Source of the DNA: Phycisphaerales bacterium
Lineage (GTDB): Bacteria; Planctomycetota; Phycisphaerae; Phycisphaerales; UBA1924
DNA: 55,844 nt
NCBI GenBank assembly: GCA_020427745.1
Contig: JAGQOC010000076.1
Location: 1-55,844, forward strand
Direction of reading: 5' to 3'
Shown: in pieces, positions 1-55,844 of the stretch
Numbering within the stretch: the first letter of the stretch is position 1
Layout: each line of letters begins with the position of its first letter
Program-made: the position numbers and the translations under genes
The notes under the pieces: model-generated
Database searches by the model: none
Seen by the model: the letters and a program-made list of their open reading frames with translations, nothing else
Told to the model about the DNA's origin: nothing

Positions 1-2
1 TG

Positions 3-920
3 CTCACCAAGAGCACGCAGGCACCGGACGAGGACACACCGTGCGATCTCGAAGCCGAGATGCGCACCAACCCGGCGGCGGGCGGGATGGTGCAGGCCGC
101 CGCGGCGACGATGTTCGAGAAATCCGACCGCGAGCTGGCGTCCACACTGAGCACCATCCGCCGCCACCTCAACTGGCTGCAGTACCCCGCGATGCGGCGT
201 TCGGTCGAGCAGGGGACGGGGGATCTCGGCTCGATCCAGACCACACCGACATCGCTGTATGTCTCGCTTCCGGTGCGTCACATGAGCACCTGCGCGGGCT
301 GGCAGCGAATGGTCCTCAACTGCCTGCTGGCGTCGTTCGAGTCCGGCGAGGCACGCCGTGCACACCAGCTCCAGACAGGGGGTCACCGAACGCTGATCGT
401 CATCGATGAGATGCCTGCGCTCGGGTACATGCGTTCACTGGAGATCGCCGCCGGTCAGATCGCGGGCTTGGGCGCGAAACTTTACTTCTGCTGCCAGGAC
501 CTCAGTCAGCTCAAGGCCATCAACCCCAATAGCTACGAGACCTTCCTCGCCAACAGCGGCACACTCACCTTCTTCTCCCCGCAGGACACCACGACCCTCG
601 AATGGATCCAGCGCCGCCTCGGCGACACCACCATCGTCCAGCACAGCCAGAGCGAGGGGAGCCTGCGGTCGCTTGTGGAGGACGGGAGTTCCGGACGCAG
701 CGCGAGCTCGGGCACACACCCGCTGATGACCGGCGCAGAGGCCGCCCGTGTGCTCCGCCGCGAGGACCCGCTGATGCGTCAGCTCGTCATCTCTGCACGG
801 CACGGGCCGATGCTGATGCAGCGTGTGAACTACTACGAGCACCCCGCGTTCAAGGACAAGCTCGAAGCCGCGCGAGACGCCGCGATCAATGCCAACGCCA
901 AGCAGGGGGGTGCGTCATGA
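3..920 (+). CDS. Type IV secretion coupling protein (TraG/TraD/VirD4 family), C-terminal part; the 5' end lies left of the window
   Basis: The frame is open from nt 3 with no stop. Motifs TLIVIDEMPALG (Walker B-like) and KLYFCCQDLSQLK are typical of T4CP ATPases. The neighbourhood is conjugation genes. Confidence 0.75.
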   Translation, partial: LTKSTQAPDEDTPCDLEAEMRTNPAAGGMVQAAAATMFEKSDRELASTLSTIRRHLNWLQYPAMRRSVEQGTGDLGSIQTTPTSLYVSLPVRHMSTCAGWQRMVLNCLLASFESGEARRAHQLQTGGHRTLIVIDEMPALGYMRSLEIAAGQIAGLGAKLYFCCQDLSQLKAINPNSYETFLANSGTLTFFSPQDTTTLEWIQRRLGDTTIVQHSQSEGSLRSLVEDGSSGRSASSGTHPLMTGAEAARVLRREDPLMRQLVISARHGPMLMQRVNYYEHPAFKDKLEAARDAAINANAKQGGAS

Positions 921-1681
921 CCACCCGCCTCACCAACCGATGGCCCCGCATCAAATCCCGCAAGAACGGCACCCGGATCGTCAAGGGCTGGTACACGGTG
1001 CAGTGGCGCTACGCGCTTGTGCACAAAGCCGCCGGGATTATCCTCCGTTTCATCGGCGGGCTGGTCCTCCTGATGGCGTACTCCCCATTGATGGGCATCG
1101 TGTTCGGCTTCATCCCCGAGGGCACCGTCTGGTACCTGATCGCCAGCGAGCTCGCCCAGCTGCGCCAGTGGCCACTGGTCAGGCTGCACGAGGTGTTCCC
1201 CGAATATACCGAGCATCTGTGGCTCGACCCATACCGCCCGCTCAACTGGGGGTACCTCCTCGTAGGCTTCATCATGTACCGGATGACCGGCATGCTCTCG
1301 GGTCCGCTCGCGCACGCGATCGGGCTGCTTCTCCCGCCGCTGATCAAACGCCGGATCAAGGTCCGTATCAATGACCGGTGTGTGCGGTTCTGGCTCACGG
1401 GCATCCCGCGTCGGTTTGTCCGCCAGCCAGGCGTCGTCGTGCAGTTCCTGTGCGAGCAGGAGCAGAACCACCTCAACCAACCCCCGGACAAGCAGCCATC
1501 GTTTGTCACCGTGATGCGGTACGGGCACCGCCGCATCGTCCTCGCCGCGAGCATGCACCAACAGGACGCGTCGCGGCTCGCACGCGGGCTCAGCCACGCG
1601 CGTGATCTCGCCGACGGCGTGCACGCGCAGCCGGGTCAGGGCGGGATGCCGCACGACTTCGTGGTGCCGATGGGTTTCTAA
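917..1681 (+). CDS. Hypothetical membrane protein, translationally coupled to the T4CP gene
   Basis: ATGA start/stop overlap at 917-920. Long hydrophobic segments (GIILRFIGGLVLLMAYSPLMGIVFGFI and WGYLLVGFIMYRMTGML). The longer 602-start version overlaps the T4CP gene and was not used. Confidence 0.6.
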   Translation: MTTRLTNRWPRIKSRKNGTRIVKGWYTVQWRYALVHKAAGIILRFIGGLVLLMAYSPLMGIVFGFIPEGTVWYLIASELAQLRQWPLVRLHEVFPEYTEHLWLDPYRPLNWGYLLVGFIMYRMTGMLSGPLAHAIGLLLPPLIKRRIKVRINDRCVRFWLTGIPRRFVRQPGVVVQFLCEQEQNHLNQPPDKQPSFVTVMRYGHRRIVLAASMHQQDASRLARGLSHARDLADGVHAQPGQGGMPHDFVVPMGF

Positions 1682-1705
1682 TCACCCCGGGAAGGAGCGA
1701 ACGCA

Positions 1706-2023
1706 ATGGACGACACCACGGACAACCGCACCAACAGCGACAAGCCCCCGAAGCAGAGTTTCCACGACCGGAAGATCGCCGAGCTCGAGGCTCGCAAGCG
1801 TCTGGCACCGCCGCAACCATCCCCCCCGCGGCCAATCGGTGCGCCACCACCGAGCAAGCAGCTCAACGCCGAGGACCGCGCGGTGAACGAAGCCCTCGAC
1901 AGGCTGATCGGGCTCTGGAAGAAGGAGAAAGAGAAGGTTCAGGGCCGTGAAGGCCAGCTCCAGGAGCACTTCAGGAAAGGGAAGATCAAAGGAAAAGCAA
2001 AGGATGGCTTTGAGCGGTCATGA
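1706..2023 (+). CDS. Small hypothetical protein (Pro-rich centre, Lys-rich tail)
   Basis: GGGAAGGAG Shine-Dalgarno at 1689-1697, 8 nt before the ATG. High-GC codon third positions. No recognisable motif. Confidence 0.5.
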   Translation: MDDTTDNRTNSDKPPKQSFHDRKIAELEARKRLAPPQPSPPRPIGAPPPSKQLNAEDRAVNEALDRLIGLWKKEKEKVQGREGQLQEHFRKGKIKGKAKDGFERS

Positions 2024-2184
2024 CAGGACACACCCACCGATTCATGGGGTGCCGATTGCCATTATAATGACGATTATAAATATATTGTGCAACAACAAAA
2101 TTATCATATTCGGTGCATAACCTGCGTATATCAATATCAGGTATTTTTCATCGTGCGACTACAAATCGAACCGGGGACATCAAT

Positions 2185-3294
2185 ATGAAAAAGAAATCAC
2201 TCATTGCTTACTTCGCTCTGCCTTTATTACTCGGCTGCGCCTCCTCGCCGCAGACTCTTCCGCGAACCACCACAACCTCGTCATCCATAAAGCGGATGAT
2301 CGTTCACGACGATACGCGTGGCGAACGCGTCCTTGTCAATCTCATCACCCCCGCTGAGTGGAACAGCAGATACAAAGACGGGTTGATTGAAAACAAATCC
2401 ATCGTCCTCCCTGACCCGCCCCCGCTCGAACTGGTCAGCAATGATGATGAGTTCCGCTCACTCGATTCGATCGCGGGCGCGGTCATTGGGACCGCGGTCG
2501 ATTTCATTCAGGGCCAGATAAAGAAAGAAGCCGCGAAACACGAACGCCAGTTCCACGGCATGACCTACGCCACTGATTTCTGGGTGGACGCCACCCCGAA
2601 GTATGTCGCATTCGAGATTGTTCGATTCACCGATCAACACCCAGAAGTTCCGGCATCCGGCAACAATGAGCTGCGGCCACTCAAAGATGCCGCCTACCGC
2701 CTGATTTGTGCCTTCCAGTACAGTGAATACGATCCGCGGATCTGCACGATCAAGCCGGTCTATCTGAAGATCAACTCCGCAAAGGCCAAGGTCACGAAGC
2801 AGGGCGGCAAGTACCGGATCGAGAGCAAGGCCGATGTGTTCCTCTCTGGATCATGGATCTCGAGCACAGACGCGTTTGTGACCCAGGACCTCGCGGAGGC
2901 CGGATTCAAACAGGGATCGTACGACCTCGAAAAATCACAAGCAATGTATGCCACTTGGAACTCGTCGAAATCCACATGGTCGGGCGAGGGCGGACTTGAC
3001 AAGCTTACATATGGATACTTCCGCACACCCCCGGTCTCCGGGGACCGCTGGAAGGCGGCGGAGGTCCAGTACAAATCAACACTGAGAGAGATCGGAACAT
3101 CAAACTCTACGGACTCAATCAACAGACGATCCCGTGCGAAAGAACAGCTCATCGCGGCATACTCGGGCGGTGCGTTCAAGCTCTCGGTGGTCGTTACCGA
3201 GACGGACAAAAGCCGGGCCAAGGAAACACTCATCAAAATCGCCGACTACATTGGTGAACAGAAGGAAAGCATCATCAAGGCGGTCGAGAAATGA
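2185..3294 (+). CDS. Lipoprotein of unknown function (369 aa)
   Basis: The internal Met gives MKKKSLIAYFALPLLLGC with a lipobox LLGC. It follows an AT-rich promoter-like stretch at 2040-2180. It lies in a lower-GC block. Confidence 0.65.
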   Translation: MKKKSLIAYFALPLLLGCASSPQTLPRTTTTSSSIKRMIVHDDTRGERVLVNLITPAEWNSRYKDGLIENKSIVLPDPPPLELVSNDDEFRSLDSIAGAVIGTAVDFIQGQIKKEAAKHERQFHGMTYATDFWVDATPKYVAFEIVRFTDQHPEVPASGNNELRPLKDAAYRLICAFQYSEYDPRICTIKPVYLKINSAKAKVTKQGGKYRIESKADVFLSGSWISSTDAFVTQDLAEAGFKQGSYDLEKSQAMYATWNSSKSTWSGEGGLDKLTYGYFRTPPVSGDRWKAAEVQYKSTLREIGTSNSTDSINRRSRAKEQLIAAYSGGAFKLSVVVTETDKSRAKETLIKIADYIGEQKESIIKAVEK

Positions 3295-4307
3295 GAACCC
3301 TCGGCGTCAAACTACTCATCACCGCCCTTATGCTGGGAGCCTGCTCGCAGAACGCATCGCCCCCCCACCAGGCGGCATATGAAGAATCCGGTGAAACCGG
3401 GGAAAGCAACTCCAGGGCAGCCGCGATCAGGTCCATCCTGCGGCGGAAGGAGGCTGATCGCAGAGGTTCTCGAAACGAATCTGCCGACGACAGTCTCATT
3501 CGTTCCATCCCGATCGATCCACAGATCGAGTTCCTGCTGCACGACCAGGTCTTTGTGGACAATGTGTGGCAAGAACTGAGACGATTCGATGCTGATCCAC
3601 ACTCAATCGGCCCGGAAGTGTTTCAGGGCATCCCTGTGCCGACAGGCTTCGAGCACTGCGTGGCTGTGGGCTGTGATAAACGCTGGCATTGCTCGGGGGT
3701 GCTGATCGCATCGAACGCTGTGCTGACCGCGTCGCATTGCTTCTGCGGTGGGCAGAATGGAGCATGCGGACCGATCCGAGTCGCCTTCGGGGCGGATATT
3801 TATAGTCCGGACGAGACCGTCGGAGTGATCGGTGACCCGATCGCGTACTCGGACTGCGACGGACTGCCAAGTACCGAACATGATCTCTGTATCTTGATAC
3901 TTGAGCGAGATGTGGACTTTCGACCCGCTCGTCTCGATCGGAACTCCCGTGTGGATCAAGAAAGCTCGCTCCGGGTTGCGGGATTCGGGCTCGATGAGAA
4001 AGGTGTAGCCGGTATCAAACTGATGGCGGCGGTTTATATTGCATCATCCGATTGTAACTCGGCAGAATCATCGGGGAGATACTGCTGCCACGCGCCATAT
4101 GAGCTTGTTGCCGGCGGCCCATTGCTTCAGGACACATGTAGCGGCGACTCCGGCGGTCCTGCGTACCTCAGCAGCGATACTTCAACGGTCGCTGCGATTA
4201 CATCACGACCCATCTGTGGTGATGCACAATGTGGCAATGGCGGCGTGTATGTCCGCGTGGACCGCCATATCGATTGGATCATGAGCATCCCGGGCATCAA
4301 CTGGTGA
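3291..4307 (+). CDS. Lipoprotein-anchored trypsin-like serine protease (S1 family)
   Basis: Lipobox MLGAC. Catalytic contexts VLTASHCF (His), HDLCILIL (Asp) and CSGDSGGPAY (Ser). ATGA overlap with the upstream lipoprotein gene. Confidence 0.8.
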   Translation: MRTLGVKLLITALMLGACSQNASPPHQAAYEESGETGESNSRAAAIRSILRRKEADRRGSRNESADDSLIRSIPIDPQIEFLLHDQVFVDNVWQELRRFDADPHSIGPEVFQGIPVPTGFEHCVAVGCDKRWHCSGVLIASNAVLTASHCFCGGQNGACGPIRVAFGADIYSPDETVGVIGDPIAYSDCDGLPSTEHDLCILILERDVDFRPARLDRNSRVDQESSLRVAGFGLDEKGVAGIKLMAAVYIASSDCNSAESSGRYCCHAPYELVAGGPLLQDTCSGDSGGPAYLSSDTSTVAAITSRPICGDAQCGNGGVYVRVDRHIDWIMSIPGINW

Positions 4308-4381
4308 CCGTGAGGGGCCGCGGGCAGTTTGGCGTCATCGCTGTAACTTGCGCAAATTCGCTGGGTGTGCCATACTGAAGA

Positions 4382-4777
4382 ATGACCTCTTCTCTGTTTG
4401 ACCCGGACCGGCTGCCCAGCAGCCTCCAGACCCGCACGATTGTGCTCCCCGACCGGCAGCGTGCCCTCGTGGAAATGACCGCGGAGGCGTGGAATGCGTT
4501 CGATGACATCGTTGCCCGGGAACACTTCTGCGCAGAAGACCTGATCGAGTACGCCTTCGAGCGTGCCGGGGAGCATCCGAACAAACCGCCGGGCGATCTG
4601 CTCGAAGAAGCCGTGCTGCGGACGCAGCAACGATTACGGCTCGACCGCGAGAGCCTCAGCGAGTTCAACCGGTTCTGCGCCCGGCAGTCGAACACCGAAG
4701 AAGGCTTGAGAGCGATCTCGGCCGAGGCCGAGCGGCTCCGAATAGCCGTCCATGAACGACGCCGCAGACTGGGGTAG
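4382..4777 (+). CDS. Hypothetical protein, possibly a ribbon-helix-helix (RHH_4-like) DNA-binding protein
   Basis: The segment RTIVLPDRQRALVEMTAEAWNAFDDIVAREHFCAEDLIEYAFER resembles the RHH_4 pattern (strand, then a W-containing helix). Recalled from memory, not searched. Confidence 0.4.
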   Translation: MTSSLFDPDRLPSSLQTRTIVLPDRQRALVEMTAEAWNAFDDIVAREHFCAEDLIEYAFERAGEHPNKPPGDLLEEAVLRTQQRLRLDRESLSEFNRFCARQSNTEEGLRAISAEAERLRIAVHERRRRLG

Positions 4778-4833
4778 GAATAGTCAAACCCCGCACCTGG
4801 AAAAATTTAACTCGCTCGTCCGAAATGTAAAGA

Positions 4834-4865
4834 GACCCCGTTCTCCTTCGAGAACGGGGTCGTTT
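4834..4865. terminator. Bidirectional intrinsic terminator-like hairpin between convergent genes
   Basis: Perfect 12-bp stem GACCCCGTTCTC / GAGAACGGGGTC with loop CTTC. T-rich on the minus-strand side (TCTTTACATTT) and GTTTG on the plus side. Confidence 0.6.
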
Positions 4866-4867
4866 GA

Positions 4868-5659
4868 TCAATCGAGATCCCAAGTCCGAGTGATAAGATC
4901 AAGGTCGCCACGGGCTTCACGAGCAAGCACCAATTCAACAAACACCTCGAACAGTGATGAGTCGTCGGGCGGGACATCAAGGTGGAACTCGGCCTCGAGA
5001 ATCTCAACGCCTTCGGCACCATCCTTCCGACGAATCACATCGCAGTATCCGATGTTGATGCCAACTAACCGAGCGGTGTCAGCCGTAACGATCAAATCCT
5101 CTTCAAGACCAACGGAAACAACGAATTGTTTCCGTGTGCTCGAGGTGGGTCGGGCGAGATCACGAACCTCGATACGCGGGATCGGATCGCTGTACAGCGG
5201 CCGACTGCTCGCGTCTGCGATATTGGCCCCTACCTCATGCTCGAAGCCCGTGATGACAACAGCACCGTAGAAGTGATCCTCGGTCGCCACCGCCCGCAAG
5301 CTCTCGATGGTCGTGCCGTACCGGACGCCTTGGCGGAGCATCTGACCGACCAAACCGGCGGCATCTTTGTCGCGGTGCGCAAAGAGACGAGCACGCGACT
5401 GGAAGCCGATCCCAGTTTTTTCCACGAGAAACTGAGAGTCAATCGCATTTTTGCACAATGGGGTCTCGGAATCAAAGCGGTTCATGAACCCCAACCGCCC
5501 GCCCAAGGTTGTTTCCGCCGCCTGATTGTCAATAACTGTTTTCACCTGCTCCATCGCTGGTCCTTTCTTCATCGCGGCCACCGTGTTCGTGATGACATCC
5601 ACGGTTTTGACCGATGCGCGATCAGTAGAGAAACTTTTATTGTTCAGCTTCGTATACAT
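4868..5659 (-). CDS. Hypothetical protein (263 aa), no recognised domain
   Basis: Clean ORF in the low-GC cargo block. It has a mixed beta-rich core and an acidic helical C-terminus (SSLFEVFVELVLAREARGDLDL). Divergent from the sigma-like gene. Confidence 0.6.
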   Translation of the reverse strand: MYTKLNNKSFSTDRASVKTVDVITNTVAAMKKGPAMEQVKTVIDNQAAETTLGGRLGFMNRFDSETPLCKNAIDSQFLVEKTGIGFQSRARLFAHRDKDAAGLVGQMLRQGVRYGTTIESLRAVATEDHFYGAVVITGFEHEVGANIADASSRPLYSDPIPRIEVRDLARPTSSTRKQFVVSVGLEEDLIVTADTARLVGINIGYCDVIRRKDGAEGVEILEAEFHLDVPPDDSSLFEVFVELVLAREARGDLDLITRTWDLD

Positions 5660-5809
5660 ACTCGGTGTCTAGGTCTCTCAGTCTCTCGCAGAAAATCTTT
5701 GGGTTGGATGGCGCATCGGCGCAAATGAGAGATGTCCTTGGGGGTCTGCCTATCGGGACGAATGTCATTCGTGTTCATCGTTTGCCCCGAGCAATACAAG
5801 GAGGTCGTC

Positions 5810-6361
5810 GTGGCTTCGTTCGAAGATCGTGGACAACACTTATTAAAACTGTCAATGCGGATGCTGCGGAATCGCCATGTCAAATTCCATGACGCGGAGG
5901 ATATCGCTGTTTGTTCAGTATGTGCTTTGCTGCTAAACGAGAACTACATAGGCAAGGAGTACATTGAAGCGAGAAAAATCCTCAGCGGCATTATCCGAAA
6001 CAAGTACGCAGACTATTGCGAAAAAACAAAAACGAATAGCGAACGCATACCAACTGTCCCTGAAATGTTCGACCACGATGTGACCACAACAGATTCGATG
6101 GATGAGATTGTTCTCAATCACGATGAAGTTCGCTCAGACATGATCCAGTTTGTGACACGGAACTACCCCGGATGGGAGCGTACTGTCGAGATCTATGCGG
6201 ATGGTCTCGTAAATGGTCGGACTACAGAGAATGCGAAAGGTTGGGAGAACTCGATGCGTCAATGGTTCCGGGAACACGACGAAAATCCGACACGGGTACC
6301 GAAGGCTCAAAAAATCTTCGAAGAATGGCTGAAGGACTACGGCAGAAGGCACTTCGACTAA
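5810..6361 (+). CDS. Divergent ECF-type sigma-70-like factor (183 aa from the GTG start)
   Basis: AAGGAGG at 5798-5804, 5 nt before GTG 5810. Region-2-like LLKLSMRMLRNRHVKFHDAEDIAVCSVCALL and ARKILSGIIRNKYADYCEK. The C-terminal region-4-like part is weak. Confidence 0.45.
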   Translation: MASFEDRGQHLLKLSMRMLRNRHVKFHDAEDIAVCSVCALLLNENYIGKEYIEARKILSGIIRNKYADYCEKTKTNSERIPTVPEMFDHDVTTTDSMDEIVLNHDEVRSDMIQFVTRNYPGWERTVEIYADGLVNGRTTENAKGWENSMRQWFREHDENPTRVPKAQKIFEEWLKDYGRRHFD

Positions 6362-6384
6362 ACATCCAGCTCAATCCAACAACT

Positions 6385-6425
6385 CCTTGCGCAACTTCTG
6401 CTTGCGCAAGGGGTTTGTTTGTGTT
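6385..6425 (+). terminator. Intrinsic terminator downstream of the sigma-like gene
   Basis: 10-bp stem CCTTGCGCAA / TTGCGCAAGG with a 7-nt loop, followed by GGTTTGTTTGTGTT. Confidence 0.65.
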
Positions 6426-6492
6426 ATCAGGGAACTGCCTTCAATCAATGTGGAGGTCCGGATGATGTCTCTCTATAGACACGCCCGATTTC

Positions 6493-6759
6493 ATGTATAT
6501 AACGAGGGCAATGACTGTGGACCAAGGTACTGATTTAGATCGCGCTGTCGAACGGATTGTTGACGCACTCGGACGATCACCGAGCAAAAGCACTCTTCAT
6601 CGCGCACTCATTAATGAGGCGATGCGGAACCGCGATGAGACATTCCTCAGACAACTTTCTCGAGTCGAATACGCTTGCCGCTCGTTGCTCGAAGGCGGTG
6701 ACCCAATCAATCGCTCTAAAATTATGGACAAAACGGAAGACGCACCGGAGCCAACATAG
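6493..6759 (+). CDS. Small HTH-like protein, paralog A (the start may be the second ATG at 6511)
   Basis: Aligns with the minus-strand 67-aa ORF: DLDRAVERIVDALGRSPSKSTLHRALINEAM...RVEYACRSLLEGG versus DRLNKSIERLHEAVKTDPSKKSLMLAMIREM...RVSYALESLLRGK. SKSTLHRAL resembles an HTH recognition helix. Confidence 0.55.
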   Translation: MYITRAMTVDQGTDLDRAVERIVDALGRSPSKSTLHRALINEAMRNRDETFLRQLSRVEYACRSLLEGGDPINRSKIMDKTEDAPEPT

Positions 6760-6815
6760 CTCCAGTGCGTCGTTCCTTGCCGCGCTCGCCATTTCTTCAC
6801 ATGTCCAACTCTATT

Positions 6816-7019
6816 TCACTGGGCCTCCTTGCCTCTCAGCAGGCTTTCGAGTGCGTAACTCACTCGCCGGATAGGCTTAACAAGATCCTTGTTTTCTGAC
6901 ATCTCCCGGATCATTGCGAGCATGAGTGATTTCTTGCTTGGGTCTGTTTTAACGGCTTCGTGGAGCCGTTCGATCGACTTGTTTAGCCGATCGTGCTTGG
7001 AACTACCGACTGCACACAA
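6816..7019 (-). CDS. Small HTH-like protein, paralog B
   Basis: Paralogous to 6493..6759 (see that entry). Convergent orientation. The start overlaps the 3' end of the Val-rich ORF by 37 nt. Confidence 0.5.
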   Translation of the reverse strand: MCAVGSSKHDRLNKSIERLHEAVKTDPSKKSLMLAMIREMSENKDLVKPIRRVSYALESLLRGKEAQ

Positions 7020-7312
7020 CCTTTCTCGGCATTGCCCGAAACCGTTTCTTCCTGGACGACCTCGACTGTGACAGCAGAGTCAACAACGGAAACGACACGA
7101 ACATTAACGCTTACATCGCCAACAACGAGGTTTACGACGGAGCCAACGACGACATTCTCAACAACGGATGCATCGACGACGGAGACAACCGTTTCGTTGA
7201 CGACAACGGATTCAACGATACCACGGTAAGCATTGGGAACAACTGAAACGACAACCGGGTCGCCAACGCTGCCGAGTGCAGAAACAACGGTGATTTGTGC
7301 TGATTTTCGCAT
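6983..7312 (-). CDS. Val-rich periodic repeat protein (109 aa), possibly a beta-solenoid
   Basis: AGGAGA Shine-Dalgarno 7 nt upstream of the ATG at 7312. Repeating VVxxVV blocks separated by short D/N/E/G turns (VVVSVV, VESVVV, VVSVV, VVENVVV, VVNLVV, VVSVV, VTVEVV). Confidence 0.5.
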   Translation of the reverse strand: MRKSAQITVVSALGSVGDPVVVSVVPNAYRGIVESVVVNETVVSVVDASVVENVVVGSVVNLVVGDVSVNVRVVSVVDSAVTVEVVQEETVSGNAEKGCVQSVVPSTIG

Positions 7313-7554
7313 TTGAATTCTCCTAGTCTAAAGGACTTGTGTGACTTGCGAGTGCTGACGAGCCAACAATGACTCGTTCCTACACCCTGACATCTCTGCA
7401 AAGCGTGTATGCGCCATCCAAATCACAAAAATTTTTCGCGGTCACCGCCGACTGTTCTGCTATTCGCACCGAGTGTCAATGACGGGATGCGGAGGATCTA
7501 GGTGAAAACCAAGCGCCTGTGTGTAATCGCCTACGAACGCCGCCGCCGGCTGTA

Positions 7555-8943
7555 CTAGTCGCGCCCCCGGTCCTGATCCCGATCACGCGGTTTGCGTTTC
7601 CGGTTTGACTTCTTGAACGCCTCCATCGCCCGCTTGGCTTCATCGAGCGACTGCGGACGGTGCGTCTGATCGGTAGTCATTGAAGCATCGGGTTCTGGCT
7701 TCTCCGCCAGCCGCTGCTTGCCGCGGGTCTTCCACTGCGCCCGCATCTTCGCCGCTTCGCCCGCGCACCGGAACACCAACGCCGACCGCTCGGCTGCAAA
7801 CATGATCCGGGCTTCCCGGAGCGCCTCCTTCGACCGTTCTCGGATGGGCCAGGCGGCGGCGCGTTCTTCAGCCCGCTGCTTCGCGAGGAGCTTCTTTTCT
7901 TGCTTTTCGTGCCGGTCGAGCAGCCATTGCCTGCGTGCGCCCGTCGAGGTCAGCGCGTTGAACGCCTCGCCGATGGTCTTGGCGGGTTCGCCGCCGCCGA
8001 TCAGCGAACGCAGATCCACCGACCGGATCCGGTTCTTGATCCGGCCCAGGAAACGCTTCTCATCGCGGTCGAACGCGCTGAGTTCGGCCTTCTGCTCGTG
8101 GTGCATCTGCAGCCAGTGGGTGCTGGTGTACCTGTCCCGCACCGCCTGCTTTGCCCGGAGTGTGTCCCGCTTCTGACCCTCGCGGATCGCCGCGGAGCGG
8201 TCCCTGGACTTCTTCATCAGGGCCGCCCATTCCCTCGCCTGCCGCTCGCGCATGCGGCGCTGCTGCCGCCCGATGGTGCGGTCTTTCTCACTGAGCTTGC
8301 GGTGGCGCTCGGCCCGACCGGGCCGGTCATCGTTGGCCCGGTGCAGCTCGTAGAGGTGCCGGGGGACATCCTTCTTGCCGCGCACGAAGTCACCGCGCTT
8401 GCGGGCGGCGTTGTTGATCACTCGATTAGGGCATTGGATGGCACCCCGCTCGCGTTCGTACTTCTCAGCGAACTTTGAGAGCTTCAGCTTCTCGTACTTG
8501 CTGTCGAGGAGGCGGCCATCATGCGGGGATGGCCTACAGATGACGATGTGGATATGCGGCTGCTTCGTATCCGCGTGCCCAACAATCAACGCCGGTCGAT
8601 CCCCCGCGCCGAGCGCCTCGATCGCCAGATCCGCCGCCCGCTCCATCTCTTCCTGCGTGAGATCATCCTTCTCGGAGGGATGCCAGGCCATAGTCAGGTG
8701 TTGGACCACTCTTGCAGAACGACGACCGGTTTTCTTCACGCCTGCCTCTTCCTTCAGCCGCTCCGCGTCCATCGAAATCGCCGCCATCACACGGCACGCC
8801 GTCATCCCGTCTCTGGTCGCCAGCCGCCTCGTCGACACGAACGCCACGCGGTCCTCCACCCGCTCATGCTCCTTCGCGGACAGCAGGTACTTGCCGATCC
8901 CCACGAACGAGGTCCCCTTGGCGTGCAGCTTCGGCACCATCAC
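7555..8943 (-). CDS. MobA/VirD2-family conjugative relaxase
   Basis: N-terminal relaxase domain with the histidine triad context LIVGHADTKQPHIHIVI, and a long Arg/Lys-rich coiled C-terminus. Start overlaps the mobC stop. Confidence 0.85.
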   Translation of the reverse strand: MMVPKLHAKGTSFVGIGKYLLSAKEHERVEDRVAFVSTRRLATRDGMTACRVMAAISMDAERLKEEAGVKKTGRRSARVVQHLTMAWHPSEKDDLTQEEMERAADLAIEALGAGDRPALIVGHADTKQPHIHIVICRPSPHDGRLLDSKYEKLKLSKFAEKYERERGAIQCPNRVINNAARKRGDFVRGKKDVPRHLYELHRANDDRPGRAERHRKLSEKDRTIGRQQRRMRERQAREWAALMKKSRDRSAAIREGQKRDTLRAKQAVRDRYTSTHWLQMHHEQKAELSAFDRDEKRFLGRIKNRIRSVDLRSLIGGGEPAKTIGEAFNALTSTGARRQWLLDRHEKQEKKLLAKQRAEERAAAWPIRERSKEALREARIMFAAERSALVFRCAGEAAKMRAQWKTRGKQRLAEKPEPDASMTTDQTHRPQSLDEAKRAMEAFKKSNRKRKPRDRDQDRGRD

Positions 8944-9326
8944 CCGTCCCCCACCATGATCTCGGCACCCGGCACAATATCATCTGCATCGCTCATCTCC
9001 GACACCACCATCGCCAGCACCATCTGCAGCTCCTCCATCGTCTCGTCGATGCTCACCCGCTCGGGCCGGTCGCAGTTCAGCCTGAGTGCGATCTGATTGA
9101 TGTTCACGCCCACCCTGTTGATGGCGGTCACCAGCTCGGGGTTCACCGAACGCCGCCGCGGCCCCGCCGGCACCTGGTACCCGCACGCGCGACGCCGCAG
9201 GAACTCCGACACCGTGATCCCCGCCTCCCGGGCAACCTCCTGCACATACGCCTGCTCCGCGAGCGTGACGCGCGTCTGCATCACCTCGGTGCGGTTCTCG
9301 TGCTCGGTCGGGTCGGGGCGGTTCAT
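8940..9326 (-). CDS. mobC: MobC-type relaxosome accessory protein (128 aa from the internal ATG)
   Basis: RHH-like N-terminus (TRVTLAEQAYVQEVAREAGITVSEFLRR) and the MobC signature INRVGVNINQIALRLN. The longer 9572-start version has an Arg/Gly/Pro-rich junk N-terminus. Confidence 0.7.
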   Translation of the reverse strand: MNRPDPTEHENRTEVMQTRVTLAEQAYVQEVAREAGITVSEFLRRRACGYQVPAGPRRRSVNPELVTAINRVGVNINQIALRLNCDRPERVSIDETMEELQMVLAMVVSEMSDADDIVPGAEIMVGDG

Positions 9327-9882
9327 CGGGTCGGTCTTCTTGATTCTCTCCAGAGCCGGGGTCCAAACCCCAGTCGTTGCTTGTGTGGAACGCCCCGGCG
9401 CTCCTTGTCCTGCGCAGGGCACGCCCCGCGTCCGATGGCCCCGGAGAGCGGGATCTCCGGGTCGTGGTGCACCGGCGAACACGGTGCACGGCACCCCGCG
9501 ACCCCCAATGGGGAGCGGGTGCCGATGGCCGCATCCCCAAGGATCGGCCGCCTCACCACCGACCGCGGCCAAGCGGTCACGGTGGTGCAGGCGAGACGCA
9601 CGCCGCCCATCGAGCCCCGGGCGAGATGGGTTCAGTGCGTCTCCAACGGCTCCAGGGCCACGACCCTGGCCAGACCCCGGAGGGGCCGCGGAGCGGTAGG
9701 ATATGTACTACATATCCACATCTGGCTGCTGTCGTTCCTGTCGTTCGACTGCACACTAACGCCCACCACCGCCGGTTGCAACCCAGAAGCTCAAAACATG
9801 AGCCAAATATGCGGAGAGGATCGGTGCAAGCGTGGGTCACCGGGGGTCCGGGGGTGCACCGGGCTGCATCCGATCGCATGCG
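9327..9882. promoter_or_regulatory. Candidate oriT / mobC promoter region (556 bp non-coding)
   Basis: Lies directly upstream of mobC-relaxase. Contains IR GTGCACCG-N7-CGGTGCAC (~9468-9490), the nested hairpin GAGACGCAC...GTGCGTCTC (9594-9644), and the AT-rich perfect palindrome GGATATGTA-C-TACATATCC (9699-9717). Confidence 0.4.
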
Positions 9883-10563
9883 TCAGTTGAGGTGGATCGA
9901 TGCGCTCGGTGCGTGCAGGTGGCAGGTGATGCCGGGCGTGGTGACCCGCTGCTGTGTGCCGGCGCTCCACCGCACCGCGGGCAGGCGGTACTGCCGGGGG
10001 TCCTCGAACTCGATGAACGGCATCTGCACCGAGAGCAGGGTCATCGGGTGATCCGCCGTGCTGAAGGTGTGCAGCAGCCCCCGGCGGAAGACGAAGACAT
10101 CGCGGCTGCGGGCGGCGATGGTCTGGACGCCCGAGCCGTCGAACTCGGTGACAGACTGGGCGGTCCAGTGGAAGAAGCCTCGGCCCTCCATCACCACGAT
10201 GAACCGATCCGAGGGGTGCAGATGGAGGGGAAGCTCACGGGCCTCACGAAGCCACCGGAGCTTGGCGATCCCGGCGGTGACGACCGGGTCGTCGAGCAGG
10301 GCCGGGCAGTCCCAGACCGCCCCACCGACGCGGTCGCTGCCCTCGAAGGGGAACACCGGCTCGATCGGGTGGGCGGTCTCGATCCGGGAGACCAGCTCGC
10401 CGAACGAGACCCCGGGGCCGGTGCCCCGCACGCGCCCGAGGGAGAGCTGTGAGGCAGACCGGGTGAGCGAATCCAGCGAAGAAGACGCCAGATCGAGCAG
10501 CGTGACTATCGCGGATCTGGCGGCAAGAGAGCGGTCTTCGGCGCTGATTGGGAGAGCAGACAT
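9883..10563 (-). CDS. Cupin-domain protein (226 aa)
   Basis: Start at ATG 10563, preceded by GGAGG. Cupin motif context LPLHLHPSDRFIVVMEGRGFFHW and later VFVFRRGLLHTF. Divergent from an XRE regulator gene. Confidence 0.6.
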   Translation of the reverse strand: MSALPISAEDRSLAARSAIVTLLDLASSSLDSLTRSASQLSLGRVRGTGPGVSFGELVSRIETAHPIEPVFPFEGSDRVGGAVWDCPALLDDPVVTAGIAKLRWLREARELPLHLHPSDRFIVVMEGRGFFHWTAQSVTEFDGSGVQTIAARSRDVFVFRRGLLHTFSTADHPMTLLSVQMPFIEFEDPRQYRLPAVRWSAGTQQRVTTPGITCHLHAPSASIHLN

Positions 10564-10631
10564 TGCGGAGCCTCCGTCGTGCTTGTTCCGATACTGGGTG
10601 CAAACTCGTCTTACTCTACCTTGCACCCGAT

Positions 10632-10868
10632 ATGGGAACAAGGCCGCAGCACAAACCAAAGTACAAAAAACTTTGCAGAACGCTTTTGAAGCTCAGAATC
10701 GATGCCGGATTGTCGCAGCGAGCCCTCGGGGAGACAATCGGTATTCACTACACGATGGTCTTCAAGATCGAGCACGGGGAGCGTCGCATCGACCCAGTCG
10801 AGTTTGCTCAATGGTGCCGAGGGTGCGGGGCTGATCCATCAGAGATCATCAAGAAGGTTGGGCTCTAA
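10632..10868 (+). CDS. XRE-family helix-turn-helix transcriptional regulator (78 aa)
   Basis: LRIDAGLSQRALGETIGIHYTMVFKIEHGERRI is a classic HTH_XRE. The upstream extension from 10548 overlaps the cupin gene start and was not used. Confidence 0.75.
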   Translation: MGTRPQHKPKYKKLCRTLLKLRIDAGLSQRALGETIGIHYTMVFKIEHGERRIDPVEFAQWCRGCGADPSEIIKKVGL

Positions 10869-10928
10869 GCAACCGAACAACTACGGGCGCGTGTTGACAC
10901 CGATCTGGATCCGTGCCAATCAGAATGG

Positions 10929-11513
10929 ATGACTGACCCAAATCCGGATTTCAGACGCCTGCAACTCAATGCCATCCTGAGCGAGTACAACGCCCTTTAC
11001 AAACTGGCCGAGTACCGACTAAACGCACTCGATCGGAGGATCCCGGCAATCAGCGGGCTTCTGGCCGCGTTCATGGGTTCCGTCCCTGTGCTCCCAGAAG
11101 AATCACAGCTGCTCGCGCTCATCGCGGTTCCGGTCTCACTCATCTGGCTGGTCCGCACGACCACCAATCACGCGAGATCCTTTGAAGATGCCCTGCGAGC
11201 GATTGAGTGGCACGAGCATCAAATGAATGCACTGTTGGGCCGAGATGTCATCGGGTTCCAATCCCGCCATCCCAGCAAAGGTCGATCAGTCGGCGGACGC
11301 ACCGGCACGGAGTCGGTCTATGCGGTCTCCACTGCGGCGTGCCTGATACTGGCTCTGAGTGCATACATCGCCTACTCGCATATCGGGATCGTTGGATATC
11401 CGCTCCTCGCGTACGCACTTTTCTTCCTCCTCGTGTTTGGGCTGGTCGTGCGCACAATCCAGGTCTGGCGTATCTACCGGTTTCCGGCGGATACGCATAA
11501 GACAGAACGCTAG
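10929..11513 (+). CDS. Hypothetical membrane protein
   Basis: Several hydrophobic helices (ISGLLAAFMGSVPVL; LLALIAVPVSLIWLV; ACLILALSAYIAY; LLAYALFFLLVFGLVV). The stop abuts the stop of the convergent gene (TAGCTA). Confidence 0.55.
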   Translation: MTDPNPDFRRLQLNAILSEYNALYKLAEYRLNALDRRIPAISGLLAAFMGSVPVLPEESQLLALIAVPVSLIWLVRTTTNHARSFEDALRAIEWHEHQMNALLGRDVIGFQSRHPSKGRSVGGRTGTESVYAVSTAACLILALSAYIAYSHIGIVGYPLLAYALFFLLVFGLVVRTIQVWRIYRFPADTHKTER

Positions 11514-12080
11514 CTACTCCTCGGAATCTTCTTCAGATCGGAGAACATTCATCGCATCGGGTCCGTGACGGACCTCGAGGTGAATCGCCGCGATCCGGTC
11601 CATGATCATCCCAAGTTCGACCGCAGACAACTCGCTGTCCTCTGATCGGTTTCCCCGGATTCGATCGAAGATATCCTTGACGAGCCCCTGAGCAGCATCC
11701 TCACGCGATCCGCCTTTCAAGAAACCCTCCATAAAGGACTCGTCGAGGGTCCACATGAACCACCAGACAAACCGGACCATTGTCCGGAGGAAGTCATCGA
11801 TCAGGAACTCATCATGGTTCTCATCGACCCCGTTGAACTCAGTGAATGGCGGATTTCCCACCCGCCAGTCTTCGAGCATTGCCTCCATCCGGAACATCAC
11901 CGAACGAACAGCCTCAAACGAAACCCCGTCCCGGTTCCCGATAGCAAGCGTGGTCATGACCAGATGATCGGCCATCGCGTCCGGTACCGCCTCATCCGGT
12001 ACACCCGCGTCACGGAACATCTCCACAGTCTTTTTCAGAACATCAAGTGCTTTCTCGTGATTCTCTTGCTCGCTCGACAT
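11514..12080 (-). CDS. Hypothetical acidic protein (188 aa)
   Basis: Clean ORF rich in Asp/Glu throughout. No recognised motif. Last gene of the minus-strand small-gene array. Confidence 0.55.
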   Translation of the reverse strand: MSSEQENHEKALDVLKKTVEMFRDAGVPDEAVPDAMADHLVMTTLAIGNRDGVSFEAVRSVMFRMEAMLEDWRVGNPPFTEFNGVDENHDEFLIDDFLRTMVRFVWWFMWTLDESFMEGFLKGGSREDAAQGLVKDIFDRIRGNRSEDSELSAVELGMIMDRIAAIHLEVRHGPDAMNVLRSEEDSEE

Positions 12081-12154
12081 AGTTGCTCCACATGACAGAT
12101 GATGATCCCGTCGCCGGGATCATCATCTTGGGAGTAAAGACAAATTGCAAGCAA

Positions 12155-12556
12155 TCAGTGCTCCGACGGCAGGTACAGCGTCCAGTGCTCACCATCGAAC
12201 GCCGCCCAGATGTCTATCCAGTCGAGCGGGAAGTCCGTGTATGGGATCTCCTTGCAGTAGAACGGCTCCACATCACTGTCGGCCCGAGCCGTCAGGATGG
12301 CGGAGCCGTCTTTCGTATCCAGTCGCCAGAAGTGGAGCTCCAGGATGCGGGGATCGGCCCTTCCCGCGTGCTGCACGGGGTTTCCCGAGATCGCGAAGGC
12401 GAGTTCGTCGATGAGCCAGTACGCGCCGGCTTGCTCCGCGACATGCTTGATGCCCGGCGTGTAGATCACGCTCCGCGCAACCCAGTGCCGGTACCGGTCG
12501 AGATCGCCTGTGAACTGCCGGAGCTCGTCGTGGGTGAGTGGTTTCTGATTGGTCAT
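12155..12556 (-). CDS. DUF6876-like protein (plasmid/ICE-associated)
   Basis: LRQFTGDLDRYRHW...YTPGIKHVAEQAGAYWLIDELAF matches my recollection of the DUF6876 N-terminal pattern seen on conjugative elements. Not searched. Confidence 0.55.
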   Translation of the reverse strand: MTNQKPLTHDELRQFTGDLDRYRHWVARSVIYTPGIKHVAEQAGAYWLIDELAFAISGNPVQHAGRADPRILELHFWRLDTKDGSAILTARADSDVEPFYCKEIPYTDFPLDWIDIWAAFDGEHWTLYLPSEH

Positions 12557-12730
12557 GATGGGACTCCTCGTGCAATGTGTTCTGGGGCCGGGCGACCGTC
12601 GCCTTTGTCCCTCACCCGAGGACGGGGCAAAGCGACGCAGCGCACGGGACCGGGTTGGTCACGAGGAAACCCGTCTGTGATCGATCGGCACACCCCCCAC
12701 CGCTCCGATGGCGAATGAGCGATTACTCGA

Positions 12731-13162
12731 TCAGTCCGTGAACAGTCCGAGCTGCTCCTCCTCGCCCGCGATGAACACCGCCGGCGGGCCGACGAGGATG
12801 TAGTCGCGTCCGCCCTGCGTCACCCGCACGCCGCGGTAGAACCCGAACAAATCGGCCCGTGCGGCATCACCATCGCGTGTCTTCTCGGCGTAGGTCGTCG
12901 TCTCACCGGCAAACCGCTCGGCTTCGACAAGCCGGTACGCCTTGGCGCACTCGAACGGATGGTTGCTCATCCCGACACACGCCCAGAGGACGCCCTGGTG
13001 GACGAAAGGCCTGCGGACGCGGCCGTGCACCGCGATCAGGTCCGCGGAGTACGACGCGGCGATGTCGCCCTCGCCGATGGTCTTGCTGTGCTTGTCGGAC
13101 CAGACGCCGTGGTGCAGGCGGTCGGGATCGACGGTGATTGTGGTGATAGGTCTGGCGGACAT
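12731..13162 (-). CDS. Hypothetical protein (143 aa)
   Basis: Internal ATG at 13162 preceded by GGAAGGAG. The upstream part of the 13276-start ORF is Gly/Pro/Arg junk. Confidence 0.55.
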   Translation of the reverse strand: MSARPITTITVDPDRLHHGVWSDKHSKTIGEGDIAASYSADLIAVHGRVRRPFVHQGVLWACVGMSNHPFECAKAYRLVEAERFAGETTTYAEKTRDGDAARADLFGFYRGVRVTQGGRDYILVGPPAVFIAGEEEQLGLFTD

Positions 13163-13320
13163 TGGTTGCTCCTTCCGGTTGGTTGCGGAGCACCGGCGAC
13201 CGTGCGGGTGCCCCTCACCAGAGCAGTGGGCACCCGCTCGCAGCGGCGGTGCGGGCCACGGTCCGGGAGCAGCCATGAATCGCCCGGCACCGCCGGAGCG
13301 GGCCGGGCGAAACGGGTTGG

Positions 13321-13581
13321 CTACGGAGAGTCCTCCTCGTACGAGAGCATCTGCTCGTACGCCCAGGCGGCCAGCTTCTCGATGATCGGCAGGTCGCCCA
13401 GCCGGAACTGGTGTGGTTGCAGGACCGTGTGATCCGCCTCCCGGTGGATCTCCAGGGCATGCTCGGAGATCCAGAGCCCGTGGCGCTCGTCCCGGTACGC
13501 CGCGACCAGAAGGATCGTTGCCTCAAGACCACCAAGGCGGAGCTGGTCGATGACAATACGGGATTCGTTGGATGTGGGCAT
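13321..13581 (-). CDS. Hypothetical protein (86 aa)
   Basis: ATG at 13581 with GAGGAA upstream. The upstream extension is Arg/Pro junk. Confidence 0.5.
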   Translation of the reverse strand: MPTSNESRIVIDQLRLGGLEATILLVAAYRDERHGLWISEHALEIHREADHTVLQPHQFRLGDLPIIEKLAAWAYEQMLSYEEDSP

Positions 13582-13648
13582 GATGTGTTCCTCTATGTTG
13601 AAGGCCCGGCACCCGCGTTGGCGGGCACCGGGCGGTTGGTGTGATGGG

Positions 13649-13915
13649 TTAGGATTCGCTGGCACCCGCCTGCTTCTTGTCCGCCTGCATCGCGGCCAGG
13701 ACCTCGTCGTAGGCCTTCTGGGCCAGACGCGACACACGCAGCAGCTCGTTGCCGCTGAAGGAGTCGCTGTCCTTGAGGTTGCCCTGCTCGTCCTGGTACA
13801 CCCGGCTGAGGTTCACGCTGTAGCGGAAGCCACGCTGTGTCGGGTTCTTCCAGATGGTCGCAGCAATCGAGCCATCGCGGAGGGTGGTGAACGGTTTGTT
13901 TGTTGAGTTGTTCAT
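13649..13915 (-). CDS. Hypothetical small protein (88 aa), possibly a PC4/YdbC-like nucleic-acid binder
   Basis: ATG at 13915 with AAAGGAA upstream. The pattern LRDGSIAATIWKN...GFRYSVNLSRVYQDEQGNLKDSDSF resembles small plasmid-borne ssDNA-binding-like proteins. Weak recollection only. Confidence 0.45.
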   Translation of the reverse strand: MNNSTNKPFTTLRDGSIAATIWKNPTQRGFRYSVNLSRVYQDEQGNLKDSDSFSGNELLRVSRLAQKAYDEVLAAMQADKKQAGASES

Positions 13916-14157
13916 CGGTCGGTTCCTTTCTGTTTGAGTGTTTCCGATGCCCCGGAACACGCACGGTGCAAGGGAGCGTGGCAAGCAGAACTGCGGAGGG
14001 TCCGCCGAGCGTCAGCGCGGGCGGAAACCGTCGTTGTGCTTGACACGGGAGTGGCCGTGCGAAGGTGGCATCAGGAGGGAACACACACAGAAAGGGGCTG
14101 CGGACGAGCTCAACCAGAACAGCCTGACAACCGGCGGCGGGGATGGCATGACAGGGT

Positions 14158-14328
14158 ATGGAGAAAATCAAACGCAGCGTGGGGTCACTCGAGACGAGGA
14201 CCCGGTGTCACCCGTTCTCCGAGTGGTACATCGAGACGATCACGAAACACCGGTGGGAAAGCAGCCTGCCCGAGCCGGAGGACTGGCAATCGCACAACGA
14301 GGCCGTGCTCGATCTGCGGACAAAGTGA
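14158..14328 (+). CDS. Small ORF (56 aa) absent from the supplied ORF track
   Basis: Translates to MEKIKRSVGSLETRTRCHPFSEWYIETITKHRWESSLPEPEDWQSHNEAVLDLRTK. Strong G/C preference at codon third positions. Same direction as ardC downstream. Confidence 0.45.
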   Translation: MEKIKRSVGSLETRTRCHPFSEWYIETITKHRWESSLPEPEDWQSHNEAVLDLRTK

Positions 14329-14495
14329 ACAAGCAGGTCCTGACGCACGCCCCGCGCGTGATCGCCGGATCGGTTCAGGAGGTTCTCAATAAAGAACTCC
14401 ACGAGGAACCAGAGAGCCTCGCTTACCTGATCGCGTTTCTGGGGTTCGTCCTCAACCGCAGCCTCCGGCGTGACGGGCAGGATCCGCACGCCTGA
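14325..14495 (+). CDS. Small ORF (56 aa) coupled to the previous one by a GTGA overlap
   Basis: GTG 14325 overlaps TGA 14326-14328. Translates to VNKQVLTHAPRVIAGSVQEVLNKELHEEPESLAYLIAFLGFVLNRSLRRDGQDPHA. The antisense ORF 14208..14540 is a competing reading. Confidence 0.35.
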   Translation: MNKQVLTHAPRVIAGSVQEVLNKELHEEPESLAYLIAFLGFVLNRSLRRDGQDPHA

Positions 14496-14612
14496 TCCGT
14501 TCACGGTACCGGGCGGGCTTCGCGGAACACACATACGCATGACAAGGCCTTGACCGAAACGCTCCCCCTGTGCCAGCTTGCCCGTTCAGATCAACGAAGC
14601 GGGGCAGCACGC

Positions 14613-15530
14613 ATGGCACTCGATATCTACCGGGCGGTCACCAACCGCATCCTCGAACTCCTCGACCAGGAGCTCGTCCCCTGGCGTCAGCCGATCCGTG
14701 TCGCGGGCGGCGGGATGCCGAGCAATCTGGTCACGAAGATGCCCTACCGCGGGGTCAATGTGTTTCTGCTGGGCATGACGGCGTGGGCCGAGGGCTACGG
14801 CTCATCCCACTGGTTGACCTTCCGGCAGGCCCGCGAACGCGGAGGGTATGTCCGGCAGGGAGAGAGGGGGTCATTGGTGATCTTCTGGAAGCAGCACGCG
14901 ACGACGGACAGAGAAACAAACGAGCCGGTGAACATCCCCGTATTGCGTCACTACCGGGTGTTCAACACGGACCAATGCGAGGGGCTCAGCAAGGAGGCAG
15001 AAGAACCCGAAACAATGAAGCCCTTCGAACCAATCACCGAGGCGAAATCGATCGTCGAGGGCTACAAAGCCCCCCCGGACATCAAGCACGGGGGGCATAG
15101 GGCGTTCTACCGGCCATCAGACGATCTGATCCGTGTCCCGGAGCCCGAGCGGTTTGTGAACTCGGAATCGTACTACGCGACGCTCTTTCACGAGCTGGCG
15201 CACTCGACCGGGCACCGTTCGAGATTGGATCGTGGCCTGGAGCATGCGGGCCGCACCCTCGCCGATGACGCGTACTCCAAGGAAGAGCTGATCGCGGAGA
15301 TGGGCGCGGCGTTCCTCGCGGCGGCCGCCGGGATCAGCCCGCCGACCATCGAGCAGTCCGCGTCCTACATCGAGAACTGGAGCAGGCGTCTTCGCGGGGA
15401 CAAGAAGCTGGTTGTGCAGGCGGCGGGCGCGGGGCAGCGGGCGGCCGACTGGATACTGGGCCAGCACGGGCATACCGAAGCAATCAGGGACATCGCATCG
15501 CCCGTACCTTCTACCAGAGTCCACGACTGA
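14613..15530 (+). CDS. ardC: ArdC-like antirestriction protein (N-terminal ssDNA-binding domain plus zincin metalloprotease domain)
   Basis: N-terminal pattern PWRQP...YRGVNVFLL...WLTFRQARERGGYVRQGERG, and the C-terminal metallopeptidase motif LFHELAHSTGH. Confidence 0.85.
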   Translation: MALDIYRAVTNRILELLDQELVPWRQPIRVAGGGMPSNLVTKMPYRGVNVFLLGMTAWAEGYGSSHWLTFRQARERGGYVRQGERGSLVIFWKQHATTDRETNEPVNIPVLRHYRVFNTDQCEGLSKEAEEPETMKPFEPITEAKSIVEGYKAPPDIKHGGHRAFYRPSDDLIRVPEPERFVNSESYYATLFHELAHSTGHRSRLDRGLEHAGRTLADDAYSKEELIAEMGAAFLAAAAGISPPTIEQSASYIENWSRRLRGDKKLVVQAAGAGQRAADWILGQHGHTEAIRDIASPVPSTRVHD

Positions 15531-15913
15531 TCGGGCGGGACCCTCCCCGAGACTCTACGAGAAACGGATGGAGAGAATACAGACACACCTGCGCTTCAGG
15601 GGTTGGGTTCGGCGGCCGTGTTCGTGACCGCGATACTGGTTGCTTGGGAGCGGGCACATCGTGCAGATGCGCGACGGACTCACTGAAACAGCTATCGCCT
15701 GAAGACGAGCCTGCACACATGTGTGTATTCACTGTCTTGTTGACACAGATATATGTTCATAATACTTCGAGGTTATTGATGTTCGAAGAAGTTGAGAAAT
15801 GCAACAAGTCTGAAGGATCCGATCTGATCGAACTCACGAACCTTTGTCGGTAACGATCCGTCTCTGCATCAGGATTCCTTGTCATTCTTGAACTGCCCAC
15901 GAAGGAGCACTCA

Positions 15914-16714
15914 ATGAACCGAACCGCACACACCGCATTCTTCGCGATCAGCTGCTTCGCCTCGGTCGCGCACGCCCAACTCTTGAATGAGCCGCCACAG
16001 ATCGATGAAACGGTAGAGCACGGCACTCCTGAATATCGATCGACCTTCCCGAGCTACGACGCCTCGCTCGGCACCCTACCGGCGCAGCAGGGCTGGACCG
16101 AGTCCAACTTCAATGGGGACGATCAGATCATCGGCCAGCTGTTCCATCTCAACGCGAGCGGATCATCCGCGGCGGCACAGGTAAACTCCGTCGGATTTGA
16201 CTGGAGCCTCGGCTTCCGATACTCGATGACCACCCGCGTGCCGGTCGGGACCGTGGCGGTCACCTTCCTCGGCCCAGGATACCGAGGCGGAGCCGATCTC
16301 GCGGCGCGAGACGCGGTCGGAAGACAATACGGCGTGCTCGTGGGGGCGAGCAGCCTCGTGTTCAGCTCTCAGAGCAACTTCAGCCCGGACCCGCTGCTCA
16401 CGGTGTCGATGCCGTTCGATGGCGCGTCCGAGTTCCACACCTACACCATTGTATCCGACACCGACGGTGCGACCCTCGAGATCGACGGTATCCCACGCCT
16501 CCATGTCCCCGAGGGGGATCTCCAGGCACCCGGATCACCGTACATCCAGTGGTCGATCGATGGACGAGCGAACGCGGTTGAGTCCGAGTGGGCGAGTGTC
16601 GTGTTCGGGACTGCCGCGGGCATGCCTTGCACCGCGGACCTGAACAACGACGGCGTGCTGGACATCTTCGATGTGTTCGAGTACCTCGCGGATTTCAATG
16701 CCGGGTGCCCGTGA
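15914..16714 (+). CDS. Secreted protein with a C-terminal GC-type dockerin-like motif
   Basis: AAGGAG Shine-Dalgarno. Signal peptide MNRTAHTAFFAISCFASVAHA. C-terminus CTADLNNDGVLDIFDVFEYLADFNAGCP. Confidence 0.7.
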   Translation: MNRTAHTAFFAISCFASVAHAQLLNEPPQIDETVEHGTPEYRSTFPSYDASLGTLPAQQGWTESNFNGDDQIIGQLFHLNASGSSAAAQVNSVGFDWSLGFRYSMTTRVPVGTVAVTFLGPGYRGGADLAARDAVGRQYGVLVGASSLVFSSQSNFSPDPLLTVSMPFDGASEFHTYTIVSDTDGATLEIDGIPRLHVPEGDLQAPGSPYIQWSIDGRANAVESEWASVVFGTAAGMPCTADLNNDGVLDIFDVFEYLADFNAGCP

Positions 16715-16917
16715 GGACCACACTCAGCGGCATAGACCGCCGTGGCATCTCGATGTATGTCGGCTGGCGGAGCAGGTGCTCGATCCGTCATCCTTGAGCG
16801 CGATACATACTCGTTGCCGACCCAAAGTCATGACAGCGGCGCATGCGTACAGATCGTGCACAAGGGTACGGCACAGCGCTTCCCCAATCGAACCGGCGAC
16901 CTAGGCGCGGTTACCGA

Positions 16918-16946
16918 ATAAAAACACCCAGCCGTTGGGCTGGGTG
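16918..16946 (-). terminator. Intrinsic terminator for the minus-strand gene 16970..17530
   Basis: Perfect 9-bp stem CACCCAGCC / GGCTGGGTG with loop GTTG. An A-run on the plus strand gives a U-tract on the minus strand. Confidence 0.7.
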
Positions 16947-16969
16947 TGGTCGTGGAGCCATGGGAATAA

Positions 16970-17530
16970 CTAGTTGCTTGCGAGATCATCTTCGAGCTGA
17001 TCCAGGCAACCCTGCACGCAAGCCTCGAAGTCAGCGTGCGCTGCCAGAATCGCGGTAATCACCGCCGAGTTGGCCGCCTGCAACGCTGATTCCAGAGTAT
17101 TGGTCGCCGCATCGTTGCGGTTTCGCTGGTTGATCACCGCGGTTCGGAGACAAAAAATATTAATCTCGCCGTTGGAAGTATTGTCTCGGCACTGCTGCTG
17201 ATCCGCGGCGTACTGGGCTTGTGACGCGGCGATCGCGGCATCATACGCGTCGTGCGCGGCCTGCCTCGCGGCATCACGGGCCGCATACGCTGCATCGATT
17301 GCCGCATCTCTTGTTGCCTCGCACCCCGCAACACAGTTCAGAAAGGCGTTGATCGGATCTTGACCGCCGGTGCCGATGGGCGGGATCATCGACCGTTCGC
17401 CATGCTCAACCACCACGGCTGTTTCCTGTGCCGGAGAAGACGCGTCTACCGGTCCGGACAACCCCAGGATGAGTGCCGCGATACCAACCCCCGAGATGAT
17501 CGCCAATCTCGACTTCAGATATTTCTGCAT
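16970..17530 (-). CDS. Secreted Ala-rich helical protein with paired CxxxC motifs (186 aa)
   Basis: ATG 17530 preceded by AAGGAG. Signal/TM segment LAIISGVGIAALILGLSGPVDA. CVAGC near the N-terminus of the mature part, CVQGC near the C-terminus, and two further Cys. Confidence 0.6.
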   Translation of the reverse strand: MQKYLKSRLAIISGVGIAALILGLSGPVDASSPAQETAVVVEHGERSMIPPIGTGGQDPINAFLNCVAGCEATRDAAIDAAYAARDAARQAAHDAYDAAIAASQAQYAADQQQCRDNTSNGEINIFCLRTAVINQRNRNDAATNTLESALQAANSAVITAILAAHADFEACVQGCLDQLEDDLASN

Positions 17531-17929
17531 GAAGTTCTCCTTTGCTGCTTTGTCTGCTTCGTTAGAAACCACGCTTTGTAGTATCGACACAGCGTTACGA
17601 ATCTCTGCAAATCCCGCCGAGAGGGGAACAGAACGCATCGGGCGCTGATTTCGAGCCTGGCCATGGGCGTACACCGGAGACAGCTCGTGCATGTGGAAGG
17701 TGATTACATCATGAAGATAACGCAACACAAGACCCACGAGCAGAGCTCGGGGCGGACCTACTGCTCGACGGAGGCGAAATAGCTGTCCCTTTCGAGGAAG
17801 AGTACCACACCGTATAAATACCGTATTCTCTGCGGTGTTCCAGTAAGATCCGGCACAACCAGCGTGATTTCAATGGCGTGACGCCGAATTTGATTGACAG
17901 TATTGCCGTATTTCCGATATACTGTAAGT

Positions 17930-18163
17930 ATGTTGAGCCGAATCACCATCAACGACCGAGGCGCGATCACCATCCCCGCGAGGATGCGTGCTCTCTTCGG
18001 CATCAAGGCTCAGGACGAGCTCATCATCGAGAACACCGATGAGGGGCTGCTGCTGCGCCCGGCGTTCAGCGTCCCCATCGAGATGTACTCCGAGGAGCGC
18101 ATCGAAGAGTTCGCGAGCGGCGAGGATGCCATCGGCGAGATCCTCCCGCCCACAAAGAACTGA
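17930..18163 (+). CDS. vapB: AbrB/SpoVT-type antitoxin (VapB-like)
   Basis: MLSRITINDRGAITIPARMRALFGIKAQDELIIE is a typical SpoVT/AbrB swapped-hairpin motif. It lies directly upstream of a PIN gene. Confidence 0.75.
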   Translation: MLSRITINDRGAITIPARMRALFGIKAQDELIIENTDEGLLLRPAFSVPIEMYSEERIEEFASGEDAIGEILPPTKN

Positions 18164-18178
18164 TCGGGGGCGGCGAGC

Positions 18179-18589
18179 ATGGTCCGTGTCTTCCTCGACG
18201 CCAATGTGCTGTTCTCCGCGAGCAACCCGGGCAGCAACATCGAGCGCCTGATCCAGCTGCTCACCGAGCACGGGCAGGCGGTCAGCAGCGACTTCGCGAT
18301 CGAGGAGGCCCGCCGGAACATCACCGTCAAACGCCCCGACTGGATCGACGGCTTCAACACTCTGGTTCAGAGGATCGAGACCGCGCCATCCACACGCTTT
18401 AAGCTCCCCGTCGAACTGACCGAGAAGGACCAGCCCATCCTCTGCACCGCGATCCGCGCCGAGTGTGTGTATCTCGTGACCGGCGACAAGCGGGACTTTG
18501 GGCACCTCTACAACACATCCGTGGGATCAGTTCGCATTGTGGATCTCGTAGGGCTTGCGCGGGTGGTGGTTGAGATTATAGATCGTTAG
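18179..18589 (+). CDS. vapC: PIN-domain toxin (VapC-like)
   Basis: N-terminal VFLDANVLFSA (first acidic residue) and a later LVTGDKRDF motif. Size and pairing with the AbrB-type gene fit a type II TA module. Confidence 0.75.
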   Translation: MVRVFLDANVLFSASNPGSNIERLIQLLTEHGQAVSSDFAIEEARRNITVKRPDWIDGFNTLVQRIETAPSTRFKLPVELTEKDQPILCTAIRAECVYLVTGDKRDFGHLYNTSVGSVRIVDLVGLARVVVEIIDR

Positions 18590-18929
18590 CTCGTTCCGCA
18601 GCAGACTGTTCGATAGCTTGCTGACCAAGCTCGATTGCCCGGACACTGACATAGGTCATACCAATCAGAGCGACAATCAGAATCACAGCAATCGCGGCAC
18701 CCGACACCGTGGCCCGCCCCTTCGGCAGATTGATATTTACATGCGCCGAATTGGGGGTGTGCTTATCTACGGTGAGCCCCATTCTGCGGACGATCGAATG
18801 ATTGAAACCACGCACGGATCTTATAGAGTTTCCTCGACAATACAGCGGGTTCTTGTATCCGAGCAGGGCGTCGATGTCTTGGATCGGTTTAGTTCGCCTC
18901 TTCAACTGAGTATGCTTGCTACTAGTCAC
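18576..18929 (-). CDS. Small protein with a C-terminal TM helix, downstream of the RHS immunity candidate
   Basis: GTG start overlaps the stop of the upstream gene (GTGACTAG). Hydrophobic segment AAIAVILIVALIGMTYV. Low GC, like the toxin tip. Confidence 0.35.
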   Translation of the reverse strand: MTSSKHTQLKRRTKPIQDIDALLGYKNPLYCRGNSIRSVRGFNHSIVRRMGLTVDKHTPNSAHVNINLPKGRATVSGAAIAVILIVALIGMTYVSVRAIELGQQAIEQSAAERANDL

Positions 18930-19422
18930 ACTCCTCTAAATATTTTTGAACCGCCTGATACTCTTCTGAATCGTGAAAATCCAATGGGACATCTCTTAGC
19001 AGGTATTGAACAAAATCACATACTTCTTTATCTGTTAGGTCAATCACCCTTTCTTCAATGAGATGAAGAAGGCCACGAACCATCATATCTGGATTTTTAC
19101 CAAACAATCTCGCACAGATTCCCACTTCAAGATATGTCAACTCTGTGGGTGGACTACACGCTGTCAATACCGCGACCACCTCATCATCTTTGATTCTAGA
19201 TGCCCGATTGTAAACCGCCACCATGGCGGCGCTTGTGAGCCTTGAATCATTCTTGTCAATCGCCCAAGCTAAGCCTCTCTCTTTATCATATCTCCCGAAC
19301 AATATGTCGCGCTCTTGAGCGCTCATGGGTGGCGGGGAAGCTATTCTTATCATCGACACAGCTACCCATGGAAGAACCAGGACAACTAAAAGCACTAATG
19401 TTATCAAATATTTTTTTCTCAT
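18922..19422 (-). CDS. Candidate immunity protein for the RHS C-terminal toxin (166 aa, N-terminal TM/signal)
   Basis: Lies immediately downstream of the RHS gene (40-nt gap) and shares its low-GC 3' composition. N-terminus MRKKYLITLVLLVVLVLPWVAV. The function is inferred from position only. Confidence 0.55.
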   Translation of the reverse strand: MRKKYLITLVLLVVLVLPWVAVSMIRIASPPPMSAQERDILFGRYDKERGLAWAIDKNDSRLTSAAMVAVYNRASRIKDDEVVAVLTACSPPTELTYLEVGICARLFGKNPDMMVRGLLHLIEERVIDLTDKEVCDFVQYLLRDVPLDFHDSEEYQAVQKYLEECD

Positions 19423-19462
19423 ATATATCTATATGCAATACAACGGTGTCGAGTTATTGTCT

Positions 19463-22400
19463 TTAATCGTTTTGCGATGACTCGGTTCCATACGGATCTG
19501 ATGTGGAAGTCTTTGGGTCATCGTCTTCACAATCTCCAATACACTCTTCAGTATAAATCGATGCGAGATCTTTTAGCGTCTGATATGCTTTAACGCTTGT
19601 TCGCCAAGGAGCCCCTCCACCCCCATTGACCACCCTTTCGAAAGTTCCAATTGGCGAATCAATTTCATGCAGATGATCAAGATAATCCAACAGATACCGA
19701 TCATCAGCTTCCTTGCTTGCCAATTCTGACGCCTCACACGGATCTGCTAAGCAGACAATTGCGATGCCAACGCTCCCATTCTTTTCTGCAAGTAATGGAA
19801 CACCATAACCACCGAATAGAGCGCATTCTTTGATAGCGTCTTGTGTGTTCCATAATGTCACAGTATTTCCCATGAATCGCGCAACACGCCAAATTATCTC
19901 AATAGCCTCCACACCAGCAGCTGTTCGAGCTCCAGGTGTTCCGGGAACAACCGGCATATTCGAGTTGTTGATCGGCAAATTTCTATAAGCCTTCCAAGTC
20001 TGTGGCATAAGCCGTAAATCTTTTAGTCCGGTTCCCATTGCAGGGTGGGGACCTATACCGCCTGCAAGTTTTAGCGGTCCGTCATCTGTGAGAAGTCCAT
20101 ATGGATCTCTATTGGTATACGAATTTGATAATGAGTACTGAGTATAATTCATGCTATCTTCTGAACCAAGAGGGTCACGGCTTAAGAATCGCCCAAGCTC
20201 AGAAAGATAAACACGGAACCGATAATCCATCAGCCCCGTCCCAGGGATTGCCGACCGACCGGTATACAAATGATGGATGTTATAGACGGAGCCCCCCGCA
20301 CGCGGGCTGCCCGAGGCATCGAGAATACGCACCTTGCCGTAATCCCCGTACTCGTAGCGTTCGACAACTATTCCGCTCTCGTTTGTCAGGCTTATTACAG
20401 AACCCAAATCGTCGCGATGTGTCCAAAAATCCTCCGCAGTCGTTAGATCCTCTATTCGATAACTCACTTCATCATCGATCCCGATCCCGAACACATGGGT
20501 AAGCAGAACATCGTTGCTGTTCAGAAGATCGATTTGCTCGATAACTTCCCAGAGTGATTCATAGCCGTAGACGAACTGCCGGCGGCTATCCAACACACTG
20601 TTCCCGGCAAGATCGATTGATTCGACAACGCGACGCGCCATTGGGTCATACGCGTTTTGAACAACTGAAACGACATTAGTACCCGACTCAATCGAGACAC
20701 GCACGAGCTGATTCCTGAAATCATACGAGAAATGGTGATGATCGAGATCATTGTTTGTTGCTGACTCGTAATCAGCAACAAACGCGTAAACATCAAAGAC
20801 ATCAAACTCTCCGTCACCGGTAAAATCGGCAGATGGATCCTGATTGGTATACGCATCTTGGAATGCGTAAACATCAAAGATATCGAGTACATAATCTCCT
20901 GTAAAATCTGCCTCATTATTCTCAGCTTTCAGGATAAGGTTCCCGTTCTCGTCGTAAGCGTACACCCAATCTCCTGCGTCGGAACGCGGCGTGAATGTAT
21001 ATTGGTTGTTCTCGACCTGTGTACCTAACTGGGTGTACGAACCAAGCGGAGCACCGTTTCCCTCGAAGCCGTTCACAGCCGTACGATTGTGGACACCATC
21101 GAGCGTGTAGTCCGTTACCCCGTTGTTCGTCGGCGACGGATAGTCCGTCAAAGGATCGGGGAAATCAACATCCGTTGAGATCAAGCGGTTCGCTGAATCG
21201 TACCCGAGTGAACGCTCACGACGATTCTTCATCCCCGATCCAGTGTCCTCATACGCGGTGCGGTTTTGGTTCTTGTCCCAAGTGAAGCTGATCGCGTCAA
21301 ACTCGACATTCGTATTAGAATTGACAGTCGAGATCGAGGCGACACGCCCGAATCCGAAATCGTTGGGATCACTGCTCGAGCCGGTGTACCCATTATAGGT
21401 GTACACCGTCTGGGTATCGTTGCCATGATTACGCCGTTGCACACGATCGCCGACATAGACAAACTCAGTTATTGGGTCGTTCGCCATCGCAGCATCGTTG
21501 TAGATCCCAACCAAACGGTTGAGATCGTCAAACTTCCGATACACATCGCGCCCGCTCGGATAGGTAATCTGAGTAGTGTTGCCAGCAAGGTCATAGAAAT
21601 AATCAACGATTCGATCAGAAGCAGCCGTGAATGTTGGCGCGTCCGCGTTCTGGATCTCGCGCACAACATTGGATCGGGAGTCGTACTCACGGATAACCTT
21701 CGTGAAATCGTTAGTCGCCGTCCGCACACGCCCGAGACCATCGTAGGTAAAATTCTCCTGCGTGATGTACGGGACTGTATTCGCGTCTGGTAGAACGCTG
21801 TTGTTGATCACCCGCTGGGTAAGTCGATTATTGAGGTCGTAGGAATGCGTGGTCTCTACACCTCGGGCATCGGTGTATAAGGCGAGATTCCCGTTGTGAT
21901 CATACTGGGCAAGGTACTGCTCGCCATCCGGCATCGTAATGGATGTCATCCGGTTCGCGCCGTCGTACCCGTACGCGGTCTCGTTCCCTTTGTCGTCGAT
22001 CTCCTTAACCAGCCGGTTCGAATCATCATACTCTGCTTGGCGAACGATCGTCCCGACCGAAGTCCCCGATCCATCACCGGTGTCTGTCATCGCCCGTGTC
22101 TCTGCGAGCTGACGATTCAATCCATCGTAGGCGTAGGTTGTTGTATTGCCTTTCGGATCCACATACACAACCATATTCGATCGCGAGTCATACGACATCA
22201 TTGTGGCATTCTGCACACCATCCATGACGCGAATCAAACGATCAAATCCATCGAACTCGTTCGTGACAACAAAAACTTCTTCCACCGAACCTTGGTTGGA
22301 AATGACATCGGTCTGTGTTGTAGTGAGTAAATTTGAATCGTCATCGTAGGTGTATTGTGTGAAATTACCATCCCCGTCAAGTACTTCTGCGAGCCTACCA

Positions 22401-25400
22401 GCTGTATCGTAGAAGAAACTCGTAATATTGGATCCAGTTCCAGCGAGACCAGCCTGCTCAACCATCTCATGCAGAGAAGAGTCCTCATTGAACTCGAAAC
22501 TCGTTGCCTGCACAATCGAACTCGATGGCACAAGACCGCAAGTGGCATTGACTCCGCCATACGAGAATCCATACACACTCTTACTTGCCGAGACAAGTCT
22601 GTCGCATTCATCGTACTCAAAAATCCAATTCCTTAATGTAATCTCCGGGTCGCTTGCCGAGGTATCCATTGAAATTGGTCCGCACATGTATATTGCCGTT
22701 GTATTATGATTTTTATCATAAACATACGATATTTCATTTTCCATTGGATCAACGACCGAACGGATGTGATCAAGCCCGTCATAATTAATCTCAAAAATTC
22801 TCTCTTGTGTTAATCCTTCAGGGTCTTGAATTACAGAATGGATCCGCATGTTTTCGTCGTAAACATATTTAGTGATCTTTGGCACTGAAGACCCGACACC
22901 TTTTGTCTCAAGTATCTTCATATCACGAGAGTCATACTCATATTCGATCTCGTTTCCGGTTGGGTTTCCGTTAACCGCTTCTCCACCAAGATGGTTCACC
23001 AAGTTTTGACCGGCGTCGTATATCCACTGCTCGGACACCATCGCCGGATCCGATACCGGCGCAACCGCCCTGCGACCAATCCCGGAATACTCGCTGACCG
23101 CTGCGGTAAAGACATCCGCTTCGCGCGACGCGATTGTCATGAAATCAAGCTTGTCGTACTCGAAGACCGAAGTAATCGACTTATTCGTAGGAACTAGCTG
23201 CTGACTCCCGTCGAGGTTCAGCGTTTCCTTACGAACAAGGTTGCCATTGCCATCGTAGAAGTTGTCCGCCTGCGCAAAGAGCGTGGTTGAACCACTATCC
23301 CAATTTTGGGTCCGGATGAGTTGTGCGTGCTGGTTGTAGACATACTTGTTCACATCGCCGTCAGGCTCAATAACCTCGATCACATTCCCGATGATGTCGT
23401 AGACATACTCGGTTGTCAGATCCTCACCGTTGACATCGACGCGTTTCTTGTGCAGCCGACCGTAGTTCGCCTCGTCGTTCTGGTTGGTGTAGTACTCATA
23501 CTGGTCCACACGGTGATAGACAACCTCATTGCCATTCGAGTCGAGGATAATCTTGCCTGGATGCGTATGCGTCAGCACTTGACCGTGCGAGTTGTAGGTG
23601 TATTCGTCAATCGCAGAAGCCAGGGACTGCGCCTGAGATGGAGTCGTCTGCATACTCGTCCCGATCGGCAGGTCATGGAACACCGTGAGCAGGTTCCCGG
23701 TGCTCGGATCGTATTCCCTGATGGTCACAAACCCCCGGCCGTCCTTGTACGCCGTCTCGAAACCCTGCGAACCGCATCCACAGCCCGTTGATCCGGAAAT
23801 ATCAAAGTCGTATCGCCATTCTTCGGTAATCGATTCTGAGTTATCCGCAGAAGAGACTGTACGGCTCAGCATCGCGCCGTGCCGACGCGGGTCATCCGCA
23901 TCATCATCGAAAACCATCACGCGATAGTCGCCATTCGCCCGAGTCACCTTCTCGATCTTCCAATGACGGTTCGGTTGCCATGCGGTCGTGTATGATGCCC
24001 AGGGCCCGTTCACTCCGCCGCTCCCGCCCGGGGTCGTCGGACCCGAAGGCAGGCTCTGCACTATACCGTTTGTGTCGTAGTACTTCCATGAGATCACATC
24101 GCCGGTCTGCGGATCGCACACTCCCCAGACCTGCAGATCCGCGTCGGCAACAAAGCCCTCGTACTCTCTCTTCTCCAGAAGCTGGCGATCACGCGGCTGA
24201 TCGGGCTGCCCAGGCTGATCCGTATAGCTTGGCTGCCGAGCAGCGTACTTGAACCGAGTAATCGCCCCCCGGCGATCATTGACCCAGACATAATAATCGT
24301 ACAGTTGCCCATTGTTATCCACCGCACCGCTCGTGTCGGTCACCACATAGTTGTAAGCCGCGTCCCCGTATTGCTGTCGGATCACCCGACCGTTGCTCCG
24401 GTTATGGAACGCGTGCGTGGAGTCGTAGGTGTTCTGGATGATGTCCACACCATTCGGATCGGTGATCTTCGTGAGCATCCCGTGCACAAAGTACTGAGCA
24501 CCGCCCTGTCCGTATTCATACTCCCACACGATCCCGTTCGGGAATCGGGCATGGTCGACGACCCCCCCGTTCTCGATGTACTGGATCGGGAACTCCGGCG
24601 AGTATTCGATCGCGGGCTGGGTCGCCTTGACGAGTTCGGCCTGCCTCCCCACGATATTGCCGTCGTAGTCGTACTCCACCACCCGACCAGCGTGGTCCAC
24701 AATCCGCCAGATTAAGTTGGCTGTATACTGGCCGCTGATCTCGTTGAGCGGCGAGGCGGGGTCGTCATGGTAATAAAAGTTGATCACATGCCCCAGGGTG
24801 TCCGTGGCGGTCGCGATCCGCTCGGCTCCGTTTGAAGTCTCGTAGGTGAAGCTAATCTGGTTCCCGTTCCGATCGGTAATAGTCTCCAATCGGCCCCGGT
24901 AAGGGCTGGGGTTGTCGTTGCCATCGAAAAAGGGAAAGAACTTGTACACGGTCTGGTTCGCATCAATGTAGAGAACAGGATGATGCTGGAGAGTGTATTT
25001 GATGACCGCTTGGTACCCATCATGCTTGTAGTACACCGGCGTTCCGAGCTCAAGATTTGTTGGGGTGTAGGGTTCAAAATGATCGCTCCGACCCGTGCCC
25101 GGGAGAAAAATGATCTCCTCTGGCATGGTTTGATCCACATAGAGTTGTCCAGGATCAGGATTCGAAATGGTAATCGGATTTGTATTGCCAATCACAACCC
25201 GCATGTTGTAGTTGAAATCCCAGTTCATCCCGAGTGGGGCTTTGAGAACCACCTCCTCCGCACCAACATCATGCCAGTAGTTGAACGGATGAACACGAGA
25301 ACTGTGGAAGGAATACAGTCCACTCCGAGAGCGGTACATGCGCTTGATCTCAAAGTCGAGCCCACGACCGGGGATGAAGAGGTCCGTCTGGGCGTGCTGA

Positions 25401-25597
25401 AAATCGCCGGTTGCGAGGTAGATCGGATCCGAGTTGTCCTTGCCTTGATCGCCCTCGTTCCCGCCCTGACCCTCCACGGTCCCGCCCGGCTTCGGGCACG
25501 GCCCGCCCGTGAGGTTGATGTATAGCTCGCCGGCCAGGGTGATGCTCCCGAATGCAAGAACAAGTGAGCAAACGGTTCCGAGAGTGCGCAGATTCAT
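19463..25597 (-). CDS. Secreted RHS/YD-repeat polymorphic toxin (2044 aa)
   Basis: Signal peptide MNLRTLGTVCSLVLAFGSITLAG. Dozens of YD-repeat units (xYxYDxxGN/R). RHS core end LGRFLSRDPLG ... NRDPYGLL, followed by a 208-aa unrecognised C-terminal domain. Confidence 0.9.
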   Translation of the reverse strand: MNLRTLGTVCSLVLAFGSITLAGELYINLTGGPCPKPGGTVEGQGGNEGDQGKDNSDPIYLATGDFQHAQTDLFIPGRGLDFEIKRMYRSRSGLYSFHSSRVHPFNYWHDVGAEEVVLKAPLGMNWDFNYNMRVVIGNTNPITISNPDPGQLYVDQTMPEEIIFLPGTGRSDHFEPYTPTNLELGTPVYYKHDGYQAVIKYTLQHHPVLYIDANQTVYKFFPFFDGNDNPSPYRGRLETITDRNGNQISFTYETSNGAERIATATDTLGHVINFYYHDDPASPLNEISGQYTANLIWRIVDHAGRVVEYDYDGNIVGRQAELVKATQPAIEYSPEFPIQYIENGGVVDHARFPNGIVWEYEYGQGGAQYFVHGMLTKITDPNGVDIIQNTYDSTHAFHNRSNGRVIRQQYGDAAYNYVVTDTSGAVDNNGQLYDYYVWVNDRRGAITRFKYAARQPSYTDQPGQPDQPRDRQLLEKREYEGFVADADLQVWGVCDPQTGDVISWKYYDTNGIVQSLPSGPTTPGGSGGVNGPWASYTTAWQPNRHWKIEKVTRANGDYRVMVFDDDADDPRRHGAMLSRTVSSADNSESITEEWRYDFDISGSTGCGCGSQGFETAYKDGRGFVTIREYDPSTGNLLTVFHDLPIGTSMQTTPSQAQSLASAIDEYTYNSHGQVLTHTHPGKIILDSNGNEVVYHRVDQYEYYTNQNDEANYGRLHKKRVDVNGEDLTTEYVYDIIGNVIEVIEPDGDVNKYVYNQHAQLIRTQNWDSGSTTLFAQADNFYDGNGNLVRKETLNLDGSQQLVPTNKSITSVFEYDKLDFMTIASREADVFTAAVSEYSGIGRRAVAPVSDPAMVSEQWIYDAGQNLVNHLGGEAVNGNPTGNEIEYEYDSRDMKILETKGVGSSVPKITKYVYDENMRIHSVIQDPEGLTQERIFEINYDGLDHIRSVVDPMENEISYVYDKNHNTTAIYMCGPISMDTSASDPEITLRNWIFEYDECDRLVSASKSVYGFSYGGVNATCGLVPSSSIVQATSFEFNEDSSLHEMVEQAGLAGTGSNITSFFYDTAGRLAEVLDGDGNFTQYTYDDDSNLLTTTQTDVISNQGSVEEVFVVTNEFDGFDRLIRVMDGVQNATMMSYDSRSNMVVYVDPKGNTTTYAYDGLNRQLAETRAMTDTGDGSGTSVGTIVRQAEYDDSNRLVKEIDDKGNETAYGYDGANRMTSITMPDGEQYLAQYDHNGNLALYTDARGVETTHSYDLNNRLTQRVINNSVLPDANTVPYITQENFTYDGLGRVRTATNDFTKVIREYDSRSNVVREIQNADAPTFTAASDRIVDYFYDLAGNTTQITYPSGRDVYRKFDDLNRLVGIYNDAAMANDPITEFVYVGDRVQRRNHGNDTQTVYTYNGYTGSSSDPNDFGFGRVASISTVNSNTNVEFDAISFTWDKNQNRTAYEDTGSGMKNRRERSLGYDSANRLISTDVDFPDPLTDYPSPTNNGVTDYTLDGVHNRTAVNGFEGNGAPLGSYTQLGTQVENNQYTFTPRSDAGDWVYAYDENGNLILKAENNEADFTGDYVLDIFDVYAFQDAYTNQDPSADFTGDGEFDVFDVYAFVADYESATNNDLDHHHFSYDFRNQLVRVSIESGTNVVSVVQNAYDPMARRVVESIDLAGNSVLDSRRQFVYGYESLWEVIEQIDLLNSNDVLLTHVFGIGIDDEVSYRIEDLTTAEDFWTHRDDLGSVISLTNESGIVVERYEYGDYGKVRILDASGSPRAGGSVYNIHHLYTGRSAIPGTGLMDYRFRVYLSELGRFLSRDPLGSEDSMNYTQYSLSNSYTNRDPYGLLTDDGPLKLAGGIGPHPAMGTGLKDLRLMPQTWKAYRNLPINNSNMPVVPGTPGARTAAGVEAIEIIWRVARFMGNTVTLWNTQDAIKECALFGGYGVPLLAEKNGSVGIAIVCLADPCEASELASKEADDRYLLDYLDHLHEIDSPIGTFERVVNGGGGAPWRTSVKAYQTLKDLASIYTEECIGDCEDDDPKTSTSDPYGTESSQND

Positions 25598-25790
25598 GTG
25601 CAGTTCCTCAAATCAGTGGCGATCGCGACAGGCAGGCAGCCCGCAGAACGGATACGGCCCAGTTCACGGACCGGTTCGTTGTACGGTTTCCATTCTAATG
25701 GGTGTACCTCGCTCTCGCGGGTCTCCACCCGCCGATTTATCGCATATTCATCATTCCGAGAATGTACGATCTTTGATACACAAATTTGTG

Positions 25791-27425
25791 TCAAATCTCA
25801 CATTTCTGACTCAGTATTGGGTTGCTTGTGCGAATCCTTTCGTACTGGTTATTCTGAAACGCATTGAACGCCTGGTCCCATTTCTCCCGCGTCCAGCCTT
25901 CGGCCTGCACGATTTCGAATGGATCGCAGATCCGGTGCTGCTTGGCCACCCTGATGCAGGCGAGCACGAAGCGTTCCTCGTCGGTGAACTCTGCGGGCTC
26001 GGGCTGTGCTCGCCCCCTCCTTCCTGCTGCGGTGTTTCCCGCCCACCGCTCGCGATGAACCGCGCGTTGTTGGGGTCCGGTGAGATGCTCCCGGAGCATC
26101 CTGCTGGCTTGATCCTCATCGGACTGCGTGATGAACCCGTATTTCTGCTCCCGCAATAACCACGCGAACATCGCCCCCGGCTTCCTGCCTCGGCTGCGTG
26201 CTCTCTGAGCCAGCGACAGAAACTCCAGCCTGCCCGCCTCGCTGCTGCTGGCAAGCCCCAGGCCGCAGGCCTGGTCGTGGAGTTTGAGGAGTCGTTCCGT
26301 GTCCGAGAGATCGCGTGGTTGAATGTCGCGGATGTTCGGCGGGCTCGATGGCGGCCTGGGTGCCGCTCCCCTGCCCCGCTTTCTCATCCGAGTCGAGCCT
26401 GTCGAGACACCAGACGGCTTCCGCGTGTGGCGGAGCGTTCTGTTTGTTTGATTCCCCGGTAGGGGAAGAGAACCTGTTTGATCTGGGCTGGCAGATCCGC
26501 CTCCAAACGAGTTGTTCGGGCTGGCAGATCCGGCTGCATTTTGGTCTGTCCCCTCCCCCGCTGTTCGTAGAGTGTGTTCGCCCTGCTCACGATCGTCATC
26601 CAGATGCAGGCCCGTGTGCGACCAGTCGGGCACGATGCGGTCGTGCAGCCCCCACCGGTTCATGGCCCACTGGGAAACATCGAGCGGCTCCAGCCAGCCG
26701 AGTTCGATGAGTGTGTTTCGCGCATCGGTCGCCGCACGCCGCGAGATCCCGAAGTGCTTGCTCACCCACGAGAGCTTGTAGCGCCCGTCGGTGCGGTAGT
26801 CGCGGGTTTCCCGGTGCCAGTACAGCCCGCGGATCAGCACCGCCGTGATCAGGGCGGTGACGCCCTTCGAAAACCCCGCGGCCATCGCGCGGAGCAGCCT
26901 TCTGGGCACCGGGACCGACCGCCGGTTGTTGGGCATGGCGTCGAGCATCGCCCGGAAGCCGGCGATATCCTCGATCTTGATCTCGTCGGCATGCTGCGCG
27001 AACTCGATCGAGTGCGGATTGATGTGGACCAGCCCGAGGCGTGCGAGCCTGCGGATGTCGCCGCGGAGCTCACGCATCGCCTGCCCGCTCCCCTTCCCCC
27101 CGATCAGCCGCGAGCACTCTTCCGTGGTGTAGAGCGGCTTGCGCCCGGGCTTGTCGGCGTCCATGTAGCGGCGCTGCTCGGCAAGCTCGTGGGCCGCGAA
27201 GTACACGCGGTGCTGCCGCCGGGTGATGTGTCCGGTCTGGTAGAGCCACCACGAGAGGGCGAGCTGATGAACAGTGATCCTGCGGAAGCTGCCCTCGATG
27301 CGCGCGGCGCGTTCGCCGATCGATGAGGAACGCCTGTGCGTAGGTCGTTGCTGCTCTGGCTGTGATGCACTGCTCGCTTGCCGCCTGTGTGTGCGTGGTG
27401 CGTGCTGCACGCTTCGGTAGGTCAT
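25791..27425 (-). CDS. Putative plasmid replication initiator-like protein (544 aa)
   Basis: Start at ATG 27425, preceded by GGAGAGGA. Two winged-helix-like segments (IRRLARLGLVHINPHSIEF; ARNTLIELGWLEPLD). Divergent from parA across a 1.1-kb non-coding region. The long 28112-start extension is rejected. Confidence 0.4.
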   Translation of the reverse strand: MTYRSVQHAPRTHRRQASSASQPEQQRPTHRRSSSIGERAARIEGSFRRITVHQLALSWWLYQTGHITRRQHRVYFAAHELAEQRRYMDADKPGRKPLYTTEECSRLIGGKGSGQAMRELRGDIRRLARLGLVHINPHSIEFAQHADEIKIEDIAGFRAMLDAMPNNRRSVPVPRRLLRAMAAGFSKGVTALITAVLIRGLYWHRETRDYRTDGRYKLSWVSKHFGISRRAATDARNTLIELGWLEPLDVSQWAMNRWGLHDRIVPDWSHTGLHLDDDREQGEHTLRTAGEGTDQNAAGSASPNNSFGGGSASPDQTGSLPLPGNQTNRTLRHTRKPSGVSTGSTRMRKRGRGAAPRPPSSPPNIRDIQPRDLSDTERLLKLHDQACGLGLASSSEAGRLEFLSLAQRARSRGRKPGAMFAWLLREQKYGFITQSDEDQASRMLREHLTGPQQRAVHRERWAGNTAAGRRGRAQPEPAEFTDEERFVLACIRVAKQHRICDPFEIVQAEGWTREKWDQAFNAFQNNQYERIRTSNPILSQKCEI

Positions 27426-27530
27426 GTCGGTCCTCTCCGGCGCAAGAAGCAAGTACGCACGCAGCACCAAGGGTCCACCAAAGGCGTTGGTGGTTGACAG
27501 GGCGCAATCGTTCGGGGTAGGCTGGACGCA

Positions 27531-27620
27531 GTCGAATGCGAACCGGCCAGACCCCCTTCCCTCACGGGATCCAGGCCCTGAAGACCGCCCTGCTGAGCTG
27601 GAACTCACGGGCGGTTTTTC
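27531..27620 (+). ncRNA. Speculative small transcript defined by a promoter-like and a terminator-like element
   Basis: TTGACA (27494-27499), N18, TAGGCT (27518-23) upstream. Hairpin ACCGCCC...GGGCGGT plus TTTTT at 27586-27620. No coding potential seen. Confidence 0.2.
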
Positions 27621-27640
27621 ATTGGTGTTCAACAGGCTGC

Positions 27641-27665
27641 ACAGGTTCGAGTCCTGTATTGCCCA
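27641..27665 (+). other. tRNA 3'-half-like sequence (T-arm plus acceptor 3' strand), not a complete tRNA
   Basis: ACAGG-TTCGAGT-CCTGT is a canonical T-stem/T-loop (GGTTCGAGTCC), followed by a 7-nt ATTGCCC and a discriminator-like A. No matching 5' acceptor or D-arm at the expected distance. Confidence 0.5.
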
Positions 27666-28546
27666 TTGTGATGTGCTGCGGTGCTGCTCGTTCGCGCCTC
27701 CTGGTGAATGGTGGCCCCTCCCCCGCACGCGGGACGCGCGCATGAAACCGGAGGGCTGCCCGGGATGGGCACCACCACCGTGCCGTGAGTCGCGTGAGCG
27801 CGTCAAGCGCGGGGATCCGGGCGTCTGGCACGGGTTCCGATTCGGTTCTGCACACCGCCGCATGCCCTGAGCCGAGTAGCCCCGGTCGGCCGGCCCCGCA
27901 CACATTGGGCGGGCCGCCCGGGGTGGGTTGAAGGAGATCGAATGACATCTGTGCGCGCCCTGAGCGCGAATCGGCGTGACCACTCGGTTGGCGATGCGAC
28001 CCGCCCCGCTCGGGAGTGACCGCTCGCGTTGGGCGTGCCGATGCGCACCGATCGGTGCACCCCGCTCGACCGGGGCGGCACGGGGTCGGGAGTCTGGTCG
28101 TGTTGAGCTCAACGCACAAAGCTGTGGATAGATGTGTGGAAGACGCGCGATTGAGTCTCGCTTATACAGGGCCTGGATTGAAGCCGACGGCTCGGATCAA
28201 CAATCACGATCGATGCGATCTCGATTCGGCACGGTGTTCTGATCGCGCCGCAGGGGCAGGGCGTGCGGGTCATGTCGCCGGTGCCCGGGCATCGTGCCCA
28301 TCGCACGCGGGGTATCCCGATCGGCACCGCGCCAGAGGGGTATCGCGCCCGCTGCCCTGTGGACAACACGCACCAGCACCTTGACGGGGGACCGCTTGCT
28401 GTGCCAGGCTTGGATCAGGACCGGACGAGCGGCCCCACACAACCGGGGCATGCCGCGCCGGCCCGATCAAACCGACCACCTTCGCCCGGGGCCACTCGAC
28501 GAGCCCCGAGCGGGAGGAGGGTGGAACACCAACCGGGAGAAGATAC

Positions 28547-29446
28547 ATGGCACGCAAGCCCGCTGAGAAGCAAACTAAAACGAAGCCGACCACCACCGTG
28601 ATTGCCGTCGGCAACCAGAAGGGCGGGGTGGGGAAGACCACCACCGCCGTGAACCTCGCCGCGGCCCTCGGCACGATGGGGAAACGGTCGCTAATCATCG
28701 ATCTGGACGCAAACTGCGGCGCGACGCGGAGCTTCGGCATCCCGCCGGAGAGCTACCTCGGCAGCTTCGAGGTGATGCTCGGCGAGGAGGACCCGGTGAG
28801 CGTGGCGATCGAGACCGACGCGGAGGAGGGGATCGAGCTGCCCGAAGGGGTGGCGCTCATCACCGCCAACCGGAACCTCGAGATTGTCGACAGCGAGCTC
28901 ATCAAGAAGCACCGGCTGGTCGACTACCGCGACTGCCTCCGCAAGCCCATCGAAACGCTGCGTGCATCGGGCAGGTGGGACTACATCTTTCTGGACACCG
29001 CCCCGAACATCCACACGCCCACAGCTGCGGCGTACCGGGTCGCGGAGTGGTTTATCCTGACGGCGACGCCGGATCGATTGGCAATCGACGGGCTCAACGA
29101 CGCGATGAGCGATATCGATACCGTCCGACGGTACAACAACCCGGACCTCAAGCTCCTGGGTGTGGTGCTCTCCCGGGTGAGCCGGAACACCAAGCTCGCC
29201 GGGGAGGTGATCAACTGGGTGGAGGAAGCCTTCAAGGACGCGGGGATCTACGGGGATTTCAGGATCCGCATCAGCAGCACGACAGAGGTACCCAAGGCGC
29301 AGCGGGACGGGCTGACCATCCTGCAGACCAGGCCAAGCCACAAGGTGGCCCTGGAGTACAAGAAGCTGGCGCGAGAGTTCCTCAAGCGGCTCAGGCAGAG
29401 CGAGCAGCCGGCGAAGAAGTCCTCGAAACCCAAACAAGCGGCGTAG
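28547..29446 (+). CDS. parA: ParA/Soj-family partition ATPase
   Basis: Deviant Walker A in VIAVGNQKGGVGKTTTAVNLAAAL, followed by IIDLDANCG and FLDTAP motifs. Confidence 0.9.
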   Translation: MARKPAEKQTKTKPTTTVIAVGNQKGGVGKTTTAVNLAAALGTMGKRSLIIDLDANCGATRSFGIPPESYLGSFEVMLGEEDPVSVAIETDAEEGIELPEGVALITANRNLEIVDSELIKKHRLVDYRDCLRKPIETLRASGRWDYIFLDTAPNIHTPTAAAYRVAEWFILTATPDRLAIDGLNDAMSDIDTVRRYNNPDLKLLGVVLSRVSRNTKLAGEVINWVEEAFKDAGIYGDFRIRISSTTEVPKAQRDGLTILQTRPSHKVALEYKKLAREFLKRLRQSEQPAKKSSKPKQAA

Positions 29447-29455
29447 GGCAGGGCG

Positions 29456-29896
29456 ATGGCGAAGAAACGAGACGCACCCACCGAGAACCCGCTGCTGCGG
29501 AACCGTGTAGGCTCGATCGTGGGCGAGGTGGAGCAGGGGAGGGGACAGACCGCCCCAGTACTGACGGAGCGAGCATTAAAGAAAGCACCAGCCAATCCGA
29601 AACGAGCACCCGGGAAGAAGGGTAGGGAGTACCTGCATGTGAAAACACGGTTTACCAAGGAGGAAGCCGCGGCGATGGATCGGTTCACGCGGACGCTGTC
29701 GGCGTACATGCAGACGAAGCTCTGGGGGAGCGAGGTCACACGGGCGCTGTGGACGATCGCGATCAGGGCGGAAGAACGGCTGGCGGAGATGTCGCACAAT
29801 GCTCCAGCCTTGGAACGACCGAGCAACGGGGACAGGATGGCCTATGCCGAGTTCGAGGACGCGATCGCGGAGTATCTACAGAGGGTCCTGCGTTGA
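29456..29896 (+). CDS. Putative centromere-binding partner of ParA (RHH/ParG-like)
   Basis: Lies 9 nt downstream of parA. Basic disordered N-terminus, then an RHH-like strand-helix LHVKTRFTKEEAAAMDRFTRTLS. Function inferred from position. Confidence 0.45.
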   Translation: MAKKRDAPTENPLLRNRVGSIVGEVEQGRGQTAPVLTERALKKAPANPKRAPGKKGREYLHVKTRFTKEEAAAMDRFTRTLSAYMQTKLWGSEVTRALWTIAIRAEERLAEMSHNAPALERPSNGDRMAYAEFEDAIAEYLQRVLR

Positions 29897-30151
29897 GTAA
29901 TGCACGGCAACAGAGGCCTTCAAATCGCTTACGAAACACCCTGCTGACCGACAGGGGCCTCCGTCATACCTGAGTCAGCGGGACAGTTCCTAAACTATTT
30001 ACGGCCTAGATAGGCCTCTGGAGCTTGGAAACGAGAGTTCTGACTTCGCCGTGAAGCCAGAGTGCGGGTCGGTCCTTAATGTGTATAGCGAATGGTTGTA
30101 TGTCTGTCTGTGCCGATACTCTGCACCATTGACTCCGAGTACAATGCTCCT

Positions 30152-33100
30152 ATGGGAGACAGCGACTCACTCCAAATCCCAGTGGCTCTTCGAAACATGC
30201 TGGAATCCGGCAATGGCGTGCTCTTCGTCGGCGCTGGGATCGGATGGTCCGCGCTTGACGCCCAGGACAATCCGATGCCTGATGGATCCCGACTGGCCGG
30301 AGAGCTCGCGGAGCAGTTTGATATTGACCTAGGTTCATCCGCCGATCTCGCGAAAGCCGCACAAGTCGTGGAGATTCGGCATGGAAGAGAGAAACTTGAA
30401 TCATTCCTTTCGAAACGCCTAACTGGCTTCGAGCCGAATGAACACCTGCGTTGGCTCTTCTCCCTTAGATGGAAGGCGATATTCACTACAAACTATGATT
30501 TCGTCATCCAGCAATGTTACCAGCTTGCACCAAAGCCACCTCAGAAACCTGTGACCGTCAGCTCGGCCCAACGGCTTAGTAATCTAGATCCTCGCTTCGA
30601 TGTTCCGATCTACCATCTACATGGATGCCTGTATGACGGGTCCGAATCGCACATCCTTATCACCGCACAAGACTACGCTGAATTCGCCGAACGACGGCGA
30701 ATGCTCTTTGAACTGCTCAAGCGGGAATGTGCCACGAGCAACATCCTCTATGTCGGCTACAGCAATCAAGACCCGAACTGGTCAATGATCCTCTCCGAAA
30801 TGAGGAGTGAGTTTGCTCCAGCGACTCCACCCACTTCTTTTCGCGTGGCCAAAACGACTGACTCGTTAGATAGAGAGATACTTGCAGCACAGGGTATTGA
30901 GACTCTGGATGCCACAATTGATTCCTTTGCGACCACCGCTTCAGCAGTCGTCGATCTGAATTCGGCTGCCGTAGCCACCTACGACGCCGCACGCAAACAA
31001 GTGCCTTCTGGGTTGGCCTCGGCATTCGATGTCAGCCCCGCCGCCACACTACGACTTCTCAACTCTTGGGAGTTTGTCAATCAAGCCGATTTCAATGGTG
31101 ATCCAAAGACGCTGGAGTTTCTTAAAGGGAATCAACCGAACTGGGCCACAATCGCCCAGGGGCACAGTTTTGCCCGCGATATCGAATCGGTGGTCATGGA
31201 CGAAATCATCGACTTTGCCACAGCTCCGAAGCCGGGGTATCGCTCTCATATCCTACTTGGGGCTGCGGGTTTTGGCATCACGACGGCATTGATGCGCATC
31301 GCATTCGGTATCGTCCAAGAAGACGCCGCCACGGTCCTGCGTTTGAGGCCAGGAGCAACCATCATACGCGGGGATGTTGAGTTCGCGTGCTCGCTCGGAA
31401 AAGGACCCGTGGTGTTTGTCGTTGACAACGCTGCGGATCATGCCGTTTCTATTCATGACGCAGCGGTACATCTGCGCTCACGCCGCCTTGCGCACTTGTT
31501 CTTGTTGGGGGAACGGTTGAATGAATGGCGTGCCGTTTATGCGAGGGTGAAGGCGTCCGAATATGGTGTTGATTCTCTGAGTGAAGTTGAAATCGAGCGC
31601 CTTCTTGATTTCTTGAATGCCCACAACGCACTGAACAAGTTGGAGTATCTCACTCCAGAACTGCGCAAGGCCGCAATTCGAGAAAAACACGACCGCCAAC
31701 TACTTGTTGCGATGAAAGAGACCACGGAGGGAGCTGCGTTCTCAGCAATCATCGAAGACGAGTTTCGTTCTCTAGACTCAGATCGACACAGAAGAATCTA
31801 TGCAATCGTCGCGAGTGCATACTCCGATCGCCGGCTCCTTCGAGATACGCTGCTTGCCGACATTCTCGATCTTACGGTCATCGAGATGTACAAGGCGATA
31901 GACGATTCGCTGGATGGGGTAATCCTATTCGATTGCGTCAATGAAGCCCGTGGCCTCCACGCCGCCCGATGTCGGCATCACGCGATTGCCGAAATCGTCT
32001 GGGAACGCTGTGTACTTCCTGGTGAACGGGAGCAGATTCTCCAAGACCTTGTGCGGAGCCTCAACCTCTACTACCACCAGGATGCCAAGCTGTTTGAAGC
32101 CTTGGTTCGCGATGACCGTCAGGTCGATGGTCTCGGCTCACTGGAAGGGAAGATCAACTTCTTCGAGTGGGCCTGCAAGAAGGATCCCGGGAGTCCCTAT
32201 GTACGCCAGCACTATGCACGCATGCTCCAAAGAGCCGAACGATTCGAACTAGCGCTGTCCCAAATAGAAGCGGCGATCCAGTTGGGTCCGAATACTCGAG
32301 TGCTGTACCACACTAAGGGTGTGATACTGCGCAGCATGGCACTTAAGTCTGAAGGACTTGAAGTCGCGCGTCGTCGTCTGGCGCAAGCGGAAGAATCATT
32401 CCGAGATGCCATCGGCCGTGATCGGCGTGACACCTACGCCTATCAGAGCTTGGCTGAGCTTTACCTAGGCTGGGCACAGCGAACAGACGATCCCTCTGAA
32501 CAGGCAGCCTACCTCGCCAAGTGCGAGGAGACGATTAGCAGTGGACTCTTGAACGCCCGCCAACGAGATGAGCTCTGGATTGTCTCCTCGAAGGTCCAAC
32601 GCTGGATCGGTGACAAACCTGCAGCAATCGAGTCGCTTAAAAAGGCTGGCGCAAGTCCTGTTGCCATGTACCTGCTTGGTCGAGCGTACTTGAACGCGAA
32701 CAAACCTTGGGAGGCCCGCGCAGTCCTCGAGAAAGTCCTTGAGGCCGAGCCAGAGCAGTATCGTGCCGCGATGTGCTACGCGGAGTGCCTCCTGAGGTCC
32801 GGAGAACCGTGTTCACAGGCGCTCGCCGCTCTCAAGCTTGCAGAACTCTATGGGCTGAGAGATCCTGAATTCATTGCCATGTTTGGCGGGCTGCTATTCC
32901 TGACTGAAGAACACTCTGAAGCCGTGAAGGTATTCAACAGAGGCAAACGAGGCGACCTGCCGATTGAGGACCGCCGTCGAATCTCATTCAGGCCAAGTTT
33001 ACAAGAAGACCCTGACAAACCGCTCAGACTAAAAGGGACCGTGGGTGATGTCAGTGCGGGATACCTCTGGCTGCAGGTGCCCGGAATGCCCGGTATATTT

Positions 33101-33205
33101 GCACCGGGAACTCACATTGGTGGACGACCAGTTCGACGGGGGCAGGACATTGAGTTCGATTTAGCTTTCAACGCAGAAGGCGCAATCGGGCTGAACCTCT
33201 CATAG
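30152..33205 (+). CDS. SIR2-like NADase domain fused to an NTPase-like (degenerate P-loop), TPR-like and C-terminal cold-shock/OB-like region (1017 aa); candidate anti-phage protein
   Basis: SIR2_2-type signatures VLFVGAGIG, AIFTTNYD, IYHLHGCL and ILYVGYSNQDPNW. Central GAAGFGITT and VVFVVDNA. TPR-like helices. C-terminus LKGTVGDVSAGYLWLQV...RRGQDIEFDL. Start is at the second ATG. Confidence 0.75.
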   Translation: MGDSDSLQIPVALRNMLESGNGVLFVGAGIGWSALDAQDNPMPDGSRLAGELAEQFDIDLGSSADLAKAAQVVEIRHGREKLESFLSKRLTGFEPNEHLRWLFSLRWKAIFTTNYDFVIQQCYQLAPKPPQKPVTVSSAQRLSNLDPRFDVPIYHLHGCLYDGSESHILITAQDYAEFAERRRMLFELLKRECATSNILYVGYSNQDPNWSMILSEMRSEFAPATPPTSFRVAKTTDSLDREILAAQGIETLDATIDSFATTASAVVDLNSAAVATYDAARKQVPSGLASAFDVSPAATLRLLNSWEFVNQADFNGDPKTLEFLKGNQPNWATIAQGHSFARDIESVVMDEIIDFATAPKPGYRSHILLGAAGFGITTALMRIAFGIVQEDAATVLRLRPGATIIRGDVEFACSLGKGPVVFVVDNAADHAVSIHDAAVHLRSRRLAHLFLLGERLNEWRAVYARVKASEYGVDSLSEVEIERLLDFLNAHNALNKLEYLTPELRKAAIREKHDRQLLVAMKETTEGAAFSAIIEDEFRSLDSDRHRRIYAIVASAYSDRRLLRDTLLADILDLTVIEMYKAIDDSLDGVILFDCVNEARGLHAARCRHHAIAEIVWERCVLPGEREQILQDLVRSLNLYYHQDAKLFEALVRDDRQVDGLGSLEGKINFFEWACKKDPGSPYVRQHYARMLQRAERFELALSQIEAAIQLGPNTRVLYHTKGVILRSMALKSEGLEVARRRLAQAEESFRDAIGRDRRDTYAYQSLAELYLGWAQRTDDPSEQAAYLAKCEETISSGLLNARQRDELWIVSSKVQRWIGDKPAAIESLKKAGASPVAMYLLGRAYLNANKPWEARAVLEKVLEAEPEQYRAAMCYAECLLRSGEPCSQALAALKLAELYGLRDPEFIAMFGGLLFLTEEHSEAVKVFNRGKRGDLPIEDRRRISFRPSLQEDPDKPLRLKGTVGDVSAGYLWLQVPGMPGIFAPGTHIGGRPVRRGQDIEFDLAFNAEGAIGLNLS

Positions 33206-33406
33206 ATCACGCTCCTTTACTCGCTCGCGGGCGGTGGTCTGGGCTATTGGCATGTTGGGTAGTTCAATCGCACCATGTGTTTCCCCGAGTGGTAGGATAT
33301 GATGGAGTTGCGGTGTAAACACTGAAAATCTCCGCACTTATCAAGTGTCTTCCAGGCCAATCGGGATAAAGGATTTGAACTGTAGCTAATCCTAGTAGTA
33401 CCTCAG

Positions 33407-34156
33407 CTAGGGCTCACCGTTACCGTTACTCGTACACAACTTGACGATGTTGTGCTGCCCCGCCGCAGCGATGACCATCGCGCGTTTGACGGACTCCTGC
33501 CCCTTGATCTCCGAGAAATCGATCGGCGCGGACGCGAGCGCGATCATCGACGCGACATCCACCGGCGGGTGCGGCTCCAGCGGTAGCTCGCCGTTGACCA
33601 GCCCGACCACCTCCGCCAGCGTCGATACGCCGAACACGCGGACGCCCCCCACCACAGAGGCTTCCGATGCGTTGGCGATCGGCACGATCACCGCATCCAG
33701 GCCCATCGACCTCGCGAGCTCGGCCATCGCGATGGCTCCCCTGATCGGGCGAACCCGACCGTCCAGCGCGAGCTCCCCCGCGAAGAGCACCCGCCGGGGA
33801 TCGAGCCCACGCTCGTCCTCGAGAAGATCTCCCCCCCCGTTCGGGATCCCGACCGGCGCACGATGGTGGATCACCTGCTGGGCCATCAGCAGCCCCACCG
33901 CGATCGGGAGATCGTACATCGGCCCTTCCTTGCGCACATCCGCGGGCGCAAGGTTGATCAGCGTCCGCCCCAGCGGCATCGGGTACCCGGTGTTCCCGAT
34001 CGCGGCACGGACGCGTTCGAGCGATTCCCGTACCGCGGCGTCCGGAAGCCCGACAATCAGTTCCTTCTGCAGCTGCGCATCGTCCAGATCAATCTCGATC
34101 TCGCAAGGCGTAGCGTCAATACCCTGAAGGATGAAGCTATGGATCTTGGGAACCAT
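33407..34156 (-). pseudogene. comM: Truncated comM/yifB (Mg-chelatase-like AAA+ protein): N-terminal ~235 codons only
   Basis: The N-terminal domain is conserved up to EIKGQESVKRAMVIAAAGQHNI. The expected Walker A (GPPGxGKT) is replaced by VKLCTSNGNGEP and a stop. The DNA left of ~33,445 is lower-GC element sequence. Confidence 0.75.
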
Positions 34157-34328
34157 GCCGATAGAATACCAAACATTCTCGCTGTTTCAAGGGCTTTGTT
34201 TGGGAATTATAGACAAACCGATGAAATCAGGCCTGGAACAGGGGTATCCGAAGATCCCCCTTCAGACACCCGTCTCCCTTGATCCAAAGGATTGACTGCT
34301 ACATGTGTTTCACTTCAGGTACACTCCG

Positions 34329-34967
34329 ATGGATCAAAATTCGACCACCATGCGGCATATGTGCACCAACCCACCGCCCAACCCGGACCTCACCATCCTG
34401 CTCCAACGGGCGTCGGACGGCGATCACGCGGCGACCGACGAACTGCTCCCGATGGTCTACGAGCAGCTCCGCTCGATCGCCCGGGTCCATATGGCGGGCG
34501 AGCGAGCGGAGCACACGCTGCAGGCGACGGCCCTCGTCCACGAGGCGTATGTGCGGATGCTCGGGCCGAGCGAGGCCGCGTTCGAGAACCGCAGGCATTT
34601 CTTCTTCGCTGCCGCGGAGGCAATGCGCCGCATCCTGATCGACCACGCTCGCGCACGCGCGGCCGTCAAACGCGGGGGCCCGAAGCGGCGGAGGGTTGAT
34701 CTGGACATCTCCGCGATCGCGGATCTCGCCAATGAAGACAAATCCGACGAGATCATTGCGCTCGACGACGCACTCCAACGCCTAGAGGGTGAGCGTCCGC
34801 GTATCGCTCGGGTGGTTAAGCTGCGTTTTTATTGCGGCATGAGCATCGACGAGACCGCGGGCATGCTCGGGGTCTCGTCGCGCACGGTGGATCTCGACTG
34901 GAGCTTCGCTCGTGCGTGGCTGTTCCGTGCGCTCTCCGATGACTCCCATAGGGAAGAAACACCATGA
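34329..34967 (+). CDS. ECF-type RNA polymerase sigma factor (ECF sigma family typical of Planctomycetes)
   Basis: LTILLQRASDGDHAATDELLPMVYEQLRSIARVHMAGERAEHTLQATALVHEAYVRML plus a region-4 HTH (MSIDETAGMLGVSSRTVDLDWSFARAWL). The start is uncertain (GTG 34305 / ATG 34329 / 34350). Confidence 0.85.
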   Translation: MDQNSTTMRHMCTNPPPNPDLTILLQRASDGDHAATDELLPMVYEQLRSIARVHMAGERAEHTLQATALVHEAYVRMLGPSEAAFENRRHFFFAAAEAMRRILIDHARARAAVKRGGPKRRRVDLDISAIADLANEDKSDEIIALDDALQRLEGERPRIARVVKLRFYCGMSIDETAGMLGVSSRTVDLDWSFARAWLFRALSDDSHREETP

Positions 34968-37654
34968 ACGAACCGGTCGACCGCGAGCAGGAGATCTTTG
35001 CCGAGGCGCTCGAGCGGAAGCCAGAACTCCGCGCGGCGTATCTTGATAGCGTGTGCGCCGGCGACCCTGAGCTCCGAGAACAGATCGATTCGCTGCTCAG
35101 CGCGATGGACGGCGCGGGCAGCGCGGGGTTTCTCGACCAACCCACCGGGGGGCTGGGCGACACCCCGAACCCCGATGCCCTCAGCAGGGGCTTGGACGAG
35201 GAGCACCCGGGCGCGATCATCGGGCGATACAAACTCGTTTCAGCGATCGGGCAGGGCGGGTTCGGGACGGTCTATAAGGCAGAACAGACCGAGCCGATCC
35301 AACGCGCCGTCGCGCTCAAGATCATCAAGCTCGGGATGGACACGCGACAGGTGATCTCCCGGTTCGAGGCCGAACGCCAGGCGCTCGCGATGATGGACCA
35401 CCCCTCGATCGCCGCGGTCTACGACGCCGGCGCGACCGCCAGCGGACGCCCGTACTTCGTCATGGAGCTCGTCCGCGGCGCGCCGATCACGGTGTTCTGC
35501 GATGAGCGAAAACTCAGCATCCCGGACCGGCTCGCGTTGTTCCAGGATGTCTGTGCCGCGGTCCAGCACGCGCACCAGAAGGGGGTCATCCACCGCGATC
35601 TCAAGCCGAGCAATGTGCTTGTCGGCGAACACGACGGACGCTTCATCCCCAAGGTGATCGACTTCGGGATCGCCAAAGCGACCGGGCCGGGCGTGGAGCC
35701 CGAGGTGACGATGACCGTGCACGGGCGCGCGATCGGCACGCCCGCGTATATGTCACCCGAGCAGGCACGCAGCGACGGCGCGGGGATCGACACGCGGACA
35801 GACATCTATTCCCTCGGCGTGCTGCTCTACGAGTTGCTGACCGGGACGACACCGTTCCTCGACACCGATCTCCGCAGCAAGCCCTACGCGGACATGATCC
35901 AGATGATCACGGACCAGGACCCGCCCAAGCCGAGTGATCGTGTGTCGTCGCTGTCGACGGCCGCGAACACGGACGGGACACGCCAGTTCCGTGGGCCGCT
36001 CGCGAGCGACCTGGACTGGATCGTGATGCGCTGTCTCGAAAAGGACCCGTCACGCCGATACGAAACGGTCAGCGGTCTCGCGGAGGACATCGAGCGTTAT
36101 CTCTCCAACGAACCCGTCAGCGCGCGCCCCCCATCGGGCGCGTACAGGTTCCGCAAGTTTGTCCAGCGGAACCGTGGGCAGGTCATTGCGGGCTCGGCCC
36201 TCCTCGGTGTGCTCCTGCTCGGGATCGCGGGAACCACATGGGGGTTGGTTTGGGCACTCGATGAACGCGCATCCGCCCGGCAGGCCGCGGAGGACGAACT
36301 CGCGGCCCAGATCGCGGCAACAACCGCCGCGGAACAGGCGAAGCTCGAAGCAGAACGTGCAGCACAAGAGGCGGAGACCTCGGAAGAACTCAGCCGGTTC
36401 TTTATCCTCGATGTGCTCTCCGCCGCGGATCCCGCTCGGACGGCCAACCGCGAGTTGACCGTCCGAGAGGCGCTGATGAACGCCTCGGAGAACATCGAGG
36501 GACGCTTCGAGGATCGCCCCGACATCGAAGAAAAGATCCAGAACGCGCTCGGGTACCTCTTCGGTCGTCTCGGGCTGGTCGATCTCGCGGAGAAACACCA
36601 CCGGCGTGAATGGGCCCTGACCGAACAGCAGCGCGGCGAGGACTCCTTCGAAGCCGCACGCATCATGCACAGCGTCGTCGGGGACCTCGCCATGCGCGAG
36701 CAGGACGACGAGGCGATCGAGCTCTCCAAACGACAGCTCAAGATTCTCGACCAGCTCGACACCCCCGAGGCCGCTCAGCTGCGCACAAGGGTAATCGGGA
36801 ATCTCGGTGCCCTGCTCGTCAGGGCGGGGCGGATCGTCGAAGCCGCCCCGATTCTGGAGGACACCCTGCGAACCAAGCGCGAGCTCTACGGCGACAGGCA
36901 CCCAACCACGCTGACAAGCATCGAAGCGATCTCGGTCGTCCTGAGACAGACCGGGGACACCGAGCGTGCGTTGCCGCTCGCGGAGGAGGCATACGACGGG
37001 CAAACCGAAGTCCTGGGCGAGGGTGATCCCCGGACACTCAACTCGCTGGTCAACCTTGCGCAGACCTATACAGCGCTCGATCGGCTTGATGACGCACGGT
37101 CGCTGCTGACTTCCGGTGTGGACCGCGCCCTTGAACGCCTTGGGAATCTGCACCCAACCACGATCTATCTCCGGAACCACGCCGCACTCTCGCTGTTCAA
37201 CCTGGGTGATTTCGAGGGTGCGGAGAAAGAGATCCTCGCGCTGATGCCGGATGTTGAATCGGTGGACCCGGAGATGCTCCAGCAGCAGAGCCGCACGATG
37301 CTCTCGACACTCGCGAGCTGCTCGGTCAAAGAAGGACGCATCGAGGACGCGCTGGAGTCCGCGGAGCGGGCGCTCGCATCCGCGCGCGCGGTCTACCCGG
37401 ATGGGGATATCCGGCTCAGCGATTATCTGAAACTCCGGGGCGACATCCTCCGCGATCTCGAGCGATTCGCGGATGCCGAGGGTGCCCTGCTCGAAGCATG
37501 GAAATGTACGGATCGCGAAGACATCGCGGACGAGCAATCCGGCCCGATCCTCCGATCGATCGTGAGGCTCTACGAGGCTTGGGACGCCTCGGAGCCCGAC
37601 CAGGGACACCGGGAACAGATCGAGCTCTGGCGATCTCGTCTCTCACCCGGCTGA
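34964..37654 (+). CDS. Ser/Thr protein kinase with a TM helix and C-terminal TPR repeats
   Basis: ATGA overlap with the sigma gene. GQGGFGTVYKA, VALKII, HRDLKPSNVLV, DFGIAKA and GTPAYMSPEQ motifs. TM segment VIAGSALLGVLLLGIAGTTWGLVWAL. TPR-like C-terminal half. Confidence 0.9.
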   Translation: MNEPVDREQEIFAEALERKPELRAAYLDSVCAGDPELREQIDSLLSAMDGAGSAGFLDQPTGGLGDTPNPDALSRGLDEEHPGAIIGRYKLVSAIGQGGFGTVYKAEQTEPIQRAVALKIIKLGMDTRQVISRFEAERQALAMMDHPSIAAVYDAGATASGRPYFVMELVRGAPITVFCDERKLSIPDRLALFQDVCAAVQHAHQKGVIHRDLKPSNVLVGEHDGRFIPKVIDFGIAKATGPGVEPEVTMTVHGRAIGTPAYMSPEQARSDGAGIDTRTDIYSLGVLLYELLTGTTPFLDTDLRSKPYADMIQMITDQDPPKPSDRVSSLSTAANTDGTRQFRGPLASDLDWIVMRCLEKDPSRRYETVSGLAEDIERYLSNEPVSARPPSGAYRFRKFVQRNRGQVIAGSALLGVLLLGIAGTTWGLVWALDERASARQAAEDELAAQIAATTAAEQAKLEAERAAQEAETSEELSRFFILDVLSAADPARTANRELTVREALMNASENIEGRFEDRPDIEEKIQNALGYLFGRLGLVDLAEKHHRREWALTEQQRGEDSFEAARIMHSVVGDLAMREQDDEAIELSKRQLKILDQLDTPEAAQLRTRVIGNLGALLVRAGRIVEAAPILEDTLRTKRELYGDRHPTTLTSIEAISVVLRQTGDTERALPLAEEAYDGQTEVLGEGDPRTLNSLVNLAQTYTALDRLDDARSLLTSGVDRALERLGNLHPTTIYLRNHAALSLFNLGDFEGAEKEILALMPDVESVDPEMLQQQSRTMLSTLASCSVKEGRIEDALESAERALASARAVYPDGDIRLSDYLKLRGDILRDLERFADAEGALLEAWKCTDREDIADEQSGPILRSIVRLYEAWDASEPDQGHREQIELWRSRLSPG

Positions 37655-37851
37655 GCACCCGATCTTCATCCGATCGTCCCGCCGCTCCCCTTGGAATCTC
37701 TTGGGATCGCCCCCCAATCCAAAGCCCATGAATTTCCTCGAGCCGGTTGCGCCCATGGCCCGGGCTTCTCGCATGACCCTCTGTGGGATCCGTCTTTCTG
37801 GAGAAACCGGGCGGATCCGGAGCGTCATACGCACAACCACGAGGAGCACCC

Positions 37852-40809
37852 GTGAACACCAACCAAAAACTGAGTAACCAACGACTGACGAGGGCGGCTC
37901 AGCTCGCCGCGCTCGGCGTGATCTTCCCTATACATACTCTCGCGAGCAGCACGGTCGAGTCCGAAGCAATCGCGTACAACCCTGTCGACAACGCCCGGAT
38001 CGTCGGCAGCGCCGAGGAGCCGATGCTCGTCGTCCCCATGCAGGTCCCCGGATGGGCCGACGAACTCGGCGTCACCAAAGCCGAGCGCGTGTATAAAGGC
38101 ATCTGCGGCCCGAACGGCGCGCACGCGAGCGTCCTGGACCTGTTCCGTCACGCGGACCGCGACCTCCAGCAGATGAACAATCCGCTTCGCGGGACGACCA
38201 GCGAGCTGGTCGGTGAATCGCCCGCGTTCAACATGAGTTATGACACGCAGGACATCACCCTCGTTGCGTTTTATCTGCCAACGATCCGCCGAGCCATCAA
38301 CTACATCGACAGCTCGATCGACAACCGCGTGGAGATCGGCGCGACGCTCGCGCTCTTTGATTTCAGCTCGGATGCCGATCCGGACAACGATGATGTCATC
38401 GGGTCCGCGGGATCCGCGCGGTTCACCATCCCCTGGTCGGTCTATGTCGAGGGTCTGCGGAGCCAATCGTTGCGCGATGACCCGGACTTTGCGAACGCGC
38501 TGCCGAGTTCATCGGTGAATGTGCTCTACAACGGATCAACCTCGAGCAGCGTCGAGACCGAGGTCGTTGTCACCATGGCACAGCTCCGCGCGATCTTCGG
38601 CGATACCGTCGTTCCTCAGGGACAGGCGGTCTCGATCACCTTCAACTCATCCATCGGCTGGAACTTCTTCGGATGCGACATTGATCCCGTCGGGTCCCAG
38701 AGCTCACTGATCGATGTCGCGGTCCACGAGTTCACGCACGCGATGGGCTTCACCAGCGGGATCGCCGAAGGCGGGAACAACTCGAACAACCAGATCCAGG
38801 GGCTCGATGTCGCGCGGTTCCGGGCGGGGAACCTGCCCTTCTCGCTCGCGGCATTCGGCACAAACCCCCGGCTCGGCGAGAGCTTCACCGCGGAACCCCA
38901 CTTCTACAGCAGCTTCCCGAACGCCTTCACCACCACGCTCGAATCGGGCGATGACAACCAGCCCTCGCACCTCATCTATATCGCGAACTTCGCCGACAAG
39001 CTGGGCGTGATGGACCCGGTCCTCACCAACGGGCACACCCACTGCCCGAGCTTCTACACCAACGCGGACATCCAGCCGCTCGACGACATGGGGTGGCGCC
39101 CGATCATCGCCAACGGCTTCCAGGACTGCAACGGGAATGTGATCCCCGACTTTGTCGACATCCTCAACGGGACCTCGCAGGATGTCGACAACGACCTGAT
39201 CCCCGACGAGTGCGAGACTTTTACCGCCGGCAGCCCCAACCCAACCAGCGGGATTCAGGGCGTGACGCGGACGATCTACGAGACACCCGGGCTTGCAAGC
39301 CTCGCATCGTTCAATCCGAACGGATCGGGGGTCAACACGATCGTCAGCGATACGCTCCCGACGATGCTCTCGTTCTACAACCACGGCACGAACGCGACTC
39401 GCGTGAGCGTCTTTGAGTTCGAGATGTTCATCCCCGCGCGGGACGAGTTCGCCTTCAGGATCGCGCACCCCGACGATATGGACCTCATGATCGACGGCAC
39501 TTTGATCGGGAGCTCAACCACCGGGGGGAGCCTGACCCGGTCGACCGGCTCGTCGGGCAACTCGACGATCCTATCCAAGCAGATGTTTGCCCAACTCGAC
39601 GCCGGGTGGCACACCGTGCGGATCCGCGGCTTGAGCAGCAACTCGCAGCCCACCTTCGACTTCATCCGCGAGGCACGCTCGCTCGACTGGCAGCAGCCCC
39701 CGACCAACAACCTCCGCGTGCTCAACTGGTCGGACTGCGACAACAATGGCACAAACGACTTCCTCGACGAGGAATCGGACTTCAACTTCAATAATCTCAC
39801 CAGCGTCGGCACCATCGCCGATGCGTTCGAGCCGATCACATTCTCGACCTGCGGGAGCAACTTCGATACCGAGATCGTCATCTGGGATCTCTTCGGCGAC
39901 GTCGTCACGCAGAACGACGATTTCTGCGGCCCGGCGCCCGCCCGCCAGAGCCAGGTCGATGTCAACCTCCCCGCGGGGCAGTACATCGTCGGGATCACGG
40001 GGTACAACGCCGTCTTCGGCAGCGGGTTCTCCGTCGATCGTCCCAGTGGGTGCGCCGAGGGCGGGGACTACGAGTTCCATATCACCGCACCCGTCGGCAA
40101 CTACAACGAGTCCAACACACTGGGCAGCAGCCGCACACGCATCCTGACCTTCTTCGTCGGTGAGGCCGACTGCGACAACGACGGCATCCCCGACGACCAG
40201 GAACTCGACTGCGACGGCAACGGCATTCCCGATGACTGCGAGATCCCCACAGTCGCCGACGCGGACAACAACGATATCGGCACCGTCGGCAACGAGGGCG
40301 AGATCATCACGATCACAACCTGCGGCAGCGACTTCGACACAGAAATCGCGGTCTGGGATGAATCGGGCCTGCTCGTTGATGAGAACGACGATTTCTGCGG
40401 ACCCGGATTCGGATTGCAGAGCCAGCTCGATCTGATGCTCGATGAAGGCGTGTACTATGTCGCCGTGGCGGGATACAACGCGATCTTCAGCAACGGATTC
40501 GGTATCCAGATCAATGCGGGCGGCAACTGCAGCGAAGGCGGCATACTCGATATCTCCGTCGGGAGCTATGTGGACAACAACCAGACAGTCCCGCCCGGTC
40601 GTGTCGGGTTCGCACGGTTCCATGTCGGGCCCGCCGCGGGGTGTGCCGCGGACTTCACGGGCGACGGCACACTCGATGTCTTCGATGTCTTTGCCTTCCT
40701 CAACGCCTTCAACACGGGCGATCCCTCCGCGGACTTCACCGGGGATGGGAGCTTCGACATCTTCGATGTCTTCGCCTATCTCGACGCCTTCAACGCAGGC
40801 TGCCCATAA
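37852..40809 (+). CDS. Large secreted HExxH metalloprotease-like protein with duplicated PPC-like modules and a C-terminal double GC-type dockerin
   Basis: GAGGAG Shine-Dalgarno 5 nt before GTG 37852. VAVHEFTHAMGF. Two copies of TCGS(N/D)FDTEI..WD...NDDFCG...GYNA.F. C-terminus ...FLNAFNTGDPSADFTGDGSFDIFDVFAYLDAFNAGCP. Confidence 0.8.
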   Translation: MNTNQKLSNQRLTRAAQLAALGVIFPIHTLASSTVESEAIAYNPVDNARIVGSAEEPMLVVPMQVPGWADELGVTKAERVYKGICGPNGAHASVLDLFRHADRDLQQMNNPLRGTTSELVGESPAFNMSYDTQDITLVAFYLPTIRRAINYIDSSIDNRVEIGATLALFDFSSDADPDNDDVIGSAGSARFTIPWSVYVEGLRSQSLRDDPDFANALPSSSVNVLYNGSTSSSVETEVVVTMAQLRAIFGDTVVPQGQAVSITFNSSIGWNFFGCDIDPVGSQSSLIDVAVHEFTHAMGFTSGIAEGGNNSNNQIQGLDVARFRAGNLPFSLAAFGTNPRLGESFTAEPHFYSSFPNAFTTTLESGDDNQPSHLIYIANFADKLGVMDPVLTNGHTHCPSFYTNADIQPLDDMGWRPIIANGFQDCNGNVIPDFVDILNGTSQDVDNDLIPDECETFTAGSPNPTSGIQGVTRTIYETPGLASLASFNPNGSGVNTIVSDTLPTMLSFYNHGTNATRVSVFEFEMFIPARDEFAFRIAHPDDMDLMIDGTLIGSSTTGGSLTRSTGSSGNSTILSKQMFAQLDAGWHTVRIRGLSSNSQPTFDFIREARSLDWQQPPTNNLRVLNWSDCDNNGTNDFLDEESDFNFNNLTSVGTIADAFEPITFSTCGSNFDTEIVIWDLFGDVVTQNDDFCGPAPARQSQVDVNLPAGQYIVGITGYNAVFGSGFSVDRPSGCAEGGDYEFHITAPVGNYNESNTLGSSRTRILTFFVGEADCDNDGIPDDQELDCDGNGIPDDCEIPTVADADNNDIGTVGNEGEIITITTCGSDFDTEIAVWDESGLLVDENDDFCGPGFGLQSQLDLMLDEGVYYVAVAGYNAIFSNGFGIQINAGGNCSEGGILDISVGSYVDNNQTVPPGRVGFARFHVGPAAGCAADFTGDGTLDVFDVFAFLNAFNTGDPSADFTGDGSFDIFDVFAYLDAFNAGCP

Positions 40810-40835
40810 GCTCCGGGCCATCCCGGTAACCACAG

Positions 40836-40861
40836 AAAAACGGGCCCCGGCCCGTTTTTTC
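40836..40861. terminator. Bidirectional intrinsic terminator between convergent genes
   Basis: The sequence AAAAACGGGC-CCCG-GCCCGTTTTTT forms a GC stem flanked by an A-run and a T-run. Confidence 0.7.
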
Positions 40862-40937
40862 GTGCGCTGTTTCCGGCGGCAGGGGAACGCTCGTGTGTGT
40901 CTCCGCCCCAATGACGAAATGGAACAGGAAACTGAAC

Positions 40938-41573
40938 CTAGGACCCGATGCAGCCCGTCGCCGCTTCCGTGCTCTTGGAACACTCGGCACCACCCGCAAA
41001 GTAGCACTCGAGGATCGACGCCATCATTTCCCGCCCGCTCGCGATCCGCCCGACACGCTTCCACTGCACCGCGCTCAGCAGCTCTCTGAGCGGCTGGGCG
41101 ACCTTCGGAATGTTCGGCCAGGCATCCCGGAGATTGCCATCCCAGACCCCGTGGTACCGGGTCAGATCGTCGGGGTAGACAACCTTCCGCTCGGTGCCCT
41201 CGTCATACGCGTGGAACGGGTGCATGATATTGAGGTACCCGTAATCGTCGGTGAGCTCCTCGCCCGCACGGATATCGCGGATCGCGACCTCGAAGTTGTA
41301 CGCCGTGGTCAGGCAGTTGGACCGGAACGAGTGGTTGACGAACCGCGCGTGGTCCCAGCAGAGGACCCATCGACCATGCTGGTTGCGGAAGCAGTACTTG
41401 TCGAGCAGCTCGGTGTACGGCTCGCCAAATGTCTCGACCTGCTCGGGCTCAAACTCACGGTCCAGCTTGTCCTGAACCCAGGTAATCGTGCCCTTGGGAA
41501 TATCACGCGTGGCGACAACGCCATGCCCAATCTCTTCGCTGATGTAGCGAAGCTCGGTGTCGGGGTGCATCAT
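40938..41573 (-). CDS. SET-domain protein (putative protein-lysine methyltransferase)
   Basis: GHGVVATRDIPKGT, ARFVNHSFRSNC (the NHS motif) and AGEELTDDYGY (ELxxDY) are SET-domain signatures. Confidence 0.75.
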   Translation of the reverse strand: MMHPDTELRYISEEIGHGVVATRDIPKGTITWVQDKLDREFEPEQVETFGEPYTELLDKYCFRNQHGRWVLCWDHARFVNHSFRSNCLTTAYNFEVAIRDIRAGEELTDDYGYLNIMHPFHAYDEGTERKVVYPDDLTRYHGVWDGNLRDAWPNIPKVAQPLRELLSAVQWKRVGRIASGREMMASILECYFAGGAECSKSTEAATGCIGS

Positions 41574-41683
41574 GGTGAGCAGCCCTTGGTGTTGTCGCCG
41601 TCAGCCCAATTCGGAGCCCGCCAGGTGGGGCCACAGTGGCCCGGGTGCGCGTCGGGGCGGGGTGACGGTCGTCAACAAGGCGG

Positions 41684-41711
41684 GATAGTACAAAGTCGCC
41701 AAAGTTTTACA
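41684..41711 (-). promoter_or_regulatory. Sigma-70-like promoter candidate upstream of the SET-domain gene
   Basis: On the minus strand: TTGTAA, N16, TACTAT, in an AT-rich patch about 110 nt upstream of the ATG. Confidence 0.3.
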
Positions 41712-41734
41712 AGCACAAAATAAAAAATGTTGAT

Positions 41735-43339
41735 CTAGACGCCCGGCACAAACCGGGGATCGCCCCGCTCGTGGTCCCCGGCGTCCGCGACCTCGTCGTT
41801 GAGCCACTCGATCACCGCCGCCCACCCGAGGCTCTCCGGGTCGCCCCCGAAGTACCCCCCCACCACACCCGTCACCCGGAACCCGAGGTGGAGCTGGAAT
41901 GAGAGCGTCGGGTCATTCCGCCGGCCGTTGACGACCTCGATCGCGTACTCCTCCGCGCTCAGCGTGTCCGCAAACCGGTGGTACCCACGCAGTCGAGAGC
42001 CCGCAACGACACGCCAGAGCCCGAGCTGCCGCGCGAGATCGAACCGCCCACGCTTATACAAGCGACGCCCGATCCCCTGCCCCTGGAAGCCCGGGCGGAC
42101 CATGACATCCGCGGCGAACAGCGTGCTGCCGTTGATCGGGTCGTGGTTCGTGTAGTGCCCGCCCGCGGTCAGCGCGTTCCACGAGCTCGTGTCGGGCTGC
42201 TGGTCCCAGTCAATCACAAGCCCCGAGCACACACCCACGACCAGCCCCGAGCCCTGCTCGACCGCAACAAACTGCCCCTGCGGGAACACCGACAGATGCG
42301 ACTGGAGATACTCGTCGTCCCACGGCGAGATATCCGGGTAGATCAGACCCGCGATCTCGCTCACCCCCGCAAAGTGCTCGGGCGCGAGACTGCGGATCAC
42401 CACCCGCCGGCGCGGACGCTTCGGCCTCGCGGGCACCCCGGACCCGTCCGCGGTCGCGAGCTGCACCTCCTCGATGCGCGGCGGCTTCATGGCACGCCCG
42501 TCCCGGAGCGGGCGGACCGTCCCGTGCTGACGATTCCGCCGGAGCACATCCAGGGCAATCTCCCCGATCACCATCGTCTCCTGGTTCGCGATCCCCTCAG
42601 CGAGGATCCCGTCGCGTGCGAACGGGAAATCGCTCGGTGTCAGGATCGCCGCCTGCCCGTAGTTCAGCGAAACCGCGGGCACCATCGGGAGCGACCCGAC
42701 GGTCGAGGAGTGGACCACAAACATCTGGTTCTCGATCGCCCGTGCCTGAGCGCAGTAGCGCACACGGAGAAACCCCTGGCGGTCGTCGGTATAGCTCGGG
42801 ACCACCAGGATCACCGCCCCCGCCAGGGCCGCGGCCCGGCAGAGCTCGGGGAACTCGACATCGTAACAGATCGTGATCGCCACCCGTCCCATCGGGGTGT
42901 CAAAGAGCTTGAGTGTGTCACGCGGGCTGACACGCCAGGCCTCCTTCTCGAAACGGGTCATGTTGATCTTGCCCTGCGTTTCATGCGTCCCGTCCGGCGC
43001 GAAAAAATAGCTCTCGTTGTAGACCTTGTCGGGGTCGCTCGGGTCCGCGGTCGCGATGGAGCCCGCGACGATGTGTATGCCGCACTCGCGGGCGAGTGAC
43101 TCGAAGACCTCCAGATAGTCCGGCACACGACGGGAAAGATCGCGGATCTGCTCGTCCATCGGACGCCGAATATCGCCCAGCGTGAGCAACTGCACGGTGA
43201 AATACTCAGGAAAAACAAGCAGATCAGCGTCATAATCCGCGGCCGTATGCACCAAGCCCGCGACCTGCTCACGGAACTCGGAAAAGTCACGGATCGGACG
43301 GACAAAGTACTGCAGCGCAGCGATGCGGGCTCGGTTCAA
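41735..43339 (-). CDS. Carbon-nitrogen hydrolase (nitrilase superfamily) fused to a GNAT acetyltransferase domain
   Basis: N-terminal half has DLLVFPEYFT (Glu), KINMTRFE (Lys) and ITICYDVEFPE (Cys). C-terminal half has GNAT-like VRPGFQGQGIGRRLY. Confidence 0.8.
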   Translation of the reverse strand: MNRARIAALQYFVRPIRDFSEFREQVAGLVHTAADYDADLLVFPEYFTVQLLTLGDIRRPMDEQIRDLSRRVPDYLEVFESLARECGIHIVAGSIATADPSDPDKVYNESYFFAPDGTHETQGKINMTRFEKEAWRVSPRDTLKLFDTPMGRVAITICYDVEFPELCRAAALAGAVILVVPSYTDDRQGFLRVRYCAQARAIENQMFVVHSSTVGSLPMVPAVSLNYGQAAILTPSDFPFARDGILAEGIANQETMVIGEIALDVLRRNRQHGTVRPLRDGRAMKPPRIEEVQLATADGSGVPARPKRPRRRVVIRSLAPEHFAGVSEIAGLIYPDISPWDDEYLQSHLSVFPQGQFVAVEQGSGLVVGVCSGLVIDWDQQPDTSSWNALTAGGHYTNHDPINGSTLFAADVMVRPGFQGQGIGRRLYKRGRFDLARQLGLWRVVAGSRLRGYHRFADTLSAEEYAIEVVNGRRNDPTLSFQLHLGFRVTGVVGGYFGGDPESLGWAAVIEWLNDEVADAGDHERGDPRFVPGV

Positions 43340-43429
43340 GCGTGGACCCCCAGAGTGGACGACTCAGATCTCGGCGTATTCTACACCGGACCGGGCCGTC
43401 CCCGGCTGGGTGGCTGGCCAGCCTCATAC

Positions 43430-44530
43430 TTACGGCGTGTAGTCCACGCCGCTCAGCCCGCCACGCGTCCAGCGGTAACGAAGATCCAGCGGGGTCGGAT
43501 CCCCCAGTCCGTAGAACGGGAGCGGGAATGTGTGCAGCGGGGTGTACTTCTGCGTCCAGGGCGTGTCCTTGACGGGGTGATAGGACGAGGAGCCTTCGCC
43601 GGACGGGCGATCGTTGATCGAACCATCGAACATCAGCTTGAGCGGGCGTGCCGCGTCGTAGGCATAGTGCGGGATCACCGTGGCGCGTCCGTTCGAAAGC
43701 GGATTGCGACGATCATACTCCTCGTGGATATACACCTTGTTCGCGGGGAACACCACCGAGCCGAGCGTGTTGCCCTGCGGCAGCGGGGTGCCGCTCGCTG
43801 TGGACATAAAGAGATTCATCGAATCTTCGATCGGTGCATACTGCACCTGATCGCCCTGCGCCAACCACGCGGTCGGCACGGTCGCGTAGCTCGATGCGAA
43901 CGCCCAACGCTGACGCATGTTCTTCGATGCCCAGTACCCATCCTCCTCATAGCCACTCTGAATGATTTCTCCAGGAGCATACGGCACCGTGCTCCCCGCG
44001 TTGTAGTTCAGCTCATCCCGATGCCAGGTCAGCAGGTTGGTATCCATCGGGTCGACAAACATCTCGCCTGATGTTTTCGCACCGAGGTACGCCTGGAGAA
44101 CCAGATGCACAAACCGTCGGTGCGGGATGCGTGCCGAGAAACCTAAAATCTTATACGGCCCCTTGAGCCGTCCGGTCATCTCCATGAGGATCGCCTGATT
44201 CTGGAGAGCCGCGGCCTCCTGGTCAGAAGTTGCCCGCTTGAAGTTCCCATCCGGCAAGAGGTACCAGACATACGGCTCCGTCCCGACCGGCCCACGCCAT
44301 GTATAGGTCGGAATCCGATCAGCGTTGTCGCTGGCGTACATGCTCGTCCCGATGCCCTGGACATGCAGGTTGTTCGCGCTCAGCCGCGCCAGACGATCCC
44401 GCCACGCGCCGTTGAGCGTCGGCGCCGCAATCGCGCCCCCCACCACCACGATCGAGATCAGAACCGCGAGGTCGACCAATGAAAAACCGGGCCGACCAGA
44501 GTCGGACAAACGGTGTGCGGAGCGTGACAT
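43430..44530 (-). CDS. Prepilin-like N-terminal helix protein (pseudopilin/DUF1559-like), paralog 1
   Basis: Start ATG 44530. RPGFSLVDLAVLISIVVVGGAIAAP resembles a prepilin cleavage/methylation segment (Asp in place of Glu+5). Paralogous to 46513..47583. Confidence 0.6.
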   Translation of the reverse strand: MSRSAHRLSDSGRPGFSLVDLAVLISIVVVGGAIAAPTLNGAWRDRLARLSANNLHVQGIGTSMYASDNADRIPTYTWRGPVGTEPYVWYLLPDGNFKRATSDQEAAALQNQAILMEMTGRLKGPYKILGFSARIPHRRFVHLVLQAYLGAKTSGEMFVDPMDTNLLTWHRDELNYNAGSTVPYAPGEIIQSGYEEDGYWASKNMRQRWAFASSYATVPTAWLAQGDQVQYAPIEDSMNLFMSTASGTPLPQGNTLGSVVFPANKVYIHEEYDRRNPLSNGRATVIPHYAYDAARPLKLMFDGSINDRPSGEGSSSYHPVKDTPWTQKYTPLHTFPLPFYGLGDPTPLDLRYRWTRGGLSGVDYTP

Positions 44531-44686
44531 GCGAAACCCTCGGGAGGTGCGTGGATGATCGATCGTCCCATCGTGTATCCGTCCGCGGCAAGAGCCCGGT
44601 TCCCGATCAACGCATGGAATCAACCAAAGGAGCACCCAAAGCCCGAACACCCCCCCGGAAGATGCAGAGGAACCGGCTGATTGGGG

Positions 44687-45388
44687 CTACGCATCCATCG
44701 GCGCCTTGGCGCCGATGATCGAGATCCATCGCCCCCGCCCGCCCTCGACACCGTCGCACGCGGTCACCTCGTGCTCGGTGCGTTTGTCAAAGAACACCAG
44801 GTCGCCCGATGTGATCCCCAGATCACCAAAGCCCGAGATCACCCCGCCCCCGGGCGGGTGCATGAGCAGGTCCCCGCCATCGAAATCGATCCCCGGGGTC
44901 GTTAGTTGGAGCCAGCACTGGAGCATCGGCGTCGGGTGCTCGAAGGGGACATCCGTGTGTCTTGGGTACCCGTCCGAACCGTCCTCGTACTTCGTGATGA
45001 TGTGCAGATCCCCATAGTTCTTTGCTCGATACACCGGTGTGTTGTTCCACACGGACTCGATCTCATCGCGCGAACGCATCACCATCGCGTGCACCTCGCC
45101 GTGGTAGGTGCCGGTCTCGTTGCACGGGAAGCAGTAGATCCGGTGCACCATGAACCGCTTCAACTCTTCGCTGTAGAGCCACGGCAGCACAAAGTCAGGC
45201 TGCTCCACGCTCGTCGGCTTCTCCTTGCTCCGCGGCGCGTGCGCAAAGAGCTCGTTCATCTCCGCGAAGTATCGCCCGAGCTGCTCCTCGTCGAGGAATC
45301 CCCTAACAACATGAGCCGTACGCGACGGATCGAGGATATCCCGGCGGGCCCTGTCCACATCGATCTTCATCTGTTCAAGCGTGCTCAT
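44687..45388 (-). CDS. 2OG-Fe(II) oxygenase-like protein (233 aa)
   Basis: Start ATG 45388. YPRHTDVPF (HxD) and a later TEHEVT (distal His), in a double-stranded beta-helix-like context. The upstream extension overlaps the methyltransferase gene. Confidence 0.5.
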   Translation of the reverse strand: MSTLEQMKIDVDRARRDILDPSRTAHVVRGFLDEEQLGRYFAEMNELFAHAPRSKEKPTSVEQPDFVLPWLYSEELKRFMVHRIYCFPCNETGTYHGEVHAMVMRSRDEIESVWNNTPVYRAKNYGDLHIITKYEDGSDGYPRHTDVPFEHPTPMLQCWLQLTTPGIDFDGGDLLMHPPGGGVISGFGDLGITSGDLVFFDKRTEHEVTACDGVEGGRGRWISIIGAKAPMDA

Positions 45389-46394
45389 CAGCAAACTCCT
45401 TCTTGCGCGCCACCGCCCACAGCGGGAACCACGGGCGGCGTTCGAGCCGTTCGATCGAGAAGCCCAGCCCCTCGACCAGGTCCACAAAGTCATCGGCGTA
45501 CATCGGCAGGTCAAACCTGGGCGTCAGCGCATCGAAGCTCACCTGCAACTCCCGGGCGAGCATGGTCCGCCGGTCGAGCCCCGCCGTCATATGCGGCCCC
45601 TGGATCACCCACGGGCTCCAGCGGTGCGCGAAGTCCGCGCCCTTCTGCCCGAACTGCTTCGTGAGCCGAACGGTCCCCCACCTCAACACCGGACCGGCGA
45701 GCCTGAGCGTGTTCCAGAGCAGCGGTCTCGGCAATCGCGTCGTCAGCCAACGGTATTTGTACTTCGCGGAGCCAAGGAAATAGCTGCTCCGATGGTACGA
45801 GTGCGCGAACAGCAGCCCGCCGGGACGGACCATCCTCGCCGCCCGAGCGAGCGTTGCCGCGGGATGCGGCGTGTGCATCATCATCCGATGACAGACGACC
45901 AGATCGAAGCTCGACGCGGGGAACGGCAAACGGCTCGCGTCTGCACGCACAAAGCGCACCCGCGGATCGTCGATCACCCTCGCCGCCCGGAAGATCGACT
46001 CCGAGAGATCCACCGCGGTCACCGAGCCGATCCCGCGTGCGAGCAGATAGCTGGTGTCGTCGCCGAGCCCCGCGCCGATCTCCAGACACCGGAGCCCGGA
46101 GAGATCCCGCTCGTGAAACCCCGTCCGCAGATCCATCTCCGCGAAGTGCACACGCTGCATCTGTCCGTCGCGTGCGACCACGGCCCGCGTCTTGTTCCAC
46201 TGATACCCAAAGCTCGCCGAGTAGTTCTCCGAGCGGATAAAATCCACCACGCCGTCCCGGAGGACCGCGGCCGTCCGCCCGTCCTGGTCCACGAGCGTGT
46301 CGCCAACCCAGCTAAGCGGGTTGCCGTCGGCGTCAGAAAACCCACTGCCCTGCGCAGCCTCGGGCCCGCAAGCTCTCGCGACGAGTTGGGTCAT
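45375..46394 (-). CDS. Class I SAM-dependent methyltransferase
   Basis: Motif I LEIGAGLGDD, a post-I acidic residue (VTAVDLS), and FDLVVCHRMMMH. 14-nt overlap with the downstream oxygenase-like gene. Confidence 0.8.
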   Translation of the reverse strand: MTQLVARACGPEAAQGSGFSDADGNPLSWVGDTLVDQDGRTAAVLRDGVVDFIRSENYSASFGYQWNKTRAVVARDGQMQRVHFAEMDLRTGFHERDLSGLRCLEIGAGLGDDTSYLLARGIGSVTAVDLSESIFRAARVIDDPRVRFVRADASRLPFPASSFDLVVCHRMMMHTPHPAATLARAARMVRPGGLLFAHSYHRSSYFLGSAKYKYRWLTTRLPRPLLWNTLRLAGPVLRWGTVRLTKQFGQKGADFAHRWSPWVIQGPHMTAGLDRRTMLARELQVSFDALTPRFDLPMYADDFVDLVEGLGFSIERLERRPWFPLWAVARKKEFADEHA

Positions 46395-46512
46395 GCGCAG
46401 ATTCTCTGTGGTTGCCGAGACATACCCAGATTTCGGCGATCCGATCGCCGGATCTTGCGATTTTCAGGGATGATCCGCCCAGAGTGGCACCGCCCAAAGA
46501 TCGGCAACCAGT

Positions 46513-47583
46513 CTATGGCGTGTAGTCTTGGCCGAGCAGCCCGTTGAAAGTCCAGCGATAGTGCATATCCAACTCGGTACTCTCACCGAGCCCGGTCACC
46601 GGAATCGGGAAGGTGTCCAGCGGGATGTACCGCTGACGCCAGACAGTCGGCGCGGGGTAGTTGAGCGGGTTGGCGGCCGGGCGAGCTTGCCCGGTCTGTT
46701 CGGTGTTGATCGAGCCGTCGAACATCAGCTTCGCGGGCGCCGCAAAGCTATAGGCGAAGAACGAGTCGACGAAGGTCTCGCGATCGAACTCCTCGAACAT
46801 ATACACCTTCCGCGATGGGAACGCGACCTCGGTCATCATCCGACCATTGGAGAGGGAAGGCGTGAGATTCGATGATGTGGTGTAAAAATTTGTCGTCTCG
46901 GAGATCGGTCCATAAGTATCCGGCATCCGTGGCGCCCACGCCGCGGGAACCGTTTCGTAGCTCGTTGTAAATGCCCAACGCTGGAGAATCGCGGGCTCCG
47001 ACCAGCTTGATGACTGGTCGTATCCAAACGGCGGGGATCCATTGGCATACGGAACCGAACTCCCGCTGTGGTAGTCGTGCGGATGGCGTTGCCAGAAAAT
47101 CAGGTTCGCGTCGGCCGGATCTGCCCAGATAAACGGCCGGATCGACGGACCCATGAAATCCCAGAGCGGGAGATGCGCATATCTGCGATGCGCCAGATGT
47201 GAGGTCAATCTCCGAATACCATCGTTTTGCAGCGCGATCCGCCCGGTCATCCGCATCAGGATTTCCTGGTTCTGAAACCCAGCCGCCTCTTGATCCGAGA
47301 TGGGCGTATAGATATTCCCATTGGGCATGGTGTACGACACACCGGCCTCCCACGAATAGGTCGGGATCCGGTCGCTGTTGACCGCCGAATACATCGCCGC
47401 TCCCTGCCCGATGATCCCGAGGTTCCGCTCGCTGGTCGTCGCAAACTTCTGTTTCTTGGCAATATTCAGCGTCGGCGCAGCCACCGCGGCGACCGTCGCG
47501 CAGACCACCACCAACGCCGCGAGATCGACCAGTGTGAACCCCCGCTTGGCGCTCGTTTCCGGGCTCTGTTCGCTTGTGTTCAT
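46513..47583 (-). CDS. Prepilin-like N-terminal helix protein (pseudopilin/DUF1559-like), paralog 2
   Basis: ATG 47583 preceded by GAGGAGG. KRGFTLVDLAALVVVCATVAAVAAP. Shares DRIPTY(T/S)W, SDQEAA..QNQ.ILM.MTGR and a C-terminal YRWT..GL.G.DYTP with paralog 1. Confidence 0.6.
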   Translation of the reverse strand: MNTSEQSPETSAKRGFTLVDLAALVVVCATVAAVAAPTLNIAKKQKFATTSERNLGIIGQGAAMYSAVNSDRIPTYSWEAGVSYTMPNGNIYTPISDQEAAGFQNQEILMRMTGRIALQNDGIRRLTSHLAHRRYAHLPLWDFMGPSIRPFIWADPADANLIFWQRHPHDYHSGSSVPYANGSPPFGYDQSSSWSEPAILQRWAFTTSYETVPAAWAPRMPDTYGPISETTNFYTTSSNLTPSLSNGRMMTEVAFPSRKVYMFEEFDRETFVDSFFAYSFAAPAKLMFDGSINTEQTGQARPAANPLNYPAPTVWRQRYIPLDTFPIPVTGLGESTELDMHYRWTFNGLLGQDYTP

Positions 47584-47739
47584 CGTCCCCTCCTCGCATT
47601 CCAGAGCCTGACCCCGCGAGGATACCACGGAATCCCCCGAAGCCGCCGTGTCGGCTCAGAAAACCCGCAAAAATCACCCGGGTCCTGCTCGGGCGGATTT
47701 CTACGGAATTCCGGGCGGTTTGGTCGATGGTTTGCTGTT

Positions 47740-50700
47740 ATGGCTACATCCGTCCGCAAGAACAAGTCGTCCCGTCCGTATCGCGTCAAGGACCGCCAGG
47801 ATCCGCCTTCCGAGGGGCGTGTGCTCGCCGCGCGGGTGGGGTGGATCACGCTCGGGCTCCTCTGGGTGTTCCTGCTCGCCGGCTTGGTGAGCTTCAACGC
47901 CGCCGATGCGCCGTCCCACGCCGTCTGGCCGCACAACGCGCGGACGGCGAACTGGACCGGGCCGATCGGCGCGCATGTCGCCTACGCGCTGCTCCGGCTC
48001 TTCGGGCTCGGGATCGTCGTGCCCATGCTCTTCACCGGCGTCCTGCTCACGCTCCGCATCATCGGGCGACCGATGACCCAGCCGATCGTCCGCGTGTTCG
48101 GCGCACTCGTCCTGACCGCCGCCGTGTGCGTCGCGCTCAACGCGCTCTTCCCGAGCGCCGGCTCGCTCCCCGGTCTCCTCGGGGGCACGATCGGATTCGT
48201 CGGCGCGGGCGAGATGCTCCCGCGCTTCGCCATGGGCGGCACCATGCTCTGGGTCGTGCTCTTCGCCGCGATCGGGCTCCTCGTCACCTGCGACCGCTAC
48301 CTCTGGACCGTGCCGCTGGCGATCTGGGAACGCATCACCCCCGCGCTGGCGCACACCCGCGTCGCCGCATCCGGGATCGCGGGGATGGCGGGCACCACCG
48401 CCTCGCGAGTCAACGCGTCGACCGATATCGCAACCGAGCGTTCACGCAAAGCCGGCTCAGGGTTGCTCGCCGGGCTCACCGGGATGCTCCGCAAAGCCAA
48501 GCCCGTCCGCTATGTCCGCGTCAACGACATCGACAACGAGCTCGTCGCGGTCGACCGCATCGAGGAGCCAAAGCCCGCCCGGGCCCCCAAGCCCAAGCGT
48601 GTTGTGCGACCTGTCCCGCAGCCCGTCGATGAGGACGAGTACGAGGACGACGAAGAGGTCGGCGCCCCGCAGGTCTTCGACCGCGAGGATCTCAAGGCCA
48701 AAATCGCCAAGCTCCCCGTCCGCTTCGCCCAAGCAAACAAAGAAAAAGCGACCGAGGAGGACCTCGCCGAGTTCCAGAACGCGATGGACCTCAAGGGCTA
48801 CAAGTTCCCAGGGCTCGATCTGCTCGAGGAGCCCGAGGAGGGCTTCAACGAGAAGCTCGAATCGCTCGTCCGCGGGCAGGCCGAAGCACTCGAGGGCTCG
48901 CTGCAGGAATACAAGATCAACGGCGAGGTCGTCGACATCGAGTCCGGGCCCGCGATCACGCTCTACCACATCCGGCTCGCACCCGGGACCAAGGTCGCGC
49001 AGATCAACGCGATCGAGAGCGACCTCGCTCGTTCGCTCAAGGCCGTCAACATCCGCGTTGTCGCGAACATGGAAGGACGCGACACGATCGGCGTCGAAGT
49101 CCCCAACCCGACCAAGGAGCGTGTGCGTCTCAAAGAACTCATGAGCAACCGCGACCGTTTCGGGTCCATGAAGCTCCCGATGTTCCTCGGCAAGGACGCC
49201 GCGGGCGAGCCGCTGATCTCCGATCTGACCAAGATGCCGCACATGCTCATCGCGGGCACAACCGGCTCGGGCAAATCGGTGTGCATGAACACCATCATCA
49301 TGTCGTTCCTCTACACCAAACGCCCCGACGAACTCAAGCTCGTGCTCGTGGATCCCAAGATGGTCGAGATGTCGCAGTTCAAGGACATCCCGCACCTCAT
49401 GTGCCCCGTCGTCACCGAGATGCCCAAGGCCGCGGCGATCCTCGAGTGGGCCGTCACCAAGATGGACGAACGCTACGAGCTGCTCGCCGACGCGGGCTGC
49501 CGCGACATCGCGGGCTATAACGAGCTGGAGTGGGACGAGCTCAAGGACCGACTCGAGATCGAGACCGACGAGCAGGCGATGCGCATCCCGAAAAAGCTCC
49601 CCTACATGGTCTTCATCATCGACGAGCTCGCCGACCTTATGATGACCAACAAGGAGGTCGAGGGCTCGATCATCCGCATCGCCCAGAAGGCCCGCGCGGT
49701 CGGCATCCACCTCATCCTCGCAACGCAGCGTCCGCAGGCCAATGTCGTCACCGGGCTCATCAAGTCCAACATGCCCTGCCGAATCGCGTTCAAGGTCGCA
49801 TCGGGCATGGACTCACGCATCGTCCTCGACCAGAAGGGCGGCGAGCTCCTGCTCGGACAGGGCGACATGCTGCACCTGTCCCCGAGCAGCCACGAGCTCA
49901 GCCGCGCGCAGGGAACGCTCGTCGACGACAAGGAGATCCGACGCGTCGTCAAGTTCCTCAAGACCATCTCGACGCAGAACTTCGAACGCTCGCTCGTCCA
50001 GCTCAAGGGTGACCAGGACGGCGACGAGGAACGGTTGTACCTCTCCGAGAACAACTCGTCCGCGTCCCTCAAGGCCGCCCAGGAGGACCCGCTGTTCGAC
50101 CGCGCGGTCGAGATCGTGCTGGAAACCAAGCGTGGATCCGTCTCGCTGCTCCAGCGCCGGCTCGCGATCGGGTACACCCGCGCCTCACGCCTGATCGACC
50201 TCATGGGCATCGCCGGGATCATCTCCGATCACAAGGGATCGGTCGCCCGCGATGTCAAGATCTCCATCGAGGAGTGGGAAGCGATGAAGGAGCTCGTCGC
50301 CGAGGAAGCCGCCCGTGTCCAACGCGGCGGCGACCCCGATGACCCGCACCAGGAGCTCATGTTCGCAACCGAAACCGAGAGCACCGAGGATCCGGACACG
50401 GACGAGTACAGCGACGATGTCGCCGACGCACCCTTCGTTGCCGACGAGCCCAACGCCGCCGTCGAGGTCCACGCCCACGCGCTCGATGAGGAGGAGGAAG
50501 AAGAGGAATACGAGGACGAAGAGGTTGAGGACGAGATCGACGAAGACGAAGAAGAGTACGAGGATGAAGACGAAGAAGATGATGAGGAAGAGGATGACGA
50601 GGAGGAAGAGTACGAAGAAGAGGTGATCGAGTATGTCGACGAGGACGGCAACCCGATCTCCGAGGAAGACCTCGCCGACTACGAAACGGAAGATGAAGAC

Positions 50701-50796
50701 GAGGAAGACGAAGAGGAAGACGAGGACGAGTACGAGTACGAAGAGGAAGACGAATACGAGGACGAGGAAGAAGAAGCAGAGGCAGCCCCCCGCTGA
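47740..50796 (+). CDS. ftsK: DNA translocase FtsK with a long poly-acidic C-terminal extension
   Basis: N-terminal TM helices. Motor domain HMLIAGTTGSGKSV and YMVFIIDELADLMM. Gamma domain SLLQRRLAIGYTRASRLIDLM. About 170 further residues dominated by Glu/Asp. The 47227 start is rejected. Confidence 0.9.
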   Translation: MATSVRKNKSSRPYRVKDRQDPPSEGRVLAARVGWITLGLLWVFLLAGLVSFNAADAPSHAVWPHNARTANWTGPIGAHVAYALLRLFGLGIVVPMLFTGVLLTLRIIGRPMTQPIVRVFGALVLTAAVCVALNALFPSAGSLPGLLGGTIGFVGAGEMLPRFAMGGTMLWVVLFAAIGLLVTCDRYLWTVPLAIWERITPALAHTRVAASGIAGMAGTTASRVNASTDIATERSRKAGSGLLAGLTGMLRKAKPVRYVRVNDIDNELVAVDRIEEPKPARAPKPKRVVRPVPQPVDEDEYEDDEEVGAPQVFDREDLKAKIAKLPVRFAQANKEKATEEDLAEFQNAMDLKGYKFPGLDLLEEPEEGFNEKLESLVRGQAEALEGSLQEYKINGEVVDIESGPAITLYHIRLAPGTKVAQINAIESDLARSLKAVNIRVVANMEGRDTIGVEVPNPTKERVRLKELMSNRDRFGSMKLPMFLGKDAAGEPLISDLTKMPHMLIAGTTGSGKSVCMNTIIMSFLYTKRPDELKLVLVDPKMVEMSQFKDIPHLMCPVVTEMPKAAAILEWAVTKMDERYELLADAGCRDIAGYNELEWDELKDRLEIETDEQAMRIPKKLPYMVFIIDELADLMMTNKEVEGSIIRIAQKARAVGIHLILATQRPQANVVTGLIKSNMPCRIAFKVASGMDSRIVLDQKGGELLLGQGDMLHLSPSSHELSRAQGTLVDDKEIRRVVKFLKTISTQNFERSLVQLKGDQDGDEERLYLSENNSSASLKAAQEDPLFDRAVEIVLETKRGSVSLLQRRLAIGYTRASRLIDLMGIAGIISDHKGSVARDVKISIEEWEAMKELVAEEAARVQRGGDPDDPHQELMFATETESTEDPDTDEYSDDVADAPFVADEPNAAVEVHAHALDEEEEEEEYEDEEVEDEIDEDEEEYEDEDEEDDEEEDDEEEEYEEEVIEYVDEDGNPISEEDLADYETEDEDEEDEEEDEDEYEYEEEDEYEDEEEEAEAAPR
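50485..50775 (+). repeat. GAR-rich (GAA/GAG/GAC) low-complexity coding tract encoding the poly-Glu/Asp tail of FtsK
   Basis: Continuous runs of gag/gaa/gac codons with occasional tac (EEEEEEYEDEEVEDEIDEDEEEYEDEDEEDDEEEDDEEEEYEEE...). Confidence 0.85.
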
Positions 50797-50823
50797 CCCG
50801 ATGCAGCCCAGCAACCCCCTCTC

Positions 50824-50846
50824 AACCCGGCGATGCCGGGTTTTTC
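50824..50846 (+). terminator. Intrinsic terminator after ftsK
   Basis: AACCCGGC-GAT-GCCGGGTT followed by TTT(C). Confidence 0.65.
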
Positions 50847-50954
50847 AATCCCCGCGCCGCCCGCGCCCGAGAAACCCGCAACCCCCGAATCCCAAGGACC
50901 TAGAATCCAATGCGTCCAGGAGGAACGCCGGGCGCACCACGAAAGGAAACACCC

Positions 50955-52760
50955 ATGCAGGTACGGATCACCCGAGCACACACCGCCCTCGTCTTCGCGG
51001 GCATCACAACCCTCACACTCCCCGCGATCGCAGGCACACCCGCCGCGATCGATCGTGTCCCCACGGACGCGCCCGTTGTCTTCGGGATCAACAATGTCCG
51101 CTCATTGCTCGCGGATATCGACCAGTTCAACCTCATGCTCGGCGAGGACGCCAACGCGGAAATGATGATGGGGGTCATGATGATCCGCGGCATGGAGGGG
51201 CTCAACCTCGACGGCTCCGCCGCGTTCGTCGTCTACCCCGACATGGAGGACGACCACGCAAACCTCGGCGAGGATGACGATGACGATCACGACAACGGAG
51301 ACGACGAGGGCGAAGACCACGACGAGCCCACGATGATCGCGATCGTCCCCGTCTCCGATTTCGCGGCACTCACCCACGGACGCGAGCCCGTCAACGGGCT
51401 CGTCAGCTACCCCCTCCCGGAGGACCAGACCGGCTACTTCCGCGACATCGGCGACGGATTCGCGCTCTTCGGCAACGATCCCGAGGCCGTCCTCGGGTTC
51501 GACGGCTCCAAGGGGCGCATGAAAGCAAACAACACCCTCATCGGGCAGGCCGGGCAGGGCATCGCGGGCGACTCGGACATCTTCATGTATGTCAACCTCG
51601 CCGAGATGGGCGACGAGATCCAGCAGGCCAGGGAGGGCATGGAAGAACAAGGCCAGATGATCGGCGCGATGGGCGGACCCCAGGCCGCGCAGGGCTTCGG
51701 CTCATTCCTCAGCGCCTTTGATTCAATCGTCGAAGACGGGCAGGCGTTCATCACTGGCGTGAACTTCGACGCCACCGCGGGCGTCGCCTTCGATGTCGGT
51801 GTCCAGTTCAAACCCATGACCAAGAGCGAGGGCTATCTCCACAACGCCAGCGCCAACGCACGCCAGTACCTCAACCACATCCCGTCGGGCGAGTACTTCC
51901 TCGCGGGCGCTATGGACTTCTCGGGCAAGGGCGTCCAGCATCTCCTCAGCGATTTCATGGACCAGGCAGAGAAACAGGACACCCAGGGTATGCTCAAGGG
52001 GCTCAATCTCCTGGGCATGGCCAAGAACGCCAAGGGCGGGGCACAGGTTCTCGGTGCCTCCAACCCCATGGGCATGACCGGGCTGCTCACCAATCTCTAC
52101 GCCTACTACGAGTCGAACGACAACGATGCGATGATCGACTCGCTCGCCGGGATCTACAAGTCCGCCGACGGCATCGACGCGGAGGGCGTCTCCATCAGCT
52201 CCTCGTTCGATGAAAAGGGCACCGATATCGCCGGCACCACCGCACACGCCTACAAAGTGCGTTTCGCCACGGAGCAGCAGGACATGGGCGGGATGATGAA
52301 CCCGCAGATGATCAGCCAGATCATGTTCGGGCCCAACCTCGGACCAGCGGGCTACATCGGCGAAGCGGGCGGCGGCATCATCCAGACCCACACCACCGAC
52401 CAGAACGCCTACACCCGAGCCGTCCAAGCCGCACAGGGCAAGAACACCCTCGGTGCCCTCGATCTCGTCGAACAGTCCGCGTCCCACCTCCAGGACCACA
52501 CCGTCCTCGAGTTCTACTTTGGCGCCGACCACACCCTCAACACCGTCGGGCCCATGCTCATGATGTTCGGCGTCGTCCCCGAGTTCGAGCAGCTCGCCCC
52601 CCATGCCCCGATCGCGATGGGATTCACCGCCGACGGCGGCGGCGCCACCATGCGGACATGGGTCCCCATGCAGGTCATCGGAAGCATCATGGAACTCGTC
52701 CCCGAAGAAGCCATGAACTCCATCAACGGCGGCGGAGACGACGACGAGATGGACTTCTGA
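50955..52760 (+). CDS. Secreted hypothetical protein (601 aa) with an acidic His/Asp-rich insert
   Basis: AAAGGAA 6 nt before ATG 50955. Signal peptide MQVRITRAHTALVFAGITTLTLPAIA. Insert EDDHANLGEDDDDDHDNGDDEGEDHDEP. No recognised domain. Confidence 0.65.
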   Translation: MQVRITRAHTALVFAGITTLTLPAIAGTPAAIDRVPTDAPVVFGINNVRSLLADIDQFNLMLGEDANAEMMMGVMMIRGMEGLNLDGSAAFVVYPDMEDDHANLGEDDDDDHDNGDDEGEDHDEPTMIAIVPVSDFAALTHGREPVNGLVSYPLPEDQTGYFRDIGDGFALFGNDPEAVLGFDGSKGRMKANNTLIGQAGQGIAGDSDIFMYVNLAEMGDEIQQAREGMEEQGQMIGAMGGPQAAQGFGSFLSAFDSIVEDGQAFITGVNFDATAGVAFDVGVQFKPMTKSEGYLHNASANARQYLNHIPSGEYFLAGAMDFSGKGVQHLLSDFMDQAEKQDTQGMLKGLNLLGMAKNAKGGAQVLGASNPMGMTGLLTNLYAYYESNDNDAMIDSLAGIYKSADGIDAEGVSISSSFDEKGTDIAGTTAHAYKVRFATEQQDMGGMMNPQMISQIMFGPNLGPAGYIGEAGGGIIQTHTTDQNAYTRAVQAAQGKNTLGALDLVEQSASHLQDHTVLEFYFGADHTLNTVGPMLMMFGVVPEFEQLAPHAPIAMGFTADGGGATMRTWVPMQVIGSIMELVPEEAMNSINGGGDDDEMDF

Positions 52761-52794
52761 TTTCAACCAACCCCTCCCCATATCATCCGGGACG

Positions 52795-53694
52795 ATGACC
52801 AACAGCACCCCGGATATCTGGAAACCATCACCCACACGGGCGGTCCACGCGGACCGCCCGTGTCTTTTGGCGATCCTCAACCGCACGCCGGACTCCTTCT
52901 CCGACGGCGGCGAACTCGACACCCTCGAACGCGTTGTCCGCCGCGCAACAACCGCGATCGAGCAGGGCGCCGACATGCTCGACATCGGTGGAGAATCCAC
53001 CCGCCCCGGTGCACAACGCATCGACGCCGACGAACAGATCCGCCGGGTGGTCCCCGCGATCCGCGCAATCCGAGACGCGGGCATCAATTGCCCGATCACC
53101 ATCGACACCACCCTCCGGCGTGTCGCCGAATCAGCCCTCGACGCGGGCACCGACGCGATCAACGATGTCTCCGCCGGCACCGAGGACGACGGGATGCTCA
53201 CGCTCGCGGGTGAACGCTCCTGCGGCATCATCCTCATGCACCGCCTCTCGCCCCCCGACAAGGACTCCTTCTCCGACCAGTACACCTCCGAGCCCGCGTA
53301 TCGCGATGTCGTCAACGATGTGCTCAACTATCTCAGAGACCGCGCAAACGCCGCCATCGACCGGGGGATTGATCCCCAATCGATCATGCTCGACCCGGGT
53401 CTCGGGTTCGGCAAATCAGTCGGGCAGAACCTCGCCCTGATCCGGGGAACGGATCGCCTCTGCACGCTCGGGTTCCCCGTGTTCAGCGCCCTGAGCCGAA
53501 AGAGCTTCGTCGGGCGGATCGCACTCGGGCGTGATTCCGAGCCCGGCGAGCGGGTCGCGGGCTCGATCGCGTGCTCGGTATTGCATCTGGTCGCGGGCGC
53601 CCGGTTCTTCCGCGTGCACGATGTCGCCGAGCACCGTCAGTCGCTGGACGCGGCTTGGGCGGCGCTCTCAGCCCCCGAAGTCGGGGCGGATTGA
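52795..53694 (+). CDS. folP: Dihydropteroate synthase
   Basis: ILNRTPDSFSDGG, DIGGESTRPGA, INDVS and DPGLGFGK are canonical pterin-binding (DHPS) motifs. Confidence 0.9.
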   Translation: MTNSTPDIWKPSPTRAVHADRPCLLAILNRTPDSFSDGGELDTLERVVRRATTAIEQGADMLDIGGESTRPGAQRIDADEQIRRVVPAIRAIRDAGINCPITIDTTLRRVAESALDAGTDAINDVSAGTEDDGMLTLAGERSCGIILMHRLSPPDKDSFSDQYTSEPAYRDVVNDVLNYLRDRANAAIDRGIDPQSIMLDPGLGFGKSVGQNLALIRGTDRLCTLGFPVFSALSRKSFVGRIALGRDSEPGERVAGSIACSVLHLVAGARFFRVHDVAEHRQSLDAAWAALSAPEVGAD

Positions 53695-53778
53695 GCGGGT
53701 TTTTGACCCGGAGCGACCTATGATTGACCCCGCGGCACGCCGCACAATCAACCCCATCGATCAGGAAGGATCCAACCC

Positions 53779-54108
53779 ATGGCAGGTGCGAATACACTCG
53801 AGTTCACGGACGCAAACTTTGACGCCGAGGTCATCAACTCCGACACCCCCGTGCTGGTGGACTTCTGGGCCGAGTGGTGCATGCCGTGCAAGTCACTCGC
53901 CCCGACCATCGACGCCGTCGCCGACGAGTTCGCGGGCAAGGCCAAGGTCGGCAAGGTCGATATCGAGGCCGCTCGCGACATCGCCATGAAGTACAACATC
54001 GGCGCGATCCCCACCGTGCTGATCTTCAAGGGCGGGGAGATGGCCAAGCAGTTCGTCGGGCTCACGAGCAAAGACGACCTCGCCAGCGCACTCAACGAAC
54101 TGAGCTAA
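53779..54108 (+). CDS. trxA: Thioredoxin
   Basis: VLVDFWAEWCMPCK active site (WCxPC), GAIPTVLIFKGGE, and a size of 109 aa. Confidence 0.9.
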   Translation: MAGANTLEFTDANFDAEVINSDTPVLVDFWAEWCMPCKSLAPTIDAVADEFAGKAKVGKVDIEAARDIAMKYNIGAIPTVLIFKGGEMAKQFVGLTSKDDLASALNELS

Positions 54109-54147
54109 CCACACAACACACCACTTTTCATACCAAAGGACATCTCC

Positions 54148-55224
54148 ATGAGCACCAGCACCACACCACTCCGCTGCGGAGCCGTCGGCGTCGGCAGGAT
54201 GGGACAGCACCACGCCCGCGTCTACGCAGAAATGGAGGGCGTCGAACTCGTCGGCGTCGTGGACGCGAACTTCGAGCGTGCCCAGGAGATTGCAACAAAG
54301 TTCGGCACCACCGCCTACCGCACAGAGGAAGAGCTCCTCGCTGCGGGTGTCCAGGCAGTCTCGATCGCGGTGCCCACGACCTTCCACAAGAAGTCCGCGG
54401 CCCCCTTCCTCAACGCCGGCGTCGCGTGCCTGATCGAAAAGCCCCTCGCCCAGAACGCCGAGGAAGCCGAAGCCATCAAAAAAATGGCCGAGGAATCCGG
54501 CGCGTGTCTTATGGTCGGGCACATCGAACGCTTCAACCCCATCATGCGCGCGATGCAGCAGGCAACCGAGCACTCCGGCGACCCCATCACGCCCCGCTTC
54601 ATCGAGGTCCACCGCGTCAGCCCCATGACCTTCCGCTCGATCGATATCGGCGTCGTCATGGACATGATGATCCACGACCTCGATGTCGTCCTCATGCTCA
54701 TGGGTGGACGCGAGCCCGACGAGATCCAGGCCTCCGGCGTCGCCGTCGTCTCGGAGTTCGAGGACCTCTGCAACGCCCGACTCGTCTGGAACATCCCCGA
54801 GAACGAGGGAGGCGGGCAGTGCGTCGCCAACATCACCGCCGGGCGTCTGGCCATGAAGACCGAGCGTGTCACCCGGATCACCGGGCCCAACGGCTACATC
54901 AAGATCGACTACGCCGCGAAAAAGGGCACCATCATCCGACGCACCGCCAACGAGATCCAGATGCGAGAGGTCCGCGAGCAGCTCCGCACGGGCGAGGACC
55001 TCACCTCGCTCGACTGGACCGAGCTGGTCAACATCGAGCCATTGGAGATCGATTCCGGGGAACCCATCGTCAAGGAGATCGAGGCGTTCCTCGAAGCCGT
55101 CCGCACGGGCAACCAGCCCGCGATCGACGCAACGGCGGGGTTCGTCAATGTCCGCACCGCCGAGCGGATCGTCCAAGCGATCGAGCACTCCCTCGGCTCG
55201 CACGCGGCCGCCACCCTTTCCTGA
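54148..55224 (+). CDS. Gfo/Idh/MocA-family NAD(P)-dependent oxidoreductase
   Basis: N-terminal Rossmann LRCGAVGVGRMGQHHARVY, CLIEKPLA (EKP motif) and GHIERFNP. Confidence 0.85.
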   Translation: MSTSTTPLRCGAVGVGRMGQHHARVYAEMEGVELVGVVDANFERAQEIATKFGTTAYRTEEELLAAGVQAVSIAVPTTFHKKSAAPFLNAGVACLIEKPLAQNAEEAEAIKKMAEESGACLMVGHIERFNPIMRAMQQATEHSGDPITPRFIEVHRVSPMTFRSIDIGVVMDMMIHDLDVVLMLMGGREPDEIQASGVAVVSEFEDLCNARLVWNIPENEGGGQCVANITAGRLAMKTERVTRITGPNGYIKIDYAAKKGTIIRRTANEIQMREVREQLRTGEDLTSLDWTELVNIEPLEIDSGEPIVKEIEAFLEAVRTGNQPAIDATAGFVNVRTAERIVQAIEHSLGSHAAATLS

Positions 55225-55389
55225 CGCTGTTCGGGCCCCGATCGCATGATCTTCACCAGAATTCACCCCGGGAACTTGCGGAATGCCTTGGCAATGCGCC
55301 CGATATCCCTACACTGAACACCCGCCGGGCGTGTGTTGCGTCCGTGCATCGTTTTCCTCATTGTTGTGTTTCCCCTGGACCCTGAACCC

Positions 55390-55844
55390 ATGACCGATAC
55401 CCCCGCACCGAACTCTGCACCCGAACTCGACGCCACCACCCAGGCGGAGATCGAAGCCGCCATGAGCGAGCTCGCCGAAGCGGGCGCCGCCGACGCCGAT
55501 GCCGGATCGACCAAGAAGATCCGAGGCCCCCGCGTCGTCCGGGGCGGACGCGAGCACCGCACCGGGACCGTCGTCTCCGTCGGTGCCTCCGATGTCTTCG
55601 TCGAGTTCGGGCCCAAGGAACTCGGTGTCGTTGACTCCCAGCAGTTCAAGGGTTCGCTCCCCACCGTCGGCGAGCCCCTCGAGGTCGTCATCCAACGCTA
55701 CGAAGCGACCGAGAGCCTCTATGTCTGCTCGCTCCCCGGCGCGGTCCAGAAGGCCGACTGGGAAATGCTCGAGCAGGGACAGGTTGTCGAGGCCCGCGTC
55801 ACCGGCGTGAACAAGGGCGGGCTCGAGCTCGAGGTCGCCAACCA
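55390..55844 (+). CDS. rpsA: 30S ribosomal protein S1, N-terminal part (runs off the right edge of the window)
   Basis: Read by hand: MTDTPAPNS... then S1-domain patterns HRTGTVVSVGASDVFVEFGPKELGVV and ADWEMLEQGQVVEARVTGVNKGGLELEV. No stop before the window end. Confidence 0.65.
   Translation, partial: MTDTPAPNSAPELDATTQAEIEAAMSELAEAGAADADAGSTKKIRGPRVVRGGREHRTGTVVSVGASDVFVEFGPKELGVVDSQQFKGSLPTVGEPLEVVIQRYEATESLYVCSLPGAVQKADWEMLEQGQVVEARVTGVNKGGLELEVAN

Follow-up and report, generated by a model that had tools for sequence, protein, structure and literature searches.

The gene at the comM end of a mobile element in the window, that is, the 55,844-nucleotide stretch of Phycisphaerales bacterium DNA analysed here (contig JAGQOC010000076.1), raises the question of whether a SIR2 protein whose P-loop lacks the invariant lysine belongs to a known anti-phage system and how such a protein could be switched on. 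The open reading frame spans positions 30092..33205 of the forward strand, on which all features below lie unless stated otherwise, and has an in-frame ATG at 30092. Homologs begin where the downstream start at 30152 (MGDSD...) does, in agreement with the start chosen in the initial annotation, and the gene is taken as a complete SIR2–STAND–TPR–CSD gene at 30152..33205, encoding 1017 residues and a stop codon. Its GC content is 0.53-0.56, compared with 0.61-0.67 in the flanks. The gene is followed by a non-coding stretch of about 200 bp (33206..33406) holding the end of the element, and then by a truncated N-terminal fragment of comM on the reverse strand (33407..34156), which contains ChlI (Pfam, E=7e-35) and the first ~35 residues of the Mg_chelatase ATPase domain (profile positions 1-34 only). 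Similarity of comM to the Phycisphaerales ac7 genome reaches window position 33416, and the translated tail of the fragment shows that its reading frame continues into foreign sequence. The element also encodes a relaxase, ArdC, ParA and an RHS protein. The gene is cargo of this mobilisable element, at its comM end, and because the next downstream gene is the truncated comM, it is the last gene on that side, as its earlier description as low-GC cargo before the comM junction had it. The second end of the element was searched for within the window and was not found. Comparison of 35 loci reveals neither a recurring neighbouring gene family nor a conserved partner gene, in keeping with the proposed single-gene unit.

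The N-terminal part of the protein (residues ~10-265, 30179..30946) is a SIR2_2-type domain, predicted to be an NADase effector. Pfam SIR2_2 (PF13289) matches residues 109-251 with E=1e-20 (74.5 bits against a cutoff of 24.5), the PADLOC ThsA SIR2 model matches the domain with E=4e-27, and the family profile matches SeThsA (7uxt) with E=2e-25; the region matches the ThsA, DSR2 and KomC NADases. The signatures noticed from the sequence at the outset are strictly conserved: Asn114 in AIFTTNYD (codon 30491..30493), His157 in IYHLHG (codon 30620..30622) and the glycines G27, G29 and G31 of the GAG motif at the GAGIG start are invariant across 38 homologs, and both catalytic residues are kept in 23/23 and 62/63 representatives of the two clades described below. 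These observations suggest that the Asn/His active site is intact and that the domain has NADase activity.

The central part is a STAND NOD module consisting of NBD, helical domain and winged helix (residues ~300-660, 31049..32131), delimited by Pfam and structure search. It is of a type already catalogued as the Pfam family nSTAND_NTPase5 (nSTAND5, PF25199), which matches residues 322-462 over profile positions 2-140 of 145 with 100.3 bits against a gathering cutoff of 34, substantiating the proposed STAND-type P-loop region. In the predicted model, GAAGFGITT (residues 370-378, 31259..31285) is flanked by a beta strand (363-370) and a helix (376-389), and it aligns to the canonical GSGKTT with Ile376 at the lysine position. 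The lysine-to-isoleucine change pointed out in the initial annotation is thus present, but it is not private to this gene. The position is occupied by T, V, I, M, A or N and never by K in 38/38 aligned homologs, and the lysine is likewise absent from every representative of a lysine-less clade with the motif PAGYG[TVI][ST]T, whereas about 63 full-length sister representatives of the same architecture retain GK[ST]. The alignments therefore indicate that the degenerate Walker A motif is a conserved feature of the clade and not a lesion of this gene. The Walker-B-like VVFVVDNA was correctly located: it occupies residues 420-427 at the end of the strand 420-425 in the model, within the Walker B region VVFVVDNAAD (residues 420-429, 31409..31438), where Asp425 is kept and is followed by Asn instead of Asp or Glu. 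The P-loop glycines, T377/T378 and D425 are conserved among the 38 homologs. Arg455 (31514..31516) is kept in 23/23 and 62/63 representatives of the two clades, and its secondary-structure position at the end of the strand 448-455 makes it a putative sensor 1 residue. Arg608-His609 (31973..31978), which follow the winged-helix beta hairpin, are invariant in both clades, and the His609 region may, from its position in the secondary structure, correspond to the conserved STAND WHD histidine represented by H985 of SAMD9 and H438 of Apaf-1 (PMC13600222).

The canonical-lysine sister clades (e.g. P0194 and P0225) share with this protein the Pfam architecture, a length of ~1030 residues, the catalytic SIR2 residues, R455 and R608-H609, but they retain GK[ST], [RK]381, R382 and R570, whereas the clade of this gene has lost all four, has Tyr374 and retains D425. 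The clade alignments show no candidate substitute for the Walker A lysine and no gain of any basic residue; five residues before G375 the clade has G, A or S. Without such a substitute, nucleotide binding by the NOD may be absent altogether. Because the lysine and three further conserved basic residues have been lost, the NOD of the lysine-less clade is not expected to hydrolyse NTP. The likeliest possibilities are that a nucleotide serves it as a static structural cofactor and that it has become independent of nucleotide; in either case the sensor, in place of nucleotide exchange, would gate activation.

The NOD is followed by a TPR-like alpha-solenoid (residues ~661-939, 32132..32968), a putative sensor and autoinhibitory module that is all-helical in the model. 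Pfam TPR_14, TPR_19, TPR_17 and ANAPC3, and TPR-S weakly, match within residues 675-930, which include the stretch (837-868) from which a TPR-like region had been proposed. The C-terminal tail (residues ~958-1015, 33023..33196) is modelled as five beta strands at 959-1014 with pLDDT of 83-94, and the family profile matches cold-shock proteins with E-values from 9e-7 (CspB) to 1e-5. A Pfam CSD search with the single sequence of this tail gave no match, and CSD (PF00313) is above cutoff in the sister proteins P0194 and P0225. Model and profile together show the last ~60 residues to be a genuine cold-shock/OB domain. The initial annotation had described a cold-shock strand pattern devoid of the RNP1/RNP2 aromatics; the strand pattern holds, but the aromatics are only partly missing. 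RNP1 (K-G-F-G-F-I) and RNP2 (V-F-V-H-F) are partly kept, the equivalents of CspB F15, F17 and F27 being aromatic (Y971, W973 and F983; Y/F, F and F in the family) and those of K13, H29 and F30 being lost. Conservation of the TPR/CSD region, at 47-57% pairwise identity, equals that of the enzyme domains, and the region does not show the hypervariability often seen in arms-race sensors.

The full-length predicted model (pLDDT 84.8, pTM 0.77) was compared with solved structures by Foldseek. EfAvs5 (9jap_A) is on top with E=5e-22, followed by the human antiviral protein SAMD9 with E=8e-21 (TM 0.39-0.40, aligned over the full length), and every subsequent match is weaker by at least 11 orders of magnitude. 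With the NOD alone, SAMD9 gives the best E-value (3e-11; CED-4 and Apaf-1 about 1e-7) and EfAvs5 the best superposition (TM 0.72, rmsd 4.6 Å). As judged from the models, no other solved structures come near EfAvs5 and human SAMD9 in similarity. The combination of domains, which had been taken for a possibly undescribed variant, has precedents in its layout. The other part of that proposal stands, as profile checks with NCBIfam and PADLOC do not place the protein in DSR1/DSR2, ThsA or any Avs that PADLOC recognises. The NCBIfam DSR2 profile NF041819 yields 22-23.3 bits against a cutoff of 1400, from the SIR2 part only; DSR2 has a homologous SIR2_2-type domain in a SIR2-MID-CTD arrangement with no NTPase module. 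ThsA of Thoeris has a homologous SIR2_2-type NADase domain joined to a SLOG/STALD sensor, and only positions 15-229 of the 478 in its profile match, which correspond to the SIR2 part.

The resemblance to Avs5 is closer. EfAvs5 (PDB 9jap) and PaAvs5 share with this protein a single polypeptide with an N-terminal SIR2 domain bearing catalytic Asn and His, a central STAND NOD and a C-terminal helical-repeat sensor, in identical order. A Desulfobacula SIR2-P-loop-TPR protein has been labelled 'Avs5' as a SAMD9 analogue (PMC12680541). Together with the Foldseek results, these likenesses would fit an ordinary Avs5 (AVAST type 5, SIR2-STAND) working as published, with an ATP-bound NOD, an essential Walker A lysine and a phage protein as trigger. 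The NOD argues against this. According to the available text of two reports, Avs5 NODs are nSTAND3 (PF20720) with GPAGSGKT, and the K363A substitution in PaAvs5 and the K379A substitution in EfAvs5 abolish defence (PMC12931631, PMC11897194), whereas here Pfam reports nSTAND5 with no PF20720 match at E<=1, the canonical GxxxxGK[ST] is replaced by GAAGFGITT, and K never occupies the position in the clade. The PADLOC Avs5 profile PDLC02170 gives no match at E<=1, although one sister protein is matched weakly in the SIR2 region, and the sequence of EfAvs5 matches the family profile over residues 9-119 only, so that sequence similarity is confined to part of SIR2. The protein has in addition a C-terminal cold-shock/OB domain, which the available text of the Avs5 reports does not describe. 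An ordinary Avs5 is therefore improbable.

SAMD9 and SAMD9L of humans (PDB 9zjr and related structures) and the bacterial analogue Avs9 arrange their domains in the same way, from a SIR2-like domain through a STAND NOD and TPR to a cold-shock-like OB domain at the C-terminus, as described for the SAMD9 core (PMC5445408), and have a Walker A motif without the invariant lysine. SAMD9/9L hold ATP stably without turnover and are autoinhibited by TPR–OB (PMC13600222; bioRxiv 10.64898/2026.02.01.703102). This collinearity of four domains, together with the full-length Foldseek match and the best NOD-only E-value, raises the possibility that the protein is a true bacterial member or sister of the SAMD9 family, with the whole SIR2-NOD-TPR-OB core acquired by common descent and the lysine-less P-loop inherited. 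However, sister clades keep GK[ST], so the lysine loss is derived within nSTAND5 and independent of that in SAMD9. The motifs also differ, being G[TVI][ST]T (more broadly G[TVIM][ST]T) with the conserved Tyr374 here and GGT/S with an upstream His substitute in SAMD9; no His occupies the equivalent position, and the analogy with the His substitute does not transfer directly to this clade. Neither a SAM nor an AlbA_2 tRNase effector is present, a Pfam search of the protein for AlbA_2 being negative and SIR2 starting at residue ~10; the SIR2 domain, with its catalytic residues preserved, is presumed to be the effector, but its SAMD9 counterpart is regarded as a non-catalytic scaffold. Searches of PDB sequences revealed no link of the NOD profile to the NODs of SAMD9 or Avs5 and no SAMD9 match of the CSD profile, and the structural resemblance to these NODs could be convergent, as a published analysis prefers for Avs9 and SAMD9 (PMC12680541). 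Common descent of the entire core with SAMD9 is unlikely on balance, but it deserves some weight.

The SIR2-nSTAND5-TPR-CSD family comprises 1,827 clusters at 50% identity, is spread patchily over at least nine phyla at 38-48% identity, and is under strong, uniform purifying selection in all four domains across phyla. Among the genes that homologs adjoin are a CBASS-type effector (SAVED-HNH) carried by a ParA/ArdC element, RES-Xre with an E1/E2/JAB cluster, and VapBC; flanking open reading frames include type I R-M methyltransferases and MkoA-like genes in a bulk scan run without a control set. Several homologs stand among housekeeping genes. PADLOC (v2) and NCBIfam profiles assign the family to no defence system, and no experimental description of it was found in the searchable literature. 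The housekeeping neighbourhoods, this missing defence class and the sensor region that is not hypervariable speak against a role in defence. With the frameshift in the closest ortholog, that of Phycisphaerales ac7, and the classical use of cold-shock domains as RNA chaperone modules, the housekeeping neighbourhoods and the conserved sensor region could point to a stress- or nucleic-acid-responsive regulatory sirtuin (deacylase or ADP-ribosyltransferase) or to a decaying remnant with a dead NTPase. Purifying selection on all four domains is contrary to decay, as is the conservation of the P-loop glycines, T377/T378 and D425. All matching solved SIR2_2-type relatives (ThsA, DSR2, KomC and Avs5) are defence NADases, and the patchy spread across phyla, the position as mobile cargo and the CBASS-type, RES-Xre, VapBC and R-M neighbours are typical of defence genes. 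Hence, a non-immune role has a low probability, and the function is probably anti-phage.

We favour, with moderate confidence, the interpretation that the gene product is a stand-alone Avs-like (NLR-like) abortive-infection protein composed of a SIR2 effector, an nSTAND5 switch and a TPR and CSD sensor that also serves as a lid. EfAvs5, which according to the available text of its report binds ATP without hydrolysis and activates SIR2 by filamentation (PMC11897194), offers the best available working model. In the resting state, TPR–CSD would fold back on the NOD and SIR2 domains and keep the protein closed, as TPR–OB does in SAMD9. A ligand derived from infection would release this lock; the TPRs might bind a conserved phage protein, or the CSD might bind single-stranded nucleic acid. 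Thus freed, the NOD and SIR2 domains would associate with one another into oligomers, whether dimers, filaments or others, in the manner of EfAvs5, and the assembled SIR2 domains would hydrolyse NAD+, thereby stopping the infected cell and the phage.

A bolder idea, to which we give only a modest chance, is that SIR2-nSTAND5-TPR-CSD proteins represent the bacterial lineage that gave rise to the SAMD9 core, or one that emerged in parallel with it, with the SIR2 NADase still live, and that this lineage is predisposed to lose the Walker A lysine. The clade of this gene would then have gone beyond SAMD9, assembling without a nucleotide switch and being gated purely by the TPR-CSD sensor, which possibly reads single-stranded nucleic acid. 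If so, the silent SIR2-like domain of SAMD9 would be a fossil of an ancestral NAD-depleting effector.

SIR2-STAND proteins such as Avs5 and SAMD9/9L are subjects of active study, and structures of SAMD9 have revealed an unusual NOD in which the Walker A lysine is missing and yet ATP is bound. About 1,800 clusters (50% identity) from many phyla that PADLOC v2 and NCBIfam leave unlabelled constitute a gap in annotation. The family is also a natural experiment in bacteria, since it presents the SIR2, NOD, TPR and OB layout in large lysine-keeping sister clades and in one lysine-less clade. With NAD+ loss as an easy read-out, it is a far more tractable system than human SAMD9, and comparisons and swaps between the clades could reveal the roles of the P-loop lysine, nucleotide binding and the C-terminal OB domain in the autoinhibition and activation of STAND receptors.

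An open reading frame at positions 30092..33205 (+) in the window gives a 1017-aa protein from the start at 30152, which coincides with the N-terminal end of the homologs. Pfam places this protein in the SIR2_2 NADase-type superfamily (residues 109–251, E=1e-20) and in nSTAND_NTPase5 (PF25199; residues 322–462, 100 bits, the curated cutoff being 34), with TPR matches of several families between residues 675 and 930. All motifs quoted in the initial annotation lie where it had put them: FVGAGIG at residue 25, N114 in AIFTTNYD and H157 in IYHLHG for SIR2, the P-loop GAAGFGITT at residues 370–378, the Walker B region VVFVVDNA at residues 420–427, and a TPR stretch at residues 837–868. An AlphaFold2 model of the 1017-aa protein, for which 38 homologs were aligned, has high confidence (mean pLDDT 84.8, pTM 0.77). 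In this model, GAAGFGITT forms a strand-to-helix loop in a P-loop-like position, D425 lies at the end of a strand in a Walker B-like position, and the last ~60 residues contain five β strands (pLDDT 83–94). Pfam and the model uphold the domain calls, and the gene keeps its status as a predicted single-gene defence candidate. A scan for promoters and terminators around the gene gave nothing above chance.

The Walker A lysine had been described as replaced by Ile in this gene. The Ile is present, but the change is not specific to the gene: the 38 full-length homologs carry T (12), V (11), I (8), M (4), A (2) or N (1) at this position and Lys in no case, so that a lesion private to the gene is rejected. 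Among the same homologs, A372, G373, G375 and T378 never vary, and 35 of 38 have Y374. The best 150 representatives matched by the STAND P-loop module (NOD) fall into two score tiers. The upper tier (>340 bits), which holds the clade of the gene, uniformly reads [GA]PAGYG[TVIMA][ST]T, and the lower tier (176–240 bits) has the canonical [GA][EHPY]AG[ASGT]GK[ST] together with the same length and the same SIR2, nSTAND5, TPR and mostly CSD (cold-shock domain) layout; Pfam detects SIR2_2 and nSTAND5 (with TPR and CSD) in eight of these sister proteins. A search for effector-swapped relatives found SIR2 in every protein, fragments aside, of the best 150 NOD matches. One SIR2–nSTAND5–TPR protein of 1040 aa, P0189, scores with the canonical tier yet has the Walker A GAAGSGIST, lacking both Lys and Tyr374, and may represent either an evolutionary intermediate or another, independent loss of the lysine.

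A column-by-column comparison of the nucleotide pocket between 23 lysine-less and 63 canonical full-length representatives revealed no basic residue gained in the lysine-less clade. [RK]381, R382 and R570 are conserved in the canonical sisters and lost in this clade, and R342, R455, R564 and R608–H609 are invariant in both. In the model, R455 at the end of a strand occupies the expected sensor-1 position, and R608–H609 after the winged-helix hairpin occupies the expected WHD-histidine position. A compensating basic residue of the SAMD9 type is therefore rejected, as none is gained and three more are lost. The lack of any gain, the joint loss of three residues and the invariance of the others suggest that the pocket has been remodelled in a coordinated way. 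These sequence comparisons indicate that the lysine loss is derived, the lysine-less clade having independently dropped the Walker A Lys and further basic pocket residues, and that the pocket reflects neither random decay nor a SAMD9-type patch.

The C-terminal tail had been read as cold-shock-like in strand pattern and devoid of the RNP aromatic motifs. A profile built from the C-terminal 78 residues of 30 homologs aligns with CspB and CspD structures over the whole domain (E=9e-7 to 1e-5), and CSD (PF00313) scores above the curated Pfam cutoff in sister proteins, indicating that the tail is a real CSD homolog. The cold-shock fold was correctly recognised, but the aromatics are missing only in part: the equivalents of CspB F15 and F17 (RNP1) and F27 (RNP2) are Y971, W973 and F983, and the equivalents of K13, H29 and F30 are lost. 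With two corrections, namely that the lysine loss is clade-wide and that the tail is a true CSD homolog, the observation as a whole is confirmed.

Foldseek comparison of the full model with the PDB retrieved EfAvs5 (9jap) at E=5e-22 and human SAMD9 in five entries (8e-21 to 1.5e-19; TM 0.36–0.40), the SAMD9 alignments covering ~1,180 columns from SIR2 through the OB domain. The next best matches were Avs3 (1e-9), DSR2 (2.5e-9) and ThsA (4e-8). Modelled separately, the NOD (pLDDT 84.8) gave the best E-values with SAMD9 (3e-11) and the best superposition with EfAvs5 (TM 0.72, rmsd 4.6 Å), with further matches to CED-4 and Apaf-1, then to ORC/Cdc6 and plant NLRs. The family profile matches solved proteins in the SIR2, TPR and CSD regions only; those in the SIR2 region are SeThsA (2e-25), KomC, ThsA and DSR2, and EfAvs5 over residues 9–119 only. 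Against solved structures including SAMD9 and Avs5, the NOD profile gave nothing at E≤10 except a P-loop-only alignment with an ABC ATPase, which confirms the identity of the residue in place of the lysine.

On comparison with PADLOC and NCBIfam, membership in DSR1/DSR2, ThsA or the Avs families known to PADLOC is rejected because the match is limited to the SIR2 part. Two reports (PMC12931631, PMC11897194) describe Avs5 as a single-chain SIR2–STAND defence protein with an nSTAND3 (PF20720) NOD and an intact, essential Walker A, GPAGSGKT, in which K363A (PaAvs5) and K379A (EfAvs5) abolish defence; EfAvs5 is described there as binding ATP without hydrolysing it, its NADase being activated via filament formation. 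Three comparisons place the present protein outside Avs5: the PADLOC profile does not match, and the NOD is nSTAND5 without the Walker A lysine, whereas that of Avs5 is nSTAND3 with it. Computational dissection of the SAMD9/9L family has given the order (SAM–AlbA_2)–SIR2-like–STAND P-loop–TPR–OB, with a P-loop of GGT/S rather than GKT/S and an OB domain 'most similar to cold-shock DNA-binding proteins' (PMC5445408). CryoEM work in 2026 has shown that SAMD9/9L binds ATP stably without turnover, that an upstream His replaces the lysine, and that TPR–OB helps keep the closed state (PMC13600222; bioRxiv 10.64898/2026.02.01.703102). One study names Avs9, which has AlbA_2, and Avs6, which has PNP, as bacterial SAMD9 analogues and presents a Desulfobacula 'Avs5' (A0A1F9N8W4) as another (PMC12680541); a 2026 survey clusters the Avs5 sensor with SAMD9 (PMC12803255). 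Since the present protein lacks AlbA_2 and has a different P-loop solution, it is not a member of the SAMD9/Avs9 family, and no sequence homology to SAMD9/Avs9 was detectable in searches of HMMs against sequences only. Its predicted output resembles that of Avs5, and its layout that of the SAMD9 core. Of the initial interpretation, the domain calls and the single-gene candidate remain, but the architecture has precedent in Avs5 and SAMD9, and nSTAND5 is a known domain.

The family is large and consists of collinear ~1020-aa proteins. A word-indexed search found 318 homologs at E≤1e-5, each with 95–100% query coverage and, except for two close relatives, with 43–58% identity. An exhaustive search of 1.84 billion representatives with an HMM of the NOD region gave 1,827 clusters at E≤1e-3, of which 385 reach E≤1e-30. 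When one genome per species was scanned, members turned up in Planctomycetota, Chloroflexota, Acidobacteriota, Actinomycetota, Bacteroidota, Pseudomonadota, Bacillota, Verrucomicrobiota, Desulfobacterota and other phyla, mostly at 38–48% identity across phyla, and a protein of one Nitrososphaera MAG also belongs to the family. The patchiness of this distribution suggests horizontal transfer. The nearest relative, at 87% amino acid identity, is in Phycisphaerales bacterium ac7 (CP159477.1; locus L006, 8001–11047), from which a related planctomycete is the probable source of the window. A frameshift splits this ortholog near residues 674–682, where tblastn passes from frame 3 to frame 2; it is either a pseudogene or affected by a sequencing error. 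The source annotations of members go no further than 'SIR2 family protein', 'TPR repeat protein' or 'P-loop NTPase', and a literature search for nSTAND5 or PF25199 found no paper on this family.

The GC content of the gene is 0.53–0.56 against 0.61–0.67 in the flanks, in agreement with its description as low-GC cargo. The next gene downstream is a comM fragment (−) that comprises the N-terminal ChlI domain and no more than ~35 initial positions of the Mg_chelatase ATPase domain, and genes for a MobA/VirD2 relaxase (7555–8943, −), ArdC (14550–15530; ArdcN N-terminal domain and zincin-like metallopeptidase domain), ParA, an RHS protein and a trypsin-like protease (3291–4307) lie to the left. This makes it the final cargo gene on the comM-proximal side of an integrative mobilisable element, as had been proposed. 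Neither the other half of comM nor att repeats were found within the window, and so the element probably runs past its left edge. No integrase was identified among the element genes at 2113–18505, where several ORFs have no Pfam match. The 2044-aa RHS-repeat protein (19463–25597, −; RHS_repeat E=2e-47, DUF6531), encoded in the lowest-GC part of the element (0.45–0.55), is probably a polymorphic toxin, and a small ORF without a Pfam match directly downstream (18922–19422, −) could be its immunity gene. A long ORF of up to 773 aa (25791–28112, −; no Pfam match in the 533 aa scanned) lies upstream of a ParA-like ATPase gene (28547–29446, +), which is followed by a 146-aa ORF (29456–29896, +) that could encode a ParB/ParG-like partner; these genes may form the replication or partition module of the element. 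Past the comM fragment, in the host DNA, an ECF sigma factor gene (34305–34967, +; Sigma70_ECF E=4e-57) is overlapped at its end by the start of an 896-aa ORF (34964–37654, +), in which motifs like those of kinases (HRDLKPSN) and a long C-terminal stretch of helical character can be seen by eye. In ac7, a comM 5′ fragment lies ~6 kb from the ortholog in a different arrangement, suggesting that related comM-targeting islands carry the gene at different positions.

Cargo status on a mobile element counts toward a role in defence, as does the lack of a conserved partner gene: all-against-all BLAST of flanking ORFs found none in 35 loci, the best cluster reaching 5 loci at varying positions. A 58%-identical homolog, P0004 (locus L067, 3366–6574), is directly followed by a cluster with a SAVED–HNH protein (CBASS Cap5-like effector), and its element, which also has ParA and ArdC, resembles that in the window. 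Another homolog adjoins RES–Xre and an E1/E2/JAB cluster, and another adjoins VapBC. The flanking ORFs of 32 loci, 138 in number, include type I R–M methyltransferases (3), MkoA-like helicases (3) and mad2 (6), as counts without a control set. However, other homologs sit amid housekeeping genes, which counts against defence. This contextual evidence gives moderate support to a defence role.

The gene product is most likely a stand-alone NLR-like/Avs-like protein. Its effector would be the SIR2 NADase, predicted to be catalytically competent, its NOD a STAND module fold-related to its counterparts in Avs5 and SAMD9, and its TPR–CSD region the sensor, which probably doubles as an autoinhibitory lid. 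The resting protein would be closed, and a ligand at the C-terminus would free the NOD and SIR2 to self-associate, the assembled SIR2 domains depleting NAD+ and aborting infection. Having lost the lysine as well as three basic residues that are conserved or lie nearby, the NOD of this clade probably does not cycle nucleotide; it may keep nucleotide as a static cofactor or be nucleotide-independent. Static nucleotide is also a feature of EfAvs5 and SAMD9, whose pockets are, however, better equipped. Pairwise identity among the homologs is 47–57% in every domain, and since TPR and CSD are as conserved as the catalytic domains, a fast arms race appears to fit less well than a sensor for a conserved fold or for nucleic acid, or a region that acts mainly within the molecule itself. 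What is new is a large uncharacterised family, unlabelled by PADLOC v2 and NCBIfam, one clade of which, that of the gene, has independently shed the Walker A Lys and further basic pocket residues, and an architecture in which, judged by its sequence, an active-type SIR2 is joined to a full SAMD9-type NOD–TPR–CSD chassis.
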